Shown here in pieces: positions 1 through 62,193 of a stretch of 62,193 nucleotides of DNA. This DNA comes from Armatimonadota bacterium (lineage in GTDB: Bacteria > Armatimonadota > Hebobacteria > GCA-020354555 > CP070648). Below the pieces are notes generated by a model. The model did no database searches and was not told where the DNA came from. It saw nothing but the letters and a program-made list of their open reading frames with translations. How positions within the stretch are numbered: position 1 is the first letter of the stretch; every line of letters begins with the position of its first letter. The DNA lies in assembly GCA_035527535.1 (NCBI GenBank), contig DATLAK010000139.1:1-62193 (forward strand), written 5' to 3'. Made by a program: the position numbers and the translations under genes.

Positions 1-1
1 C

Positions 2-241
2 CCCACCGGCATCACCGCGGGCATCGCCGAGGCCCTGATCGCCACCGCCACCGGCCTCGTGATCGCGATCTACAGCCTGGTCGCGTACAACTACTTCCTC
101 GACCGCGTGAAGCACCTGGTCTCGGAGATGGAGGTGCGGGCAACCCAGCTCGCCAACACGCTCGCGGAACGTCGAGGGACGGTGGCACAGGCGGCGCGCG
201 ATCTCAGCGACGCCGAGAAGCTGGCGGCCATCGTTTCGTGA
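2..241 (+). CDS. exbB: MotA/TolQ/ExbB proton-channel protein, C-terminal part (5' end lies outside the window)
   Basis: Frame 2 is open from the window edge. PTGITAGIAEALIATATGLVIAIYSLVAYNYF matches the conserved last TM helix of the MotA/TolQ/ExbB family. exbD and tonB follow directly. Confidence 0.8.
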   Translation, partial: PTGITAGIAEALIATATGLVIAIYSLVAYNYFLDRVKHLVSEMEVRATQLANTLAERRGTVAQAARDLSDAEKLAAIVS

Positions 242-260
242 ATGACCGCGGAGGACGGTT

Positions 261-662
261 ATGCGACTGCCTCGCCAAGACTATAGGCGCGCGCGCCTCG
301 AGATCATCCCCATGATCGACACCGTCTTCTTCCTGCTGGTGTTCTTCATGGTGGCAAGCTTGAGCATGACCCTCGAGCGGGGCATGCGCGTGAACCTGCC
401 GCGCGCGCGGGCGGCGCAACGAGAGGCCCTGACCAAGGTGACCGTCAGCCTCACCCGCGACGGCAAGTTCTACGTTGACCAGCAGCCGACGAGCCCCGGG
501 GCGCTGGCGCCGGCACTGCGCCGGCGCATCGCGGACAACCCGCAAGTCGTGGTCGTCATCAACGCCGACGAGCGCGTCGAGCATGGCCGCGTGATAGCGG
601 TGATGGACGCGGCAAAGCAGGCCGGCGCGGCGCGGATGGCTATCGCCACGCGCGGCGGCTGA
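261..662 (+). CDS. exbD: ExbD/TolR biopolymer transport protein
   Basis: 133 aa. N-terminal LEIIPMIDTVFFLLVFFM TM segment and VVVINADERVEHGRVIAVMDAAKQAG C-terminal motif are typical of ExbD. Sits between exbB and tonB. Confidence 0.85.
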   Translation: MRLPRQDYRRARLEIIPMIDTVFFLLVFFMVASLSMTLERGMRVNLPRARAAQREALTKVTVSLTRDGKFYVDQQPTSPGALAPALRRRIADNPQVVVVINADERVEHGRVIAVMDAAKQAGAARMAIATRGG

Positions 663-676
663 CAGCGGCTCCTGCC

Positions 677-1717
677 ATGGCGGCGATCACCCTCGATAGT
701 CCGGAGGCACGGACGACGCGCGAAGCGGCGGTCAGCCGGCGCGTGATGCGTTGGGCTCTCGGCGCCTCGCTGGTCGTTCATGCGGCAGCATTGTTCGTGA
801 TCTCGTTCATGCATTTCGCCCCACCGCTGCCGGCTGGCGGCCCCCGCCTGATCGAGGTCAAGCTCGTGCAGGCTGCGCCGGTGGTTGCACCACCGGCGAC
901 CGCGCGAGCGCCGGCGCGGGTAGTCGAACCGTCGCCGGCACCTTCGGCGTCACCCGAGCCGGAACCGGTATCGCGTCGTCCCCCTCGGGTTGCCGGCAGA
1001 CCTGCGGTCACGGCAGGCACTGCGGGATCCGCGGCTCGCGCGGACCAGCCCCCGCGTAGGACGTCTCCTAGGGCGGCGGCAGGAACAGGCGCCGTTTCCC
1101 GCGCGCCGACAACTGCGGCGCGCGAGCCGGTCGCTGCCGCTGCCGTCGTCGCAGCGCCGCGGCCGCTCCCGTCGAGCGGCAGTGACGGACAGCCTGCTAC
1201 CGCGGGCGGTGGAGACGTGGGGCTCGGCTCCGGCAGCCGGCAGGGAGACCTGCCGGGAGCGGGCGGCGGCGGGTCGGGAGAGGTCGCGGGTGCAGGGAGC
1301 GGCTCCGGAGCAGGCCCCGGGCCCGGTTCCGGCAGCGGCGGCGCCTCCGGCGGGGGCGATGGCGGAGCAGGGGCAACCGGGTCGAGCGCGAGCGGCGGCG
1401 GGGCGGCAAGCGGCGGCGGCGGCAGCCACGTGTCGCGCCTGGCGGATCGTACGCTGCCGGCGCTGGTGCGGCGCGTCAACCCGCTGTATCCGGTGGCGGC
1501 CCAGGTGGAGGGGGTACAGGGTTCGGTCAAGCTGCGAGTCACGGTCACCAAGGAGGGCAAGGTCAGTGCGGTGAAGGTCGTCACCTCGTCGGGGGACGCA
1601 AGGCTCGACGGCGCCGCGATAAGTGCGGTGAAGCAGTGGCGCTACCGGCCGGCGGTGCAGGATGGAATGCCGCGGGAGGTGGCTACCTACGCGACTCTCA
1701 CCTTCTCCCTCGAGTAG
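677..1717 (+). CDS. tonB: TonB family energy transducer with a long Pro/Ala and Gly/Ser-rich linker
   Basis: N-terminal TM helix, low-complexity linker, and a C-terminal TonB_C domain (NPLYPVAAQVEGVQGSVKLRVTVTKEGKV ... AISAVKQWRYRPAVQDG). Confidence 0.85.
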   Translation: MAAITLDSPEARTTREAAVSRRVMRWALGASLVVHAAALFVISFMHFAPPLPAGGPRLIEVKLVQAAPVVAPPATARAPARVVEPSPAPSASPEPEPVSRRPPRVAGRPAVTAGTAGSAARADQPPRRTSPRAAAGTGAVSRAPTTAAREPVAAAAVVAAPRPLPSSGSDGQPATAGGGDVGLGSGSRQGDLPGAGGGGSGEVAGAGSGSGAGPGPGSGSGGASGGGDGGAGATGSSASGGGAASGGGGSHVSRLADRTLPALVRRVNPLYPVAAQVEGVQGSVKLRVTVTKEGKVSAVKVVTSSGDARLDGAAISAVKQWRYRPAVQDGMPREVATYATLTFSLE

Positions 1718-1833
1718 GCATCGTGGTCGAGTTTGCGCCCATGGCGGCGCCATTTGCATATCACAAAGCAGCCCAAATGCGGTAGATACCTACGCTAACA
1801 ACAAGTCCCATATCCAGCAATGAGGAGGCAGCT

Positions 1834-4374
1834 ATGCTCCGCAGTCCATGGCCGACAGTGTTACTGGCGGCCTTCATCGTCGTCGGGTTGGCAGTAAGCG
1901 CAGGCGCGGTCGTCACCACCGGGATACTCGAGGGCCGCGTCAGCGACGGCGCTACGGGATCGCCGCTGGTCGGCGTCAACATCAGCATCGAGGGCAGCAG
2001 CCTGACCACCGTCACCGGCGCCGACGGCAAGTTTATCATCACCAACATCCCGCCGGGCACCTATGACGTGCGCGCCAGCCTGGTGGGCTATGTGGACGCC
2101 GTCAGCACCGGAGTGCTGATCCTGCAGGAGCAGACCGCGGGCTGCGATTTCGCCCTCGAAGCGACAGTGCTGGAGGTGCCTGGGGCCGAAGCCAAGGTCA
2201 CCGCGGCGCAATTGCAGGTGCGCCCGGCGGTGACGGCAACCGCGTACACCGTATCGGCCGAGGACGAGCAATCAACCCGCGGGCAGCCCATGGATCTCTA
2301 TCAGTTCCCGGGCCTGGTGTTCGGGCAGCCGGGCGCGGTGCCGGACGCCATCGGCTACCCGCGCATTCGCGGCGCGCGCGAGGACCAGATCGGATACATG
2401 CTGGAGGGCATCCCCATCGTCGAGCCCAACAACAACGTCTTCGCCACCAACATCGTCACCGTCGGCCTCGACCGCATGGAGCTGTTCACCGGCGGCTACC
2501 CGGCCTCCTATCCCGGCTATGTCGGCGGCGTCATCAACCAGGTTATCAAGCGCGGCGACCAGGTGCGGGGCGGATTTGTGGATACCAGTTTCGGCAGCCC
2601 GTGGGATTACCGCAACCTGATCCTGGAGAAAGGCCGCGTGGACGGGCCCTGGAACTGGTATTTCCAGAGCGTGATGTGGCGCAGTGAGTTCCCCGACAAC
2701 AACTTCGTCAAGTCGTGCGAGGGCTCGTCCGACGCCATCCTCAAGGCCATCTACACCATCGGCGCCGACGACCAGTTGACGCTGGTGGCCAACCACGGCT
2801 ACGCCCTTTACCGGTTCCCCTTCTCGCACACCGAGACGTTCAATCCCGACACCGGCCTCTTCGTCCCGGTGGCCGAAACCAGTGACTTCGGCCGCCAGGG
2901 GTACGGTCTGGAAGCGGTGACCTGGAGCCACACCCTCAGCCCCAAGGCATTCTACACCGTGCGCGGCTACCGGCTGGAGAACTGGCTGCGGGTTGATCTC
3001 AGCTCGCCCGAGCAGGGGTTCTGGCAGGACCGCCGGCAGCGCGCCTACGGCCTGCAGTTGAACTACACCGGCCAGGTCGCGCGCAACCACTTGCTCTACG
3101 GCGGCGCGTGGCACATCTGGGGCGACAACAACATGCTGGCCGCGGGCTTCATGCCGCCGATCTTCCCGCCGGTGCTGGAGTACGAGGCGCGCAACGACAC
3201 GCGCAACCTCCAGGCCTACATCGGCGACCGCTGGCGGGCGAACGACAAGCTGACGCTGGACCTGGGCGTGCGTCACGATCGCATGACCTATGACCGCACC
3301 CCGGTCGCGCAGCTCGATCTCAGCCAGACCAGCCCGCGCGCGGGCCTGACCTACGCGCTGGCAGACTCGCTGCTGGTGCGGGGGTCGTGGGGCAAGTACG
3401 CGCAGATGCCTCCCGCCAAGTACACCCACTGGACCTTCATTGACCGCGGCCTGACCGCGCCCATACCCGACTACTTCGGCGATATGACCCAGGGGCAGAT
3501 CTTCCCGCTGCTCTTGGCCGAGGCCAGCCCCCTGCGCCCGCAGGTTGACACCTCGTTCGATCTCGGCCTCGAGGCGCGGCTGTCCCCGAACGTGCTGCTC
3601 GACGCTACCTACTTCGAGCGCGACAGTGGGGATATGGTGCAGCGCTGGAATGGCGCGAGCGACGCCGCCTTCGATCCGCGCGAGCCCAAGCGCTACGCCT
3701 CCAACGGGCACGGCGTCGCCCGCGGCGTGGAGGCCAAGCTGCAGCGGCGCCTGGCTCATGATTGGGAGGGCTGGCTGAGCTATACCTACATGCGCGCGCG
3801 CGCGACCTCGCCCCAAGCCAACGCTTATCCGCTCGGCCTCGATTTCGGCGATCTCGACGCCGAGTACTACATGCCCTGGGATCAGCGCCATACCGCCGCG
3901 TTGGTGCTCAATCACAAGCGCGGCCGGTGGGAATTCAACCCGTGGCTGAGCTACGGCAGCGGCTACGCCTACGGGCAGAGCGGGCTCGACCTCGGAGGGC
4001 CGGACTACCAGCACGTGACCATGTTCACGTCGCAAGGCGTGCCCTACGACGTGCCTATTCTCGTCAGCGGCCAACTGCAGCCGGCCGACCCCGACGCCCT
4101 GCGTACCGGCAGCCATTGGCTGTTCAGCCTCAACCTGCGGTATCAGGTAACGGAGGACCAGGAGGTCTATGTGGCGCTGCAGAACCTGCTGGGCACGCAC
4201 ACCGCGACCAATCTGGCGTGGTACGACAAGAACACCGGCGAGGTACTGCCGGGCGCCTACGTCCCGCCCGCGGCGGGCGATCCGGGGCCGGGCAACACCG
4301 GCAACATCCAGTACGTGCCCTACACCACCACGCCGCCCTTCTTCGCCGCCATCGGCATCAGGCAGAAGTTCTGA
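1834..4374 (+). CDS. TonB-dependent outer-membrane receptor with N-terminal carboxypeptidase-regulatory-like domain
   Basis: Signal peptide, then a CarboxypepD_reg-like segment (GRVSDGATGSPLVGVNISIEG...TGADGKFIITNIPPGTYDV). Plug region (RIRGAREDQIGYMLEGIPI), long beta-barrel and terminal Phe. GAGGAGG RBS 6 nt upstream. Confidence 0.85.
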   Translation: MLRSPWPTVLLAAFIVVGLAVSAGAVVTTGILEGRVSDGATGSPLVGVNISIEGSSLTTVTGADGKFIITNIPPGTYDVRASLVGYVDAVSTGVLILQEQTAGCDFALEATVLEVPGAEAKVTAAQLQVRPAVTATAYTVSAEDEQSTRGQPMDLYQFPGLVFGQPGAVPDAIGYPRIRGAREDQIGYMLEGIPIVEPNNNVFATNIVTVGLDRMELFTGGYPASYPGYVGGVINQVIKRGDQVRGGFVDTSFGSPWDYRNLILEKGRVDGPWNWYFQSVMWRSEFPDNNFVKSCEGSSDAILKAIYTIGADDQLTLVANHGYALYRFPFSHTETFNPDTGLFVPVAETSDFGRQGYGLEAVTWSHTLSPKAFYTVRGYRLENWLRVDLSSPEQGFWQDRRQRAYGLQLNYTGQVARNHLLYGGAWHIWGDNNMLAAGFMPPIFPPVLEYEARNDTRNLQAYIGDRWRANDKLTLDLGVRHDRMTYDRTPVAQLDLSQTSPRAGLTYALADSLLVRGSWGKYAQMPPAKYTHWTFIDRGLTAPIPDYFGDMTQGQIFPLLLAEASPLRPQVDTSFDLGLEARLSPNVLLDATYFERDSGDMVQRWNGASDAAFDPREPKRYASNGHGVARGVEAKLQRRLAHDWEGWLSYTYMRARATSPQANAYPLGLDFGDLDAEYYMPWDQRHTAALVLNHKRGRWEFNPWLSYGSGYAYGQSGLDLGGPDYQHVTMFTSQGVPYDVPILVSGQLQPADPDALRTGSHWLFSLNLRYQVTEDQEVYVALQNLLGTHTATNLAWYDKNTGEVLPGAYVPPAAGDPGPGNTGNIQYVPYTTTPPFFAAIGIRQKF

Positions 4375-4413
4375 GCCGCCGCGCACGCGGCGCGAATAAG
4401 ACAGGACGAACTA

Positions 4414-4441
4414 CGCGGCCCGCTTCTCCGAGCGGGCCGCG
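4414..4441 (+). terminator. GC-rich hairpin about 40 nt after the receptor stop (putative intrinsic terminator, no U-tract)
   Basis: CGCGGCCCGC / GCGGGCCGCG 10-bp perfect stem with an 8-nt loop, read directly. Confidence 0.4.
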
Positions 4442-4530
4442 CGGCACCCCGGTCGCGCTTCACCGGCTTCAGGTCAGCCACAGGGCCTCGCGCATCACGG
4501 CAGTGGCGGCGCGAAGCACCGACCTGTGTA

Positions 4531-4552
4531 GCACAGCCGCCCCCGGCTGTGT
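4531..4552. repeat. REP-type hairpin, family CACAGCCG-N3/4-CGGCTGTG (copy 1 of 3)
   Basis: CACAGCCG cccc CGGCTGTG. The same arms recur at 59517-59535 and 62027-62046. Confidence 0.7.
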
Positions 4553-4863
4553 CAGCGCCGCCGTCGCCGCGCCGAGGGAACAGGCGAGGCTGACTGAATT
4601 CTCCCCCTCATCAAGGGCTTGTGATTACCCACATCTTCTTTGCGGAAGGGGCCAGTGACGGCCAGGGTGGCCGTCCTCCAACGGTGGAGGCCGGCTCCAC
4701 TGAGCCGGCTAGTGACCCGTCATGCCGGAGGCGAACCGGTCTGCATCTGGTCGCGCCCTGACAGGTCGGGACGCGAGGAACTCGCGACCCCGTGGGACTT
4801 ATGGGGCCGCGCGCCCGAGGGCGATCCCTACTCTGCGCGAACACACCCGCTGCAGCCTGCCAT

Positions 4864-4892
4864 TTGACGTCCGGCGCGGCTGGCCGTAAACT
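4864..4892 (+). promoter_or_regulatory. sigma70-like promoter for the AAC(3)-like gene
   Basis: TTGACG (4864-4869), 17-nt spacer, TAAACT (4887-4892). GAGGAGG RBS at 4904-4910. Confidence 0.45.
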
Positions 4893-4916
4893 GCCCTCTG
4901 CGTGAGGAGGGAAGCC

Positions 4917-5741
4917 GTGGTGACCGTGCAGGACATCACCAGTGCCGTGCAGCGGATGGGCCTCTCTGGGCTCCCGCTCTGCGTGCACGCGTCTCTGCGC
5001 TCGTTCGGCCGGGTAGATGGAGGCGCGTCGGCTGTCGTCGCCGGTCTCCTCGGCAAGGGCTGCACCGTCCTGGTCCCCACCTTCTCGTGGACTTTCGCTG
5101 TGCCGCCTCCCGCCAGGTTCCGGCGACCGCGGAATGCGTGGGACTATGATGACAAGTTCGAACCCTCCTCTGCGGGAGAGGGACGCATCTTCACGCCTGA
5201 CTCCAATGAGATCGACGTTGAGGACATGGGTGCGATACCCGCGAGTGTCATCGCCATGCCGGAGCGCGTCCGTGGGTGCCATCCTCTCTGCTCCTTCTCG
5301 GCCATCGGCCCGCTGGCGGCGCGGTTGGTGTCGGGACAAACACCGCTGCACGTCTGGGCGCCCCTGGAGGCCTTGGCAGAAGCTGGAGGTTCTGTCGTGC
5401 TCATGGGGGTGGGCTTGGAGAAGATGACTCTCCTGCACCTTGCCGAACAGACGGCGGGGCGCAATCCATTCCGCCGGTGGGCCAACGGTACCGACGGCGA
5501 CCCAATTGAGGTCGAGGCAGGCGGCTGTTCTGACGGGTTCGGAAACTTGCTCCCGGTGCTCCGACCTCTGCAGAGTGAATGCAAAGTGGGCACCAGCCGC
5601 TGGCTGATCTTCCCTGTCTCGGCGACATTGGAGGCGGTCACCGCAGCGATTCGCGCCGATCCGATGATCACCCACTGTCCCAAGCCGGACTGCGGGCGCT
5701 GCAACGACGCTGCGCAGGGCGGCCCGGTACTCGATGATTGA
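4917..5741 (+). CDS. AAC(3)-family (Antibiotic_NAT fold) N-acetyltransferase
   Basis: LCVHASLRSFGRVDGGASAVVAGLL..GCTVLVPTFSW, GAIPASV, HPLCSFSAIGP and VVLMGVGLEKMTLLHLAEQ follow the AAC(3) family pattern. Start moved from the ORF-track 4902 to GTG 4917, 6 nt after the GAGGAGG RBS. Confidence 0.7.
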   Translation: MVTVQDITSAVQRMGLSGLPLCVHASLRSFGRVDGGASAVVAGLLGKGCTVLVPTFSWTFAVPPPARFRRPRNAWDYDDKFEPSSAGEGRIFTPDSNEIDVEDMGAIPASVIAMPERVRGCHPLCSFSAIGPLAARLVSGQTPLHVWAPLEALAEAGGSVVLMGVGLEKMTLLHLAEQTAGRNPFRRWANGTDGDPIEVEAGGCSDGFGNLLPVLRPLQSECKVGTSRWLIFPVSATLEAVTAAIRADPMITHCPKPDCGRCNDAAQGGPVLDD

Positions 5742-5760
5742 GCACCCTGGGCGAAGGGCG

Positions 5761-5788
5761 GCGCAGACCCCGCCGCGGCTGAGCGGGG
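5761..5788 (+). repeat. 28-nt repeat GCGCAGRCCCCGCCGCGGCTGAGCGGGG (copy 1), containing a short hairpin
   Basis: 27 of 28 nt identical to 6402-6429 in the same orientation. CCCCGC/GCGGGG stem. Confidence 0.7.
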
Positions 5789-5828
5789 CCTGTCACGCAG
5801 ATGCTATCCGAGCGAGCGCGATGCCCGA

Positions 5829-6341
5829 CTACTCGCTGCCCAGATTCTTTCGCAGATACACGGCCTCCTCTGCGTGGCGCGTACCGTGCTGGTCAGGCAG
5901 AAGCCAATACGCCTCCACGACGCCATGTCCCCAGTCTCGGTAGCCCAGCCGCTTGTAGAGGGAGCGCGCCCGCGTATTTTCGGGGTCCACCCCCACGCAC
6001 ACTTCCCGGAACCCGCGCTCGCGAGCCTTCTGCTCGGCGGCAGCGATCAGTCGCGTCCCAATGCCCCGGGATTGGTACTGGGGCAGGACGGCAATGCCGT
6101 TCAACTCAGGACACCCGGCGAGGTGCTGCTGCGCGCTCGGAGAATCCTCCGCCGCCTGCCACCAGAGATCCAGGTGTCCCACAGGAGCTTCTGCCAGCCA
6201 GGCGATTAGATAGACGCTGTGCCCATCCTGCTGCCTCGCGTAGCGAAAGGCGTGAACGTGAGAGTCGCCTGATGAGAATTGGCGAGCCAGTGGGACTATA
6301 TCCCGTTCGCGACAAGTCCGAATGCGTAGGTCATCGTGCAT
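5829..6341 (-). CDS. GNAT family N-acetyltransferase
   Basis: Acetyl-CoA binding motif LNGIAVLPQYQSRGIGTRLI..AEQKARERGF and SLYKRLGY. Start set at ATG 6341 (GGAG 7 nt upstream); the ORF track extends to 6395. Confidence 0.8.
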   Translation of the reverse strand: MHDDLRIRTCRERDIVPLARQFSSGDSHVHAFRYARQQDGHSVYLIAWLAEAPVGHLDLWWQAAEDSPSAQQHLAGCPELNGIAVLPQYQSRGIGTRLIAAAEQKARERGFREVCVGVDPENTRARSLYKRLGYRDWGHGVVEAYWLLPDQHGTRHAEEAVYLRKNLGSE

Positions 6342-6401
6342 GGTGCGACTCCGGTCAAGTGATTCGTCTCGTTTGCGCTCTCGACCTGCCGCCATGCCGT
6401 G

Positions 6402-6429
6402 GCGCAGGCCCCGCCGCGGCTGAGCGGGG
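6402..6429 (+). repeat. 28-nt repeat GCGCAGRCCCCGCCGCGGCTGAGCGGGG (copy 2)
   Basis: Direct repeat of 5761-5788. The two copies bracket the GNAT gene. Confidence 0.7.
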
Positions 6430-6458
6430 GGTGTCCTCCTGATTCTGCCGCGGCTGCC

Positions 6459-6566
6459 CTACTTGGTGAGCGCGTCCAGCCACCAGGCGAACACGGGCCC
6501 CGATGGAATCGGGGCTCCTTTGGTGAGAGCTGACCCGAGGGTCTCTGTCCACAGCGACCTCTCGTT
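6459..6566 (-). repeat. Conserved segment A1: gene 3'-end remnant or short ORF ending ...GAPIPSGPVFAWWLDALTK*
   Basis: About 70 nt core shared with 7989-8096. Differences are mostly third-codon positions on the minus strand and both copies stop at the same aligned codon. Contains hairpin GCCCCGAT gga ATCGGGGC. Confidence 0.55.
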
Positions 6567-6751
6567 CAGCTGTCTCAGCCCCAGTGACCCCGGCCTCGAC
6601 TCCTTGCCTCCGTCTCGCCGCAAATGGACGTCACATCTGCGTAGTGCTACCCTGGATGGGGTTCTCCCCCGCCTTGCGGGGGCTGCCCACAATTTTCGGC
6701 TCCGTGTCGAGTGCGGAATGTAACCTTTCATGGCAGATCTTCGGCTATCTA

Positions 6752-7858
6752 ATGGAGAATGAGATCGTGCCAGCCCAGCGATCAGACGGCGAACTAGTGG
6801 ACGCAACCCTGTCGGGCGATCACGACGCTTTCGGCGAACTGGTCGCCCGCTACCAGGACGCTGTCTTTGGGGTTGCCTTCCACCTAGTGGGGGACTTCGA
6901 GGAGGCAAGAGACATCGCCCAGGAGGCGTTTATCAATGCCTACGTGCAGCTTCCCACGCTACGGAGCCCGGACCGGTTCGGGCGCTGGCTTTTCCGGATT
7001 GCCAGCGCGAGAGCTATCGATACCTTGCGCCGACGTGAGCATGAACTGGTCGTCGCCGACGTTCAGCCCCGAACGGACCAGCGACTCACCCAGGAAGCCC
7101 CAGTTCAGCTCGATCTTGCGTGTCAGCTACGCCAAGCGTTGGCAGTTCTGAGCAAGCCGACCCGGCTGGCGGTCATTCTCCACTACGTCGATGGCTACTC
7201 GCACAACGAGGTTGCGCAGTTTATCGGCATCTCGGCAGGTGCAGTCAAGGTGCGCCTGAGCAGAGCGAGAGCTCGCATGCGAAAGGAGATCACAGAGATG
7301 GTTGCAGAAGGACTGCAGGGCGGCTCACCAGGACCTGAGTTCGCGAAGATGACTGTGGAGCGGCTCAGGACGAAAGCATGGGGTCTCTTCAAAGGGAGCG
7401 ACCGGGAGAGCAAGGATTACCGGCGAGCGTACGCGGCATACACCCAACTTCGGTCGAAGGCCTCCGACCCGCAGACTGCTGCGGAAGCCCAGATGATGGC
7501 AGGTATCTGCCTGCTGAACTCCGGACGCTTCCAAGAGGCAATCGACGCGTTCTGGGACGCGATTCGCTCATACCCGGAGCACGTGGATTCGCCCTTGCTG
7601 GCTTACCTGGCGGACGCCTATGAGCAAGCCGGCGAGCACGAGAAATCGCTCTGCTGGCGCGGCACGATTCTGGCCCACGAGGAAGGCGATCCCTATCGTT
7701 GGCCTGCGGAGAGTGCGCACTTCTGGATGGCCCGCTGCCTGGAAGAACTGAAGCTGCGGTCACTGGCACAGAAAGGGTACGAGGGTTACCTCTCGCGGTA
7801 CCCAGACGGCCGGTGGGCGGCTGAGTCTCACGCTGGTTTGCAGCGCACTGCCGAATGA
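6752..7858 (+). CDS. ECF-type sigma-70 family factor with a roughly 190-aa C-terminal TPR-like extension
   Basis: Region 2 (FGELVARYQDAVFGVAFHLVGDFEEARDIAQEAFINAY) and region 4 (LAVILHYVDGYSHNEVAQFIGISAGAVKVRLSRARARMRKE). These are followed by helical repeat sequence (FQEAIDAFWDAIRSYPE, LADAYEQAGEHEKS, YEGYLSRYPDGRWAAES). Start set at ATG 6752 (MENEIV). Confidence 0.8.
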   Translation: MENEIVPAQRSDGELVDATLSGDHDAFGELVARYQDAVFGVAFHLVGDFEEARDIAQEAFINAYVQLPTLRSPDRFGRWLFRIASARAIDTLRRREHELVVADVQPRTDQRLTQEAPVQLDLACQLRQALAVLSKPTRLAVILHYVDGYSHNEVAQFIGISAGAVKVRLSRARARMRKEITEMVAEGLQGGSPGPEFAKMTVERLRTKAWGLFKGSDRESKDYRRAYAAYTQLRSKASDPQTAAEAQMMAGICLLNSGRFQEAIDAFWDAIRSYPEHVDSPLLAYLADAYEQAGEHEKSLCWRGTILAHEEGDPYRWPAESAHFWMARCLEELKLRSLAQKGYEGYLSRYPDGRWAAESHAGLQRTAE

Positions 7859-7988
7859 GCTGGTGCCAAGTCGACCGCGGAGATTGAGTGAGAGCGTGGC
7901 GGCTTCGCGTTCATGGCGCTCACTTGGTGCGAACACGTTCTTGCGAGGCCGCCACGCGCGCTCATACGGGCGACAGTTGGTCTGGAAA

Positions 7989-8096
7989 TCACTCCGTCAG
8001 CGCGTCCAGCCCCCAGACGAAGACTGGCCCCGATGGAATCGGGGCTCCTCCGCGGAGAGCCGGCTCAGTTTCACCCGCTCGCCAGAGGCGAGCAAC
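7989..8096 (-). repeat. Conserved segment A2: paralogous remnant ending ...GAPIPSGPVFVWGLDALTE*
   Basis: Hand alignment with 6459-6566. No start codon in frame nearby, so it is absent from the ORF track. Confidence 0.55.
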
Positions 8097-8230
8097 CCTC
8101 AGGCGGGCAAGCTTCTGCACTCCGAGATCGCCCAGGACCGTGGCTGCCACCGGCTGGTAGGACTCGCTGGTGGTCGAAGCATCCCTCGCGCAAACAGGTG
8201 TGAACGCAAGAAGTGGGGAGCACCCTTGGG

Positions 8231-8280
8231 CGCGCCCCGACTCGTCGGGGCGCGAATCGCGACTTCAATAGGAAGTCGCG
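8231..8280. repeat. Two adjacent perfect hairpins; the first belongs to REP family CCCCGAC-N3/4-GTCGGGG
   Basis: CGCGCCCCGA ctcg TCGGGGCGCG (8231-8254) and CGCGACTTC aatag GAAGTCGCG (8258-8280). Related hairpins at 26355-26374 and 59562-59582. Confidence 0.65.
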
Positions 8281-8515
8281 CCCGGTGCGTCGCCCAACCA
8301 TCCCCACTAGAGTCGATCACACCCACGCCAACGGGTGTCAGGTTGTCCGACAGAGTGTCGGACGGGATGGTCAGATCGTGGAGCAATACGCTCACCGCTC
8401 GCCGGGGGTGAGCAAGTCTCCAGCGGGGAAGCGCCGCCACCGAGCGCAGCAAGGGTTTCCGGGTCCACGCCTCGAATTCAGTCCCAGCGTGTTGCAGCTC
8501 CGGGAGGTCCGTGCC

Positions 8516-9505
8516 ATGGCGAGGCTGTTCGACCCGATTGACCTGCACCCGTCCCTGCGCTTGAAAAACCGCGTCGTCATGCCGCCCATGCTGCGCAACC
8601 ACGCCGGCGCGGACGGCGTGGTGACCCAGGAGGTTATCCAGCACTATGTTGCGCGCGCGGACGGCGGCGTCGGCCTCATCATCGTCGAGGCCACTTACGT
8701 ACGCGAGGACGGCAAGCTATCACCCAGGCAGCTTGGCATATCGAAGGACACGCATATCGAGCCGTTGTCGCGGCTGGCGGGGGCGATCAGGGAGCACGGG
8801 GCGGCGGCGGCCATTCAGATTCACCACGCGGGTGGGGTCGCCGATCCCAAGACCATCGGCGGCCACGGGGTAGCGCCCTCCGCCGACGCATTCCCCGGTC
8901 CTGATGGGCCGCGGGAGCTGACCACGGCCGAGGCGCACCAGCTGGCCGCGCTCTTCGGGGCGGCGGCAGGGCGCGCGAGGGCCGCCGGCTTCGACGCGGT
9001 GGAGCTCCACGGCGCGCACGGTTTCCTGGTCAACCAGTTCCTCTCGCCCGCGACCAACCATCGCCACGACCAATACGGCGGAGGCCCCGACGGGCGGCTG
9101 CGCTTCGCGTTGGAGTGCGTGCAGGCGATGCGCGAGGCTGCGGGCAACGACTATCCCATTATCGTCCGCATCAGCGCCATCGAGGAGCGCCCCAACGGCC
9201 TGACGCTCGAGGATAGCTGTCAGATCGCGCGCGCCTTGGAGTCGGCCGGCGCGTGTGCGATTCACGTTTCGGCGAGCTTGAGCAGCCCCCGGGACTACGA
9301 GCCCGGCCACCTGGTGCCGCTGGCCGCGGGCATCAAGCAGGCGGTCTCGGTGCCCATCATCGCGGTGGGCAAGCTGCACGACCCGGAGCTGGCCAACCGC
9401 GTAATCGAGGAGGGCCGCGCCGACCTCGTCGCCGTGGGATCGCAACTGCTCAAGCAGCCCGACTGGCCGCAGCGCGCCGCGGCGGTCCTGGACCAGGAGG
9501 TGTGA
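8516..9505 (+). CDS. Old Yellow Enzyme family NADH:flavin oxidoreductase
   Basis: MARLFDPIDL..LRLKNRVVMPPM, GGVGLIIVEATYV and AAAIQIHHAGG are OYE/FMN oxidoreductase signatures. Start set at ATG 8516. Confidence 0.85.
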   Translation: MARLFDPIDLHPSLRLKNRVVMPPMLRNHAGADGVVTQEVIQHYVARADGGVGLIIVEATYVREDGKLSPRQLGISKDTHIEPLSRLAGAIREHGAAAAIQIHHAGGVADPKTIGGHGVAPSADAFPGPDGPRELTTAEAHQLAALFGAAAGRARAAGFDAVELHGAHGFLVNQFLSPATNHRHDQYGGGPDGRLRFALECVQAMREAAGNDYPIIVRISAIEERPNGLTLEDSCQIARALESAGACAIHVSASLSSPRDYEPGHLVPLAAGIKQAVSVPIIAVGKLHDPELANRVIEEGRADLVAVGSQLLKQPDWPQRAAAVLDQEV

Positions 9506-9512
9506 TAGCCCG

Positions 9513-10583
9513 ATGACTTCACCGGACCGCGTGCTGGCGGCTTGCGCGTTCAGGCGCCCCGATCGTATCCCGCGCTGGGAGGGCAGCTTCCTCGAGTACC
9601 CTGACTCGTGGTTCCAGCGCCTGGGGCCGCTCCAGGACCTCTCGGACATCTCCATCTGGGCGCCGGACGAGACGCCCTTCCCCACCCGCGCGCGTCGCCT
9701 CAAGGAGGAGAGCGGCTGGATCTACGAGATGAACGGCTGGGGCACCACCATCCGTCGCCGCGCTGACGCCTATTTCAACCAGACGCTCGAGGTCGCCATG
9801 CCGGAGGGCGCCGACCCCGACGCGGTCGAGTTCGAGCCGCCTCAGCTCGACTTGCGTTACGATCCTGAGCGCATGTGGCCGCCCGAGTACGAGCGCGACA
9901 TCGAGCGCGCCAAGCGCAAGCACTGCGTCTTCGCCAAGACCGGAGGCCCCTACCTGCGGACGACGCTGGTGCGCGGCGAGGCCCAGTTCCTGCTGGACAT
10001 CGCCGGCGATCCCGGGCTGGCCAAGGCCCTGGCCGACAAGGTTGGCGATCACCTGACCGCGGTCGGGGTGGAGGCCGTTCGGCGCTGGTCGCTCCAGGAC
10101 AGCGGCATCTGGATCTTCGACGACATGGCCTGTAACAGCGGCCCCATGTTCAGCCCCGCCGCGTTCGAGCGCATCTTCCTGCCCGCCTACCGGCGCATGA
10201 TCGGGGCCTACAAGCAAGCGGGGGCGAAGTATGTGGGGCTGCACTGCGACGGCGATCCGCGCGCGCTGCTGGACATGCTGATTGACGCCGGGATTCAGGC
10301 GCTCAACCCGGTGGAGCCGCGGGCCAACATGGACGTCGTGCGCCTGCGGGAGCTCTATCCCAGGCTCATCCTGACCGGGGGCATGTGCAACACCGCCACC
10401 ATGGTCAAGGGGCCCATCGAGAAGATCGAGGCCGAGGCGCGCCGCATCATTGATGTCGGGCGCGACGGGGGTGTCATCATCGGCCACCATTCGATCAGCC
10501 CCGAGGTGCCGCTGGAGCACTTCCTCGCCTACCAGCAGACGTGCCTGACCTACGGCGATTTCACCGCGACGGACGCGGGCTGA
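9513..10583 (+). CDS. Uroporphyrinogen decarboxylase (URO-D) family protein, paralog 1
   Basis: N-terminal DRVLAACAFRRPDRIPRW. C-terminal half LHCDGDPRALLDMLIDAGIQALNPVEP...LILTGGM...IIGHHSISPEVPLEHF matches the URO-D/MtaA-like fold pattern. Confidence 0.7.
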   Translation: MTSPDRVLAACAFRRPDRIPRWEGSFLEYPDSWFQRLGPLQDLSDISIWAPDETPFPTRARRLKEESGWIYEMNGWGTTIRRRADAYFNQTLEVAMPEGADPDAVEFEPPQLDLRYDPERMWPPEYERDIERAKRKHCVFAKTGGPYLRTTLVRGEAQFLLDIAGDPGLAKALADKVGDHLTAVGVEAVRRWSLQDSGIWIFDDMACNSGPMFSPAAFERIFLPAYRRMIGAYKQAGAKYVGLHCDGDPRALLDMLIDAGIQALNPVEPRANMDVVRLRELYPRLILTGGMCNTATMVKGPIEKIEAEARRIIDVGRDGGVIIGHHSISPEVPLEHFLAYQQTCLTYGDFTATDAG

Positions 10584-10711
10584 CCCGAATGGCGCGCTGG
10601 CGGAACAGGACTGTGACGCGGCGGGACGAATCACCGCGGTGCGAAACCCGAAGTCCGACCTGTCGGTGATCTCGGCCTGGGCACATCATAGAAGCGAAGA
10701 GGAGTGCTCGA

Positions 10712-11143
10712 ATGGCGAACGGTGAGCTGAAGGCCGTGCAACGCAGGCCTGCGAATAGGACCCGCAGGGAGTGGCTTCTGGACGCGATCGCCTTCGCCTC
10801 GATGTTCGCCTCTGTTATCGGCCTCATGTCCGTGACCTATGTGATGTCAGTCAATACCGCGTACACCTTTCTCGCGGACCCTGCCGGAAGAGAGAGGTTC
10901 TCGTCGATGTACCGGTCCTTCTTGCCAGCACTCGCGGCATACATGGGCATCGCCGTAGTCCTCGCCGTCGTACTGTGGATAACCATGTTGTTGGACTGCG
11001 TGCGGGCAATCTCGCTGGGCAAAGGGCGTCGCTACGTCATATGGATGGTGATTCTGGTCCTGCTGCACGTCAGCGCGGCATGGCTTTACTACCTGATCGA
11101 ACGCAGGCCGCGCCGTCTCGCGCGCGCCGACTTCGCATCGTAA
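10712..11143 (+). CDS. Small integral membrane protein with a PLD-nuclease N-terminal (PLDc_N)-like C-terminus
   Basis: Three to four TM segments. C-terminal GKGRRYVIWMVILVLLHVSAAWLYYLIERR resembles PLDc_N. AGAGGAG RBS. Confidence 0.6.
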   Translation: MANGELKAVQRRPANRTRREWLLDAIAFASMFASVIGLMSVTYVMSVNTAYTFLADPAGRERFSSMYRSFLPALAAYMGIAVVLAVVLWITMLLDCVRAISLGKGRRYVIWMVILVLLHVSAAWLYYLIERRPRRLARADFAS

Positions 11144-11234
11144 CAGGAGTTCCCGGAGGAGGCGAAAGCGAGAAGCGCGCCGCCAAGACCAGGAAACAAG
11201 GCCATTTCCATTTCGGGGGACATATGACTTAATC

Positions 11235-11284
11235 AAGGAAGAGCTGCCTGCTGGTTAGGAGATTATGGTGTGTGTCCCCCGAAT
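11235..11284 (+). repeat. About 50-nt motif AAGGAAG-N-CTGCCTGCYGGTTAGGAGATTAYGGTRTGTG-CCCC (copy A)
   Basis: Hand alignment with 13492-13544, same orientation. Confidence 0.65.
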
Positions 11285-11398
11285 CCCCCCGAATTCCCCC
11301 TTCGGTCTCGAACCGTCTCTCTCCGGTGTTCCACGGCCGTACGGGGAGATTTCCGCGCAGCCAGCGACGGGAGGCGAAATAGCGACTGTGACAGTGGC

Positions 11399-12253
11399 TC
11401 ACAGCGGGGTGTGTTTCAGCGTCGTCAACACGTCAACGAGGCAGGCGATACTGGCAAAGAGTCCGGTGCGCACACCCGCGGGACGGTCCTGGCGGCGTCC
11501 GCCCAGTTCCAGGTTGAGGATGCCGCCATAGCCGGCGGAGCGTAGCGCCCGCAGCACAGACGCGAGCGGCACCCGTCCCTCAGTCAGCGGGGCATGAGTC
11601 GCGCCGTCGGCGTCCAGGTCGTGGATATGCGTGTGGATGACCCGGCGGAGGAACGCATCGGGGGGGACAAGCATCATCACGCCCTGGCGGACATTGGAAA
11701 AGGCGTGGCCGAAATCCCAGCAGAACCCGACGTGCGGGTGGCCAATGCGAGCGTGCATGGAGAGCAGGCGCCGGTAGCTGACGCTGGGATCGTTGCCGCC
11801 TTTCGCTCGGTTCAGCTCCACGGCCACCCGCAGTGGCAGCCCCTGCTCCCCAGCATCGTGCAGCAGCTCGCGGACGGCGCGGATGGTCCGCGCAGCTAGG
11901 GCGTCCGTCGGCTCCTCCAGCGACTTGTAACTGTGCATGGTGACGATCGCATCTCGGCCCTGCTGCGCCATCTCCCGGCAGAGCGCCACCAGCGCGGGGT
12001 AGAGTGCCGCGGGCGTGGACGCGGGCAGCTCGCCATGAATGGTGAGGATACCCCCGGCATGCCACACTTGACGCGCGGCGGCCAACGCCAGCGCGGGGTC
12101 CGTGTGCGGGCCGACGGCGCGCAGCTCGATGGCTGTCACCCCCGCCTGCCGCAGTGCGGCAAGGGCGGTCGCGGGGTCGCCCAGCGCGCCGGTGAGCAGT
12201 TCGTCGGGTTCCCCGGCGACATAGGCGGGCGGCAGCGACACCCCGATTCTCAC
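11399..12253 (-). CDS. Sugar phosphate isomerase/epimerase (xylose isomerase-like TIM barrel)
   Basis: VAVELNRAKGG, WDFGHAF, HTHIHDLDADGATHAPLTEGRVPL and AGYGGILNLEL. Start set at GTG 12253, which overlaps the upstream stop as GTGA. Confidence 0.75.
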   Translation of the reverse strand: MRIGVSLPPAYVAGEPDELLTGALGDPATALAALRQAGVTAIELRAVGPHTDPALALAAARQVWHAGGILTIHGELPASTPAALYPALVALCREMAQQGRDAIVTMHSYKSLEEPTDALAARTIRAVRELLHDAGEQGLPLRVAVELNRAKGGNDPSVSYRRLLSMHARIGHPHVGFCWDFGHAFSNVRQGVMMLVPPDAFLRRVIHTHIHDLDADGATHAPLTEGRVPLASVLRALRSAGYGGILNLELGGRRQDRPAGVRTGLFASIACLVDVLTTLKHTPL

Positions 12254-13158
12254 AGCCCCATCTCTTCTCCCACCTCGGGCGCGCGCAACGGCACGTTGGG
12301 CGCGAGAGCGCCCCAGCACGATCGCACCAACGCGACATGGCGCCGATGCCAGAGGTCGTCGGTCGCGCGGGAGAATTCGTACAGGTGCGCCAGCACCACC
12401 GCCCGCGGGGCGCACGCGCGCAGGTAATCACAGAAGGCGTCAAGCAGCGGCGGGACCGAGTCCCCCGCACATCCGCGCCCCAGCCAGAGATGGGCGAAGA
12501 GGAGATCCACGGGGCCAAGTTGCCGGATCTCCGGCACGCCATAGTCACGCACGTCGCCGGGGAAGAGCCAACGCTGGCCGTCCACCTCCACCAGGTAGCC
12601 GGTGGCGTCCAGGCCGCAGAGTTGTCCGTCCGCCTGCCGGTACCAATGCCACCCGGGAAAGGGGAGCACGCCGATACCATCGAGCTCAAGGCGCTGGCCG
12701 TGCTGGGCGACGATTAGTTGTTTCTCATGCGGGTTGGCGTGGGCCCGCACGGTGGCAAGCATATGCTCGGGCACAACGAAGCGCACTCCGCTGCTGCGCA
12801 AGGCGGCCAGCAGGCGATAGTCTACGTGATCGTCATGGTCGTGGGTCAAGAGCAGGAACGACAGGTCCGCCAGTACCTCCATCGGCAACTCGCCAGGCAG
12901 GTCGGGCAGCAGCCGGGACGCGGGTATCACCGGATCGAGCGCCCACCGCACCCCGTGGGTGGTGAACAGATAGCTGGCGGCATACATCAGCCACCCCATC
13001 ATCGCGCGCGGCGGCTGCCGCCATGTCGCCAACATGCGCTGCCAGCGCGTGGGATACTCGCGGAAGAAACGGACCCTGGCCTCCGCGATCAGGCGCGCAT
13101 CTTCCTGCGCGGGCGTCAGCGCAACCGTCTCGCCCGGCAATAGGGCGTTGTCATACAT
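12250..13158 (-). CDS. MBL-fold metallo-hydrolase
   Basis: HxHxDH motif (LLLTHDHDDHVD) and later His/Asp ligand positions. Start set at ATG 13158 (MYDNALL). Confidence 0.75.
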   Translation of the reverse strand: MYDNALLPGETVALTPAQEDARLIAEARVRFFREYPTRWQRMLATWRQPPRAMMGWLMYAASYLFTTHGVRWALDPVIPASRLLPDLPGELPMEVLADLSFLLLTHDHDDHVDYRLLAALRSSGVRFVVPEHMLATVRAHANPHEKQLIVAQHGQRLELDGIGVLPFPGWHWYRQADGQLCGLDATGYLVEVDGQRWLFPGDVRDYGVPEIRQLGPVDLLFAHLWLGRGCAGDSVPPLLDAFCDYLRACAPRAVVLAHLYEFSRATDDLWHRRHVALVRSCWGALAPNVPLRAPEVGEEMGL

Positions 13159-13283
13159 GGCAGACCCCTTCTCCCGCACCGAGCTCACCTCCTTCAGGAT
13201 GCGTCCGTCGCATTCTGCATTCCGGGTGCATTCTGGGGACCCACGACTCAGAGCCTGTTTCAAGACTGCTTCCCCCTTGGGGT

Positions 13284-13349
13284 GTCATTCCGAGCGAAGC
13301 GAGGAATCTGCCTCCCAGAGGAGACCCTTCGCTGCCGCTCAGGGTGACA
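13284..13349. repeat. REP pair (inverted), family TGTCAYYCYGAGCGNNGCGARGRATC
   Basis: TGTCATTCCGAGCGAAGCGAGGAATC ... GACCCTTCGCTGCCGCTCAGGGTGACA. Same family at 47938-48004, 48085+, 59391-59417 and 62101+. Confidence 0.75.
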
Positions 13350-13382
13350 GTCAGCCCGGGTTTTGAAACAGCCTCTTGATCA

Positions 13383-13411
13383 TTGACAGGGAGCACTGAT
13401 AGTAGTACAAG
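13383..13411 (+). promoter_or_regulatory. sigma70-like promoter in front of the RAYT remnant
   Basis: TTGACA (13383-13388), 17-nt spacer, TACAAG (13406-13411). Confidence 0.4.
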
Positions 13412-13417
13412 TGGGCC

Positions 13418-13501
13418 ATGCTCCGCATCGCCCGTATCGTCGCGCCAGGGGTGGCGCATCACGTCACTCAGCGCGGCAAACCGGGGCCGAGAAGGAAGTA
13501 A
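13418..13501 (+). pseudogene. Truncated N-terminus of a Y1 (IS200-like / REP-associated, RAYT) transposase
   Basis: ATG 13418 gives MLRIARIVAPGVAHHVTQRG, which matches the conserved start (..PR...PG.PHHVTQRGN) of COG1943-type transposases. It then diverges and stops after 27 aa where repeat copy B begins. Confidence 0.55.
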
Positions 13502-13544
13502 GACCTGCCTGCCGGTTAGGAGATTACGGTATGTGCCCCGGGAT
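13492..13544 (+). repeat. About 50-nt motif AAGGAAG-N-CTGCCTGCYGGTTAGGAGATTAYGGTRTGTG-CCCC (copy B)
   Basis: Direct repeat of 11235-11284. It starts exactly where the RAYT-like reading frame decays. Confidence 0.65.
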
Positions 13545-13610
13545 TGAAGCAGGGGGAATGGGGGACGTGCAGGAGGTGCTGCACCTGCATGATCTTGCAG
13601 AGGTGACGGA

Positions 13611-14021
13611 ATGGCGGGCCACGTTCACGACCGGGTCGGGTCCTCGCGCCAGTTGCGACGAGACAGGCGAATCACGTTGTTGCTCATCATCGCGTGCGTC
13701 CTGGTCGTGGGGCTTCTCTATCTGGGCGTCTGGATCGCCGATGCGATCGTCAAGCGGGTTACCGCCTACCCGAAGGAATTCGATCGTGTTCACGTGGGCA
13801 TGAAAGTGGACGAGGTCGCACGGGCTGTTGGTCAGCCCGAGGAGACCTATGGCCACGACGATTGGCCGACCAGATACATCACGCGCGACCGCCTGAGGAC
13901 TCTTTTCGCACGCCGTGACATTGAGCGGGTATGCTTGTATGCGACGCCCAATTGGGGAATGTACGTGTTTTTCGACGCCGGCGGCATTGCTCGGGAAGTC
14001 ATCATATTCAGTCCAGACTAA
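13611..14021 (+). CDS. Hypothetical membrane-anchored protein (single TM plus small SmpA/BamE-like globular part)
   Basis: TM ITLLLIIACVLVVGLLYLGVWI, then VHVGMKVDEVARAVGQPEE. No family assignable with confidence and the start is uncertain. Confidence 0.45.
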   Translation: MAGHVHDRVGSSRQLRRDRRITLLLIIACVLVVGLLYLGVWIADAIVKRVTAYPKEFDRVHVGMKVDEVARAVGQPEETYGHDDWPTRYITRDRLRTLFARRDIERVCLYATPNWGMYVFFDAGGIAREVIIFSPD

Positions 14022-14048
14022 AGGCGGTTTCTGAGGTAGCATCGCAAG

Positions 14049-14321
14049 ATGCGTTTCGACGTGCTGTTGGCTATAGCAGTCCTGGGTGGCATCGCATTCG
14101 TCGTTCTGCTGCCCCTGGTCTATGCTGTCAGCGTGTTTCGTCGGATGGCACGACAGCCAGGAAGACTTCTGATGAAGCTATTGCTCGCCGCGGCAATAGT
14201 TGCGTGGAGCGTATGGCTCGGCTCCAGCGTGGGCGCTTTCATCGCAAGGATCTACACGGAGGAGACCATTACGCGGCCACCGACTCGCCAGAGCGCGGTT
14301 CCTGCGCTAGACCATCGCTGA
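14049..14321 (+). CDS. Hypothetical small two-TM membrane protein
   Basis: Two hydrophobic helices (LLAIAVLGGIAFVVLLPLVYAV; LLLAAAIVAWSVWLGSSVGAFI). No known motif. Confidence 0.4.
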   Translation: MRFDVLLAIAVLGGIAFVVLLPLVYAVSVFRRMARQPGRLLMKLLLAAAIVAWSVWLGSSVGAFIARIYTEETITRPPTRQSAVPALDHR

Positions 14322-14412
14322 TATGGAGATGGCCCTAGCGGTCGCGCAGTACACCCTGGCGCCGGAAACATACGGGGCGCGCGTCCCGCAACTGCGAGCC
14401 TATTGACGACAA

Positions 14413-16029
14413 GTGCACCATGGGAGACCGCTGGCGATGAACCTGAGAATCCGCGATGGTCGCGACTGGGCGTTTATCAACGGCGCGTGGAGCGAAGACG
14501 CCTGGGGGTGCATCTCTCCGCCGGACACGCCGGACCATCACGCCCTGGCGTTCTATCTGCCGCAGGCGTTCGCGGACGCGACCGTGGAGTTCGAGTTCCT
14601 GGCGAGCTATCGCGAGACCGGCGCCGGCGATGTCGGGGTCATCCTGCGCGCCCAAGCTGCCAATCACTACTATTGGGTCAGCTTCCCGTGGTGCGGCCAG
14701 CAGACGCGCGCGCGCCACTTCTGGGCGGCGATCTCCCGGGTTGACGAATCGGGCTACATCCGCAACCTCAAGCTGGCGCTGATCCCCGGCGTGCTCAGCG
14801 AGACCGAGCGCTGGTACCGGGCGCGAGTAGAATGCGTGGGCGGCGCCATCCGCCTGTGGGTTGACGACCGCCCCGGGCCGGTGGTGACCGACCTCGCCGC
14901 CGCCCCCGGGCGCATCGGCTTCGCCGGGTATGGGGGCTTCGCGCTGCGCAACCTGCGCGTCAGCGGCGATGCGGCGCCGGCACCTGCATGGGACGAGACC
15001 GCCCCGGCCGGTCGGGGCAACTGGTTTCACCCGGCGCCGGGCATCGGCGGCGAACAAACCCTGCCTTCGCTTTGTCGGGCGCCGAGGGGCGACCTGCTGT
15101 TGGCGATCCCGGCCACCCGCGCCGAGCGCACGTTCATCGTGCGGTCACGCGATAACGGGCATTCCTGGGGCGAACCGGTGGAGCTGCCGGCCGCGCTGCA
15201 CTGGGGCGTCGTGCACGCAACCAAGAGCGGTCGGCTGCTGCTGCAGGCGGTCCACGCCGAGCCCCGCCGCATCCTGATGGCGGAATCGCACGATGACGGG
15301 CGCACGTGGTCTGAACCCACGGCCGCCAAGCTGAGCGGCGACTGGCCCGCCGACCCGCCGCAGCTTCATGCCTACGGTGCGCTGCTGGAGCTGCCGGACG
15401 GCGCCCTGGTGCGGCTCCTGACCGGCAGGCTGGCGCGCGCCGCGGACCGGGAGGTGATGCAGTGGGGAGCCATGGAGGCGCAGGCGTTCGCCATTCGCTC
15501 GACCGACGGCGGCGCCACGTGGTCCGCGCCCGCGAACCTCGATCGCTTCGTCTGGCGGGGACAGGCGGGCGCGGCGGAGAGTTGCCTCGACCTCTCGGAA
15601 CCGGTGGGAGCGGTGCTTGATGACGGGCGCATCATCTGCTACATCCGCCCCATCTACTCCCCGTGGATGTGGGAGACCCACTCCGATGACGGCGGGCAGA
15701 CCTGGTCCTCGGCGCGGCGCGCACCCTTTCCCGGGTACGCCGCCTGCATGACGCGCACCAAGTCCGGGGCCGCGCTGGTGGCACACCGCTTCCCCGGCCA
15801 CACCATCCATCTCAGCCACGACGGCGGCCGCACCTGGGATGAGGGGACGACGGTGGACTTCCCGGTATGGGCGATGGGGGCGCTGCTGGAGGTCGAGCCG
15901 GAGGTGGTGCTGTTCGTCTACATGGACGCGAAACCGGAGCGGCTGCGCGCGCAGCGCATCCGCGTCACCGCGCAGGGGCTCGAGCCGCTCCCGGTCGAGG
16001 GGCAAGCCGCACCTGACCGTACTTACTGA
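14413..16029 (+). CDS. BNR-repeat sialidase-like glycoside hydrolase with N-terminal DUF1080/LamG-like domain
   Basis: Five Asp-box (SxDxGxTW) repeats: SRDNGHSW, SHDDGRTW, STDGGATW, SDDGGQTW, SHDGGRTW. N-terminal IRLWVDDRPGPVV...GRIGFAGYGGFALRNLRV resembles DUF1080. The start may be ATG 14437. Confidence 0.75.
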   Translation: MHHGRPLAMNLRIRDGRDWAFINGAWSEDAWGCISPPDTPDHHALAFYLPQAFADATVEFEFLASYRETGAGDVGVILRAQAANHYYWVSFPWCGQQTRARHFWAAISRVDESGYIRNLKLALIPGVLSETERWYRARVECVGGAIRLWVDDRPGPVVTDLAAAPGRIGFAGYGGFALRNLRVSGDAAPAPAWDETAPAGRGNWFHPAPGIGGEQTLPSLCRAPRGDLLLAIPATRAERTFIVRSRDNGHSWGEPVELPAALHWGVVHATKSGRLLLQAVHAEPRRILMAESHDDGRTWSEPTAAKLSGDWPADPPQLHAYGALLELPDGALVRLLTGRLARAADREVMQWGAMEAQAFAIRSTDGGATWSAPANLDRFVWRGQAGAAESCLDLSEPVGAVLDDGRIICYIRPIYSPWMWETHSDDGGQTWSSARRAPFPGYAACMTRTKSGAALVAHRFPGHTIHLSHDGGRTWDEGTTVDFPVWAMGALLEVEPEVVLFVYMDAKPERLRAQRIRVTAQGLEPLPVEGQAAPDRTY

Positions 16030-16245
16030 AAGATCAACTGCTCCACCTGCGGCGGCAGTTGCGAGGAGAAGTCCAGCAGGTGCCGGCGTTACATCGGCGC
16101 TTGCGCGCGAAGAGGTTTGGTCTTCGCACCGCCGAAATGTGTTTGCAGCCACGCGCGCGCCGCGGCCCAGCCGCGGCGCGCGGCATGATCCGGAGCTTGC
16201 GGAGCGCGTTGCCCGGCAGGCCGGCAACCGAAAGGAGTCACCCAG

Positions 16246-19200
16246 TTGTCCGACGCGAGAGAAACGCAGAAGCCAGGTCCCGATGTCGTGTACTTGGTGC
16301 CTGGTTTTCACAGCGACGCAGTGTGGCTTGAAGATCAACGCGACTACGCCGTGTCGCTGTTGGGAGACGTACGACAGAATCTTGAGATCTGCCGCGTCGA
16401 TCCCCACTACGGCGTGTTCCTGCACGAGCTGTCGTACTTGAAGCCCTACTATGACACTCACCCCGAGGAGCGCGGGCTCATCCGCGATCTGGTGCGTCAG
16501 GGGCGCATTGGCACGGGCGGTTCCTACAACCAGCCCGCCGAGAAGCTGATCAGCGCCGAGGGCATCATCCGCAATATCATCTACGGGCGCCTCTATCACG
16601 AGCGCGTCCTCGGCGACGAGCCGCTGGTGTACGCCCCGTGGGACGTCTTCGGCCACTGCGCGCAGCTATCGCAGATCCTGGCGCAATCGCGCTTTCTCGG
16701 CTGCTGCTGGTCGAAGCCCATCTCTGGGTTTTACCCGTTATTCTGGCACCGCGCGCCGGACGGCACCCGGCTGCTGATGCGGCGCCTGGGCTACGGCTAC
16801 CGGACGCAGGGGCAGGATGACCTGCGGGATCGCATCAGCAAGCAGTGCACCGAACTCACAGCGTACGGGCTCAATTGCGACGTGCGGCTCGACGCCAACG
16901 ACTTCAAGCCCCCCACCGCGTGGATGGCGGGGTTGACGGGGGGTCTGCGCGAAGGCACGCCCAGCATCCGGGTGAGCGGCTCGGGGCAGAGCAAGTTCAT
17001 GCTCGACGCCCACCGGCGCATCCGCGAGCAGGGCCTGCGCATACCGGAGACAGCGCGGGACATGGAGTACCATCATCAGGGCACCGCCATCACGCGCGTC
17101 CAGTTCAAGATCGGCAACCGCATGGCCGAGAACGCGATCGTCAATGCGGAGAAATTCGGCGCTTTCGCCGCCGCCCTCGGCGCGACCTATCCCGAACTCG
17201 CGCTGGACAAGGCGTGGCGGCAGCTCCTGTTCAACCAGCACCACGACGCGATCACCGGTCCCTGCTGTGACCGCGCATACCTCGACCTCATGGCCGCCTA
17301 CCGCGAGTCGCTGGAGCTGGCCGCGGAAGCGCTCGACTCGGCGCTGAGGTACATCGGCTCGCTGGTGGACACCGCCGCGCCCGCACCGGCGGCCGACGCG
17401 CTGCCGCTGGCGGTGTTCAACCCGCTCAACTGGGCCCGAACCGATGTCTGCCGGGTGACGGTGGAGCTGCCGGCGGGGTGGAAGGGCTTCGCGCTGCGCA
17501 CCGCCGAGGGCCGGGAGGTGGCGGTCGAACTGCTGGCGACCGCGAAGCGGCGGCGACGCCTGCAGGCCGACCTCCGTTTCATCGCGGCTGACATCCCGTC
17601 CCTAGGCTACCGCCTGTTCTACGTGACGCCGGCGCCGGAGATGCCGCCGCCGCCGGTGACGAAGCGGGGCGCGATGATCGAGAACGAGTTCTTCCGCGTG
17701 CGCGTGGATGCCGATCACGGCGGCATCGTCAGTCTCTACGACAAGCAGGCGCGTCGCGAGGTGCTGGATACGTCGCGCGGCCCCGGCAACGAGATCGTGG
17801 CCCTGGCTGAAGATCCGGCGCGCCGCGAACCCCCGTGGGAGGTGTGGACCACCGGCCCCCGGTGGTGCTCGCGCGACTACGAGGCGCAGGTGGAGCTGCG
17901 CGCGGGCGCGGTGAGCAGTGCGCTGGTCATCAAGGGGGCGATGAAGGACTGCCGGCGCGAGCAGGAGATCACCCTCTACCCGGGCCTGGCGCGCATTGAC
18001 TGCGTCACGCGGCTGGTGGACTATCGCGGCCAGCATGACCTGTTCGTGGTGACCTTCCCCTCGGGGCTGCAAGGGGTGGAACCGATATTCGAGGAGCGCT
18101 GCGCGGTGGTGACCCGCAAGGCGAGCAAAAGCGTCTTCGATTTTCGCACCCAGGCGCAGAACAACCTGTCGGAGTGCGGACTGCGCGCGGCCTACCAGTG
18201 GTTCGCTCACGGCTCCTGCGCGCGCCTGCGCATGGGAACCAAGGGCACTGCCAACTCCGCGTCATTCACCCTGGGCATGGTCGCGCTGGTCATCCCCCAC
18301 GGGGACGCGGTCGAGGACCAGGCATACGCCCTGGCGGGAAAGCTCATCAGCAAGGGCGTGTTCTGCACGCCGCTGTTCGATGACGGCGACCGCCAGCACC
18401 GCGGCGTCTCCGTCCCCCAGGACCTGACCGTGCAGGAGGAGCTCAACGCCGACCTGCCGTGGGGGACGAGCTTCCGCGTCGCGCTCGACATCAAGGGCGA
18501 CAATCACTACGCGAGGGGGCTGATCAACCGGCTCTCCGATCACGCGAAGGGCGGCTTCCGCAAGCGGCGCGACCAGGCGGGCCACGCGTTCGTGTTCGTG
18601 CTCGACGACGAGGTCCCGGAAGGGTGGCCGGCGCTGCCGGTGCTGATCCTGTCGGCGCAGGGTGCGGATGATCTGCGCCGCGGCCTCGATTACATGATGC
18701 GCGATTTCGCGGCGACGGCGGATATCAACCTGCCGGCGAACGTCAACGCCTCGGGCTCCCGCCAGCAGGTGGACGACTACACCCTGGCCATCGCCAACCT
18801 CGGTAACATCATGACCAGCATCGAGGCCGACAACACCATGGTGCTGGGGCTGATGCACACTTCGCCATGGGGCGCGACGCCGTGGGGTCGCGACCGCCTG
18901 CCGTTCTTCATCGTACCGGAGCACAAGACTCACGTTTACCCGTATGCGCTTTGTCCCTCCGCGGGCGACTGGCGGGCGGCGCGCGCCTACCGCGTCGGCT
19001 ATGAGTTCAACAACCCGTTGCTGGCGGTGGCGCTGGCGCAGCACGGCGGAGCGCTGCCCGCCGCCATGAGCTTCCTTACGGTCGAGGGCGATAACCTGAT
19101 CGTGACCGCGGTGAAGCGCCACGGCAACCCCGCGGGCGCGTTCGAGGGCAGGGCCCCGGTGGAAGACCCGGGCGTCACCGTACGCCTGTACGAGGCCACC

Positions 19201-20127
19201 GGCAGTCCCGTCTCCCTGCGCCTGGGTTGGTTCGCGCCCCTGGGCGAGGCGTGGCAGACCAACCTCTTGGAGGAACGCGAGCGCCCGCTGGCCCCGTGCG
19301 GGGAACGCGGCACCTGCGTAGGCGATGACGCCGGCCCCTTTTCGATCAAGACCTACAACCTGCGCGGCGGCGCGCCCGTAGTACGCGGCGAGGCTTGCTC
19401 CCTGGGGCGCGAGACCGAGCCGGTGCAGCCGCTGCACATCCGCTACTGGGATCACAACCTGGGCGAGGCGCCGCTTGGCAACGCGCCGGTATCGGTGGTG
19501 TTGGAGGGCGCGGTCAAGACGGGAATCCACATCCGTCAAGGCGGCGTCACCATCAATACGCTCAAAGTCGCGGTCTGCAATAACTACCTCGACCAGCGCA
19601 TCAGCGGACGCGTGGAGCTGGTTGTGCCGGAGGGATGGAAGACCGTGCCGGCTCATGTGGACTATGACCTCGGTGCCAATGAGCACATGACCCAGGAGGT
19701 GGTGCTGTGCTTCACGAGCGACAGACGCTCGGGCCTGGTCAAGGCGCGGCTGGCGCACCGCGGGCAAGTCTATCAGGATGTGATCGAGGTCGGCGAGGCC
19801 CCGCGCATCGAGTGGGAGGTCAGCCGCCGCGGCGGGCGCGTGGAGGCGCGCCTGAAGAACGTCGGCGCGGATGCGGTCGAAGGCGGCGTCGTCCTCATCG
19901 GGCCGATGGAGACCTGGGGGCGGGCGGCGGCGCCCCTGGCGCTGGCGGAGTCATCGCCACCCGTGCAGGGGTTCGCGTTGGGGCCGGGCGAGGAGGCAAG
20001 CTACCGGTTTGCTCTCGCGCCCGTGCTCGGTCAGCCCAAGCTCCCGGACTACTGGGCGGTGGTCAAGATCTTCTACCACGGACATGTTGACTACAAGTGC
20101 GTGTCAGGTGCGCATGTCGAAGCCTGA
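16246..20127 (+). CDS. GH38 family alpha-mannosidase-like protein, unusually long (1293 aa)
   Basis: VVYLVPGFHSDAVW N-terminal metal-site region, DVFGH, and FNQHHDAITG (class II mannosidase signature). TTG start with GAAAGGAG RBS. Long C-terminal beta-rich extension. Confidence 0.75.
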   Translation: MSDARETQKPGPDVVYLVPGFHSDAVWLEDQRDYAVSLLGDVRQNLEICRVDPHYGVFLHELSYLKPYYDTHPEERGLIRDLVRQGRIGTGGSYNQPAEKLISAEGIIRNIIYGRLYHERVLGDEPLVYAPWDVFGHCAQLSQILAQSRFLGCCWSKPISGFYPLFWHRAPDGTRLLMRRLGYGYRTQGQDDLRDRISKQCTELTAYGLNCDVRLDANDFKPPTAWMAGLTGGLREGTPSIRVSGSGQSKFMLDAHRRIREQGLRIPETARDMEYHHQGTAITRVQFKIGNRMAENAIVNAEKFGAFAAALGATYPELALDKAWRQLLFNQHHDAITGPCCDRAYLDLMAAYRESLELAAEALDSALRYIGSLVDTAAPAPAADALPLAVFNPLNWARTDVCRVTVELPAGWKGFALRTAEGREVAVELLATAKRRRRLQADLRFIAADIPSLGYRLFYVTPAPEMPPPPVTKRGAMIENEFFRVRVDADHGGIVSLYDKQARREVLDTSRGPGNEIVALAEDPARREPPWEVWTTGPRWCSRDYEAQVELRAGAVSSALVIKGAMKDCRREQEITLYPGLARIDCVTRLVDYRGQHDLFVVTFPSGLQGVEPIFEERCAVVTRKASKSVFDFRTQAQNNLSECGLRAAYQWFAHGSCARLRMGTKGTANSASFTLGMVALVIPHGDAVEDQAYALAGKLISKGVFCTPLFDDGDRQHRGVSVPQDLTVQEELNADLPWGTSFRVALDIKGDNHYARGLINRLSDHAKGGFRKRRDQAGHAFVFVLDDEVPEGWPALPVLILSAQGADDLRRGLDYMMRDFAATADINLPANVNASGSRQQVDDYTLAIANLGNIMTSIEADNTMVLGLMHTSPWGATPWGRDRLPFFIVPEHKTHVYPYALCPSAGDWRAARAYRVGYEFNNPLLAVALAQHGGALPAAMSFLTVEGDNLIVTAVKRHGNPAGAFEGRAPVEDPGVTVRLYEATGSPVSLRLGWFAPLGEAWQTNLLEERERPLAPCGERGTCVGDDAGPFSIKTYNLRGGAPVVRGEACSLGRETEPVQPLHIRYWDHNLGEAPLGNAPVSVVLEGAVKTGIHIRQGGVTINTLKVAVCNNYLDQRISGRVELVVPEGWKTVPAHVDYDLGANEHMTQEVVLCFTSDRRSGLVKARLAHRGQVYQDVIEVGEAPRIEWEVSRRGGRVEARLKNVGADAVEGGVVLIGPMETWGRAAAPLALAESSPPVQGFALGPGEEASYRFALAPVLGQPKLPDYWAVVKIFYHGHVDYKCVSGAHVEA

Positions 20128-20156
20128 TGATGCCGCCGCGCGGCGACGATTGTCGC

Positions 20157-23100
20157 TCACGTGCTGCGCACCTCGGCGGCGCAGCGGGCGACGGCAGGCA
20201 GCGGCTGGTGCCGCTCGATCCAGGCGCCGAAGATGCCCATGCTCAACTTGTGGCGTGGCACCACCTGCCCGGTCTGGGTCACCAGGTCCTTCTCGACCAG
20301 CCCTTCGAGGGCGAGGGTGACGGCAGCGGAGGAGAGCTCGCATCCGTGGGCCCGCAGCGAATCCGCGATCAGCGCTGACGTGGCGCCGCCGCGGCCGCAG
20401 TGGGCAATCGCCGCCAGCAGCGCCCGCTCGACCGCGTCCGGCTGCTCCCACAGGTAGCGCAGGTGCGTCTCGCCCCACTCGATGATTCCATCCACGCAGC
20501 CCTCGATCACGTCGTATGTCAAGTACGGCCGGTTGAGTCGCTGGCAGCGACTGACCAGGTAATGTCCCATGAGCTGCAGGAAGTAGGGATGTCCGCCGCT
20601 GAGCTCCCATATGCGATAGGCGGCGAGGCCGTCGCAGGCGATCCCCGCTTGCGCCATGGGCTGCACCACGCCCTCGTGGGCGGCGGATGAGTCTATGCGT
20701 CCCACCTTGCGATAGATCGCCAGATTGAACAGGAACGACCAGTAGTCCTCGCCCAGCTCCTCCAGCCGGTTGGTGCCGGACAGCAGGAAGGCGATGCGCG
20801 GCGAGTGCTGGATGAGGTGGCGAAGATAGGTGAATACGCTGTCCGCCAGCAGGCCGCTGCGCACCTTATGCTCCAGGTCGTCGAACTCGTCGAGCATGAC
20901 CAGCAGGCGCTTGTCGCCGGTGCGGATGAGTCGCTCCAGGAACCGCGGCAGCACCCCCAAGTCGGCGGCGAGTTCCTCCGGCGACGGCAGCCATGCCGCC
21001 GGCGCGCCCACGGCCTCCCGGCAGCGGTCGGCAATGGCGCGCCACAGGTGCCCGAGGTCACGCATCAGTACGCCCTGGACGTCAACGAACACCGGCCAAT
21101 AGGCGTCGCCGAAGCGCGCCTCCACCTGGCGCAGGATACTGGTCTTGCCGATCCGCCGCGGACCGATGAGGCCGACCACGTTCTCCTGGTAGGCCCCGTG
21201 CAGCGCCTCGCGCAGGAAGCTCAGGAGGTCCTCGCGCCCGATGAACATCGGCGAGTCACAGGCCAGCGGCTTGCCCGGCACGTAGGGGTTCTCCCGCGGG
21301 CGGGCGTCGGCGCACGGAGGCGCCGGTTCGAGCTGCAGGTCACAGCGGAAATCGGCGTGGTAATCGGTGCCGGCGGCGTCATCGTAGGCGACGGTGGCCG
21401 AGATGTCCACCGTCCCCGCCTGCGGTTGCGGGTGCTGGCCGCTCAGACGCAGGGGTAACAACATCTCCTCGCCGGGGGCCAGCTCTGCCAGCGGCCGTTG
21501 GTCGTGCGCGGAGACAATGTAGGGCGCTGGCGCCTCCGCGCAAACCCAGACGTTGGTGGCGGGAGCGTTACCCCGATTGCGCAGGTACAGGCCCAGCGTC
21601 ATCTCGGAATCGAGGCGCGGACGCTCCGGCAGCAGGGCGACCACTATCTCCGGATGGTCGGACAGGAAAGGTAGGACCGCCGAGACTGCTTCGGCGGCGG
21701 TGCCGAGCAGATGCGTGACCACCCGCCGATAGATGAGCGCGGGCGACCTGGCAGCTAGGGCTTGCCGCGACCGCAGCAACTGCAGCGCTTCCCTGAGGTG
21801 CGAAACCTGGTCCAGGCGCGACGACGCCTCGCACGCCGCGCGCAGGGGCTGAGCCGCGCACAATAATGCGTTAGTGTCTTCAATCCCGGGCACCAATGCC
21901 AGCACGTCCGCGAGCTCGCGCATCGAGGGGAAGCCTTGGCACGCCTGCACCAGTTGTTCGAGGGTGGGCGCGCGCAGCACCGCGCAGACGCCCTTGGCTG
22001 CGGCGCTCAACGCGGCGATAGCCGCGCCCTGGGGCTGTGCCTCCACCAGCGCGGCAAGGCGGTCAACGTGATCTTCCATGGGGTCGCGGCGAGCAAGGTC
22101 CACGAGTATGCCCATGAGGTCGGCGGTGACGAAATCGCGCGCCGCCTGGGCCAGTTCCTGCAGCACCCCCTCGCTGCCCGCCGCCACTCCGATGCGCACC
22201 CCGGCGCACAAGCGGGCCGCTTCGTCATGCGCCGCCAGCGCTGTCGCCAGCGCCTGCGCCAGTTGCGGTTCGGGAACGTCGGCCAGGTGCTCACCCAACA
22301 TCGCGACCGCGCGCCGGGGATCGTAGGTCCCCATCTCGCCGATGGCCCGGATGGCGTTGTGGCGCACCTCCGCGTGGTCGTCGCGGCGCAGCACGTCCAG
22401 CGCCTCCCACACGTCAGTTGCCACCTGCGGATCGTCGGCGGCCACCGCGAGGCTGCGGGCCGCCGCCGCTCGCACCGCGGGATGCGAATCTTTCGCCAGG
22501 TCGAGCAGCGACTGTCGCGCCTGAGGCGAGGACGCCCATACGCACTTGAGGGCCAACGCAGCGCGCGTCCGCACGACCGCCCACTTGTCATGCGCCAGCT
22601 CCGACAGAAGTAGGAGCACGGCGTGCCGTGCTCCTACGCCGCCCACGGCGGTCGCGTACTCGAGCCCGGCCGCCGCTCCCAGGCGTACATTGTGGTCGGC
22701 CGCTCCGGCAAACCGACGCAGCGCCCTGATCGCCCACTCCGGGCGCGCCGGGGCTGCGCGGCCGGTGGCCTCTGCGGCGGCGCCGCGAACGAAGGAGTCG
22801 TGGTCGCCCGCCAGTAGCTGCAGCATCGCGCAGGCCGCGTCGGCATCGGCGGCGGCGAAAGAGGCGGCGCTCATCGCCAGCTCCGCGCGCACCATGGGGC
22901 TGGGGTCCCGCGCGAGCGAAGTGAGCAAGCGCACGGCGGCGTCGGAATCGGGGTTGCTCGTTCCCGCCAGGGCGTGCGCCGCGCACCAGCGCCGGGAATC
23001 GTGGGCATCACCGGCGAGCCGCGCCGTCAGCTTGAGGGCGCCCGGAGCGGCCGCCGCCACGAGCTGTGCGAGGCCCGACGCAGCGCCCTGGTTGATGTAC

Positions 23101-23630
23101 TCGTCTGGTTTGGCGCTGGAGAACAGCAGGTCCGACAGCGCACGTACCGCCCGCACCGGGTGACCACGGCCTGCGCGGCCAATGGCTTCCGTCGCCGTCG
23201 CGCGCACCTGGCCGTCCATGTCACACGCGAGCGCCACCAGTAGATCGAAGGCGCTGTCGCTTTTCGCCGCGTGCTCCGCCAGCCCGGCGGCGACACCGAC
23301 GCGAACCTCGGCTTCGCCCGCCAGTTCCTCGCGGATCGCGGCCAGCACGCGTCCGTCCACCACGCAAGCACGGGATAACCAGTAGGCCCCGGCTTCGCGC
23401 ACCTCGGGGATGGGGTCGGCGCACATGCGCCTGAGGTCATCAATCGCGTCGCTCTGGGTCGCTGCCAGCGCGTAGAGGGCTGGTGCGGCACGGGCGCGGA
23501 GTTCGCAGGAGGGGCTGCGGAGCAGTCGTTCGATGGTTGCACGCGCCCAGCGATAGCGCTGAGCGTAGCGCCCCAAGCGGAGAGCATTGTGGGTCGAAGG
23601 GTCCGCTTCTCGCACCGAAGTCTGAAGCAT
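20157..23630 (-). CDS. HEAT-repeat / CARDB-like beta-sandwich / STAND-type P-loop ATPase / winged-helix protein (1157 aa)
   Basis: aa 45-500 carry repeated D.(S/P).VR..AA..L HEAT motifs. aa 675-770 are CARDB-like (LGLYLRNRGNAPATNVWV...LAPGEEMLLPLRL). NPYVPGKPL..FIGRE precedes Walker A GPRRIGKTS (nt 21138-21164). Walker B is LLVMLDEFDD (nt 20877-20906), followed by GGHPYF (GxP-like) and a C-terminal wHTH-like segment. Confidence 0.75.
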   Translation of the reverse strand: MLQTSVREADPSTHNALRLGRYAQRYRWARATIERLLRSPSCELRARAAPALYALAATQSDAIDDLRRMCADPIPEVREAGAYWLSRACVVDGRVLAAIREELAGEAEVRVGVAAGLAEHAAKSDSAFDLLVALACDMDGQVRATATEAIGRAGRGHPVRAVRALSDLLFSSAKPDEYINQGAASGLAQLVAAAAPGALKLTARLAGDAHDSRRWCAAHALAGTSNPDSDAAVRLLTSLARDPSPMVRAELAMSAASFAAADADAACAMLQLLAGDHDSFVRGAAAEATGRAAPARPEWAIRALRRFAGAADHNVRLGAAAGLEYATAVGGVGARHAVLLLLSELAHDKWAVVRTRAALALKCVWASSPQARQSLLDLAKDSHPAVRAAAARSLAVAADDPQVATDVWEALDVLRRDDHAEVRHNAIRAIGEMGTYDPRRAVAMLGEHLADVPEPQLAQALATALAAHDEAARLCAGVRIGVAAGSEGVLQELAQAARDFVTADLMGILVDLARRDPMEDHVDRLAALVEAQPQGAAIAALSAAAKGVCAVLRAPTLEQLVQACQGFPSMRELADVLALVPGIEDTNALLCAAQPLRAACEASSRLDQVSHLREALQLLRSRQALAARSPALIYRRVVTHLLGTAAEAVSAVLPFLSDHPEIVVALLPERPRLDSEMTLGLYLRNRGNAPATNVWVCAEAPAPYIVSAHDQRPLAELAPGEEMLLPLRLSGQHPQPQAGTVDISATVAYDDAAGTDYHADFRCDLQLEPAPPCADARPRENPYVPGKPLACDSPMFIGREDLLSFLREALHGAYQENVVGLIGPRRIGKTSILRQVEARFGDAYWPVFVDVQGVLMRDLGHLWRAIADRCREAVGAPAAWLPSPEELAADLGVLPRFLERLIRTGDKRLLVMLDEFDDLEHKVRSGLLADSVFTYLRHLIQHSPRIAFLLSGTNRLEELGEDYWSFLFNLAIYRKVGRIDSSAAHEGVVQPMAQAGIACDGLAAYRIWELSGGHPYFLQLMGHYLVSRCQRLNRPYLTYDVIEGCVDGIIEWGETHLRYLWEQPDAVERALLAAIAHCGRGGATSALIADSLRAHGCELSSAAVTLALEGLVEKDLVTQTGQVVPRHKLSMGIFGAWIERHQPLPAVARCAAEVRST

Positions 23631-23817
23631 ACTTGCATGTCCCCGCGGTCCACGCCTTGGTGCATCGCGGCTGCGCTTCAGCCTCTAGACTATTCCCCCC
23701 AGTTGTTCCCACCCGTAGAATGCCCCCCGGTTGCTGCGGCTCCTGATACCGCTTCGGCGGCTCCACCCCCCGCGAAAGGCAGGGAACCCGGCTGTGCACT
23801 CCCCGCCCCGGTCCGCT

Positions 23818-24720
23818 TCAGTCCGCCGTTCGCTCCCCCGTCGGGATTCCCCATCTTACGGCTGATACATGATTCGAGGCACATGCCGCCAGTTCCTGCC
23901 ATACCCAGCGTGGCACTCTCACCGCCCCGATTGCTACCGGGCGCTCGGAGCGCGGGCCATGGGAATCCGTTCCCCCCGTAATCAGCAGGCCCAGTTGGCG
24001 CGCCATCGCGACGTAGTGCCGCGCGTGGGCCGCGCTGTGGTCGCAGTGAAAAGCCTCGAGGCCGGCCAGCCCTTGTTGGAGAAGCGCCTGGACGAGGATG
24101 TCGTCGCGCACCTTCGCCGGATGCGCCAGCACTGGGATGCCGCCGGCGGCACGGATGGCGCGCGCCGCCGCCTCGGGTGTCAGCCGGTAGCGCGGCACAT
24201 ACGCCGGCTGCCCGCGCCCGATGTACCGCGCGAAGGCCTCGGCGCCGGTCTTGACATGCCCCGCCTCCACCAGCGCCCGCGCCACGTGGGGCCGCCCCAC
24301 CGAACCACTGCCCGCGATCGCCGCCACGCGCGCCGCCTCCACCGGCAGGCCCAGGCCGGCCAGGCGTGCAACCATTTCCCGCATTCGCTCGACGCGGCGG
24401 CGCCGGATGTCCGCGAGCACGGCGTCCAGGGTGGGGGAGGTGTGATCTATGAAATAGCCGAGCACGTGCGCCTCGGTCGCGCCGCAATCGGTGTTGATCT
24501 CCACGCCCGGCACCACGGTGACGCCGAGGCGCTGCCCGGCCGCCAGGGCGGGCGCGATACCGTCGAGGGTATCGTGGTCGGCGATGCCCAAGACCTCGAC
24601 CCCGGACTCCGCCGCGGCGGCGACCGCCTCCTCGGAGGTGAAGGTGCCGTCCGACGCGCTCGTGTGCACGTGCAGGTCTATGGGGCTCACGGCGCGGTCA
24701 AGGCTGCGGGATGGCGTCAT
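23818..24720 (-). CDS. PHP-domain phosphoesterase (TrpH/YciV, RNase AM-like)
   Basis: IDLHVHTSASDGT, LGIADHDTLDG and ITGGTDSHG are metal-binding motifs of the PHP family. Confidence 0.8.
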   Translation of the reverse strand: MTPSRSLDRAVSPIDLHVHTSASDGTFTSEEAVAAAAESGVEVLGIADHDTLDGIAPALAAGQRLGVTVVPGVEINTDCGATEAHVLGYFIDHTSPTLDAVLADIRRRRVERMREMVARLAGLGLPVEAARVAAIAGSGSVGRPHVARALVEAGHVKTGAEAFARYIGRGQPAYVPRYRLTPEAAARAIRAAGGIPVLAHPAKVRDDILVQALLQQGLAGLEAFHCDHSAAHARHYVAMARQLGLLITGGTDSHGPRSERPVAIGAVRVPRWVWQELAACASNHVSAVRWGIPTGERTAD

Positions 24721-24849
24721 TCCGGCTCACTTCCCTGGAGGGTGCGCCCGGTCGCGGGGCGCTGCGGTAGAGGTAGGCCCAGGCCTGCTCCGCATCCATG
24801 AACGGCGCCTGCTCCGGCTGGGTGGCAGCGGAAGCTGGAGTGGGGCCGG

Positions 24850-25551
24850 TCACGAAGCTATGTCCAGGCTCGTCTTGACCCGCTCGCGCCGCCCGCTGCC
24901 CGGAGCCATGATTTCCGCCGCGAGTCGGCACGTGCCCGCTCGCACCGGCGTGACGTGAAGCTGCAGATCCAGCACGCCTCCCGCGGCGAGCGCCGGGAAC
25001 CACATGCGGCGCGTCCGGTCCGTGCGTCGCTGCCGGGAGGGTTTGGGCATGATCCGGTCCAGCCGCAGGTGTCGCTCGCAGGAGCGATCGAGTGCCACCA
25101 CGACCTGCTCCACGCGCCCGGGGCCGGGGTTCCAGATCTGGATGGAGATGATCGCGGGTTCGCGCACTGAGACCACCTCCGTCGGGGCGATCCTGGCGTG
25201 CAGCACCACCGCCGGCGCCGGGGGCGGCGCATAGTGGCGGGCGAGCAGCACCACCGCCAGCGCCGCCACGACGGCGAGGATGAGCGTCGTCACCCATACC
25301 CGGGATCGCACGAGCGCTTGCCTGGCTAGGTCCAGGGTTGACTTGTGGAAGGGGCATGCGAGATACCGGTCCGGGTCGCTGATGTGGAAATCATCAGGGC
25401 GCGAGATGGAGACGCAGTCGAGCATCTGCGCGTCGTAGTCCGCGCAGTAGCGGCACTTCAGCAGTTGCTCGTGGCAGCGCCCGCACCGCGGGAAGGGCAC
25501 GATGCCCTCGCGGCACAACTTGCCGCATTGCGGGCATTTGAGGGTTACCAT
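24850..25551 (-). CDS. Hypothetical zinc-ribbon / TM / beta-sandwich membrane protein
   Basis: N-terminal CPQCG..x..CGRCH..x..CRYC, one TM (VWVTTLILAVVAALAVVLLA) and a C-terminal CARDB-like segment (IISIQIWNPGPGRVEQVVVAL...LAAGGVLDLQLHVTP). Start set at ATG 25551. Confidence 0.55.
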   Translation of the reverse strand: MVTLKCPQCGKLCREGIVPFPRCGRCHEQLLKCRYCADYDAQMLDCVSISRPDDFHISDPDRYLACPFHKSTLDLARQALVRSRVWVTTLILAVVAALAVVLLARHYAPPPAPAVVLHARIAPTEVVSVREPAIISIQIWNPGPGRVEQVVVALDRSCERHLRLDRIMPKPSRQRRTDRTRRMWFPALAAGGVLDLQLHVTPVRAGTCRLAAEIMAPGSGRRERVKTSLDIAS

Positions 25552-25579
25552 CGAAGCACCCGACGCCGCCTCGTCTCGC

Positions 25580-26332
25580 TCACTCAGCGATGATCGCGCG
25601 TACGGTTTCCAGATCCGCCGGTTTGTCCACGTCAAATGCCAGCTCGGGATAGTGCGAGATGACGGCGCGCGCGCGGCCGCCCAGCACCTCCCCCAGGCGC
25701 TGTTCGAGGTGGGCGATGGTCAGGCGCCCCGTCAGCAGGCGCAAGATGAACCCGGCGCCCAACATCCCCGCCAGGCGCAGCGGGTGCTTGCGGTGGCGGT
25801 AGAACTGGCGCACCAGCTCGCGGTGGCGCGTGATGAACTCCGCGTTAACCAGCACCGCATTGCTGCCGGTGAAGGTGCCCTCCCGCACGTGCGCGTAGGT
25901 GCGATGCCCGTGCGGGAACCGCCGCTCGACGTCCTCCTTGGGCACGATCGCGTAGGCCAGGTCCGCGCCCAGCGGCTGCGCCTGGCCGAGGAAGTCGTCG
26001 AACGCCTCCGCGGTCACCAGCGGCGCGTCCGCGTGGGCGAACATCGCCATCCCGGAGTTGCCGAGCGCCGCGAGCGCCAGCTCCACGTTGTCAAGCAGCG
26101 TCTCGCCCGGCGCCACCATCAGGTCCGCCAGCCCCGGCGCAATTCGCTGCTGCACCTCGGGCGGCGCCACGACGACGATGCGCTGCGCCCGCGTCGTGCC
26201 CCGGAGCGCCGCCAGCACGCGCTCCACCATCGGGCGCCCGCCGACCTCGATCAGCGCGCGGAACGGGGTCCCGCTCATCTGCGCGAGCCGACCGTGCTCT
26301 ATACCAGCCGCTAGAACGAGTGCGTCCGCCAT
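25580..26332 (-). CDS. Nucleotidyltransferase family protein (MobA-like NTP_transf_3)
   Basis: N-terminal ALVLAAGIEHGRL....PFRALIEVGGRPMVERVLAAL fits the glycine-rich NTP-binding loop of GT-A nucleotidyltransferases. Confidence 0.6.
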   Translation of the reverse strand: MADALVLAAGIEHGRLAQMSGTPFRALIEVGGRPMVERVLAALRGTTRAQRIVVVAPPEVQQRIAPGLADLMVAPGETLLDNVELALAALGNSGMAMFAHADAPLVTAEAFDDFLGQAQPLGADLAYAIVPKEDVERRFPHGHRTYAHVREGTFTGSNAVLVNAEFITRHRELVRQFYRHRKHPLRLAGMLGAGFILRLLTGRLTIAHLEQRLGEVLGGRARAVISHYPELAFDVDKPADLETVRAIIAE

Positions 26333-26343
26333 TGGTCACGCAG

Positions 26344-27264
26344 TCACAAGGTGGCACCCCGACCCGTCGGGGTGTCCGCAGCCTCGACCACGACCCCGCG
26401 GCCGATGCTGTGCACCGCCCGCGCCCATATCCCATTCTTGGACATGCGCGCCGCCGACTCCTGCGCGGCTCTGTGCGTGGGGAAGATGCCGAAGACGGCG
26501 GCCCCGCTGCCCGCCATCAACGCCCCCAGCGCGCCCTCGCTCAGCAGGTGCGCCTTGAGGTCGGCGATATCAGGGCGCTCGGGGAGAACCGCCGCCTCGA
26601 GGTCGTTATGCAGAAGCCCCGCGATCGCCGTCGGCGACGCGCCTCCCGCGGCGCGCGCCATCGCCTGGCACGCACCCTTGGGGCTCCGCGGCAGGCGCTT
26701 GGCGTACGCCCACGCCGTGGACACCCCGGGCCCCTGCCGGACGAGCACGAAATGCAAGCGCGGCCCCGCACCGACGCGCTCGACGCTGTCGCCCCGGCCG
26801 GTCGCCAGCGCGCAGCCACCCTCGACGAAAAAGGGACCGTCGGCGCTCAGCCGCGCGGCCAGCTCCTGGAGCTGAGCGCGATGCAGCCGCAGGCCCCACA
26901 GGCGCTTGAGCCCCACCAGCGTCGCCGCCGCATCGCTGCTGCCGCCGCCCAGTCCCGCCTGCATCGGGATGTGCTTGCGCAGGCCGATGGCCACGCCCCG
27001 CCGCGGCGCCGGCGGCAGGAACTCGCTGAGCAGCGCCGCCGCTTGATAGCAGAGGTTGGTTTCGTCGGTGGGGACCCCGGGCTCGCGGCAGGCGATGGTG
27101 ATGCCGCGCGGACGGGCGGTGAGCGTGACCTCGTCCCACAGCGAGACGGTTTGGAGTACGGTCTCGACGCGATGATAGCCGTCGGGCAGATGGCCCAACA
27201 CCGCCAGCGCCAGGTTGACTTTGGCCGGCGCGCGCAGCTTGAGGCACGAGGAAGGTAGCGCCAC
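26344..27264 (-). CDS. ispE: 4-diphosphocytidyl-2-C-methyl-D-erythritol kinase
   Basis: APAKVNLALAVLG...DGYH and GHMP kinase motif IPMQAGLGGGSSDAAATL. GTG start. Confidence 0.85.
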   Translation of the reverse strand: MALPSSCLKLRAPAKVNLALAVLGHLPDGYHRVETVLQTVSLWDEVTLTARPRGITIACREPGVPTDETNLCYQAAALLSEFLPPAPRRGVAIGLRKHIPMQAGLGGGSSDAAATLVGLKRLWGLRLHRAQLQELAARLSADGPFFVEGGCALATGRGDSVERVGAGPRLHFVLVRQGPGVSTAWAYAKRLPRSPKGACQAMARAAGGASPTAIAGLLHNDLEAAVLPERPDIADLKAHLLSEGALGALMAGSGAAVFGIFPTHRAAQESAARMSKNGIWARAVHSIGRGVVVEAADTPTGRGATL

Positions 27265-27273
27265 GGTCTGGCC

Positions 27274-28026
27274 TTAGAACGTCAGCTCATTGCTGCGAAT
27301 CTTCCAGCGGCCCTCCTCGCGCATGGCGAAGAGGGTGCCGCTCAGGGTCTTGGGCAGCACGCGGTAGAGGATGACCTTGGCGGTGAAGGTGAGCTTGATC
27401 TCGGCGCCCGGCGCAGGCGTGGAGTCGAATTCGATGTCGCGGATCGTGGCCGGTTGTCGGTCGCGGAGGCGGGCGAGCCAGTCGAAGGCCAGCTTGTCCA
27501 TCGTCCGGTAGTCGCCCTTGAGCCAGGCCGCCAGATAGCGCCGCGCCGCCTCCGTCGCGGCCGGCTCCTGCGCTTCGTCCCGGCGGGTGACGCTGCGCGG
27601 GGGAATGCGCGCGCCCAGCGGCGGCTCGGTGAAAAACGCGACCTGGCGCACGCGCCAGGGATTGCCCTTGACGTCGTCGAGCATGGTCAGGACCAACGCG
27701 CCTTCGTCGGGCAGCTCCCCGTCGCGCACCGCGCCGCTGAAGCTGACGGCGGCGCGATGCGCATCCACCCGCGCCTGCTCCAGCCGCGGCATTCGCGCGA
27801 AGGGACACGGGCCGAACTTGTCGGCCGGCCGGGTCGGGCTCAAGCTGCGCGCGGTCGCCCCGTCGCCGGCGAGCAGCGCCCGCAGATAGGTTTCGGCGGC
27901 CCTCTCCGCGCCGGGGTCCGCGGCCGCCGGGGAGCGCCCGTGCACGAGGGCAGCGAGCATCACCGCGACCATCAGCGCCGCGGTCAGGCTTTGTGTCAGC
28001 CGATGGCCGAATGGTGCGTTCTTCAT
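27274..28026 (-). CDS. Hypothetical secreted protein with two NTF2/DUF4878-like halves
   Basis: Signal peptide MKNAPFGHRLTQSLTAALMVAVMLAALVHG. Internal duplication (AAETYLRALLAGDGATA / AARRYLAAWLKGDYRTM). Start set at ATG 28026. Confidence 0.5.
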   Translation of the reverse strand: MKNAPFGHRLTQSLTAALMVAVMLAALVHGRSPAAADPGAERAAETYLRALLAGDGATARSLSPTRPADKFGPCPFARMPRLEQARVDAHRAAVSFSGAVRDGELPDEGALVLTMLDDVKGNPWRVRQVAFFTEPPLGARIPPRSVTRRDEAQEPAATEAARRYLAAWLKGDYRTMDKLAFDWLARLRDRQPATIRDIEFDSTPAPGAEIKLTFTAKVILYRVLPKTLSGTLFAMREEGRWKIRSNELTF

Positions 28027-28120
28027 GCTATCGCCGACGCTCGGCCGCCGCTGCGGGTTGCTTGGCGGCCGGCGACTACCTACTATATTCCCCATTCCCG
28101 CCGCCGCGCCCTGCCCGTCG

Positions 28121-28150
28121 TTGACCCTGCTCGGCGGCGCGTGCTACAAT
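28121..28150 (+). promoter_or_regulatory. sigma70-like promoter for rarA
   Basis: TTGACC (28121-28126), 18-nt spacer ending TGC, TACAAT (28145-28150). Confidence 0.5.
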
Positions 28151-28203
28151 CCGCCCGCAGCGCCGGCGACGCGTGCTTCGCAGACTGGCAGGTGAGCCCT
28201 GAC

Positions 28204-29559
28204 GTGACTTTGTTCGACGAGCCGCAGGCGGCGGCGCACGGGGCGGCGCCGCTGGCCGCGCGCATGCGCCCCCGCGATCTGACCGAGTTCGTCGGCCAGG
28301 AGCACATTCTGGGCGCGGGGACCTGGCTGCGCTCCGCCATCGAGCGCGACCAGCTATCATCGGTCATCTTCCACGGCCCGGCCGGCACCGGCAAGAGCAC
28401 GGTCGCCCGCATCATCGCCTCCCGCACCGCCTCCCATTTCCAGGAGTTCAGCGCCGTTACCACCGGCATCGCCGACGTGCGCAAGGTGATGACCCAGGCC
28501 GGGCAGCGCCTCGCCGCCCAGGGGCGCAAGACGATCCTCTTCATAGACGAGATTCATCGCTTCAACAAGGCCCAGCAGGACGCGTTCCTGCCCTTCGTCG
28601 AGAACGGCACCATCACCCTCATCGGCGCCACCACCGAGAACCCCTTCTTCGAGATCAACTCGCCGCTGCTGTCGCGCTCGCGGGTGCTGCGCTTCGAGCC
28701 GCTGACGCCCGAGCAGATCGGGGCGATCGTGGAGCGCGCGCTGGCCGACGGCGACCGCGGCCTGGGGCGCCTGCAAGTCGCGCTCGAACCGGCGGCGCGG
28801 GCTCACCTGCTCGAGGTCGCGCGGGGCGACGCGCGGGTGGCGCTCAACGCTCTCGAAGTCGCGGCCTCCCTGGCCGCGCCCGGCGCTGAGGGCAGGCGCG
28901 CGATCGGCCTCGACCTGATCGAGCAGGCTTTGCAGCAGCCGCTGCTGCAATACGACAAGGACGGGGACGCGCACTACGACATCATCTCCGCCTTCATCAA
29001 GAGCATGCGCGGCGGCGACCCCGACGCCGCTCTGCACTGGCTGGCGCGCATGATCAAGGCGGGCGAGGACCCACGGTTCATCGCCCGCCGCCTGGTGATC
29101 CACGCCGCCGAAGATGTCGGCAACGCGGATCCGATGGCGCTGGTGGTCGCCACCAGCGCCGCTCACGCGGTGGAGTACGTCGGCCTCCCCGAGGCGCAGA
29201 TCCCGCTGGCGCAGGCCGCAATCTACATCGCCACCGCGCCCAAGAGCAACGCCTCGATGCTGGGCATCGCCCGCGCGATGGAGGACGTCGAGCGGCGGGT
29301 GCCGCCGCCGGTGCCCGGGCCGCTGCGCGACGCCTCCTACCCCGGCGCGGCGCGCTTGGGTCACGGCCAGGGGTATCTCTATCCGCACGATTTCCCAGGG
29401 CGGGTCGTGGACCAGGACTACCTGCCGCCGGACTTCAAGCACCGGCCCTATTACGAGCCGAGCGAGCTCGGCTACGAGCGCAAGATCGCCGAGCGCATGC
29501 GGGCATGGGAGCAGGCGCGGCGGGCACAGCGGGAACGGCGCGACCAGGGTGAGCGATGA
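28204..29559 (+). CDS. rarA: Replication-associated recombination protein A (AAA+ ATPase)
   Basis: [21 protein letters not shown], Walker [26 protein letters not shown], and the MgsA C-terminal region ([26 protein letters not shown]). GTG 28204 chosen; the in-frame upstream 750 nt is antisense to a real gene. Confidence 0.85.
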
Positions 29560-30707
29560 CGCGGCGTCGGGGCGCGGTCGTGATCGCGATGAGCGGCGGC
29601 GTGGACAGCTCGGTGGCGGCGGCGGTGCTCAAGCAGGAGGGCTGGGAGGTCATCGGCGTGACGATGCAGATCTGGCCCTCCGATGATCTGGCGCGCCAGG
29701 CCGACGCGGCGCGCGGCTGCTGCAGCCTGGCGGCAATCGGCGATGCGCGGCGCGTGGCGGAGCGCCTCGGGATCCCCCACTATGTGTTCAATCTGCGCGA
29801 GGTCTTTCAGCGCGAGGTGATTGACCCCTTCTGCGCGGAATACGCGGCCGGCCGCACGCCCAATCCCTGCATTCGCTGCAACCACTACCTGAAGTTCGGG
29901 GCCCTCGCCGAGCGCGCGCGGCAACTGGGGGCTGGCCACGTCGCCACCGGTCACTATGCCCGGGTTGGGCGCGACCAGCGATCGGGGCGGTGGGTCATCC
30001 GCGCCGGCGCCGATCGCGCCAAGGATCAGTCGTACGCGCTGTACAGCTTGCGCCAGGAGCAACTGGCGCAGGCGCTGATGCCGCTGGGGGGGCTGGTCAA
30101 AGCCGAGGTGCGCTCGCGGGCGCAGGAGTTGGGGCTGGCCGTGGCCGACAAGCTGGAGAGCCAGGAGCTGTGCTTCATCGTCAATAACGACTATCCAGCC
30201 TACCTGCGCCGCTTGCTGCCTGCCACCGCGACCCCGGGGCCGATTGTTGATTCCTGCGGCAGGCGTCTCGGGGATCACCGCGGAATCGCCTCCTACACTG
30301 TGGGCCAGCGCCACGGGCTCGGTCTGTGCGGGACGCGCGAGGCGCTGTACGTGGTTGACATTGACCCGCAGGCCAACACCCTAGTGGTGGGGCCGGAGCG
30401 GGAGCTGTACCGCAAGGAGGTGCGGGTGGGCGGCGCGAATCTGGTCGCGCGGACCGACTTCAAGCAACCGGTGCGCCTGCGCGGCAAGCTGCGCTACCGC
30501 ATGAGCGCCCAGGCGTGCGTGGTGCGCGGTGAAGGGGAGGGGCTGGATGCCGAGTTTGACGCGCCGCAGCGGGCGGTGACGCCGGGGCAGGCGGCGGTGT
30601 TCTACGACGGCGACACGGTGGCATGCGGAGGTGTGATCGAACGGCAGGCGTCAACAGTTGGCGCCCACCCCGGGGAAAGGGATGAGGGCGAACGCGCCGA
30701 AGGATAG
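29556..30707 (+). CDS. mnmA: tRNA 2-thiouridine(34) synthase
   Basis: PP-loop [14 protein letters not shown], then NPCIRCN and [13 protein letters not shown] overlap with rarA. Confidence 0.9.
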
Positions 30708-30743
30708 CGGCGGGCGCGAGCGGCGATCCATGGGAGGACGCGC

Positions 30744-31049
30744 ATGAGCAACGAAGACCGGGACAGCGGGATGCTGAGTTTTCTGGTGGGGATGGGCATC
30801 GGCGCCGCCGCGGCGGCGATCGCCGCCCTGCTGTACGCGCCACGGCGGGGGACGGATACCCGGCGCGGAGTGACCGATGCCGTGCGCACGCTGCGCGGGC
30901 GCGCTGAGGAGCTGGCGGAGCGCGTGCGCGGCGCGTCGCAGGAGGTAACCGAGCGGCTCAAGCAGGACCTCGATGCGGCGGTCACCGCCGGTAAGGAGGC
31001 GGTGGAAGCCCGGCGTGCGGAGCTTGGCCGCACCACCCACAGCGAGTGA
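30744..31049 (+). CDS. YtxH domain-containing protein
   Basis: GMLSFLVGMGIGAAAAAIAALLYAPRRG followed by a charged helical tail, the typical YtxH layout. Confidence 0.65.
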   Translation: MSNEDRDSGMLSFLVGMGIGAAAAAIAALLYAPRRGTDTRRGVTDAVRTLRGRAEELAERVRGASQEVTERLKQDLDAAVTAGKEAVEARRAELGRTTHSE

Positions 31050-31429
31050 CGACCATGGGCAATCCCGTAGGGATGGAGCTGAGTTCCCGCCGCCTGGGCG
31101 CGACCACGGCGGTGCTGACCATCGGCGGCGAGGTGGATCTCTACACCACGCCGCAGGTCAAGGAAGAGATCGTGGGGCTGATAGATGCGGGGGTGCGCCG
31201 GCTGGTGGTGGACCTGTCAGCCGCCGAGTACTTGGACAGCACGGCCCTGGGCACGCTGGTGGGCGCGCTCAAGCGCCTGCGCGAACATGACGGCGAACTG
31301 CGCCTGGCCAACCCTGCGCCGCGCATCCGCAAGCTGCTGGAGATCACGCGGTTGCTCAAGGTGTTCGAGGTGCGCGACAGCGTCGCCCAGGCGTTGGAGG
31401 GATGGCACGAGCAAGGGGCGACAGCGTGA
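31046..31429 (+). CDS. STAS-domain anti-sigma factor antagonist (RsbV/SpoIIAA type)
   Basis: VLTIGGEVDLYTTPQVKEEI, VVDLSAAEYLDSTALGTLVGALKRLRE, LRLANPAPRIRKLLEITRL. GTGA overlap with ytxH. Confidence 0.85.
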   Translation: MTTMGNPVGMELSSRRLGATTAVLTIGGEVDLYTTPQVKEEIVGLIDAGVRRLVVDLSAAEYLDSTALGTLVGALKRLREHDGELRLANPAPRIRKLLEITRLLKVFEVRDSVAQALEGWHEQGATA

Positions 31430-31863
31430 TGAGCACCATGGCGGCTTCCCGCATCGAGCTCAAGATCCCCGGGCGCCCCGAGTTCATCAGCGTGGCGCGC
31501 CTCGCCGTCGCCGCCGTCGCCGCCCGCATGGGCTTCGATTATGACGACATCGAGGATCTCAAGGTCGCCACCGGGGAGGCGCTGACCAACGCCATCCAGG
31601 ACGCGCAGACCCGCGGTCGCGAGGGGGGTGAGGACATCCTCGTCATGTGCTCGGTGGAAGCGCAGGCGCTGGTGATCGAGGTCTGCGACCAGGGGTCAGG
31701 CTTCGATCCCGAGAGACGGCGCTGTGCGCTCGAGCAGGAGGAACTCCCCGAGGGAGGGCTGGGCCTGCTGCTGATCGAGGCGCTGTGCGACGAAGTGAGG
31801 TTCGAAACCAAACCCGGCAGCGGGACGCTGGTGCGCATGACCAAGCACCTCGTCCGCTTTTAA
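31429..31863 (+). CDS. Anti-sigma factor serine kinase (RsbW/SpoIIAB type, HATPase_c)
   Basis: N-box ATGEALTNAI, DQGSGFDP and GGLGLLLIEALCDEV. TGATG overlap with the STAS gene. Confidence 0.85.
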   Translation: MSTMAASRIELKIPGRPEFISVARLAVAAVAARMGFDYDDIEDLKVATGEALTNAIQDAQTRGREGGEDILVMCSVEAQALVIEVCDQGSGFDPERRRCALEQEELPEGGLGLLLIEALCDEVRFETKPGSGTLVRMTKHLVRF

Positions 31864-31864
31864 C

Positions 31865-32674
31865 ATGCGTTCGCCAGGCAAGTCCAAGGGCAAGGCCGCC
31901 GCGCTCAAGGGCACGGCCAAGGCCAAGCAGACCGACCACCAGGGGATTGAAGGCCTGTTCCGCCAGCTGCGGGCGACGGGCGACCCGCGGCTGCGGGAGC
32001 GCCTCATCAGTGCGCATCTGAACCTGGTGCGGTTTCTCGCCCGCAAGTTCGCCAATCGCGGCGAGCCCGTGGACGACCTCATCCAGGTTGGCACCATCGG
32101 CCTCATCAACGCGGTGGACCGCTTCGACCCCGAACGCGGCATCCGCTTCGCCACCTACGCCACCCCCACCATCGCCGGCGAGATCAAGCGCCACTTCCGC
32201 GACCGCGGCTGGGCGATTAAGGTGCCGCGGCGGCTGCAGGAGCTCAACCTCGCCGCCAGCAAGGCGGTTGACGCCCTGGCGCAACGCCTCGACCGCTCCC
32301 CCACCGTCAAGGAGATCGCCCAGGCGATCGGCGCCACCGAGGAGGACGCCCTGGAGGCCCTCGAGCTCGGCCAGATGTACGAGTTGGTCAGCCTCGACAG
32401 CGAGACCGGACGGGCGGACGACGATTCCCATACCGTGCTTGCCGACTACGTCGGCAACGATGACGTCGTGCTGGAGGAGATCGGGGCGCGCTCGAGCCTG
32501 GTGGACAGCCTCAAGCGGCTGCCCGAGCGCGAGCGCAAGATCATCGAGCTGCGCTTCTTCCGCAACCTGTCGCAGACCGATGTCGCCCGCCGCCTGGGCA
32601 TCTCCCAGATGCACGTCTCGCGCCTCCAGCAGAAGGCGCTCACTCGCCTGCGCGAGCTGGCGCGCGGGCAGTAG
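31865..32674 (+). CDS. SigB/SigF/SigG-type (group 3) sigma-70 family factor
   Basis: DDLIQVGTIGLINAVDRFDPERGIRFATYATPTIAGEIKRHFRD and region 4 LSQTDVARRLGISQMHVSRLQQKAL. Starts 1 nt after the rsbW-like stop. Confidence 0.85.
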   Translation: MRSPGKSKGKAAALKGTAKAKQTDHQGIEGLFRQLRATGDPRLRERLISAHLNLVRFLARKFANRGEPVDDLIQVGTIGLINAVDRFDPERGIRFATYATPTIAGEIKRHFRDRGWAIKVPRRLQELNLAASKAVDALAQRLDRSPTVKEIAQAIGATEEDALEALELGQMYELVSLDSETGRADDDSHTVLADYVGNDDVVLEEIGARSSLVDSLKRLPERERKIIELRFFRNLSQTDVARRLGISQMHVSRLQQKALTRLRELARGQ

Positions 32675-32776
32675 ACGGCAGGAGGCAGGTCCCTCGGGCG
32701 TGCGATCCTCGCCCGCCAGGTGAATGCCACCCGGTCTTCGCGCATAATCACGGTGGCGGGTTCTTACGGTCGCCCC

Positions 32777-34083
<1,307 letters not shown>

Positions 34084-34096
<13 letters not shown>

Positions 34097-34275
34097 AGCC
34101 ACTCCGCTTGCTTGCGCAACCGCGCCATCCTTTCCTTGGGCTCCAGCTTCCACCACGCCCGCAGCGCCGCCGCCGCCCGCTGCTGCAGATGCTTGGGCAG
34201 ATACCCCAGCACGTTGCGCAGCTTGTGCGCTTGACAGCGCTGGACGGGGTGCTCCCGGCCATACACGTCGTCAAT
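34084..34275 (-). pseudogene. IS256-family (mutator-type) transposase internal fragment
   Basis: AIDDVYGREHPVQRCQAHKLRNVLGYLPKHLQQRAAAALRAWW matches the QRC.vHK.RNvL...PK block of IS256 transposases. Only about 64 codons, no catalytic DDE context and no IS ends. Confidence 0.65.
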
Positions 34276-35600
<1,325 letters not shown>

Positions 35601-35830
35601 CCGCGATTCTCCTACCGCGGCCTGCGGGTTTGGTGCGGTGTCCTGAGCCCCGCCGTCTGCTTGCCAGCCGCAGGGGCGGGAGTGAATGTCCCGGTGCGAT
35701 GACAATCGGCGGTGAAATCTCTCCGTCAGCGCTTGACAGCCGGCGGCGCCGCCGCGCGCCCGCCTGCGCCCGGAACATTCCGCCCCGCTGCCCAGTCCAA
35801 TCCGACGGAATAGCCAACAGGAGGCGGATC

Positions 35831-36901
35831 ATGGAAACCGGTCAGGATTCGAACGCGCGAGGCGCGCGCACATGGTTCCGGCGTTTGACGCTGGCGCAGA
35901 GGGCAGGGCTCGTGCTCGCGGCCTTCGTGGTCGGCGTGTTCGTGCTGGCGTTCGCGGGGGCCACGCTGGAGCGCTCCCGCGAGAGCGCGCGCACGGCGTC
36001 GCCGTTGAGGATGGCCGTGGGCTCCCCGCCGGACGCGCCGCTGGCTGGGCGCGTGGCCGATCAGACCGGGCCCCCAGGGCGGCAGGGCGCGCTGCCCGCA
36101 GCGCGCGAGGCATCGGCCGACTTCGCGGCGGGTGCGCCCGAGTCGCTGCCATCCCTGGAAACCTGGGCGCGGCAGTTGATATTGACCGCCGCCATCACGC
36201 TGGAGGTCGAGGACGTGCGCGCCGCCTACGATCGCATCCAGGTGGTGGCGGCGAGTGAGGGGGCGCTGGTGACGGCGGCGTCCTTGCAGGCGGCGCCCGC
36301 GCGCGTGGTGGATGACCGGCAGCAGCCCGGCTACGGCCACGCCAGCGTCGTCCTGCGGGTGCCGCAGAGCCGCTTCCATGCCGTGCGCCAGCGTCTGCTG
36401 GGGCTGGCGCCGGACCTCGGCGGCAAAGTGGCGCATGATGAGGTCACCAGCCAGGATGTGACCGAGGAATACGTGGACTTGCAGGCGCGCCTGCGCAACT
36501 GGCGCGCGCAGGAGGCGCAGTTGTTGGAGGTCATGCGGCAGGCGCGCAAGATCCCCGACATCCTCGCGGTGCGCAACCAGTTGGCCCAGGTGCAGCAGGA
36601 GATCGAGCGCCTGTCCGGGCGGCTGCGGTTCCTGGAGAACCGCGTCGAGCTATCCACCATCACCATCGAGGTCAACCAGACGGGCGCGGGCCCGGCGCCG
36701 GTCACCATCGCCTCAACCTGGAAGAACGCGGGGCGGTGGGTGACGGCGGCGGTGCTGAAGTCGGTCAAGGATGTCGTCTATGTGCTGGGCCTGATGGCGG
36801 TGGCGGTGGTCTATCTGTTCCCGTTCGCGGTGATCGCGGGCATCATCTGGGCGGGTGTGCGGGCGGTGCGAAAGCGCGTGGGCTCCCGGCCCGTCGCGTG
36901 A
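35831..36901 (+). CDS. DUF4349 domain-containing membrane protein
   Basis: ITLEVEDVRAAYDRI, coiled-coil SQDVTEEYVDLQARLRNWRAQEAQLLEVM...LAQVQQEIERLSGRLRFLENRVELSTITIEV and a C-terminal TM pair. AGGAGG RBS before ATG 35831. Confidence 0.7.
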   Translation: METGQDSNARGARTWFRRLTLAQRAGLVLAAFVVGVFVLAFAGATLERSRESARTASPLRMAVGSPPDAPLAGRVADQTGPPGRQGALPAAREASADFAAGAPESLPSLETWARQLILTAAITLEVEDVRAAYDRIQVVAASEGALVTAASLQAAPARVVDDRQQPGYGHASVVLRVPQSRFHAVRQRLLGLAPDLGGKVAHDEVTSQDVTEEYVDLQARLRNWRAQEAQLLEVMRQARKIPDILAVRNQLAQVQQEIERLSGRLRFLENRVELSTITIEVNQTGAGPAPVTIASTWKNAGRWVTAAVLKSVKDVVYVLGLMAVAVVYLFPFAVIAGIIWAGVRAVRKRVGSRPVA

Positions 36902-36982
36902 GTGGCGGGGGGCGCAGCCCGGCCTGCTCCGCGAGCGGCACGTGGAAGCGAACCCGGCCGGTCGGCGCGGTGCCGGCGGCTG

Positions 36983-38071
36983 TCACAACTCCTCCACCCC
37001 CAGCGCCTCCTGGTAGAGCGCGAGGACGTTCTCCAGCGCCGTGTCGGGCTGGATGGCGTGAGCGGGGCTGAGGAGGTAGCCCCCGCCGCGGCCGATGACT
37101 TCCTTGCGGTGGCGCACCTCGGCGCGCACCTCCTCGGTCGTCCCGTGGGGCAGCGTCTCCTGGGTGCTGATGAGACCGCAAAAGGTCAGGCGGTCGCCGA
37201 AGTCGCGCTTGATCGTCTCCGGGTCCATGCCCGCGGGTTCGGGCTGCATGGCGTCGAGGATGTCCAGTCCCATCTCGATGAAGGTGGGCATGATCTCGTG
37301 CGTGTCCCCGCACGAGTGCAGCATTGCCAGCGCCCCGTGCTCGTGCGCCAGGTCAATGAAGCGCTGCATCCGCGGCACGAAGAATGACTCGAAAACGGCG
37401 GGGGAAACCAGCCGGCCCTTCTGCGTGCCGCAGTCCTCGCCCAGGCACAGGATGTCAATCTTCCCCTTTCCCGCCTCCAGCCCCCGCCGGCACCGCTCGT
37501 AGAGGAAATCCACGCGGCGGTCTATGATGGCGACGCCCACCTCATCGCCGGTCGCGATGTCCATCAGCACCTGCTCCATGCCCCGCCCGCGCGACACCCC
37601 GTTGACGATGTCGGGGATGCCGGCGCTACCAAAGCACACGGCATACTCGGCGATCGCGTCACCCGCCGCCTCCACGCCTGAGAAGTCGTAGTCGTCAATG
37701 TCCGGCCACGGGTAGGCGCGCACGTCGCCCATGGTCTTCAGGCGTGCCAGCGCAAGGTCCGAGGCCTCGTCATAGGTGCCGAACTCGTTGGCGATGCGGC
37801 GGTAGCCGACCCCCCACATGTCGTAGCTGTCAGCCACCCCGGGCACGGGCGGCTTGAGCGGAGCGCCCCCGGTCACCGCGTCGCTGGCGCTGCGCAGGTC
37901 CAGGTGCAGGACCTCGCGCACGTCGCGGCCAGGGAAATGCGCCTGCAGTCGCGCCATGATCTCCGGGGTGAAGTACCCCTGCAGCGGAATCCGATCCGGC
38001 TCCCGATGCGCGCAGGCGAGCTTCACCCGCTCCTTCGATGTCAACTCCTCCGTCGCCAGTCTGTGCCCCAC
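36983..38071 (-). CDS. Uroporphyrinogen decarboxylase (URO-D) family protein, paralog 2
   Basis: KERVKLACAHREPDRIPL, LHSCGDTHEIMPTFIEMGLDILDAMQPEP and GGGYLLSPAHAIQPD. Confidence 0.7.
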   Translation of the reverse strand: MGHRLATEELTSKERVKLACAHREPDRIPLQGYFTPEIMARLQAHFPGRDVREVLHLDLRSASDAVTGGAPLKPPVPGVADSYDMWGVGYRRIANEFGTYDEASDLALARLKTMGDVRAYPWPDIDDYDFSGVEAAGDAIAEYAVCFGSAGIPDIVNGVSRGRGMEQVLMDIATGDEVGVAIIDRRVDFLYERCRRGLEAGKGKIDILCLGEDCGTQKGRLVSPAVFESFFVPRMQRFIDLAHEHGALAMLHSCGDTHEIMPTFIEMGLDILDAMQPEPAGMDPETIKRDFGDRLTFCGLISTQETLPHGTTEEVRAEVRHRKEVIGRGGGYLLSPAHAIQPDTALENVLALYQEALGVEEL

Positions 38072-38239
38072 AAGTGTATCCCTCCGGTGGTAGTCGCAGT
38101 GTGCCTACTATTCGACCCGGCGGTAGGGCGCAACCTTCCACCCATACCGCCCGGCGATACATCAGAGGACCTGTCGGCGGGGACTGGTTCCGGCCCGCCA
38201 CCGAAAGCGGGCGGCGGGCCGGGGCGCACGGACCGGCGG

Positions 38240-38446
38240 CTACTTCTTCGGCTTCAGCTTGGCCTTCGGTTTGGCGGCAGCCTTGGACTTGGCGGCGCGG
38301 GCAACCTTCCTCATCGGCTGCGCGCAGCAGATGAGCTCATGCACCTCCGCGCACCCGCACGCTTCGTCCACCACCACCGACAGTCCGCACAGCTCGCACT
38401 CGAGCTGGTCGCCCTTCTGGGGCGACTTGGTCCTGGTCGCGGGCAT
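38240..38446 (-). CDS. Desulforedoxin-like Cys4 mini-protein with a Lys/Ala-rich C-terminal tail
   Basis: GDQLECELCGLSVVVDEACGCAEVHELICCAQPMRK aligns with D. gigas desulforedoxin ([32 protein letters not shown]), keeping CxxC...CC. Tail is AAKSKAAAKPKAKLKPKK. GGGAGG RBS. Confidence 0.65.
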   Translation of the reverse strand: MPATRTKSPQKGDQLECELCGLSVVVDEACGCAEVHELICCAQPMRKVARAAKSKAAAKPKAKLKPKK

Positions 38447-38599
38447 CTCCGGTCACCTCCCGACAATGAGTTGAGCGCGACCGATGTTCCGATGCTCCGG
38501 CGCCGACTCCTGTCGTGTCGGTCCCACAAGGCTGCGGGGCGGGCGGCGTCAACGCAGGCGGCTCGTGGCGCGGGCAGGGCGGAGATGGGGGAGGGCCGC

Positions 38600-39763
38600 T
38601 CAGAAGGCGCGCGGCGGCTGGGGAATCCACTCTCCCACCAGCGCATAGCACCGGGGGATGATGTCCAATCGCCAAAGAGCGCGCGGCGGCTGGGGAATCC
38701 ACTCTCCTACGAGCGAGACGGTGCCGGTCACGGAGCGCAGCTCCAGGCGGCCGCGCCCGGTGCCGACTACCCCCACCAGATGGTCCGGCGCGCTGCGACC
38801 GCTGGTTTGATGGAAGTCCCTCGTGCTGATCCGCCGTGCCTCTGACGAGATGTCGAAGGCGTAGTCGGATCCGGGGGGCAGCTTGACCGTGACGTTGCCG
38901 GACACCGACTTGGCCGAGAGATGCCCGGTCAGCGGGTTCGCGAGCGAGGCATATGCATCCCCGCTGGTGGTATTGAGGCTGGCATTCGCGCCGGCGTAGA
39001 GATCAAGAGTGATTGTGCCGCTGACGGTCCTGGCGGTGACCGGTCCCTTCAGATTCAGGGCCTGAATGTCGCCGGCGGCGGTTTCGGCGTTCACTTCGCC
39101 GTCAATGTCCGCCAGCTTGATGAGACCGGCGAGGATCTTGGCATCAACCGGGCCGCGGATTTCTCGCAGCTCGGTGCGCCCGCTGCCGCCGGCGACTGCC
39201 ACTCGCGCGGCCCCGGTGACCGTCACGTCGCCCGCCATCCTCTCCACCTTGACTCCGCCGGACATGTCATGGACGCTGACCGGCCCCGCCAGCGCCTTGA
39301 TCTCGAGGTCGAGACCGGATGGCGCGGTGACGCTGAGGTGGAGATGCACTCTTTGCCTCACCGTGTCTTCGCCCGCGACCTTGACGATAATGGCGTCGCC
39401 CGCGCGCGAGGTGACCAGTCCCGCCCGTGGAGCGGTTGCCCTGGCCTCCTCGGGCTCGTTCCCTGCGCCCCATCGAACTGCCTCGATTCCGACAAAGCTC
39501 TGACTGCCGCCGACGACGCTGACTTCGCCATAGGGGTTTTCGATGACGAGGGAGGCAGCTCCGTCAGCCGGCAATCTGCGCGAGGAGCGCTCCAGTTCGT
39601 GCCATCGCATGGTCGGCCCCGACGATGCGACGAGGCGCGCGGCGAGGTCGGCGGCGCGGCTGATTCTTCGCGACAAGTCCGCGAACACGCCGCGGCGGGA
39701 GGCGGTGATGGTCATGCCGGCCGCGATGATGACCAGCGCCAGCAGGACGTTTCTGGCCCTCAT
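38600..39763 (-). CDS. DUF4097 (LiaF C-terminal-like) beta-strand repeat protein
   Basis: N-terminal TM plus repetitive G.V.V......G.V.. strands (GGVKVERMAGDVTVTGAARVAVAGGSGRTELREIRGPVDAK...). Last gene of the ECF operon. Confidence 0.7.
   Translation of the reverse strand: MRARNVLLALVIIAAGMTITASRRGVFADLSRRISRAADLAARLVASSGPTMRWHELERSSRRLPADGAASLVIENPYGEVSVVGGSQSFVGIEAVRWGAGNEPEEARATAPRAGLVTSRAGDAIIVKVAGEDTVRQRVHLHLSVTAPSGLDLEIKALAGPVSVHDMSGGVKVERMAGDVTVTGAARVAVAGGSGRTELREIRGPVDAKILAGLIKLADIDGEVNAETAAGDIQALNLKGPVTARTVSGTITLDLYAGANASLNTTSGDAYASLANPLTGHLSAKSVSGNVTVKLPPGSDYAFDISSEARRISTRDFHQTSGRSAPDHLVGVVGTGRGRLELRSVTGTVSLVGEWIPQPPRALWRLDIIPRCYALVGEWIPQPPRAF
38607..38707. repeat. 72-bp-period tandem duplication at the 3' end of the DUF4097 gene
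   Basis: 29-nt core GCGCGCGGCGGCTGGGGAATCCACTCTCC at 38607-38635 and 38679-38707. It duplicates the peptide LVGEWIPQPPRA. Confidence 0.8.
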
Positions 39764-40029
39764 GGCTGCCGCCCCGGCGTCTTTGCGACCGGCTGCGGGG
39801 CCCCTCGAGCGGGGTCGAGAGGGGGCGACGGGCGCGCCGTATAGTGATCAATCAGCACCTTCACGCCCATCACGATCAGCAGCAGCGGCCACAACTGCCA
39901 CAGGTAATCCCAGACGTCCAGGCCGGTTATGCGCTGGATCAACAGGCCGGCGCCGAGGATGGTGAAGATGATGCCGAAGACCAGCGTCCCGGTGCCGTCG
40001 GGGACCGGTCGCTTACGGGGTCTAGTCAT
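39760..40029 (-). CDS. Small DUF5668 / LiaI-LiaF-like TM-domain protein
   Basis: TLVFGIIFTILGAGLLIQRITGLDVWDYLWQLWPLLLIVMGVKVL. Start ATG 40029 overlaps the upstream stop; its own stop overlaps the DUF4097 start. Confidence 0.6.
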   Translation of the reverse strand: MTRPRKRPVPDGTGTLVFGIIFTILGAGLLIQRITGLDVWDYLWQLWPLLLIVMGVKVLIDHYTARPSPPLDPARGAPQPVAKTPGRQP

Positions 40030-40768
40030 GGCGGGCCTCCTGCGGTGCTGGTTCGGAGGTGGGAGCGGGCTGCGGCGAAACCGACTCCGGGGCGGCCGCC
40101 GCACGGCGCGACAGCCAGAAGCTGACCAGCAGCCAGATGCCAAGCGCTAGCATGGCGGCGGGCCACATGCGGTCCCAGGTCAGCCATCTGACGCCGAAGT
40201 TGTTGAGCAGAAAGAGAACCCCCAGCACGATGAGCAGCATCCCCCAGGCCGGCGAGACGGGCGACGGTGCCCAGTCCTGCGCGGTGGATGCGAGCGGGGG
40301 CGGGACATCGGACCTTGGCGGAGCCGGCGAGGGTGCAGTCGGCAGGCGGGGCTGGGCGTCCGCCCCCGCGGCCCAATAGGCATCGAAGAGATTCCAGAAG
40401 TAAAGGGGCACCACCAGCAGCGGAATCGTGGACGCGAGGGCGAAGAAGGCGACCATGACTATCACGCCCCTCCCCATCTGCCCGCAGTACATCTGCCCCA
40501 GGCCGGGCAGCAGCGACAGCACGACCGCCAACCTCGGGTTGCGAAGTCCAGGTTGGTTTAGCCTCGCCACGTCGTCGAGAGCGCGGCCGGCCCGATGGAC
40601 CAGTGCCGGCAGGTCGAGGCGCTTACCAGTTGGGCGCTCCCCGTTGAGCGCGCGGCCGACGCAGTTCGTGCAGTAGATCGCTCCGCGGTGTTCTACCCGC
40701 GACGCCTCCGTGACCGGGGCCTGGCAGCGGGCGCATATCGGCGGCGGAGCGGTGTCAGGCGATGACAT
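40022..40768 (-). CDS. Zinc-ribbon membrane protein with a C-terminal DUF5668-like TM hairpin
   Basis: CARCQ...x...CTNC, LSLLPGLGQMYCGQMGRGVIVMVAFF and WGMLLIVLGVLFLLNNFG. Start set at ATG 40768, overlapping the anti-sigma stop by 14 nt. Confidence 0.55.
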   Translation of the reverse strand: MSSPDTAPPPICARCQAPVTEASRVEHRGAIYCTNCVGRALNGERPTGKRLDLPALVHRAGRALDDVARLNQPGLRNPRLAVVLSLLPGLGQMYCGQMGRGVIVMVAFFALASTIPLLVVPLYFWNLFDAYWAAGADAQPRLPTAPSPAPPRSDVPPPLASTAQDWAPSPVSPAWGMLLIVLGVLFLLNNFGVRWLTWDRMWPAAMLALGIWLLVSFWLSRRAAAAPESVSPQPAPTSEPAPQEARHD

Positions 40769-41354
40769 TGCCGGCTCCCTCCTGGCGGCTGCAGACAACC
40801 GCCGTGTTCGACGGAATGCTGGATGGCCGCGCCGGTTCGGATCGTCCGTCTCGAACACGCGGGCGCTTCGGTTCCCGACGAGAGGACTCGGCGACCGCGC
40901 GGTCGAGGACTTCCTGCACGCGGTCGAGGCCGGCCGACAGGTAGGCCGTCCCCGTGCTCGCCGCGCCTGCGACGCGCACCGGCCAGTCGAGGATCGCGGC
41001 TTCCACGACGTGCCCCCGCCCTGCGGCTAGCGCGAACAGCGCGACGATCGCCGCCGCCCGGCCAAACTCCTGAGCGAAAAACCTGCCTGCGGGCGCCGCC
41101 ACGTCGCGCACTGCCGCCCACCTCTCTCCCCACGAAACGGCCGCGGCGCGCGCGACGACATAGGAGGCAAGATCGCCGCGCACGCGCGCGGCCGGCAGCG
41201 ATGCCGTCAAGCGCGAGGTGAACCGAAGGGCGGCCAGCTGCTCCCGGCAGGCGGCGCAGGTCTGCAAGTGAGCCGCAGCGCGCTCGACATCGGCGGCGGG
41301 CAGCTCTCCGTCCATGAATGGCGACAACAGCTTGCGGGTTTCAGAGCACGTCAT
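40755..41354 (-). CDS. Anti-sigma factor (zf-HC2 type)
   Basis: MTCSETRKLLSPFMDGELPAADVERAAAHLQTCAACREQL is the canonical H-x3-C-x2-C zinc-binding anti-sigma N-terminus. ATGA overlap with the ECF gene. Confidence 0.8.
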   Translation of the reverse strand: MTCSETRKLLSPFMDGELPAADVERAAAHLQTCAACREQLAALRFTSRLTASLPAARVRGDLASYVVARAAAVSWGERWAAVRDVAAPAGRFFAQEFGRAAAIVALFALAAGRGHVVEAAILDWPVRVAGAASTGTAYLSAGLDRVQEVLDRAVAESSRREPKRPRVRDGRSEPARPSSIPSNTAVVCSRQEGAGNVIA

Positions 41355-41986
41355 AGTCCTCCGCCTTGTGGGTAGAGCGGTGATACGCGGTCATCGGCCA
41401 GCAGCGCCGCCCGCAGCAGTTGGCGGCCGCGGTTGAGCCGGGAACGCACGGTGCCCACGGGAACGCGAAGCACCTGCGCGATTTCATCGTACGACAGGGA
41501 CTCCAGTTCGCGCAGCACCACCACCGCGCGAAACGCCGACGGCAGCCGCCCCAGGCACTCTCGGACCGCCCCCTGAACCTCGCGGCTGACGGCCGTGAGC
41601 TGCGGATCGGATCCCAGGCCGAGACGCTCCGGCAATTCCGCAGGCAGGTCCACGATCAGGCGCGTGCGCACGGTCCGGCGTCGTCGCTCCATCAGGCAGA
41701 CATTGGTGGTCAGGCGGTAAACCCAGGTTCGCAGCTCCGCCTGGCCGCGGAAGGTGCGCAAGGAACGGAGCATCGCGATGAGCGCGTCCTGGGTGGCGTC
41801 GCGGGCGTCCTCTGGGTCCCCCAGCAGGTTGAAGGCGAGGTGATAGACCTGGTCCTGATACCGCCGAACCAGGCTTTCCTGGGCGGAGCGGTCGCCGGCG
41901 CGGCTGCGAGCGATCAACCGGGCTTCGTCGGTCTCCCCCAGCACGCGCGTGGCCGCCTCCTTGCACACAGCTACCGCGGGGCTCAT
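41351..41986 (-). CDS. ECF sigma factor
   Basis: Region 2 SLVRRYQDQVYHLAFNLLGDPEDARDATQDALI and region 4 VVLRELESLSYDEIAQVLRVPVGTVRSRLNRGRQ. Start set at ATG 41986 (GAGAGGGA RBS); the ORF track extends to 42073. Confidence 0.8.
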   Translation of the reverse strand: MSPAVAVCKEAATRVLGETDEARLIARSRAGDRSAQESLVRRYQDQVYHLAFNLLGDPEDARDATQDALIAMLRSLRTFRGQAELRTWVYRLTTNVCLMERRRRTVRTRLIVDLPAELPERLGLGSDPQLTAVSREVQGAVRECLGRLPSAFRAVVVLRELESLSYDEIAQVLRVPVGTVRSRLNRGRQLLRAALLADDRVSPLYPQGGGL

Positions 41987-42085
41987 GGCTGTCCCTCTCG
42001 TGGCCCTTTTCATCATTAGTTGCGCCAGACCCTGCGCAGGTTCCCGCGTCTTGCCGCCGGCCAGCCTCCGCATACCCCCGCCAGG

Positions 42086-42113
42086 AAGTACGGCTGCCGG
42101 CGGCGTAGTTCCT
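42086..42113 (-). promoter_or_regulatory. Possible ECF-type autoregulated promoter
   Basis: The minus strand reads GGAAC-N15-CGTAC (GGAACTACGCCGCCGGCAGCCGTACTT), resembling the GGAAC...CGT class of ECF promoters. Confidence 0.3.
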
Positions 42114-42325
42114 TTGCGATGTCAACCCATAGGAGGTGCGGGGGTGGCTGCCGGAGCATAGGCGCCCTCGCCTGTGAGCTCCCGGCCGAGGGCGGCCAGG
42201 CTCCGCGACTCAACGGGGCGGGCACGACGGGCACAACTGCGTGGGGCTGGATACGGTCAAGATCCACGCGCCGGCGATGAAGTGCGCGGAGGCCAACGGC
42301 GGCCTGGCGCCTCCCGCCGCAGCGG

Positions 42326-44929
42326 CTACCTCGTGCCCCAGGTGATGGTGTGGGAACCCGGCCGCAGACGGATACGCAGGGCGGGCGCAGTCGGGTCGTA
42401 GCGCACGCCGCGTGCCAACGACGCCGGGATATCCGGTCGGCGCGGCTGCTCGCTCAGGTGAAGCACGACGTCGGCGGCATCGTCCGCTTGCAGCGTCAGG
42501 CTCCAGGTCTCACCCGGCACGAGCGCGAAGCTGATCGGCGCCGACGCCTGCATCAACTCGCGACCTGCGACCTCAAACCGCGTCGCGCGATAGGCCGCCA
42601 CTTGCGGCTCCCTTTTCGCCCCCTCGACCACCAGCGCCGCCTCGGCGTCGGTGTGCAGGTCCTTGTCGGCGATATCATCGGCGCCGGTCAGGCGGAAGTA
42701 GGCGCGGCAGCGCTCGCCGCCCACCATGCACGCCAGGCCCACCCAGCCCTCGGCGCCCAGTCGTCGCAGCCGTGTCGGCCCCGGGGGCGACGGCGGGGCC
42801 GCGGCCGCCACCGGCTTGAGCTCGATATCGTCCACCCCCACCAGGCAGCCGCTCGACAGCTCGTGCTTGCCGGTGACCTCGAAGACGAACTCGTGGCGCC
42901 CTCGCGCCAGCTCCAGCCGGCCCAGCTCCCACGCCTCGCGCGTACGCACGTCGGGAGCGTACCCGCGGTAGGTGGAGCCCACGGGCTGCCCGTCAACGAA
43001 CACCTGCCAATCGGCGTAGGCGGGCGACTTTAGGAAATGCGCGGTCAAGTCGTAGGTGCCTTCAACCGGCACCAACGCGTTTACGATCAGGCGGTCGCCG
43101 GGATCCCGGGCGCGAAATAGCAGGGCGCCGTAGGAGTCCAGGCGCACCAGGGAGTCGCGCGCCCCGGCCTGCTCATCCAGCTCGATGGTGACCGGCGCCG
43201 GCGGCAGGCGGGTCGGCATCAGTGTGGTCAGGAACCGCTGGCTCTCGCGCGGACGCGAATCGCGCACCGTGACGTAAGGCGGATAGTCATCAGCCGCCCC
43301 GGGGACCTGACCAAGGCTGACCTGCGCGGCGGTCGGCTCCAGGAAACGCACGTCGAGCCGCGCCCCTCGCTTCACCAGCGACACCTGCTGCGCGGCGCGT
43401 GTCTCGCCCGCTTTCGCGGGTTTGCCGTTGATCTCGTAGCGCCCGGTGGCGTCGGTATGGAGAACGAACTCGAAACGCTTCGGCCCCGGCGCCTCCAGCT
43501 CGTCGAGCATCACCAATAGGCTCGGCTTGACGTAGATCACCCGCCGCAGAAAGCGCCACAGGATCTGCGGGTCGTAGGCGCGCGAGGCGTCGCCGACCAC
43601 ATAATCGAAGCCCGGCGAGGCGAAAAAATCGGTGACCGCCGCGGCCCCTTCCCTCTGCCCCGCCCCGCCGACCAGGACCGAGTTGTGCTCCGCCGTGCCC
43701 GCGCCGAGATCCATCGCAGCTCCGTCCTTGCGCGAGCGGCCCCCGCTGTCGGTCGCCAGCCATTCCCCGGCGCAGTTGAGCACGAAGTGGTTGGCGTCCC
43801 CATGGCGATGCTCTGCCGGCGACGACGAGCTGATGAAGGCGAACAGGGTGTCGTCGTCACCCCATCCCGAGCGCAAGGCCGCCCATCCGATATGGGCGAA
43901 ACGCGCCGACGCGGGCCAGGGCGGCGGCCACGCCACCAGCGGCCGGGGGTCATGTAGGATGAGGGCGTTGAAGTCCCGGCGTTCCAGGCGGCCCGCCTGC
44001 TGCAGGTAATAGCCCGCGTAGGGGTCGCGCAGGTGCTTGTTGGCGACGCGCATGGTGACTTCGCCGGGATCGTCCGCGTGGGCGTCGCCGAAGTTGACCA
44101 ACCCGCTGCCCGCGGGACCCTGGAAGTAGAGCGCCCAGCGCACCGCCTGGGCGACGTAAGGGTGGTGGATGAGTCCGTGATCGCCCTCCGCCTGCGCCAA
44201 GGCGGCGGCGAACAGCAGGCAGTAATCCAGGCCGGTCAGCGTGTGGAGCAGCCCTTCGGTGTTAGGTGAGACCGCGCGCCGGTCCAGCCACTGGCGCAGG
44301 CAGTCCTTGGCCAGGCGCACGTAGTCCCACGCCGGGGGGTACTCCGGCAGCAAGGCCAGTCCGCCCAGGCCCAGCGCGGCCCCGCGCAGCGGGTGCGGGG
44401 GGCCTTCGACCCGCGCGAGGAGCGCCTGCGCCAGCTCGGTCAGCCCCCGCCGAAGCAGCGCCTCGCGCACTCGCTGGCGCTCCGGCCCCGACATCGCCTC
44501 CCAGCACGCGTCGTAAGCGAACGCTGCGCCCATGGTCAGGAAGCAGGTGTCCGGGCGCGTGTGGTCGCTGCCATCGGGGCCGCTCCAGGTCGGCCAGTCG
44601 GCCAGGGCCAGCATGTATTCCGCCGCCCGCTGAGCGTAGCGGCGGTCGCCCGTGACGGCGTATGACAGCCCCAGCGATTCCAGGCGCGACCGGATCCGGG
44701 CCGCCATCACCGTCCAGCAGCCCGAGGGCCCCAGCTTCGGGTCGAAGCCCGACTCGTCCAGGAGCTTCGGTGCTGCGTAGCCGAGCTTGGCCAGGCGCGG
44801 CAGATCGCGCGGCCCGAAGTAGAGGCGCGGATGGGCCGGCTGCTCCTCCTCCGCGCGGAGCGTCATCAGCGCCAGGAGCATGACCAACCCCGCCGCCAGC
44901 CCCAGCGCCAAGCGGAAATCGAAGCCCAT
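42326..44929 (-). CDS. Heparinase II/III-like polysaccharide lyase family protein with C-terminal beta-rich extension
   Basis: Signal peptide, alpha/alpha toroid part (HPRLYF..RDLPRL), AEHRHGDANHFVLNCAGEWLATDSG and EHNSVLVGG, as in heparinase II/III C-terminal domains. Start set at ATG 44929. Confidence 0.7.
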   Translation of the reverse strand: MGFDFRLALGLAAGLVMLLALMTLRAEEEQPAHPRLYFGPRDLPRLAKLGYAAPKLLDESGFDPKLGPSGCWTVMAARIRSRLESLGLSYAVTGDRRYAQRAAEYMLALADWPTWSGPDGSDHTRPDTCFLTMGAAFAYDACWEAMSGPERQRVREALLRRGLTELAQALLARVEGPPHPLRGAALGLGGLALLPEYPPAWDYVRLAKDCLRQWLDRRAVSPNTEGLLHTLTGLDYCLLFAAALAQAEGDHGLIHHPYVAQAVRWALYFQGPAGSGLVNFGDAHADDPGEVTMRVANKHLRDPYAGYYLQQAGRLERRDFNALILHDPRPLVAWPPPWPASARFAHIGWAALRSGWGDDDTLFAFISSSSPAEHRHGDANHFVLNCAGEWLATDSGGRSRKDGAAMDLGAGTAEHNSVLVGGAGQREGAAAVTDFFASPGFDYVVGDASRAYDPQILWRFLRRVIYVKPSLLVMLDELEAPGPKRFEFVLHTDATGRYEINGKPAKAGETRAAQQVSLVKRGARLDVRFLEPTAAQVSLGQVPGAADDYPPYVTVRDSRPRESQRFLTTLMPTRLPPAPVTIELDEQAGARDSLVRLDSYGALLFRARDPGDRLIVNALVPVEGTYDLTAHFLKSPAYADWQVFVDGQPVGSTYRGYAPDVRTREAWELGRLELARGRHEFVFEVTGKHELSSGCLVGVDDIELKPVAAAAPPSPPGPTRLRRLGAEGWVGLACMVGGERCRAYFRLTGADDIADKDLHTDAEAALVVEGAKREPQVAAYRATRFEVAGRELMQASAPISFALVPGETWSLTLQADDAADVVLHLSEQPRRPDIPASLARGVRYDPTAPALRIRLRPGSHTITWGTR

Positions 44930-45295
44930 GCCTGCTCCTTCGCGTGGCTGCCCATCGGCGCCGGAGCCTGCGGTCAACCGCGGGTTGGAGGGCGGCCGCT
45001 CCCTGACTGGTCGGGGCTGAAGCAGCCGGCCTCCGCAGCGCCGCGCACTCACCGCCTATTTCACCGTCGCCGGTCCAAGTCCTTGGCCCGGGTAGGGTGG
45101 GCTTTCGGCCCGCCAAGGGAGCCAGGTTGACGCGTGGGCCGGGGCGGGGGCGCATGACCTACCGAGGACTGCACACCTATGTTTGAATGGAGGGGCGCCA
45201 GGACCGCCGTGAAGAGGGACTACGCGACCGGCGCGAGCGGTCGCGGGCGGCAGCCGTCAGGGCCGTTGGGCGCGAGGGCGGTGATACGTGTCAGA

Positions 45296-46063
45296 TCACA
45301 GCCGCACCGGGATGCCGCGGCCGGCGAGGTACTCCTTGACCTCGCGGATCCCGATCTCGGCGAAGTGGAACACCGACGCCGCCAGCACCGCGTCGGCTTG
45401 GCCGTCAACGATGGCGTCGTAGAAGTGCTCGAGCTTGCCCGCACCGCCGGAGGCGATAATGGGCAGCCCCGTGGCCTCGGCCAGCAGGCGGTTGAGGGTG
45501 TTGTCATAGCCGGCTTTGGTGCCGTCGGTATCCATGCTGGTGGGCAGGATCTGGCCGGCGCCGAGGTCACGCACGCGCCGCCCCCACTCCACGGCGTCCA
45601 GCCCCTCGGGCTGAGTGCCGCCGCGGGTGACGACCTCGTAACCCGAGTCCATCTGCTGGTCGCGGCGCACGTCAATAGCGACGATCAGGCGGTCGGACCC
45701 GAAGCGCTTGGCGATGTCGCCCACCAGCGCCGGGTTGCGCACGACCGCGGTGTTGATGGAAACCGCGGAGACGCCGCCGTCGAACAGCTCCTGGGCGTCC
45801 TCGACCGTACGGATGCCCCCACCGACGACCAGCGGCACCGATACCGCCTGGGCGGTGCGCCGCAGCACGTCGCGCGCGGTCGCGCGCCCCTCGACGGTAG
45901 CGGAAATATCGAGAAAGGCGATCTCGTCCGCGCCCGCGTCGCTGTAGGCGCGGCCGGCCGCGACCGGGTCGCCCGCGTCGCGCAGGTTGACGAAATGGAC
46001 GCCCTTGACCACGCGTCCGTCCTTCATGTCGAGACAGGGGATGATACGACGATAGTCTGCCAT
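45296..46063 (-). CDS. hisF: Imidazole glycerol phosphate synthase cyclase subunit
   Basis: RIIPCLDMKDGRVVKGVHFVNLRDAGDPV, ADEIAFLDISA and VPLVVGGGIR. Confidence 0.9.
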   Translation of the reverse strand: MADYRRIIPCLDMKDGRVVKGVHFVNLRDAGDPVAAGRAYSDAGADEIAFLDISATVEGRATARDVLRRTAQAVSVPLVVGGGIRTVEDAQELFDGGVSAVSINTAVVRNPALVGDIAKRFGSDRLIVAIDVRRDQQMDSGYEVVTRGGTQPEGLDAVEWGRRVRDLGAGQILPTSMDTDGTKAGYDNTLNRLLAEATGLPIIASGGAGKLEHFYDAIVDGQADAVLAASVFHFAEIGIREVKEYLAGRGIPVRL

Positions 46064-46210
46064 GAAAACGCCTCCGTCACTCGGTCATGTGATTTGACAA
46101 CCGCGGCCGATGTCATTATTAGGCGAAGCCGCGAAACCCCTCACCTCGGCGCGCCGCCACGCGAATAATGGCCTGATGAGATGCTTCGCCGCGCTCAGCA
46201 TCACGGCCAC

Positions 46211-47008
46211 TCAGCCGAACCACCGCAGCATGCCATCGAAGCAGCGCTGCGCCGCCTCCTGCGGGTCGTCGCCCAGGTCGAACAGGTCCACCGTGTAGGC
46301 GCCGCCGTAGCCGGCGGCCTCGAACGCGCGCCGCAGCACCGCGAAGTCCAGCTCCCCGTCACCTATTACCAGGTGGTGGTGCACCTTGCCTGCAATGTCC
46401 TCGACGTGCGTGTGCGCGATTGCCGACCCCAGCGTCGCGATCGCGTGCATGGCGCTCCGTTCGGTGATGTGCGCGTGCCCGACGTCCAGATTGACGCGCA
46501 CGCGCGGCGAGCCCACCCGCCGCATGAACTCGACCACCTGCGCCGTGCCGCCGATGACCAGGCCCGGCTCCGGCTCGTAGGCAAGCAGCACCTCCCGCCG
46601 GCCGCGCTCGAGCAGGCGCCGCGCCAGGGCGACCGCCTCCCCCATCTGCTCCGCCTCCCGCCCCGGCTCGCGGCGCATGGTGTTGAGCACGAGCACCGGG
46701 CATTGCAGCCGTTCCGCCACCTCCTCCGCTTGCAGGTGGCTCTCCGCCTGCTCCTGCGCGGGGCGGCGGTCGCCGTGGTAGCTGACCGAGGACAGCCGCA
46801 GCCCCAGGTCGCGCAGCAGAGCCGCGACCTCCCGGCAGCGCGCCGGAGTCATGTCGCCGGGCCGCGTCTCGGGGTGCTCCAGGCACAGCTCGACTGAGCC
46901 GTACCCGATGTCGGCCAGCGCCCGCAGCGCCCGCTCAATGGGCCACGACGCAAACCCGGCGGTGCGAAAGCCGATGCGCGATCCCTGCGAGTGACTCACG
47001 CCAGGCAT
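46211..47008 (-). CDS. Sugar phosphate isomerase/epimerase (AP endonuclease 2 / xylose isomerase-like TIM barrel)
   Basis: IGYGSVELCLEHPE, LAYEPEPG, NLDVGHAH, HTHVEDI and AGYGGAYTVDLF. Start ATG 47008, 1 nt after the upstream stop. Confidence 0.75.
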   Translation of the reverse strand: MPGVSHSQGSRIGFRTAGFASWPIERALRALADIGYGSVELCLEHPETRPGDMTPARCREVAALLRDLGLRLSSVSYHGDRRPAQEQAESHLQAEEVAERLQCPVLVLNTMRREPGREAEQMGEAVALARRLLERGRREVLLAYEPEPGLVIGGTAQVVEFMRRVGSPRVRVNLDVGHAHITERSAMHAIATLGSAIAHTHVEDIAGKVHHHLVIGDGELDFAVLRRAFEAAGYGGAYTVDLFDLGDDPQEAAQRCFDGMLRWFG

Positions 47009-47009
47009 G

Positions 47010-47816
47010 TCAGTCCTCCGTTGCGGCGCCGCGGAGGCATTCGTGGAGCAGGATGCCCGCGGCGACGGTGACATTGAGCGAACTCGCACCCCCGGCCACG
47101 GGGATGGCGACGGTGTCGTCGGCCAGTCGCCGCGTCTCGAGAGAGAGCCCTTCGCTCTCGTTGCCGACGATGATCGCGCAGTCGCGATCGAGGTGGGCCA
47201 GAGCGATCGGGGTGCGCCCGCGCGCCGAGGTCGCGATGATGCGCAGACCGGCCTCACGCAAGCGTCCGAGGTCGGTCGCCAGGTCGCGGCTGATGGCGAA
47301 GGGCAAACGCAGGATGGAGCCGGTGGTGGAGCGCACCGCCGCGCGCGAGAAGGGATCGGCGCCGTCCGCGCTCAGCACCGCGCCGTGCGCGCCGCCGGCC
47401 TCGGCGGTGCGCAGCAGGACGCCGACGTTGCGCGGGTCCTGGACGCGCTCGCATACCAGCAGCGGGCCGCCGCCGGCCGCCAGCGCCTCGATCGGTGCCG
47501 GTCGCATCGGCACCACCGCCGCCGCCGTGATCGCGGTGTCGTAGCCGGTGCCCAGGATCTTGGTCATCAGGCTGCGGGGCAGGACATAGCACCGCGCCTG
47601 CGTCAGAGCTTCGACCAGGGAGGTTTCGACCTCCGCGTCCGCGAGGAGGAATGCGTCCGTGACGCCGACCTTCGCCGCCAGCGCCTGGCGCAGCATGCTT
47701 TCGCCCTCAATCAGGAAGTGCTGGGCTCGGGCGCGGCCGGCCGGGGTGGCGAGGGCGCGGGCGCGCCGCAGGGCCGGATGTTTGACGCCACTAATGGGCT
47801 CGAAGGAGGCGATCAT
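47010..47816 (-). CDS. TrmH/SpoU family RNA 2'-O-methyltransferase
   Basis: VQDPRNVGVLLRTAEAGGAHG, IIVGNESEGLS and IPVAGGASSLNVTVAAGILLHE. Confidence 0.85.
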   Translation of the reverse strand: MIASFEPISGVKHPALRRARALATPAGRARAQHFLIEGESMLRQALAAKVGVTDAFLLADAEVETSLVEALTQARCYVLPRSLMTKILGTGYDTAITAAAVVPMRPAPIEALAAGGGPLLVCERVQDPRNVGVLLRTAEAGGAHGAVLSADGADPFSRAAVRSTTGSILRLPFAISRDLATDLGRLREAGLRIIATSARGRTPIALAHLDRDCAIIVGNESEGLSLETRRLADDTVAIPVAGGASSLNVTVAAGILLHECLRGAATED

Positions 47817-47937
47817 GGGTCAAGCTGACCGGCGGTCACTCGCGCAGGGTACGGTTTCGGGCGCGGTCCCGCTCGTACAGCACGAAGCGATCGCGCAGGA
47901 TGAGGATCACGTGAGCCTGCTCGCCACTCGCACTTAC

Positions 47938-48004
47938 TGTCATCCCGAGCGGCAGCGAGGGATCTCGTTCCGAACCGAGATTCCTCACTTCGTTCGGAAT
48001 GACA
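47938..48004. repeat. REP pair (inverted), family TGTCAYYCYGAGCGNNGCGARGRATC
   Basis: TGTCATCCCGAGCGGCAGCGAGGGATC ... GATTCCTCACTTCGTTCGGAATGACA. Confidence 0.75.
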
Positions 48005-48036
48005 TGCCCGTGGAGTGTGAATTCTAAGATAGGCAC

Positions 48037-48514
48037 TTAGCCCGGATTATGCATTGTCAACGTGAGGCGCTCACCCAACGGGTGCGTCATCCCGAGTGGC
48101 TAAGCCCGGAGGGCCGCTGGCTAGGCGGCTAGGTCTGCTCTGCAGACCGCCGTGGCGGTGGCGGAGCCACCTAGCCACCTTGGGCCGCCATCCCGGTCTC
48201 TGACCTAGGGACACGGCGGTCGCTCCGCGACCTAGCCGCAACGCGAGGGATCCCCTACCGGGTGGCTCTGTCATCCCGAGGCTCTGCCTTCCCGAGGCTC
48301 TGCCTTCCCGTTGGGGAGGCAACGCCTTCCCCAGAGGGATTGGGGAGGCAACGCCTTCCCAGAGGGAGTTGCTCGCGGCTGGAATGGTTGCCCTTGGGCA
48401 TCCCTGGTAGGGGATTCCCGCCTTCGGCGCGCAAGCCCTCCGTAGGCGGGCAAGCCTCGGTCGCGTCGCTTCCTCGGAATGACATCCCCGAAGCCGCACG
48501 CATAATCCGGGTTA
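48037..48514. repeat. Composite nested palindromic element bounded by 15-16-nt inverted repeats
   Basis: Ends are TTAGCCCGGATTATGC and GCATAATCCGGGTTA; the right end overlaps the FmdB stop. The core is colinear with 62053-62193 but interrupted by two insert blocks (about 48098-48237 and 48263-48365). The second block contains short tandem duplications. Confidence 0.65.
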
Positions 48515-48778
48515 GGTCTTCGTCGCCGTGGACGGCTGGTCCTTGGAGTCGAGCTTGGTATCCTTCTTGCCGTTGCCGTCGTCGTCCCGGCTGGCTCCCT
48601 TGCGGGCGTAATCGGTGGTATAAAACCCCGAGCCCTTGTAGATGACCCCAACCGGGAACACTAGCTTGCGCACCTGCCCGCCGCACTTGCCGCACTTCTT
48701 CAGCGGCGGGTCGCTCACCCGCTGCTGCAATTCAGTGCGCTCTCCGCAGCGGTTGCATTCATATTCGTACGTGGGCAT
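48512..48778 (-). CDS. FmdB-family zinc-ribbon protein (CxxC_CxxC_SSSS)
   Basis: MPTYEYECNRCGERTELQQRVSDPPLKKCGKCGGQVRKL is the canonical family start. Start set at ATG 48778. Confidence 0.8.
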   Translation of the reverse strand: MPTYEYECNRCGERTELQQRVSDPPLKKCGKCGGQVRKLVFPVGVIYKGSGFYTTDYARKGASRDDDGNGKKDTKLDSKDQPSTATKT

Positions 48779-48874
48779 GCTCGAGCAGCCTCCTGATTCA
48801 TCCACGGCGGCACCCCTGGCGCCGCTCAAGGCAGCGCAGCCGAACCGCTGATGTCCGGCTGCGCAACCACTGCA

Positions 48875-48903
48875 ATTATAGCACCCAGCGCCCGCCTTGG
48901 CAA
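48875..48903 (-). promoter_or_regulatory. Near-consensus sigma70 promoter for the FmdB-like gene
   Basis: The minus strand reads TTGCCA, 17-nt spacer (ending TGC), TATAAT. Confidence 0.5.
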
Positions 48904-48936
48904 TCAGCGCCGCGCATTCCCCCGGCGCGGTTCGCG

Positions 48937-48965
48937 TTGACACCTCGGCGGGTGGCGCCTATAAT
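48937..48965 (+). promoter_or_regulatory. Consensus sigma70 promoter for tRNA-Arg
   Basis: TTGACA (48937-48942), 17-nt spacer, TATAAT (48960-48965), about 60 nt upstream of the tRNA. Confidence 0.6.
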
Positions 48966-49024
48966 CCTAGTGCGCGTCGGCAGCGACTTGGCCAGCGGAG
49001 TCGAATGGGCCGGCGCATCTGGGC

Positions 49025-49099
49025 GCCCCTGTGGCCAAGAGGATAAGGCGCAGGCCTCCGGAGCCTGAATCGCAGGTTCGAATCCTGTCAGGGGTACCA
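49025..49099 (+). tRNA. tRNA-Arg (anticodon CCG), CCA encoded
   Basis: Hand-folded cloverleaf. Acceptor GCCCCTG/CAGGGGT, anticodon stem CAGGC/GCCTG with loop CTCCGGA, T arm GCAGG-TTCGAAT-CCTGT, discriminator A plus CCA. Confidence 0.85.
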
Positions 49100-49405
49100 C
49101 CTCCGCGCAGCTACCGCTCTCCCGCCTCGTCAGTCGTGCTCCTGCCGCTTGCGGTCTCCGCCTCCCGACCGCGCGTCGCCTCTGCGCGCACCCGGTGATG
49201 CTACTACCCAGGCGCGTGCGGCTGCTGCAATCGCACCTTGGCCGCCGAAACGTCTTCCAGCGCAGTTCCAAGTCTCCAGCCGTCTTTGCGCGCCTGGGGC
49301 GCACTGCTCCGCCCGCCACACTGCCAACAGGCAAGCCCTCTCAGCCGGATACGCGTGGTGGCATTCCCCGTGCACATGGAAGAATTGAATGGGAGTGGCG
49401 CGTTG

Positions 49406-50659
49406 ATGCAGCGATGGGTCGTTGGGGCGCTGTTGGCGCTGGGGACGGTGTGCGCGGTGTCGCCGGCCAGGGCCGAGGAGACGGCGGATGAGTTCGCCGC
49501 CATTGACGCCCACGCGCTGGCGGCTCCGGCGTCGGTCACCGGCGATGTCGCATGGCTTTCCGCCTATCTGGTCGAACCGGCTCGCACCGACCGGGAGAAA
49601 GCCCGGGCCATCTTCCGCTGGATCACCCGCAATATCGCCTACGACGTCTCGCTGGAGGCCAGCAGTCGCGATCCGGAAGTCGTGCTCACTCGCCGCAGCG
49701 ACATCTGCCTGGGCTATGCGGTCCTGTTCAAAGCCCTCGCGGAGGCGGCGGGGATGAAAGCGGAGATCATCTTCGGGCACTCCAGCAAGTTCAGGCCCGG
49801 GCTCCCCGACGAATCGGGCCCGTGGGTGAACCACGCCTGGAACGCGGTGGAGGTGGAAGGCCGGTGGCAGTTGGTGGACTGCTCGTGGGGCGCCGGTCAT
49901 CGTGACCAGCAAGGCGCATTCGCGTGGAAGTTCTGCCCCCACTACTTCCTGACTCCGCCGGAGATCTTTGTCTACGATCACTTCCCGGAAAACCCGAGCT
50001 GGCAGTTGCTGGCTTGGCCCATCTCGAAGGACGAGTATCTCCAACGCGTCCGCGTGCGACCAGCGTTCTTCGAGTGCGGCCTGCGGCTGGTGAGCCACGA
50101 CTCAGCGACCATTGAGACGGATGGCCCCCTGACCGTCACTATCGGCGCTCCTGCGGAAACCGTGTTAGTGGCGGCCCTCTATCGAGACGGACGGGAAGTG
50201 GAGGACGGCTACACCTTCACGCAGCGGGAGGCGGAAAGCTTCGTCATTCACGCACGGTTTCCGTCCGCAGGCGCCTATGTTCTGCGGGTCTTCGCGCGCC
50301 GGCAAGACGACCCCGGCGATGACTACGCATGGGCATTGGACTACACCGTCCAAGCCCGCTCTGGCAGCGCAAGCGACGGCGGGTTTCCCAAAGCCTACGG
50401 CTCCTTCCTGACGCGCAGCTGCCGGCTTGAGCAGGCGCTTTCACAGACGCTTCCGGCAGGCAACGCGGTTGAGTTTTCGCTCACCGTTCCCAGGGCCGAG
50501 GAAGTAGTGGTCGCGAGCGGCGGCTCGTTTTCGCGTCTGCCCGCCGAGGGGGCGCGCTTCACCGGCAAGGTAGCGGTGTCGCCCGGGCCGGTGCTGGTCT
50601 TTGCCAGATTCGCCGGGCAGCCTCTATACGAAGGCCTCTTGCAGTACACCGCGCGCTGA
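49406..50659 (+). CDS. Transglutaminase-like (Cys-His-Asp) domain protein, secreted
   Basis: Signal peptide MQRWVVGALLALGTVCAVSPARA. Catalytic core DICLGYAVLFKALAEAAGM ... HAWNAVEVEGRWQLVDCSWG. The start could also be ATG 49376. Confidence 0.7.
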   Translation: MQRWVVGALLALGTVCAVSPARAEETADEFAAIDAHALAAPASVTGDVAWLSAYLVEPARTDREKARAIFRWITRNIAYDVSLEASSRDPEVVLTRRSDICLGYAVLFKALAEAAGMKAEIIFGHSSKFRPGLPDESGPWVNHAWNAVEVEGRWQLVDCSWGAGHRDQQGAFAWKFCPHYFLTPPEIFVYDHFPENPSWQLLAWPISKDEYLQRVRVRPAFFECGLRLVSHDSATIETDGPLTVTIGAPAETVLVAALYRDGREVEDGYTFTQREAESFVIHARFPSAGAYVLRVFARRQDDPGDDYAWALDYTVQARSGSASDGGFPKAYGSFLTRSCRLEQALSQTLPAGNAVEFSLTVPRAEEVVVASGGSFSRLPAEGARFTGKVAVSPGPVLVFARFAGQPLYEGLLQYTAR

Positions 50660-50750
50660 GGGAGACCCGCCCGCCGGCAGGGTGGCGGGTCTGATCTACC
50701 CACCGGGCCAGCGCGCGGTACCGCCAGCTCCTTCATGCGCCTGCGGCGCG

Positions 50751-50779
50751 TTGACCCGGTCCGCCCCGCGTGCTAGAAT
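50751..50779 (+). promoter_or_regulatory. sigma70-like promoter
   Basis: TTGACC (50751-50756), 17-nt spacer ending TGC, TAGAAT (50774-50779). Confidence 0.5.
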
Positions 50780-50867
50780 CGCCGCCGACATGAGGCGCGC
50801 CGAACCCGCATCTCCGCGTCACCCGGTTGCACCCATGCGCGCAAGTCGCTTCACCCCGGAGGGTGTC

Positions 50868-52121
50868 ATGGTGAGGCTGCTGGCGACGCTGCTGGCGATG
50901 CTCGGTCTGACGGCAGTGTTGGGCTTCCGCGGCGGCGGCGTGGCGGGCGCAGACGCCGTGCCCCGCTTCGAGCCTGCGGGTTTGCCCGCCGGCAGGGTGG
51001 CGGGATCGAAGCCGCCTGGCCGGTGGCTGCCCACCGTCGGCCACGGCAACGGCCACTGGGAGCTCAGCGTCGGCGCGCGCGTCTGGGACGATCACTTCAC
51101 CCCCCGCAACCTCATCGCCGAAGGGGAAGTGGACCTCGGCCCCGGTCTGCGCGCGCACCTGCTCGCCCGCCACAACCGTGAGCTGGACCGCCTCGACGGC
51201 TGGGCGCCCAACCTCGATGAGGCCTACATCGAGGGCTATGGCTTCTACACCCGACCCCACTCCGCGCTCGCCGCGAGTCTGCGCATCGGCAAGGTGCGCT
51301 ATCTGCGCTTCCCCTATCCCGACGCCATCGCCGTTTTCGACCAGGTGCCGGGGGTGGCGGACTTGCAGGGGCGTTTTCGCACCGGCTACAGCGGGGCCGT
51401 GCTCGCGCTCGAATACGCGCACGACCGCGGTCTGGGCGCGCATTTCACCGGCATCGCCTGGGGCTTCGACGGGTGCCGTCCCAACGGCGCCGCTAATGCC
51501 ATCGAGGACTACGCGTTCTACCGGCGCGACCTTGGCGACCTGCGCTTCGAGGCGCGGGCGGGAGGGATCGCCTCTCGCCAGGCGCCCCTGGGTGGCCCGG
51601 CGCGCGAGGGCTGCGATATCTACCTGGGCCTGACCCACGCCGGCTACACCGCGGGCGCGCTCTACGAGAAACGCCGGGGCGAACCGGCCTACACCGGCGT
51701 CATGATCGCCTTCCCCAGCGACACCATCACCCGCACCCTGGGCCGGGTCGGCTTCGACTACACCCGCACCCCCGAGGGGCTGGCGGTGCAGGCGCCTGTT
51801 GCTCGCGGGCGCTTTGGGTTCGCCCGCTGCGCGGAGCCGGCCGCATCCGCCGAACCGGTGGGCGAGGTGGTGGCGGTGAGAACGCGCACCTACTGGCAAG
51901 CGGGGCTCCAGCGCAACTTCTACGAGCACCGCATCTCTGCCCGCGGCGAAACCGCTGATCCCCGGCTCGTCGTGACCGTCGAGGAGCACCCCTACTACCT
52001 GTGGGCGGAGGCGCTGGTCAGCCCCCACACCAGCCTCGACGCACAGTGGTTCCACGACCGCCAGGGGCCGGCCCACAACTCGCGCCTGGTGATCTATCGC
52101 TTCTACCGGCCGGGGCGGTAG
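50868..52121 (+). CDS. Hypothetical secreted protein (possibly an outer-membrane beta-barrel)
   Basis: Signal peptide MVRLLATLLAMLGLTAVLG, alternating hydrophobic pattern, no recognised motif. GGAGGG RBS before ATG 50868. Confidence 0.5.
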   Translation: MVRLLATLLAMLGLTAVLGFRGGGVAGADAVPRFEPAGLPAGRVAGSKPPGRWLPTVGHGNGHWELSVGARVWDDHFTPRNLIAEGEVDLGPGLRAHLLARHNRELDRLDGWAPNLDEAYIEGYGFYTRPHSALAASLRIGKVRYLRFPYPDAIAVFDQVPGVADLQGRFRTGYSGAVLALEYAHDRGLGAHFTGIAWGFDGCRPNGAANAIEDYAFYRRDLGDLRFEARAGGIASRQAPLGGPAREGCDIYLGLTHAGYTAGALYEKRRGEPAYTGVMIAFPSDTITRTLGRVGFDYTRTPEGLAVQAPVARGRFGFARCAEPAASAEPVGEVVAVRTRTYWQAGLQRNFYEHRISARGETADPRLVVTVEEHPYYLWAEALVSPHTSLDAQWFHDRQGPAHNSRLVIYRFYRPGR

Positions 52122-52168
52122 GGAGGCGCTTCCCGGTGGTGCGACCTTGCGCGCTCGACATCGAGGCG

Positions 52169-52732
52169 CTACAGCACTCGGCGGGCGATGACCTCGAAAA
52201 TGAGGGTGGCGCCGGGTGGAATGCTGGGCGTGCCCCGGTCCCCATATCCGAGCTCGGCGGGGATGATCAGCTTGCGGATGCCTCCCGCCTTCATGCCGAC
52301 CAGCCCCTCGTCCCAGCCTTTGATCACGTTGCCGGCGCCGACCTTGAAGCTGAAGGACTCTCGGCGCTGAAGGGAGCTATCGAACACGAAGCCGGTCACC
52401 AGCCATCCGGTGTAGTCCACATCAACTACGCTGCCCTTCTGGACCTGCTTGCCGCTGCCCTCGACCACTTCAATGTACTGCAGGCCCGAGCTGGTGGTCA
52501 CCAGCGGCTGTTCGGTCCCGGTGCCGAGCTTGCGCGCCTGTTCGACGGCCTTGGCCTTGTCGGCGAGGCCCGACCCGGGCCCGGTCCCGGCTGGCGCTGG
52601 GGTGGCGGTGCGGCGCACGGGCGGCGAGGCTTGCTCGCCCTTCGGTTTTCCGCATCCGGGCGCAAGCACCGTTACCACTAGCGCGCCGATGAACGAGCAG
52701 CGGATCAACCACACGAGGGACATGTTAAGCAC
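52169..52732 (-). CDS. FKBP-type peptidyl-prolyl cis-trans isomerase, lipoprotein
   Basis: Lipobox LAPGCG. FKBP core VDVDYTGWL..G.VFDSS, FKVGAGNVIKGWDEGLVGMKAGGIRKLIIPAELGYG. Confidence 0.85.
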   Translation of the reverse strand: MLNMSLVWLIRCSFIGALVVTVLAPGCGKPKGEQASPPVRRTATPAPAGTGPGSGLADKAKAVEQARKLGTGTEQPLVTTSSGLQYIEVVEGSGKQVQKGSVVDVDYTGWLVTGFVFDSSLQRRESFSFKVGAGNVIKGWDEGLVGMKAGGIRKLIIPAELGYGDRGTPSIPPGATLIFEVIARRVL

Positions 52733-52745
52733 CTCCTGGGACGTA

Positions 52746-52787
52746 CCTGGCAGTCGGCGGCACAGCGCGCTGCCGCCGACTGCCAGG
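52746..52787. promoter_or_regulatory. Perfect 17-bp inverted repeat (8-nt spacer) in a divergent intergenic region
   Basis: CCTGGCAGTCGGCGGCA cagcgcgc TGCCGCCGACTGCCAGG. Lies between the FKBP gene and the Gfo/Idh/MocA gene. Confidence 0.4.
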
Positions 52788-52995
52788 ATGATAGCATAGC
52801 CGCCGGGCAGGCGACAAGCGGGGCCCGATCATGCCACGGCGGGGCATCGCGAGGGCGGGGAATGTCCATTGGTCGGGGTCGTCCGCGCGGCAGGTGCCAG
52901 GGGCGCGGCCATTGAATGATACCCCCGACGGCGAGTGTGCACAGGCGGCGCTGACCAGGCGAGGCAGCGCACTCCGGGGGAGGGAACGAAGTCCC

Positions 52996-53997
52996 ATGCC
53001 AGCCAAGATGCGAGTCGGTTTCGTCGGCGCCGGCGGAATGGCGCGGGCCCATGCCGAGGCGCTGAGCAAGCTGCGTGACGTGAGCGTGGCGGCGTTCTGC
53101 GATGCCGACCCCGTGCGCACCGGCGCCGTCGCCGAGCACTACCGCGCGCCCATCTTCAAATCGGCGCGGGAGATGCTGGAGCGCGTCGAGCTCGACGCCG
53201 CCTACGTGTGCCTGCCGCCGTTCGCCCATGGCGCCGAGTTCGAACTGATCGAACGCGGCCTTCCCTTCTTCGTCGAGAAGCCGATCAATCTCGATCTCGC
53301 CCAGGCCCGGGAGATCGCGGCGGGGGCGGAAGCCAAGCACCTCATCACCTGCGCCGGCTACATGAATCGCTACCGCCGCGGCGTGCTCACGGTGCGGCGG
53401 CTGCTGGAGCGGGATCCCCCGGTCCTCGTCACCGGCGGCTGGATCGGCGGCGTCCCCCGCCCGCGCCCGGACATCGGCATCTGGACCTGGTGGGTGCAGA
53501 AACGCAAGAGCGGCGGCCAGTTCCTGGAGCAAGTGACGCACACGGTGGACCTGGCACGGTTCCTGTGCGGCGACGCGGTGGAGGTACATGCCTACGGGGC
53601 GACCGGCTTCAATACCGGCACGCCCGACACCTATGATATCGAGGACGCGAGCGTCGTCAACATCAAGTTCGCGGGGGGCGCGATCGCCAACCTGTGGGCG
53701 TCGTGCTCGTCGAATGCGGCGGGCGGGGTGTCGCTCAACGTGTACGCCAACGACGTGGCGGCGCAGTTCACGGGCTGGGAGCACACGGTGCGCGTGATGC
53801 GCGTGGGCAAGGACACGGTCGAGATCAAGGGCGAGGGAGATATCTTTGCGGCCGAGGACATGGCCTTCATCAAAGCCGTGCGCGGCGGCAACCCCGCCGG
53901 CATCATGTCGCCCTACGGTGACGCGGTCAAGACCCTCGCCGTCACCGTCGCCGCCAACCGATCGCTGAAACGGGGCAAGCCGGTTGCGGTGGATTGA
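52996..53997 (+). CDS. Gfo/Idh/MocA family NAD(P)-dependent oxidoreductase
   Basis: Rossmann start MRVGFVGAGGMARAHAEAL, EKPI motif (FFVEKPINL). Start set at ATG 52996. Confidence 0.8.
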   Translation: MPAKMRVGFVGAGGMARAHAEALSKLRDVSVAAFCDADPVRTGAVAEHYRAPIFKSAREMLERVELDAAYVCLPPFAHGAEFELIERGLPFFVEKPINLDLAQAREIAAGAEAKHLITCAGYMNRYRRGVLTVRRLLERDPPVLVTGGWIGGVPRPRPDIGIWTWWVQKRKSGGQFLEQVTHTVDLARFLCGDAVEVHAYGATGFNTGTPDTYDIEDASVVNIKFAGGAIANLWASCSSNAAGGVSLNVYANDVAAQFTGWEHTVRVMRVGKDTVEIKGEGDIFAAEDMAFIKAVRGGNPAGIMSPYGDAVKTLAVTVAANRSLKRGKPVAVD

Positions 53998-54208
53998 GGC
54001 GCGGGCGGGGGGATCGGCGGCGCCCCGAGCCGGGGCTGGTGAAGCAGCGCCCTTGTGCGCAAGAGCGCACACGGGTGGCACGGCGAGCGTGCGTAGGCGC
54101 GAAAACGCCGCCCCCCACAAGAGGGAACGGCGGCAGCCCGCCGAACTCTAGTCTGCACGGGCGGCCCCTCCGCCCGTTCATCGTCCAAGCGCCGCGCAGG
54201 CTATACCA

Positions 54209-55996
54209 ATGGCCGACTCCCGGGCAGCCCATAGCGTAGACGATATACGGGAGCGGACGAACATCGTCGAGATCATCGCGCCGCATGTCCGGCTCCGCAA
54301 ACAAGGCAAGCGCCTGGCCGGCTTGTGCCCTTTTCACCCGGACCAGGCGCCGTCGTTCACGGTTGATGCGGACAAGGGGCTGTGGCACTGCTTCGGGTGC
54401 GGCGCCGGGGGGAATGTCTTTCATTTCTTGATGCGCGCGGAGAATCTCACTTTCCCCGAGGCGGCGCAGCGCCTGGCGCAGCGGCTGGGGGTGGAGCTCA
54501 AGGGTCACCGCGAGAGCGACCGCGCCCGCGGGATCAGGGACCTCTTGGAGCGGATCAACGCGGATACGGCTGAGTTCTTCCGCCGGCGGCTCGAGGAGAG
54601 CCCGCACGCGCTCGAGTACCTGCGGAAGCGCGGGATTACGGATGACTTGATCGCCCGCTTTGGGATCGGCTGGGCGCCGCCCGAATGGGACCGTCTGTAC
54701 CGTCACCTGCGCCAAATGGGCTGCCGGGATGCCGATGTGGAGAAGGCCGGCCTGTGCGTAGCGCGGCCGCGCGGGGACGGCTGCTACGATCGCTTCCGCG
54801 GGCGGGTGATGTTCCCGATCCTAGACGGTCAGGAGCGTATCGTCGGCTTTGGCGGGCGCCTGCTCGAGGGCGACGAGGCCAAGTACATCAACTCGCCCGA
54901 GACGGCGCTGTTCCGCAAGGGGCGGACGCTCTATGGCTTCCCCCAGGCGCGCAAGGCCATGGGCGAGCGCGAGCGAGCGATCGTGGTCGAGGGGTATTTC
55001 GACGCCATCGCCTGCCACGCCGCGGGGTATGCGGAAACGGTGGCGACGTTGGGCACGGCGCTGACGGCCGAACACCTGGAGCTGCTGCGCCGTCATACCG
55101 GGCGGGTGTACGCGGCGTTTGACAGCGACTCGGCCGGGATGAAGGCGATGCTGCGCAGCCACGAGCTGTTCGAGGCGGCGCGGCTGGAGGTGCGAGTGGT
55201 GCGCCTGCCAGAGGACCAGGACCCCGATTCCTTCCTGGCCGAGGGCGGTGCTGAGGCCTTCGCCCGGGAACTGGAGCAGGCGCTGGCGGCCGTGGATTAT
55301 CGCCTGGCGGTGATTGCGGAGAGCCACCCGGACACCGAGGAGGGACGCCTGGGGGTGATGCAGGAGGCGGTACAGGTGCTGGCGAGGGTGAGGGACGCGG
55401 TGGCGCAGGCGCACTACGTGCGGCGGCTGGCGGAGCGGTGCTGCCAGCCGAATCTCGAGCGTGTCAAGTTGATGGAGCAGGCGATGCACCGCGAACTGCG
55501 AAAGCTCACCTCCGGGGCCAGGTCCCCGGACCCTCCGGCGGCGGCTCCGCTGGGCGCGCCGACGCGCGTCGAGCGCCAGGTGCTGGCGGCGATGCTGCAC
55601 AGCGAGGCCGCCGGCAGGTGGCTGGCAGCGGAGGTGTCGGGGTCCGATTTCGGCGACGGCCTCCACCGCCAGATCTTCGAACTGATGAAGGAGAGAATCG
55701 AGATCGCGGGCGCTCCGGACATCGAGGCCATGCTCGCGCAGGAGCAGCGGGAAGAAGCGTGCGCGTTGCTGTCGGAGCTGGCGCTGGCGGATGACGGCGC
55801 CGCCGAACCGGAGGCCGATCTGAGGCAGGCGGTCGAGCGCCTGTGCGAGTGGCGTGACGCGCGGCGCTGTCGGCAGTTGCTGGACAAATCCGAGACCGCG
55901 GAATTGAGCCGGGAGGAACTGCAGGAGCTGACGGAGCTCAGGCGGCGGCGGTCCCAGGTCACGGGCCGGCGCAGCCTGGGCGAGGCGGTGGGCTGA
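54209..55996 (+). CDS. dnaG: DNA primase
   Basis: Zinc finger CPFHPDQAPSFTVDADKGLWHCFGCGAGGNVFHFLM and TOPRIM region (IVVEGYFD, YAAFDSDSAG). Confidence 0.9.
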   Translation: MADSRAAHSVDDIRERTNIVEIIAPHVRLRKQGKRLAGLCPFHPDQAPSFTVDADKGLWHCFGCGAGGNVFHFLMRAENLTFPEAAQRLAQRLGVELKGHRESDRARGIRDLLERINADTAEFFRRRLEESPHALEYLRKRGITDDLIARFGIGWAPPEWDRLYRHLRQMGCRDADVEKAGLCVARPRGDGCYDRFRGRVMFPILDGQERIVGFGGRLLEGDEAKYINSPETALFRKGRTLYGFPQARKAMGERERAIVVEGYFDAIACHAAGYAETVATLGTALTAEHLELLRRHTGRVYAAFDSDSAGMKAMLRSHELFEAARLEVRVVRLPEDQDPDSFLAEGGAEAFARELEQALAAVDYRLAVIAESHPDTEEGRLGVMQEAVQVLARVRDAVAQAHYVRRLAERCCQPNLERVKLMEQAMHRELRKLTSGARSPDPPAAAPLGAPTRVERQVLAAMLHSEAAGRWLAAEVSGSDFGDGLHRQIFELMKERIEIAGAPDIEAMLAQEQREEACALLSELALADDGAAEPEADLRQAVERLCEWRDARRCRQLLDKSETAELSREELQELTELRRRRSQVTGRRSLGEAVG

Positions 55997-56074
55997 CACG
56001 CGAGCCCCGCCTTGCGGCGTCGCCGCCCGGCGGGCGCGAAGCGCCGGTGCACGGGTGGCTGAGGGTGATGACTG

Positions 56075-57883
<1,809 letters not shown>

Positions 57884-57980
57884 ACACCACACCAACTACT
57901 GTTTTCGGTGTCGCTCGGCCGCCGCTGGCCGGGCGACCCTCGTCGCAGCGCCGCATCCACACAAGATCGGGAGGAAAGCC

Positions 57981-58547
57981 ATGTCCCCCAGAGCTCTGAT
58001 CGGCCTGTCGGTTGTAGTCGCGGTGATGGTTTTGACGTTCGCGGTGGCGGCCGCTCTACCCGAAGCCCCCGCGCCGCCCCAGCCCCGCGTCGAGGAGCTG
58101 CACACTGACGCCGGTATCGTCACCATCACCGGCCCCGCCCGGGCGACCGCCGACGACTTGGGCGTCGCCGCCTTCGCCGGCGCGCGCGAGAAAGAGTCGA
58201 GCCTGTGGCGCCTGAAGCCGCCCAAGGGCGACGAATGGAAGCTCGCGTCGGCGGAATTCACCAGCACCACCGCGCTCGACACCCTGGAGCGGTTCTACCG
58301 CACGGCGCTGGGCGACCCCGAGGTGCGCCGCACCCGCAGCGAGGGGCAGACCGTAATCGTGCTCAGCCGCGCCAAGGGCCCCGAGTCCATCGTCGTCCGC
58401 ATCGCCGGCGCCGGACCTCCGGCGGCCGCCACCATCCTGGTGCGGCGGGCGGTCATGGGCTCGCCGGTGACGATCGAGCCGGGAACCGGCGGTAGCTACA
58501 TCCACCCCGAGGAGCCGGAGCCCGACGAGCGCTCCATCTCAACTTAG
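57981..58547 (+). CDS. Hypothetical secreted/anchored protein
   Basis: N-terminal hydrophobic segment LIGLSVVVAVMVLTFAVAAAL. GGGAGGAAAG RBS. No known motif. Confidence 0.5.
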   Translation: MSPRALIGLSVVVAVMVLTFAVAAALPEAPAPPQPRVEELHTDAGIVTITGPARATADDLGVAAFAGAREKESSLWRLKPPKGDEWKLASAEFTSTTALDTLERFYRTALGDPEVRRTRSEGQTVIVLSRAKGPESIVVRIAGAGPPAAATILVRRAVMGSPVTIEPGTGGSYIHPEEPEPDERSIST

Positions 58548-58656
58548 CGCTGCCTCGGCAAGGGTTCGCCGCCGACATCTAGGACGCGCCTCGCTGGAGC
58601 GAGGGGTGACCGGATTCAGCAGGTATCCGAGCGCCCCCGGCAGGCGGCGCGGCCGG

Positions 58657-59283
58657 TCAAACACGAGGGCGCAACCGGCGCAGCGCCGGGCGGCACAGGC
58701 ACAGCAAGAGGCGTGACGCGCCGCGCCTGCTCAGGGCGCCGCCGCAGCCGCGACAGGCGCCCGCGTGCGCGCGGTTGGGGCGGCCGCAGCGCGGGCAATA
58801 GACCACGAATTCCTGTGTAGCCGTCGCCGCCAGCCGGCTGACTGCGGGGCGATCGGCCTCGTCCGCCAGCGTGACCGCTTCATCGAGGGCCGCCAGCCCG
58901 GCCTCGATTTGCCCGGTCGCCAGCAGCGCCCGTCCCAGGTGCAGGCGCACCGCGGGGTTAAGGGGCTGCTCCGCCGCCAGCTCCCACGCGTCGGCCAATC
59001 CGCTCTGCAGTTCACCCTCGGCGATGGAACCCCCGCGTCCGCGTCCCCACCGCCACCGCCCCGCCGGCGCCAGCACCAGCGGCAGCATCAGCCAATACCA
59101 CGCCGTGCCCAGCCGCCGCAGCGCGCACGCGCTCAACGCCGTCACCAGCGCGGCGCGCACCAGCACTCCCGGCCAGTTCTCATCCGCGCTCACCCAGCGC
59201 CCGATCAGCGCCGCCAGCGCGACCGAGAACGCCACCGCCCCCGCCGCCAGTTGGAAGCCGCGGAGGTAGTCGCCCGCCCACAT
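58657..59283 (-). CDS. Hypothetical membrane protein with a TPR-like helical segment and C-terminal zinc ribbon
   Basis: Three hydrophobic helices, then LGRALLATGQIEAGLAALDEAV and CPRCGRPN...CRGCG. Start set at ATG 59283; the longer ORF runs into a REP element. Confidence 0.45.
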   Translation of the reverse strand: MWAGDYLRGFQLAAGAVAFSVALAALIGRWVSADENWPGVLVRAALVTALSACALRRLGTAWYWLMLPLVLAPAGRWRWGRGRGGSIAEGELQSGLADAWELAAEQPLNPAVRLHLGRALLATGQIEAGLAALDEAVTLADEADRPAVSRLAATATQEFVVYCPRCGRPNRAHAGACRGCGGALSRRGASRLLLCLCRPALRRLRPRV

Positions 59284-59390
59284 CACACCGGTGTCGTTCC
59301 ACGATCGGGTGGTCGCGCCAACAGGGAATCGTCGGGCGCTTTGGTGGGGAAAGAGGCACACGGCCCCGCGACGACATACGGCGACGACGC

Positions 59391-59417
59391 TGTCATCCTG
59401 AGCGCCGGCGAAGGATC
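59391..59417. repeat. REP single arm, family TGTCAYYCYGAGCGNNGCGARGRATC
   Basis: TGTCATCCTGAGCGCCGGCGAAGGATC. Confidence 0.7.
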
Positions 59418-59516
59418 TTGGTATGCCTCCGCGGCGGCGCCTCACGCGTCGAGGGCCTCTCAGGAGCTCCGTTCTTGGCATCAAGGCGGCTCGAAGCGGC
59501 TTCCGGCCTCATGTGG

Positions 59517-59535
59517 CACAGCCGCCTCGGCTGTG
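59517..59535. repeat. REP-type hairpin CACAGCCG-N3-CGGCTGTG (copy 2 of 3)
   Basis: CACAGCCG cct CGGCTGTG. Confidence 0.7.
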
Positions 59536-59561
59536 TGGGCACCGCTCGGCAGTGCCTATTC

Positions 59562-59582
59562 AACCCCGACCAGTCGGGGTTC
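59562..59582. repeat. REP-type hairpin CCCCGAC-N3-GTCGGGG
   Basis: AACCCCGAC cag GTCGGGGTT. Related to 8231-8254 and 26355-26374. Confidence 0.7.
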
Positions 59583-59627
59583 CACATCCATCTGCAGATT
59601 CGGCGGGGAGGTTCATGCCCGCGCAGC

Positions 59628-61820
59628 CTAAGAACGGAGCTCCTGCAGGGCCTCCAGGTTGTTCCGCACCAGCACCGTCTTGGGATGGTCCTCCCCCAGG
59701 AACTCCCGGAGTATCCTCAGCGCCCGCTCGCAGTGCACCCGCGCGCCGGTCAGGTCGCCCAGGTCTTGCAGGACAAGGCCGAGATTGTTGACGTCCGTGG
59801 CAACCTCTGGATGGTCGGGGCCGTGGGCCTTCTCGTCAATCGCCAGCGCGCGCTCGAAGTGCGCCCGCGCGCCCGCCAGGTCGCCCAGGGCTTGCAGGAC
59901 AAGGCCGAGGTTGTTGATCCGGATCGCCACCTTCGGGTGGTCGGGGCCGAATGCCTTCTCGTCAATCGCCAGCGCGCGCTCGAAGTGCGCCCGCGCGCCC
60001 GCCAAGTCGCCCTGGTCTTGCAGGACGCTGCCGAGGTTGTTGGCGACTACGGCGACTTGCGGATGGTCGGGGCCGAATGCCTTCTCGTCAATCGCCAGCG
60101 CGCGCTCGAAGGCGGTCCTCGCCTGAGCGAACTGCGCGCGTCCCCTAAGGTACGCCCCCGACTCGTTCAGCAGGCGCGCGGTTGCGTCCGGAGCCGCCGC
60201 AAGCGCCTCCGCGTGCTCCGCCGCCGACAGCGCATGGGGCAGCAGGCGCGAGCACGTGGGCCAGGTCCGCACGTCATCACTGTCATACGGAAAGGCTTGG
60301 TTCACCAGGCGCACGGCGGCCTCGACCCATGTCTTGCGGGCATCGTCGGGCAGGCGGTCACGGGTCACCGCCTGCACCAGCGGGTGCACCGACAGGGCGT
60401 CGTCGCCGACCTCGACCAGGGAGTAGCGCCGCAGGGCTGCCACAGCCTCATTGAACGCCAACTCGTCTCCCGCCGGGGCAGCCAGCAGTTCCGGCAAGTG
60501 CTTTCCGCCCTGCCGCAGAAGGTCGCACGGGGTGTCATCAGGCGCCAGGAAAGCGCAGAGGTTCAATAGGCCCGCACCGGCGCGCGACTCGTCACACAGC
60601 CGGTCCATGGCCAGACACCACGTGGTGGCCACGGTGGCGGGGTAATCCAGAGGCGGCTTCTCCTTTGCCCAGAGGTCTTCGTGTCGAGCCTTGAAGAGCT
60701 CAACGTAGCTCGCGAGTGTCGCGCCTGTGGCTTCGATGTACGCCGCCGCCTGCTCCAGGGCCAACGGCAGGTCACCCAGGGCCTCCGCCAGCGCGCTGGC
60801 TGCCTTCCGGTCCTTCTGTTTGGTACGCTTGAGCAGGAACTTCACCGACTCCGCCGGTTTCCATACCTTCACTTGCAGCGGACGCGCGACCGCACCCCAT
60901 GCCAGGTTGCGAGAGGTGATGATGACGTGCCCGCCGGCCCCCTGCGGCAAGCAGCCCTGAAGGTCGGTCGGCTCCGCCGCGTTGTCGAAGACCAGCAGCC
61001 ACCCGTCGCGCTTATCGAGCCACCGGCGGACCGCCTCGACGATTTCGCGTTGGTCGGTGGCATCTTTCTCGGGCAATCCGAGCGGCCCGGCGAGGGATGC
61101 ATACTCGCTGGCCAGCGCCGCCGGCTCCTCTGAGCGCACCCACCAGATGATGTCGTAATCAGCCGCGTGAGCGTATGCGTACTCCAGCGCAAGCTGCGTC
61201 TTGCCCACCCCGCCGAGGCCGTGAATGGCCTGAGTCAGCGCGGCAGGCGTGCCCGAGGTCAGCGCCTCGCGCAGGCGCTTGAGAAGGTCTTTCCGCCCGG
61301 TGAAGTTGCGGTTGCGGGGGTGGGGGAGGTGACAGGTCGCGGGCAATGCTCCGGGAAAGTGCGGGTGTTCGGCGACGGAGCGCGCGGCCTGCCCGGGGAA
61401 GGCAGGCGCTGTTGTGGGCTTGGCGCGGCCGAGCCGTACACCTTCGAGCAAGGTGCGGCTGGCGCTCCGCTCGTCCTTCCCTACAAGGTCAATGTAGATG
61501 ACCTGCGCCAGCAACCCTCTCGGGTCGCACTCCCGGACGCGCACCGGCAGCAGGGTGCCTTTCTCGCCTGTTGGATCCTGGGCGAAAGCGGCAGCCCACT
61601 CAGCTTGGGTGAAAAGCGCCTCCACGTAATCGCGAGAGAGAACGGCGACGGTGCGCGCGGCTTCAGTGGCGGCGCGGTCCATCTCGAGGACGAAACTGGA
61701 GCCTGGCCGGAAGTCCCAGGCCTGGAGCATGGTGGTGAATCCGGCCTCCTCCAACTGCCACGCGATCCACTCCGCCCACACCCGGTCCGCGCTGTTGTAG
61801 CTGATGAAGAAGTCTTTCAC
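59628..61820 (-). CDS. TIR / NB-ARC / TPR STAND NTPase (NLR-like)
   Basis: TIR: KDFFISYNSADRVWAEWIAWQLEEAGF...VLSRDYVEALFTQAEW. NB-ARC: Walker A GLGGVGKTQLA (nt 61197-61220), Walker B WLLVFDNA, IITSRN and GDLPLALEQAA (GLPL motif). C-terminal TPR_10/12-type repeats (NNLGLVLQ.LGDL.GAR..FERAL). Probable GTG start at 61820 (AGAGGA upstream); the ORF track extends to 61928. Confidence 0.85.
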   Translation of the reverse strand: MKDFFISYNSADRVWAEWIAWQLEEAGFTTMLQAWDFRPGSSFVLEMDRAATEAARTVAVLSRDYVEALFTQAEWAAAFAQDPTGEKGTLLPVRVRECDPRGLLAQVIYIDLVGKDERSASRTLLEGVRLGRAKPTTAPAFPGQAARSVAEHPHFPGALPATCHLPHPRNRNFTGRKDLLKRLREALTSGTPAALTQAIHGLGGVGKTQLALEYAYAHAADYDIIWWVRSEEPAALASEYASLAGPLGLPEKDATDQREIVEAVRRWLDKRDGWLLVFDNAAEPTDLQGCLPQGAGGHVIITSRNLAWGAVARPLQVKVWKPAESVKFLLKRTKQKDRKAASALAEALGDLPLALEQAAAYIEATGATLASYVELFKARHEDLWAKEKPPLDYPATVATTWCLAMDRLCDESRAGAGLLNLCAFLAPDDTPCDLLRQGGKHLPELLAAPAGDELAFNEAVAALRRYSLVEVGDDALSVHPLVQAVTRDRLPDDARKTWVEAAVRLVNQAFPYDSDDVRTWPTCSRLLPHALSAAEHAEALAAAPDATARLLNESGAYLRGRAQFAQARTAFERALAIDEKAFGPDHPQVAVVANNLGSVLQDQGDLAGARAHFERALAIDEKAFGPDHPKVAIRINNLGLVLQALGDLAGARAHFERALAIDEKAHGPDHPEVATDVNNLGLVLQDLGDLTGARVHCERALRILREFLGEDHPKTVLVRNNLEALQELRS

Positions 61821-62026
61821 CGCATCCTCTCGGACGACCGGCGCTCTCGGACTCCGGCAAACGGTTGGGGGCACGAGAACTGCGGAACACCCGGACGGAG
61901 GCCGCGACCCCCGAAGCGCCCCCGGCACTTGCTTTCTGCCTGCCTGGTTGGTGCTCCTTCACGCCGCGCGCGCGCCGCAGGGGATCACCGCGGCGGCGGC
62001 GAACGGGAGGGCGCAACGGAACCGGA

Positions 62027-62046
62027 CACAGCCGAGGGCGGCTGTG
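62027..62046. repeat. REP-type hairpin CACAGCCG-N4-CGGCTGTG (copy 3 of 3)
   Basis: CACAGCCG aggg CGGCTGTG. Confidence 0.7.
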
Positions 62047-62052
62047 CCACAC

Positions 62053-62193
62053 CTAACCCAGATTATGCATTCCGAGCGTGAAGAGCTCACCCAACGGGTG
62101 TGTCATCCCGAGCAACGCGAGGGATCCCCTACCGGGGTTGCTCGCGGCTGGAATCGCTGATCTTGCGCATCCCCGATAGGGGATTCCTCGGGC
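62053..62193. repeat. Core copy of the palindromic element seen at 48037-48514 (cut by the window end)
   Basis: CTAACCCAGATTATGCAT...CTCACCCAACGGGTGTGTCATCCCGAGCAACGCGAGGGATCCCCTACCGGGGTTGCTCGCGGCTGGAAT... is colinear with the non-inserted parts of the 48-kb element. Confidence 0.65.

Follow-up and report, generated by a model that had tools for sequence, protein, structure and literature searches.

Two-STAND operons of the nSTAND2 type were described by Kaur et al. 2021 (PMC8195603) as a computational prediction only; in these proteobacterial systems the output is HEPN or GT4 and one of the two NTPases is eroded. This operon type is the closest described kind to the locus analyzed here, which differs from it in input, output, NTPase activity, and membrane linkage. 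The locus centers on gene A, a reading frame of 1157 aa with an ATG start (20157..23630; all gene A features lie on the minus strand), within a 62-kb stretch of DNA from an Armatimonadota bacterium (62,193 nucleotides; hereafter the window). Gene A is a STAND/ORC-Cdc6-like NTP-dependent switch protein. On balance, we favor a two-protein STAND-type switch in which A provides the input, as sensor or scaffold, and a second protein, B, would be its unlinked partner acting in trans.

The four parts of gene A that the initial annotation had read from the sequence are seen in Pfam searches and in a full-length AlphaFold (AF2) model (pLDDT 85.6). The N-terminal HEAT array is present (HEAT_2, E=4.5e-27 over 8 stretches; HEAT, E=4.1e-15), but the length of about 450 aa assigned to it was too short, as the AF2 model shows an unbroken HEAT-type alpha-solenoid of about 34 helices, or about 17 helical hairpins, running from aa 11 to 565 (21936..23600). 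Its top Foldseek matches are Integrator subunits, PP2A-A, and karyopherins, and the profile of our 31-sequence alignment, A2, finds the HEAT proteins alphaRep and PP2A-A among PDB entries. We propose that this solenoid is the input or protein-binding arm. The expected helical linker consists of three long helices (aa 588-601, 605-626, and 632-656; 21663..21869), which join the solenoid to an Ig-like 8-strand beta-sandwich (aa 662-768; 21327..21647) seen in two AF2 models. While the Ig-like fold of this segment stands, the CARDB label given to it does not, similarity to named Ig families being weak (best Pfam match NPCBM_assoc, E=0.12).

The C-terminal part of the protein, modeled with a pLDDT of 90.4, begins with the lead motif NPYVPGKPL...FIGRE (aa 781-800; 21231..21290), continues as a P-loop NTPase core with a helical lid (aa 800-1052; 20475..21233), and ends in a winged-helix (wH) domain of H-H-H-E-E topology (aa 1066-1141; 20208..20435), a position at which relatives match MarR_2, HTH_20, or DprA_WH. 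Within the core lie Walker A (GPRRIGKTS, aa 823-831, with K829; 21138..21164), Walker B (LLVMLDEFDD, aa 909-918; 20877..20906), a sensor-1/Arg segment (SGTNRLEEL, 951-959), YWSFLFNLA (963-971), and the GxP-like GGHPYF (1012-1017); the lead motif, both Walker motifs, and GGHPYF fall exactly where they had been annotated. AF2 and Pfam also bear out the reported order, with the repeat array N-terminal and the NTPase and winged helix C-terminal. Likewise, neither a nuclease, protease, or TIR domain nor any other effector domain was found in the polypeptide by Pfam, NCBIfam, or PADLOC, and fold searches detected no catalytic or effector domain. We also considered a lyase-type/NblB housekeeping family and rejected it, the NCBIfam models scoring only 35-45 bits against cut-offs of 275-300; the protein is thus no routine member of a characterized housekeeping family.

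The NTPase motifs, GGHPYF included, stay invariant in sets of 8 to 31 homologs, but for two Walker A positions in the largest set. In an 8-sequence alignment, N781, P782, G786, K787, P788, L789, F796, G798, and R799 of the lead motif and L913, D914, E915, F916, D917, and D918 of Walker B are invariant, as are G823, R825, R826, G828, K829, T830, and S831 of Walker A in 8 to 15 sequences. Across the 31 sequences of A2, G823, R826, G828, K829, and S831 remain invariant, R825 and T830 are kept in at least 90%, and D914 and E915 do not vary. Pfam relates the NTPase to AAA_22 (6e-6) and ATPase_2/PF01637 (0.012). Its best Foldseek matches are the PF01637 Arch_ATPases 2qen and 2fna, followed by Orc1/Cdc6, plant NLRs, and CED-4.

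The architecture had been taken for a one-off, a view overturned by the family search. The Ig, ORC/Cdc6-like NTPase, and winged-helix domains are shown to form a widespread unit that is always C-terminal behind a variable N-terminal domain, in at least 742 protein clusters (profile E<=1e-30); the N-termini include HEAT repeats, an FG-GAP propeller, Pkinase-GAF-PAS, GAF, REC, and TCAD9-APH-NUDIX. Among the top 150 family representatives, most retain the Ig segment alongside the NTPase, the matches beginning at query residues 2-30. The window protein belongs to the HEAT clade, whose hosts are Armatimonadota-like MAGs. Used as a scan pattern, the lead motif yielded 56 genome loci, and the GTDB scan found one locus per genome, with few Armatimonadota genomes matched. 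Chloroflexota relatives carry TCAD9 in gene A and EAD7 in gene B; both domains were described from conflict systems, which speaks against the family as a whole being purely physiological in role.

Although the gene A polypeptide carries no effector, the system does. In relatives, the output is borne by gene B, directly downstream, in which an nSTAND2 NTPase is joined to a canonical HD-GYP domain or, in Chloroflexota, to EAD7. Gene B adjoins gene A in 48 of 53 genome loci, and in the HEAT clade, when unique HD-GYP-type B loci are restricted to those having 3.5 kb or more of upstream sequence, A abuts B in 29 of 30. Most loci space the two genes by -4 to +86 nt, the stop codon of A often overlapping the start codon of B, and the spacing is 380-573 nt in the linked members of the window's subclade; some other family members (L019, L057, and L062) have no adjacent B, so that A might work alone. 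Gene B exceeds the Pfam nSTAND2 cut-off, matches HD_5 at 1e-33 to 1e-38, and carries the motifs HDIG and HHERLDGSGYP together with intact Walker A and B. Because the B profile matches A at 1e-11 to 1e-27, the two NTPase modules are paralogous as judged from sequence, and this paralogy, together with gene adjacency, suggests that A and B interact. Farther 3' follow three membrane-protein genes, namely NfeD (31/31 loci), stomatin/Band7 (30/31), and gene C (29/31), a TPR protein whose C-terminal TM helices provide a membrane anchor. Since gene A in relatives almost always lies directly before gene B, the "missing effector" is, in our somewhat preferred reading, a separate partner gene that is now unlinked in the window's lineage.

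No B-like ORF is present anywhere in the 62-kb window, so that the presence of B in this genome is something we infer. Gene A is unlinked from B at four loci of the subclade (the window, L144, L003, and L001), and the window relatives P0001, P0004, and P0005 have no B next to A. In the window, the slot held by gene B in relatives is taken by a GH38 alpha-mannosidase gene (16246..20127, plus strand; Pfam Glyco_hydro_38N, mid and C domains), which is convergent with gene A, as had been noted, and ends 29 nt from its stop codon; the P0001 locus, L144, has the same arrangement at 93-96% nucleotide identity. Related genomes contain orphan B-C-NfeD-Band7 loci with no A within 5.8 kb upstream (L068 and L071). 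Orphan B of L071 and orphan A of L003 come from the same sample, and the identity rankings of A and B are congruent. On the other flank, gene A has its own upstream gap, of 187 rather than the reported 188 nt, before a PHP-domain gene (23818..24720, minus strand; Pfam PHP, 1.7e-10). Whether homologs keep this neighbor had been posed as a check, and those of the window's subclade do (directly upstream of A at L001, L002, L003, L143, L064, L065, and L070), but it is missing in the wider clade. Because its conservation is confined to the subclade, the PHP gene is considered synteny rather than a system component.

Despite the separation, gene A has kept an intact 3.5-kb frame in four independent lineages where it is unlinked, with all NTPase motifs invariant. 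Between the orphans L003 and L001 (69% identical), dN/dS is 0.30 over the whole gene, 0.22 for the NTPase, and 0.16 for the winged helix, the latter two values indicating purifying selection sustained after separation; at the level of sequence, orphan A genes are still under such selection. Between the window and L144, dN/dS is 0.35 overall, which is moderate constraint only, and 0.72 in the winged helix, where substitutions are few. The HEAT arm (0.27-0.28) and the NTPase (0.22-0.37) evolve at comparable rates, and the fastest segment is the three-helix linker (0.47-0.52).

In the two-protein switch that we favor, the HEAT solenoid of A, the input subunit, would bind a protein or ligand and thereby license the NTPase modules of the two proteins to co-oligomerize in an ATP-dependent manner. 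This co-oligomerization would switch the HD-GYP domain of B, which could then hydrolyze c-di-GMP or a related cyclic nucleotide, probably at the membrane beside the C, NfeD, and stomatin proteins. A rearrangement in the window's lineage may have parted A from B, leaving A beside a PHP / NTP-transferase / GHMP-kinase cluster and B-C-NfeD-stomatin elsewhere in the genome; unlinked A would remain functional, working on B in trans. As to its role, we lean toward physiological envelope or second-messenger signaling over phage defense because of the lack of PADLOC matches, the housekeeping flanks, the single locus per genome, and a HEAT arm that evolves no faster than the NTPase.

The conflict-type role put forward in the initial annotation meets evidence that is neutral to negative. 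Its fullest form, an antiviral or abortive-infection system in which the HEAT arm senses a phage protein, the two NTPases oligomerize, and the HD-GYP or membrane proteins arrest growth, seems to us possible but doubtful. The domains invite it, since the definitions of nSTAND1 and nSTAND2 come from predicted counter-invader systems, TCAD9 and EAD7 occur in the Chloroflexota relatives, a constant NTPase core behind a variable N-terminus follows the "grammar" of conflict systems, and NLR resistosomes and CED-4 are among the structural matches; the few Armatimonadota genomes matched further suggest a patchy distribution. However, none of the PADLOC models matches A, B, C, NfeD, or Band7, the neighbors in the window and homolog loci are housekeeping or glycan-utilization genes with no defense-island context, and upstream synteny is retained down to 49% identity. 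The single copy per genome and the unhurried evolution of the sensor arm point the same way, many family N-termini (GAF, PAS, REC, kinase) are classic signaling inputs, and HD-GYP, a second-messenger phosphodiesterase, is untypical as a killing effector.

It is improbable that gene A is a self-contained switch with an output hidden, for example, in the linker, Ig, or winged-helix segment and no need of a partner NTPase. Such a protein would account for the conservation of A at the four unlinked subclade loci and for the family members lacking a neighboring B, and the wide A-B gaps of linked subclade members imply separate promoters, but domain and fold searches reveal no output in A, adjacency with often overlapping codons prevails in the clade, and matching lineages hold orphan B loci. 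We consider it very improbable that A is an ORC/Cdc6- or MalT-like regulator whose winged helix binds DNA and whose NTPase controls transcription of nearby genes, for instance the PHP / NTP-transferase / GHMP-kinase cluster. In favor of this, some of the best structural matches are Orc1/Cdc6-DNA complexes, relatives' winged helices match MarR_2 and HTH_20, and the PHP cluster is kept directly upstream within the subclade, yet a winged helix is integral to every STAND/ORC module and alone no sign of DNA binding, the clade-wide partner is B and not PHP, and a sequence search for solved Orc/Cdc6 relatives gave no PDB match at E<=10. Hardly any credence attaches to gene A being a remnant on its way to a pseudogene after the rearrangement, since the loss of partner and operon context and the window-L144 values are countered by the four intact frames, the invariant motifs, and the low L003-L001 ratios.

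Among known systems, the best structural matches to the NTPase and winged helix of A are PAB2304 (2qen; E 8e-12, target TM-score 0.63) and SSO1545 (2fna; 1e-10, 0.57), with which it shares the lead-in NPF..G.P...F.GRE, a GxxxxGKTS Walker A, and a C-terminal winged helix. These are stand-alone ATPases of about 350 aa with no HEAT arm, Ig domain, or paired second NTPase. The window protein itself falls short of the Pfam cut-offs for PF01637 (15.9 bits vs 33.2) and nSTAND1 (PF20703; no match at E<=1), whereas relatives pass the nSTAND1 threshold of 27.1 bits (L008 36.4, L009 38.6, L014 35.1, L018 32.2, P0046 33.7, and P0090 58.9). Described nSTAND1 proteins (Kaur et al. 2021) usually have an N-terminal effector or adaptor and C-terminal repeats; the NTPase of A is C-terminal. 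Avs and other bacterial NLR-like sensors, NLRs, Apaf-1, and CED-4 similarly combine a repeat-domain sensor with an oligomerizing STAND NTPase, and the wheat and Arabidopsis resistosomes are among the fold matches, but A has the opposite domain order, its sensor preceding the NTPase, and effector, PADLOC match, and defense-island context are all lacking. Gene B alone resembles RpfG-type c-di-GMP phosphodiesterases in its HD...HHExxDGxGYP signature, the predicted input being a STAND NTPase instead of a receiver domain. With the operons of Kaur et al. 2021, the locus shares two adjacent co-directional genes, each a STAND NTPase with wHTH, the first with a variable or unknown N-terminal region and the second nSTAND2 with a C-terminal output domain, and in both cases the two NTPases may hetero-oligomerize. 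It departs from them in a first protein with HEAT and Ig (or FG-GAP, GAF/PAS, or TCAD9-NUDIX), an HD-GYP or EAD7 output, Walker A and B intact in both A and B, the linkage of the HEAT clade to a membrane TPR protein, NfeD, and stomatin, an Armatimonadota-like host, and, in the window itself, a second gene that is non-adjacent.

The gene for the giant HEAT/Ig-like/STAND-type NTPase/winged-helix protein (gene A) is a single ORF of 1157 codons (20157..23630, minus strand), as the initial annotation had proposed. AlphaFold2 models of the full-length protein (pLDDT 85.6) and of a 502-aa C-terminal segment (pLDDT 90.4, pTM 0.88) reveal an alpha-solenoid (aa 11-565) joined by three long helices (aa 588-656) to a beta-sandwich of eight strands (aa 662-768); an extended linker that bears NPYVPGKPL..FIGRE then leads to an alpha/beta P-loop core with a helical lid containing GGHPYF (aa 800-1052), which is followed by a winged helix (wH; aa 1066-1141). 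The HEAT array is thus N-terminal as first described, with a solenoid ~100 aa longer than the ~450 aa estimated, and the Ig-fold segment is present but better named a generic Ig-like sandwich than 'CARDB-like'. Pfam matches in the N-terminal half are to HEAT_2 (E=4.5e-27, eight stretches) and HEAT (4.1e-15), and in the C-terminal half to AAA_22 (6e-6, aa 816-959) and ATPase_2/PF01637 (0.012, aa 796-952), with a faint match to NPCBM_assoc (E=0.12, aa 674-722). Walker A (GPRRIGKTS, nt 21138-21164) and Walker B (LLVMLDEFDD, nt 20877-20906), both on the minus strand, and GGHPYF lie where they were initially placed. No loss of the Walker motifs is seen among homologs: both, like GGHPYF, are invariant across alignments of 8, 15 and 31 sequences, with R825 and T830 of Walker A conserved in at least 90% of the 31-sequence alignment and its other core residues invariant.

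The P-loop core of A bears a GxxxxGK[ST]-type Walker A and an hhhhDE/DD-type Walker B, and by AlphaFold2 and Foldseek a helical lid bearing a GxP-like motif comes next, ahead of the wH, which is the arrangement of STAND/ORC-Cdc6 NTPases. Searching the PDB with the C-terminal model, Foldseek returned as its top two matches PAB2304 (2qen, E=8e-12) and SSO1545 (2fna, 1e-10), both PF01637 'Arch_ATPase' proteins, and then archaeal Orc1/Cdc6, Drosophila ORC, plant NLR resistosomes and CED-4; the full-length model retrieved HEAT solenoids only. The agreement with PF01637 is one of fold only, as A scores 15.9 bits against a gathering threshold of 33.2. For PF20703 nSTAND1 (threshold 27.1 bits), the window protein has no match at E<=1 and several homologs (L008, L009, L014, L018, P0046, P0090) pass, so that A belongs to nSTAND1 only by transitive homology. 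In PDB sequence searches the NTPase+wH segment alone had no match up to E=10, and a profile built from the 31-sequence alignment (A2) returned chiefly HEAT and alphaRep proteins, its HEAT columns having been kept. An Orc1/Cdc6 initiator was rejected given this lack of a PDB sequence match, a Foldseek identity of 14-17% and the bacterial host. A phycobilisome lyase or NblB-type protein was likewise rejected, the NCBIfam scores (PRK09687, 44.6 vs 275; NblB, 34.9 vs 300) reflecting repeat-level similarity only. None of the PADLOC-DB v2 matches of A is significant, the best being OloA (E=1.6e-4, HEAT repeats only) and PDC-S27 (E=0.006).

An exhaustive phmmer search with aa 656-1157 of A against 1.84 billion cluster representatives yielded 6772 proteins at E<=1e-3, of which 3481 pass 1e-10 and 742 pass 1e-30. 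With few exceptions, the 150 top-ranked matches begin within the beta-sandwich and end at the C-terminus, in proteins of 355-2423 aa. Ahead of this module, family members carry HEAT repeats, FG-GAP propellers, Pkinase-AAA_16-GAF-PAS, GAF alone or a receiver domain, and Chloroflexota members carry TCAD9 + APH-like + NUDIX. The position of the matches and the variety of N-termini make 'sensor N-terminal, NTPase C-terminal' the rule of the family, and the architecture of A, not recognised at first, is a recurrent design. Full-length HEAT-type homologs close to A are rare: seven in 5.8 billion sequences, of which five are 91, 56, 54, 51 and 49% identical to A and two are distant. Among the short members (P0026-P0028, 530-546 aa), a response-regulator receiver domain precedes the NTPase module, which suggests that some family members are wired to two-component phosphorelays.

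Relatives of A encode a second NTPase (gene B). At the loci of P0002 (the 56%-identical homolog) and of the distant homologs P0006 and P0007, a ~550-aa protein with an nSTAND2-type NTPase and an HD_5 domain is encoded directly 3' of A. Scanning one genome per GTDB species, we found 56 loci, drawn from Armatimonadota, 'Hebobacteria', two 'Bacillota'-labelled MAGs and many Anaerolineae; of the 53 with an ORF downstream, 48 encode a paralogous NTPase there. The B proteins score 29.9-41 bits for nSTAND2 (cut-off 24) and carry a C-terminal HD_5/HD-GYP or EAD7 domain. Those of the HEAT clade, the wider Armatimonadota-like group with HEAT-type A, end in a canonical HD-GYP domain (RGH..HDIG..HHERLDGSGYP), and those of Chloroflexota in EAD7. 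Walker A GKTS and Walker B DE(F/V)(D/E) are kept in both A and B at all aligned loci, and the B profile matches the A NTPase at 1e-11 to 1e-27, identifying the two modules as paralogs. Seeding a metagenome scan with B gave 79 loci. Adjacency of A and B is near-obligate, with stop and start codons often overlapping: of 30 unique B loci of HD-GYP type that extend 3.5 kb or more upstream, A abuts B in 29 (sole exception, L071), typically at a distance of -4 to +86 nt (a 4-nt overlap at L018).

Three variants of the pair deserve mention. The B partner of P0006 (L007, 5811-7454) carries 'LEIG' where the catalytic 'HDIG' of HD-GYP is expected and may therefore be catalytically dead. At L015, from a Chloroflexia MAG, a 1546-aa A protein (7073-11713) has an FG-GAP propeller N-terminus, and ~2.4 kb upstream lies a B-like sequence split over two reading frames (3214-4637) that may represent a frameshifted or rearranged partner. 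The Chloroflexota pair (L020-L063, Anaerolineae; e.g., L023, 7094-11350 and 11378-12673) comprises a ~1400-aa TCAD9 + APH-like + NUDIX + Ig + NTPase protein and then a ~430-aa nSTAND2 NTPase with a terminal EAD7, which ties the family to Aravind's effector-associated-domain network.

In the HEAT clade, B is followed by genes for a TPR protein of 400-440 aa with one or two C-terminal transmembrane helices (C), a long-form NfeD and a Band7/stomatin protein; all three products are membrane-anchored. Where enough sequence lies downstream, all 31 loci have NfeD, 30 have Band7 and 29 have C (C is missing in L073, L074 and L098). The order A-B-C-NfeD-Band7, seen at L002 (13846-19219), L006 (5016-10460), L008, L010, L012, L014, L017, L059 and ~25 metagenome loci (L073-L118), persists where the B proteins share only ~43% identity. 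The Chloroflexota pair has no linkage to C, NfeD or Band7. PADLOC searches with B, C, NfeD, Band7 and the Chloroflexota pair returned only sub-significant HEAT, Cas3-HD or PDC-S27 noise.

Two adjacent co-directional STAND NTPase + wHTH genes, present in these relatives, are absent from the window, and neither tblastn nor the B profile detected B, C, NfeD or Band7 in its 62 kb. Within the subclade formed by the window and the relatives encoding P0001-P0005, A stands without B in the window, at L144 (P0001; collinear with the window, GH38 gene included), at L003 (P0004) and at L001 (P0005), and all five genes are still linked at L002, L064 and L065 (P0002) and at L070/L143 (P0003). The A-B gap is unusually long at L002, L064 and L065 (380-573 nt), and the coordinates suggest one of similar size at L070. 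Conversely, L068 and L071 carry B-C-NfeD-Band7-metallophosphatase-PMT behind 5.8 kb of unrelated genes: two DUF4838 glycosidase-like genes at L068 and a divergent CdsA-Dxr-RseP-IspG operon at L071. The orphan B of L071 and the orphan A of L003 come from the same metagenome. Ranked by identity to L002, the A-side genes (window > L143 > L003 > L001) and the B-side genes (L068 > L070 ~ L071) follow broadly parallel orders, and the B protein of L071 is closest to that of L070, just as P0004 is closest to P0003. These arrangements are read most simply as a break between A and B after which both halves were kept. Retention of orphan A is supported by dN/dS: between the orphan-A lineages L003 and L001 it is 0.30 for the whole protein, 0.22 for the NTPase and 0.16 for the wH, and between the window and L144 it is 0.35. 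In the window lineage, A has been unlinked from B under continued purifying selection.

Upstream of A, the subclade shares, in order, a hypothetical protein of ~260 aa, a GHMP kinase, a MobA-like NTP-transferase, a hypothetical protein of ~230 aa, a CCA-adding enzyme and PHP. The window retains the PHP gene (23818-24720, minus strand; 187 nt from A, one fewer than first counted), the ~230-aa gene (24850-25635, minus strand), the GHMP kinase and NTP-transferase (25580-27264, minus strand) and the gene flanking that pair (27274-28095); the products of the ~230-aa and the flanking gene are both conserved, and neither has a Pfam match. The CCA-adding enzyme/PolyA_pol-HD gene (509-537 aa), which at L001, L002, L003 and L143 lies between PHP and the ~230-aa gene, is missing: the window has only ~130 nt there (24721-24849), and tblastn found no copy in the 62 kb. 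Syntenic in all subclade members, the GHMP-kinase/MobA-like block may be a sugar-1-phosphate activation cassette. A functional link of A to the PHP/GHMP-kinase/NTP-transferase cluster was rejected because the linkage is confined to the subclade.

On the side of A where relatives have B, the window carries a glycan-uptake and degradation stretch (677-4374 and 14413-20127, both plus strand) encoding TonB, a TonB-dependent receptor with CarboxypepD_reg, then a BNR/3-keto-disaccharide-hydrolase protein and a GH38 alpha-mannosidase with NPCBM_assoc, whose gene converges with A as initially noted; the DUF4838 genes at L068 likewise place glycosidase-like genes at the breakpoint. TonB and its receptor indicate a diderm host. 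The window MnmA is 69% identical to that of the Armatimonadota MAG CP070648.1 (next named matches, <=57%), which keeps MgsA-MnmA and lacks the A cluster. A 424-aa ORF at 6584-7858 (plus strand) fuses regions 2 and 4 of an ECF-type sigma factor to a TPR array at its C-terminus. Scans around A found one weak intragenic promoter-like site, no terminator and no RNA gene; the sole RNA gene of the window by Rfam and ARAGORN is a tRNA-Arg(CCG) (49025-49099, plus strand).

Innate immune receptors and several bacterial regulators are built around STAND NTPases, and to our knowledge sensor, switch and effector sit on one chain in almost all examples studied. In the present family, input and output are split between two paralogous, apparently active NTPases, and one clade connects the split NTPases to a second-messenger phosphodiesterase of HD-GYP type and to NfeD and stomatin, a pair whose role in bacteria is still poorly understood. 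As a plausible mechanism, the HEAT arm of A, whose structural neighbours are the scaffolds PP2A-A, Integrator subunits and karyopherins, would bind a protein or ligand. A and B would hetero-oligomerise in an ATP-dependent manner and relay this binding to the HD-GYP domain, and c-di-GMP or a related cyclic nucleotide would be hydrolysed near the membrane platform. We tentatively propose, as a possibility rather than an expectation, that the five genes form an undescribed module of Armatimonadota-like bacteria in which an active, hetero-oligomeric STAND pair (A as HEAT sensor, B as HD-GYP output) gates cyclic-nucleotide hydrolysis at a stomatin/NfeD platform; that the wider family, with its Ig+NTPase+wH module behind GAF, PAS, REC, kinase, propeller or TCAD9 and its nSTAND2-output partner, is a general 'two-STAND relay' of two-component-like logic; and that the window lineage has uncoupled the input and output genes and retained both. 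If the A-B interaction is real, it would offer a testable model of hetero-oligomeric STAND signalling and open a first functional route into a family of several hundred to a few thousand protein clusters.

As to role, we lean towards physiological signalling, since the inputs of the family are signalling domains and its output is a second-messenger enzyme, and since the locus is fixed and single-copy, with a sensor that is not fast-evolving and no defence context. A conflict system, which we favour less, would fit the TCAD9 and EAD7 domains of the Chloroflexota relatives, the nSTAND1/nSTAND2 provenance and the sparse distribution across Armatimonadota. The genes around A are housekeeping or glycan-utilisation genes, no defence genes were seen around A in the window, synteny is conserved in the subclade, and PADLOC gave no significant matches. 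A is unlikely to be a stand-alone novel mechanism; relatives carry the effector on the adjacent gene B. The initial view of A as an effector-less switch protein holds; in the window lineage its effector would sit on an unlinked partner encoded in trans, which would explain the apparent effector-less giant. The five-gene cluster of the relatives is of more interest than the window gene alone.

A literature search combining HD-GYP, STAND, NfeD and Armatimonadota retrieved no paper describing the cluster, and the main text of a 2026 STAND census mentions neither HEAT-N-terminal nor HD-GYP types. The closest known kind is the two-STAND operon of Kaur et al. 2021 (PMC8195603), which is itself only predicted; we found no experimental characterisation of that version or of A-B. 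The A-B pair of the relatives shares with it the two-STAND layout and an nSTAND2 second gene. The input and output domains differ, with HD-GYP or EAD7 in A-B and HEPN and GT4 in the Kaur system, as do host phylum and context. Whereas one NTPase of the Kaur operon is described as having eroded NTP-binding motifs, both A and B appear active from their motifs, and the HEAT-clade pair is in addition linked to C, NfeD and stomatin.

Follow-up and report, generated by a model that had tools for sequence, protein, structure and literature searches.

The window, the whole stretch of 62,193 nucleotides that was analysed, contains an intact gene of an uncultured Armatimonadota bacterium, and its predicted product combines a sensor and a kill switch in one plant-immune-receptor-like architecture. 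The family to which it belongs is very large and known from bacteria and archaea. We read the protein as an NLR-like STAND receptor from the AP-ATPase clade, encoded by a solitary gene, in which a ligand would trigger the NADase activity of the TIR domain and NAD+ would be depleted (probability of roughly 0.6). The gene adds an intact example from a poorly studied phylum to a huge family of NLR-like NB-ARC proteins. The family outweighs the single copy. It is among the most abundant TIR-STAND architectures, is missing from PADLOC, and has the domain order of plant TNPs along with a nucleotide-binding fold of the Apaf-1, CED-4 and plant-NLR type. One successful reconstitution would annotate thousands of genes.

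Gene model and domain organization

The open reading frame, its strand and its domain order were found as given in the preliminary description (ORF list, Pfam), with a TIR_2 domain followed by NB-ARC, a DUF7779 winged helix and kinesin-light-chain-type TPR_10/12 repeats (Table 1). All the motifs quoted there (FISYNSADRVWAEWIAWQLEEAGF, GLGGVGKT, LLVFDNA, ITSRN and GDLPLAL) were located at their positions, and the profile search which it had proposed gave 117.7 bits for TIR_2, 176.7 bits for TPR_12 and 34.2 bits for NB-ARC in Pfam. At the level of sequence, these scores and the presence of full-length homologues with 50-69% identity confirmed that the architecture is not a chance match. The AF2 model showed a mean pLDDT of 87.7 for the whole protein, with low confidence in the linker of about 55 residues between TIR and NB-ARC. 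The exact cluster look-up of the protein returned no names.

The open frame extends in the 5' direction up to GTG 61928, which would give a form of 766 aa. GTG 61820 is supported as the probable start in preference to GTG 61928, because it is preceded by a GAGAGGA box, the consensus N-terminus of the homologue family is MKDFFISYN and the database cluster representative of the protein also has 730 aa. A wrong start at GTG 61820 and a truncated TIR domain had been named earlier as possible faults; besides the support for the start, the TIR_2 alignment covers model positions 1-118 of 122, which shows that the TIR domain is not truncated. Consensus scans for promoters and terminators gave nothing useful, and the hairpin downstream of the stop codon (59562..59581) was not called by the terminator scan. 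The GC content of the gene is 0.66-0.70, within the range of 0.64-0.74 across the profiled 12 kb, and composition thus gives no sign of recent transfer.

Table 1. Coordinates of the gene, its domains and motifs, and the flanking elements in the window
Feature	Position	Strand	Details
TIR-NB-ARC-TPR CDS	59628..61820	-	730 aa plus stop, GTG start; ORF list and translation
Shine-Dalgarno-like box GAGAGGA	61825..61831	-	4-5 nt before GTG 61820; direct sequence reading
TIR domain	61461..61811	-	residues 4-120 (730-aa numbering); Pfam TIR_2, E 5.7e-34
Putative catalytic Glu E74, codon GAG	61599..61601	-	invariant in 114 homologues
NB-ARC nucleotide-binding domain	60783..61292	-	Pfam NB-ARC, 34.2 bits against a cut-off of 23.5, E 2e-8
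P-loop GLGGVGKT	61197-61220	-	NB-ARC motif
Walker B LLVFDNA	60978-60998	-	NB-ARC motif
Sensor-I ITSRN	60906-60920	-	NB-ARC motif
GLPL-type GDLPLAL	60756-60776	-	NB-ARC motif
DUF7779 (winged-helix part of NOD)	60342..60587	-	Pfam PF25000, E 1e-9
MHD-like motif SVHPLVQ	60372-60392	-	within DUF7779
Kinesin-light-chain-type TPR array, putative sensor	59631..60272	-	TPR_12 E 9.9e-53, TPR_10 E 1.9e-42
126-nt tandem DNA repeat	59718..60111	-	3.1 copies, 83-86% identical; encodes TPR units; Tandem Repeats Finder
Hairpin AACCCCGAC-TG-GTCGGGGTT	59562..59581	-	47 nt past the stop codon, without U-tract; sequence reading
REP-like palindrome (ACACAGCCGAGG..CGGCTGTG)	59512..59536	.	downstream of the gene; inverted-repeat pairs I8 and I16
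REP-like palindrome, second copy	62026..62051	.	about 205 nt upstream of the start codon
MITE-like dispersed repeat of about 200 bp, its start	62044..62193	.	terminal inverted repeats (TAACCCAGATTATGCAT...ATGCATAATCCGGGTTAG)

TIR domain and its conserved glutamate

In the AF2 model of the TIR region, strands alternate with helices at block pLDDT values of about 75-89, and the profile of the domain matches solved TIR structures. The glutamate needed by NADase-type TIRs had been described as retained and is indeed present, but under another number: the position of its GAG codon was given correctly, while the name E110 was counted from GTG 61928 and the residue becomes E74 when counted from GTG 61820. 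By counting and from published knowledge, we take its column to be that of the catalytic glutamate E208 of AbTir. In the profile search E74 was aligned with the glutamate of PdTIR (3h16) and with that of the bacterial TIR structure 7uxr. Judged by the fold and the conserved glutamate, the domain is probably of the NADase type. Both a conserved glutamate and self-association are required for TIR NADase activity, and the dependence of this activity and the associated cell death on the catalytic glutamate is stated in general terms (PMC9806590). The glutamate is also present in non-enzymatic TLR TIR domains, as seen in the TLR2 alignment, so the residue alone is no proof of NADase activity. Among the best matches of the domain to solved structures are Hydra TRR2 and TLR2/15, metazoan TIRs of this non-enzymatic kind. 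In the literature, NAD+ depletion is ascribed to stand-alone and Avs-borne TIRs (10.64898/2025.12.03.692087).

Nucleotide-binding switch and winged helix

The NTPase is a member of the AP-ATPase/NB-ARC clade of STAND NTPases. The P-loop, Walker B, sensor-I Arg, GLPL motif, winged helix, MHD-type His and fold of this clade were all found. A complete NB-ARC module had been claimed before, and both the Pfam match above the cut-off and the positions of the motifs agree with it. Residues G201, G203, G204, G206, K207, D279, S303 and P352-L355 are invariant among the 114 homologues, and H479 of the MHD-like motif is nearly so. The adjoining residue is P480 in the Armatimonadota copy, compared to R in at least 90% of homologues. 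Foldseek matched the NOD fold with RPP1, Apaf-1, CED-4 and NRC3, and aligned TIR and NOD together with the RPP1 tetramer over 558 columns. The near-invariant D-N of the Walker B motif in place of D-D/E suggests a switch which may run on nucleotide exchange and hydrolyse slowly or not at all.

TPR array and variation between its units

The array has three canonical 42-aa units, with a cap at the N-terminus and a cap unit at the C-terminus, and is predicted with block pLDDT values of 92-98 across the repeats. Its top matches in sequence and in fold are the TPR structures of KLC1/2. Both the C-terminal cap unit (LGEDHPKTVLVRNNL...) and the N-terminal cap agree with the family consensus ends. The array is the shortest among the 114 homologues, with three canonical units where the median is five, and the protein is likewise the shortest of them (730 aa against a median of 885 aa); some relatives measure 730-780 aa.

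Codon-by-codon comparison of the units showed 17 variable codons, 10 of which are non-synonymous. Eight of these ten fall at unit positions 18, 21-23, 28, 32-33 and 41, and positions 18, 21, 22, 28, 32 and 41 are also of high entropy across the whole family. That the differences between units lie mostly at family-wide variable positions was counted in favour of a sensor-like variability of the putative recognition surface. It is a speculative and rather doubtful possibility that the short near-consensus 42-aa units represent a recombining, 'programmable' recognition array with about 7-8 specificity positions per unit, comparable to the hypervariable repeats in fungal NLRs and carried by a near-invariant TIR-NOD chassis which moves between bacterial phyla and archaea. 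Gain, loss and exchange of units would then re-assort specificity. If true, the NF040586-type family would be a prokaryotic counterpart of the fungal and plant allelic NLR series, and the ligand code of the TPR arrays might be readable from sequence.

Family membership and distribution

The protein matched NCBIfam NF040586 ('FxSxx-COOH system TPR protein', an equivalog) with 462.4 bits against a cut-off of 300 over residues 204-758 of the 766-aa form, and the six-frame genome search gave 460 bits. The combination of domains was earlier thought to be probably uncharacterised; it is already catalogued in NF040586, in two papers (PMC7159879, PMC9806590) and in thousands of TIR+NOD clusters. The TIR-AP-ATPase-TPR family was described by Kaur, Burroughs, Iyer & Aravind 2020 (PMC7159879), and bacterial TIR-NB-ARC-TPR proteins were discussed as the counterpart of plant TNPs (PMC9806590). 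No experiments on the NF040586-type family were found in the searchable literature.

The search with TIR+NOD alone recovered 9,572 clusters at 50% identity (E<=1e-30), which come from many bacterial phyla and from methanogenic archaea. The family is enriched in lineages of complex lifestyle, for example Chloroflexia, actinomycetes, myxobacteria and cyanobacteria (also PMC7159879). The homologues at 50-69% identity include proteins labelled Chloroflexia, Thermodesulfobacteriota, Tectomicrobia, Acetobacteraceae and Methanosarcinaceae with identities of 57-69%. RpoD, by contrast, shows only 55-67% identity within Armatimonadota outside the taxonomic family of the bacterium. The gene was found in nine of 41 relatives and is absent from the sole genome of the same taxonomic family. 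It was shown to be an accessory and horizontally exchanged gene in the Armatimonadota genome.

Genomic neighbourhood and search for partners

The neighbouring genes encode a heparinase-like protein, a SpoU methylase, a transglutaminase-like protein, a GFO/IDH/MocA oxidoreductase, DnaG and RpoD. Synteny with the sole same-family genome ends at about 58.5 kb, after dnaG-rpoD and just before the TIR-NB-ARC-TPR gene. A defence-island setting was rejected on the identity of these neighbours, among them dnaG, rpoD, the oxidoreductase and the SpoU methylase. The genes downstream in genome G001 map to three other contigs of the present assembly (C110, C124 and C185), which did not reveal the upstream neighbour.

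Homologues on long contigs (415 kb to 3.9 Mb) were inspected and found to be surrounded by unrelated metabolic genes. When 3,037 flanking ORFs from 84 loci were clustered all against all, no conserved neighbour emerged. No neighbour family was present in more than 11 loci, and the only recurrent ones were generic ABC-transporter ATPases (11 of 84). Tandem NLR-like paralogues were observed at nine of the 84 loci; by Pfam, the one at locus L040 is a SIR2_2-DUF7779 protein, with NB-ARC-type motifs recognised by eye, and the one at L087 is another TIR-NB-ARC-TPR protein. A Thoeris-type TIR signalling operon was rejected on the same clustering, the downstream ORF being unrelated and lying beyond the hairpins.

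Partner families were also searched in the genome assembly, which is 95.75% complete and in which a repeat interrupts the upstream flank. The best FxsB match (TIGR04269) had 114 bits against a cut-off of 370, FxsA (TIGR04268) gave two weak matches with a best of 17.9 bits against 28, and the HExxH peptidase (TIGR04267) had no match in the genome. Membership of an FxSxx-COOH system was rejected, as these three families were without a match over the cut-offs in a genome of about 96% completeness. VMAP-C (PF20028) gave no match in this genome either, while the positive control worked (it was found in the Actinoplanes italicus and Sorangium genomes), and a VMAP ternary conflict system was rejected on this ground. 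The NCBI name 'FxSxx-COOH system' is not evidence for such a system and is misleading in the Armatimonadota genome. The earlier claim of a stand-alone gene is in line with both searches, which gave no neighbour conserved across 84 loci and no partner families in the genome.

Comparison with known systems

Members of the NF040586 family share the collinear architecture and the invariant motifs, and many of them show 50-69% full-length identity to the protein, whose array of three canonical units ranks among the shortest in the family. The FxSxx peptide, rSAM, HExxH and VMAP partners of the namesake system are missing here and at the loci of close homologues. The Pfam order gives the TIR-NBARC-TPR architecture that defines plant TNPs (formerly XTNX; Johanndrees et al. 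2022, PMC9806590), a likeness at the level of architecture only. Plant TNPs share this domain order and an NB-ARC with P-loop, Walker B, GLPL and MHD-type motifs. The likeness between plant and bacterial proteins is confined to the NB domain and does not extend to the TIRs or TPRs, and TNP TIRs cluster away from bacterial TIRs (PMC9806590). A maize TNP triggers cell death independent of EDS1 (PMC9806590). RPP1 (7crc) was matched in the TIR+NOD fold, and Apaf-1, CED-4 and NRC3 in the NOD fold, with sequence identities of only 12-19%. Plant TIR-NLR resistosomes (RPP1, ROQ1) and the Apaf-1/CED-4 apoptosomes serve as the model for TIR activation by oligomerisation, and they possess LRR or WD40 sensors in contrast to the TPR array observed here. 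We know of no EDS1-type downstream pathway in bacteria.

The PADLOC classification suggested earlier was run and returned only TIR-domain matches along with generic TPR; at E<=0.01 the TIR matches in PADLOC-DB were weak (PDC-S66 at 1.8e-7, bSEFIR, Aga_TIR and SAVED_TIR), and PADLOC has no model for the protein. Avs (AVAST) types 1-5 were rejected, as no Avs NTPase or sensor profile matched in PADLOC-DB at E<=0.01. Similarly, bNACHT was rejected, as no NACHT family was found in Pfam at E<=0.01 and NB-ARC and AAA_22 were found instead. The term 'Avs-like' in the preliminary description is thus an analogy and not a membership, since no Avs or bNACHT profile of PADLOC matched and the NOD belongs with those of Apaf-1, CED-4 and plant NLRs. 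Avs1-5/7 (Gao et al. 2022; PMC13581612) and bNACHT (Kibby et al. 2023) proteins are also single-gene combinations of effector, NTPase and repeat sensor, some of them with TIR or SIR2 heads, and the TPR-like sensors of Avs bind conserved phage proteins (PMC13581612). Their sensors are large irregular TPR-like domains of at least 400 aa, whereas the repeats here are short and regular with 42 aa. Fungal NB-ARC-TPR NLRs (Dyrka et al. 2014; PMC13449251; PMC12258605) likewise have nearly identical TPR_10/12 units, variation at few positions per unit and unit numbers which differ between relatives. They usually carry HET, HeLo or PNP-UDP heads in contrast to the TIR head of the present protein.

Proposed mechanism and alternative explanations

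Avs proteins, plant TNL resistosomes and SARM1/AbTir-type TIRs served as analogues from which the steps of the mechanism were drawn. At rest, the TPR array and the winged helix would keep the NB-ARC closed and nucleotide-bound. A protein or peptide ligand, most probably encoded by a phage or some other mobile element, would bind to the variable face of the TPR units and open the switch, by which the NB-ARC domains would oligomerise. The TIR heads would then be pressed together to form composite NADase sites around E74. The most likely output would be NAD+ depletion, upon which the infected cell would stop growing or die. From the architecture we infer that the protein may function in abortive infection.

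NAD+ depletion was preferred over a diffusible signal as the output because there is no linked effector gene. The same glutamate does serve many TIRs of bacteria and plants in the production of signals (PMC9806590; 10.64898/2025.12.03.692087), and a signalling nucleotide such as a cADPR isomer could be made here for an unlinked effector, as in Thoeris or TNL-EDS1; on the 5' side of the gene the contig extends just 373 nt past the start codon, which leaves room for an upstream partner in this genome. We consider this unlikely, as neither flank is conserved in 84 loci, including contigs of 0.4 to 3.9 Mb, and a published systematic screen of TIR signalling set aside TIRs that stand alone or are borne by STAND proteins, since these probably deplete NAD+ (10.64898/2025.12.03.692087). 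The missing upstream flank is also compatible with an effector arm of a multi-gene FxSxx-COOH or vWA-MoxR (VMAP) system with its partners unlinked or past the contig end. The score above the NF040586 cut-off and the actinobacterial TIR-AP-ATPase-TPR gene downstream of an FxSxx peptide-processing module (PMC7159879) point in this direction. Against such an arm stand the lack of FxsA, FxsB, HExxH and VMAP-C matches over the cut-offs in the assembly of about 96% completeness and of such neighbours at close homologues on long contigs, which makes it very unlikely.

The invariance of the glutamate across 114 homologues is hard to reconcile with a pure adaptor scaffold of the TLR/MyD88 kind, and the patchy distribution, cross-domain transfer and hypervariable repeat units are typical of conflict genes. 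A role other than antiviral, either as such an adaptor or as a STAND switch that governs kin recognition or regulated cell death in a social or filamentous way of life, is therefore improbable in our view, even though the TIR resembles the non-enzymatic Hydra TRR2 and TLR2/15, the gene lies outside any defence island, STAND clades alternate between defence and other roles (PMC13581612), and Chloroflexia, actinomycetes, myxobacteria and cyanobacteria are among the lineages of complex lifestyle in which the family is enriched. A functionally compromised copy, with its TPR array truncated because units were lost or because the assembly collapsed the 126-nt repeats, or a decaying gene, would account for the shortest length among the 114 homologues and for P480 beside the MHD-like His. 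Such a defect is highly improbable, since the frame is open, both caps match the family consensus ends and relatives of 730-780 aa are known. The copy deviates at 11 of 175 near-invariant columns, and 32 of 113 homologues deviate equally or more; gene decay was rejected, as these deviations are inside the family range.

Flanking repeats and contig end

The REP-like palindrome has dozens of copies across the genome. The MITE-like repeat runs off the contig end, which accounts for the break in the assembly. In blastn against the genome, copies of the MITE-like repeat with 88-100% identity were found in nine contigs (C19, C50, C33, C84, C59, C80, C81, C140 and C149). A 23-nt inverted repeat spans the stop codon of the gene; the 200 bp between its arms showed no repetition as a unit elsewhere, and truncation of the 3' end by a MITE was rejected, as the C-terminal cap unit fits the family consensus. 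Contig ends with 141 identical nt suggest a k-mer overlap of the assembler.

Gene structure and domain organization

The TIR-STAND protein is encoded by a single open frame on the reverse strand, and translation from GTG 61820 gives 730 aa. This start was accepted because a GAGAGGA box lies 4-5 nt 5' of it, the consensus N-terminus of 114 homologues (MKDFFISYN) coincides exactly with it, and the identical public cluster representative is also 730 aa long. The preliminary description had placed the gene at 59628-61820 with this start, and the open frame, start evidence and Pfam domains bear it out. All motifs it quoted were found in the sequence, and profiles for TIR, NB-ARC and TPR all matched. 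Its 'E110' is indeed a glutamate (GAG, 61599-61601), numbered from a GTG farther upstream; counted from the accepted start it is E74, a harmless inconsistency.

Coordinates of the TIR-STAND gene and associated features. Positions are those of the window unless a contig of the source genome (C) or a homologue locus (L) is named; domain residues are numbered on the 766-aa form (start at the far GTG, 61928).
Feature	Location	Details
Open frame	59628-61928 (-)	ORF list
TIR_2	residues 40-156	Pfam E 5.7e-34, model positions 1-118 of 122
NB-ARC	residues 213-382	Pfam 34.2 bits, cut-off 23.5
DUF7779	residues 448-529	Pfam
TPR_12/TPR_10	four stretches	Pfam E 1e-52 and 2e-42
275-aa ORF	58657-59484	weak TPR_19 match, C-terminal CxxC...CxxC motif
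REP-like 25-nt palindrome	59512-59536, 62026-62051	ACACAGCCGAGG(G)CGGCTGTGCCAC; one each side of the gene
REP-like palindrome, further copies	4526-4553, 48238-48262	plus dozens of sites on other contigs
MITE-like dispersed repeat, ~200 bp	62044-62193	terminal inverted repeats TAACCCAGATTATGCAT ... ATGCATAATCCGGGTTAG
MITE-like copies, source genome	C19:34904-35041, C50:11915-12046, C33:14384-14514, C84:79885-79989	also C59, C80, C81, C140, C149
NLR-like paralogues	L040:5082-7826, L087:5794-7929, L042:4792-7341	Sorangium cellulosum, Actinoplanes italicus, Polyangiaceae MAG

As assembled, the TPR array consists of three canonical 42-aa units between an N-terminal and a C-terminal cap. In the DNA the three units form a 126-nt tandem repeat of 83-86% identity, in which 17 codons differ, 10 of them non-synonymously. 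Eight of these ten differences fall at unit positions 18, 21-23, 28, 32-33 and 41. Positions 18, 21, 22, 28, 32 and 41 are among the highest-entropy ones in 583 family units, positions 23, 33 and 37 show no marked family-wide variability, and the scaffold residues are nearly fixed. Variable positions on a fixed scaffold fit the pattern of a putative ligand-binding face.

Conserved residues and predicted fold

Residues E74, G201, G203, G204, G206 and K207 (P-loop), D279 (Walker B), S303 and P352-L355 (GLPL) are invariant in the 114 homologues. Two further residues are nearly invariant: N280, which makes the 'D-N' Walker B a trait of the family, and H479 of the MHD-like motif. The TIR-domain profile matched solved TIR structures, aligning E74 to the glutamate of PdTIR (3h16, '..pqkEL') and of the bacterial TIR 7uxr ('..TEYEL'); by our own counting we take this column to be E208 of AbTir. 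The same column is glutamate in TLR2, which is no NADase, and E74 is therefore necessary but not sufficient evidence for NADase activity.

An AlphaFold2 model built with the 114 aligned homologues reached a mean pLDDT of 87.7 and a pTM of 0.68, with values below 50 in the linker 137-149 only. In a Foldseek search against the PDB, the RPP1 TIR-NLR tetramer was matched over 558 columns, the nucleotide-binding and winged-helix part resembled Apaf-1, CED-4 and NRC3, and the array resembled the TPR domains of KLC1/KLC2. On these model matches the NTPase is assigned to the NB-ARC/AP-ATPase type. A PADLOC search of the protein gave weak TIR matches and no Avs or bNACHT model, rejecting membership of either group; with the NTPase type, this speaks against the earlier label 'Avs-like'. 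The first reading was confirmed in its observations and only in part in its interpretation.

Family size and distribution

The protein matches the NCBIfam equivalog model NF040586 (FxSxx_TPR) with 462 bits (cut-off 300). Of 8,000 candidates scored in a word-indexed search, more than 7,298 were relatives; the TIR_2/NB-ARC/DUF7779/TPR order is shared by most of the best 120, at 44-69% full-length identity. An exhaustive phmmer search with the first 500 residues (TIR and nucleotide-binding part, TPR left out) gave 9,572 representatives of 50%-identity clusters at E<=1e-30; among the top 150 matches listed, most span the whole query. Relatives occur in GTDB species genomes of Chloroflexia, Anaerolineae, Dehalococcoidia, Verrucomicrobiota, Gemmatimonadales, Chlorobiaceae, Alphaproteobacteria, Acidobacteriota, Planctomycetota, Cyanobacteria, Sorangium and many actinomycetes, and in the archaeon Methanothrix. 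With such counts and spread the combination is not rare. It has also been described: Kaur et al. 2020 reported that in actinobacteria FxSxx peptide systems are coupled to an 'AP-ATPase with an N-terminal TIR domain' whose C-terminus carries TPRs (PMC7159879), and Johanndrees et al. 2022 noted that plant TNPs have bacterial counterparts of TIR-NB-TPR architecture (PMC9806590). A 2026 census sorted 359,879 STAND representatives into 589 clades, AP-ATPases among them (PMC13581612). The gene is a further member of a known, very large, computationally catalogued family, and not the probably uncharacterised combination first supposed. No experimental test of any NF040586-type TIR-NB-ARC-TPR member was found in the literature searched; the ligand sensed and the putative NADase activity of the TIR are questions of this abundant family rather than of a single locus.

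Genomic context

The gene lies in a housekeeping neighbourhood, 1.7 kb downstream of the dnaG-rpoD pair and on the opposite strand. The nearest named relatives of RpoD are all Armatimonadota; the closest (81% identical) is on a 4.9-Mb contig matching G001, the only genome of the same family, and the others are 55-67% identical. Synteny with G001 spans an oxidoreductase, dnaG, rpoD and a small membrane-protein ORF and ends at about 58500 (G001:C1:3277150; L110:7156), ahead of the 275-aa ORF and the TIR-STAND gene. Neither has a counterpart in the syntenic G001 region, and no homologue of the TIR-STAND protein was found anywhere in G001. Only 9 of 41 relatives possess one, and identity to proteins of other phyla and methanogens (57-69%) is on par with that of RpoD inside the phylum. 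A REP-like palindrome (>40 copies in the genome) stands on each side of the gene, a hairpin follows the stop codon, and upstream of the gene the contig ends within the MITE-like repeat. Synteny stop, patchy presence, cross-phylum identity and these repeat features indicate that the gene is accessory and horizontally exchanged; in GC content it does not stand out. The MITE-like copies are 88-100% identical and end or interrupt at least nine other contigs, and 141-nt identical contig ends look like assembler k-mer overlaps. A 23-nt inverted repeat (59454-59476 and 59630-59652, 87% complementary) encloses the 3' hairpin and a REP copy, and one of its arms takes in the final seven codons and part of the stop codon; the 200 bp between the arms do not recur as a unit at other sites.

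Unrelated metabolic genes flank the close homologues found on long contigs (415 kb, 518 kb and 3.9 Mb). When 3,037 ORFs from the flanks of 84 loci were clustered, no neighbour family occurred in more than 11 loci, the recurrent ones being generic ABC ATPases and tandem NLR-like paralogues. The latter stand directly upstream on the same strand in 9 of the 84 loci, with Pfam-confirmed heads of SIR2_2 in Sorangium and TIR in Actinoplanes; these pairs form small arrays of NLR genes whose effector heads have been swapped. The TIR-STAND gene itself is a stand-alone unit. A Peptidase_S26 (signal-peptidase) gene lies beside or near the homologue in two of the three long-contig loci (L014:12432-13019, overlapping its stop codon by 11 nt, and L012:5684-6484), probably by coincidence, since the clustering lent no support.

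Possible mode of action

Beside this observed anatomy, conservation, solitary state and accessory status, a working cycle may be proposed by analogy with Avs proteins, plant TNL resistosomes and enzymatic TIRs. Ligand binding to the TPR array would release the closed NB-ARC, the NB-ARC domains would oligomerise and bring the TIR heads together, and E74-dependent NAD+ cleavage would follow. NAD+ depletion and abortive infection through this ligand-triggered cycle are the favoured output (probability about 0.6), the most economical one because no effector gene is linked. A signalling TIR acting through an unlinked effector is less likely, as is a non-antiviral or adaptor role.

A residual FxSxx/VMAP link, implied by the family name, is also less likely. 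In the source genome (95.75% complete, 192 contigs), the best FxsB match scored 114 bits (cut-off 370), FxsA gave nothing above cut-off, and HExxH peptidase and VMAP-C gave zero matches; the identical VMAP-C search succeeds in Actinoplanes italicus and Sorangium. The gene is not part of an FxSxx-COOH system there. A compromised copy might be suspected from its length, the shortest of the 114 homologues (730 aa vs a median of 885; three assembled units vs a median of five). Both caps agree with the family consensus and 11 of 175 near-invariant columns deviate, inside the family range, so no decay is seen and this reading too is less likely than NAD+ depletion.

A second NLR-like gene of the source genome (C151:5335-7692 (-), 786 codons) carries N-terminal hydrophobic, probably membrane-spanning segments, NB-ARC (E 6e-7) and TPR_12/TPR_7 repeats, and may be a membrane-effector paralogue on the same chassis. 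A 1175-codon open frame at 20160-23684 (-) combines HEAT repeats with an AAA_22-type P-loop ATPase at its C-terminus and is weakly matched by the P-loop region of NF040586.
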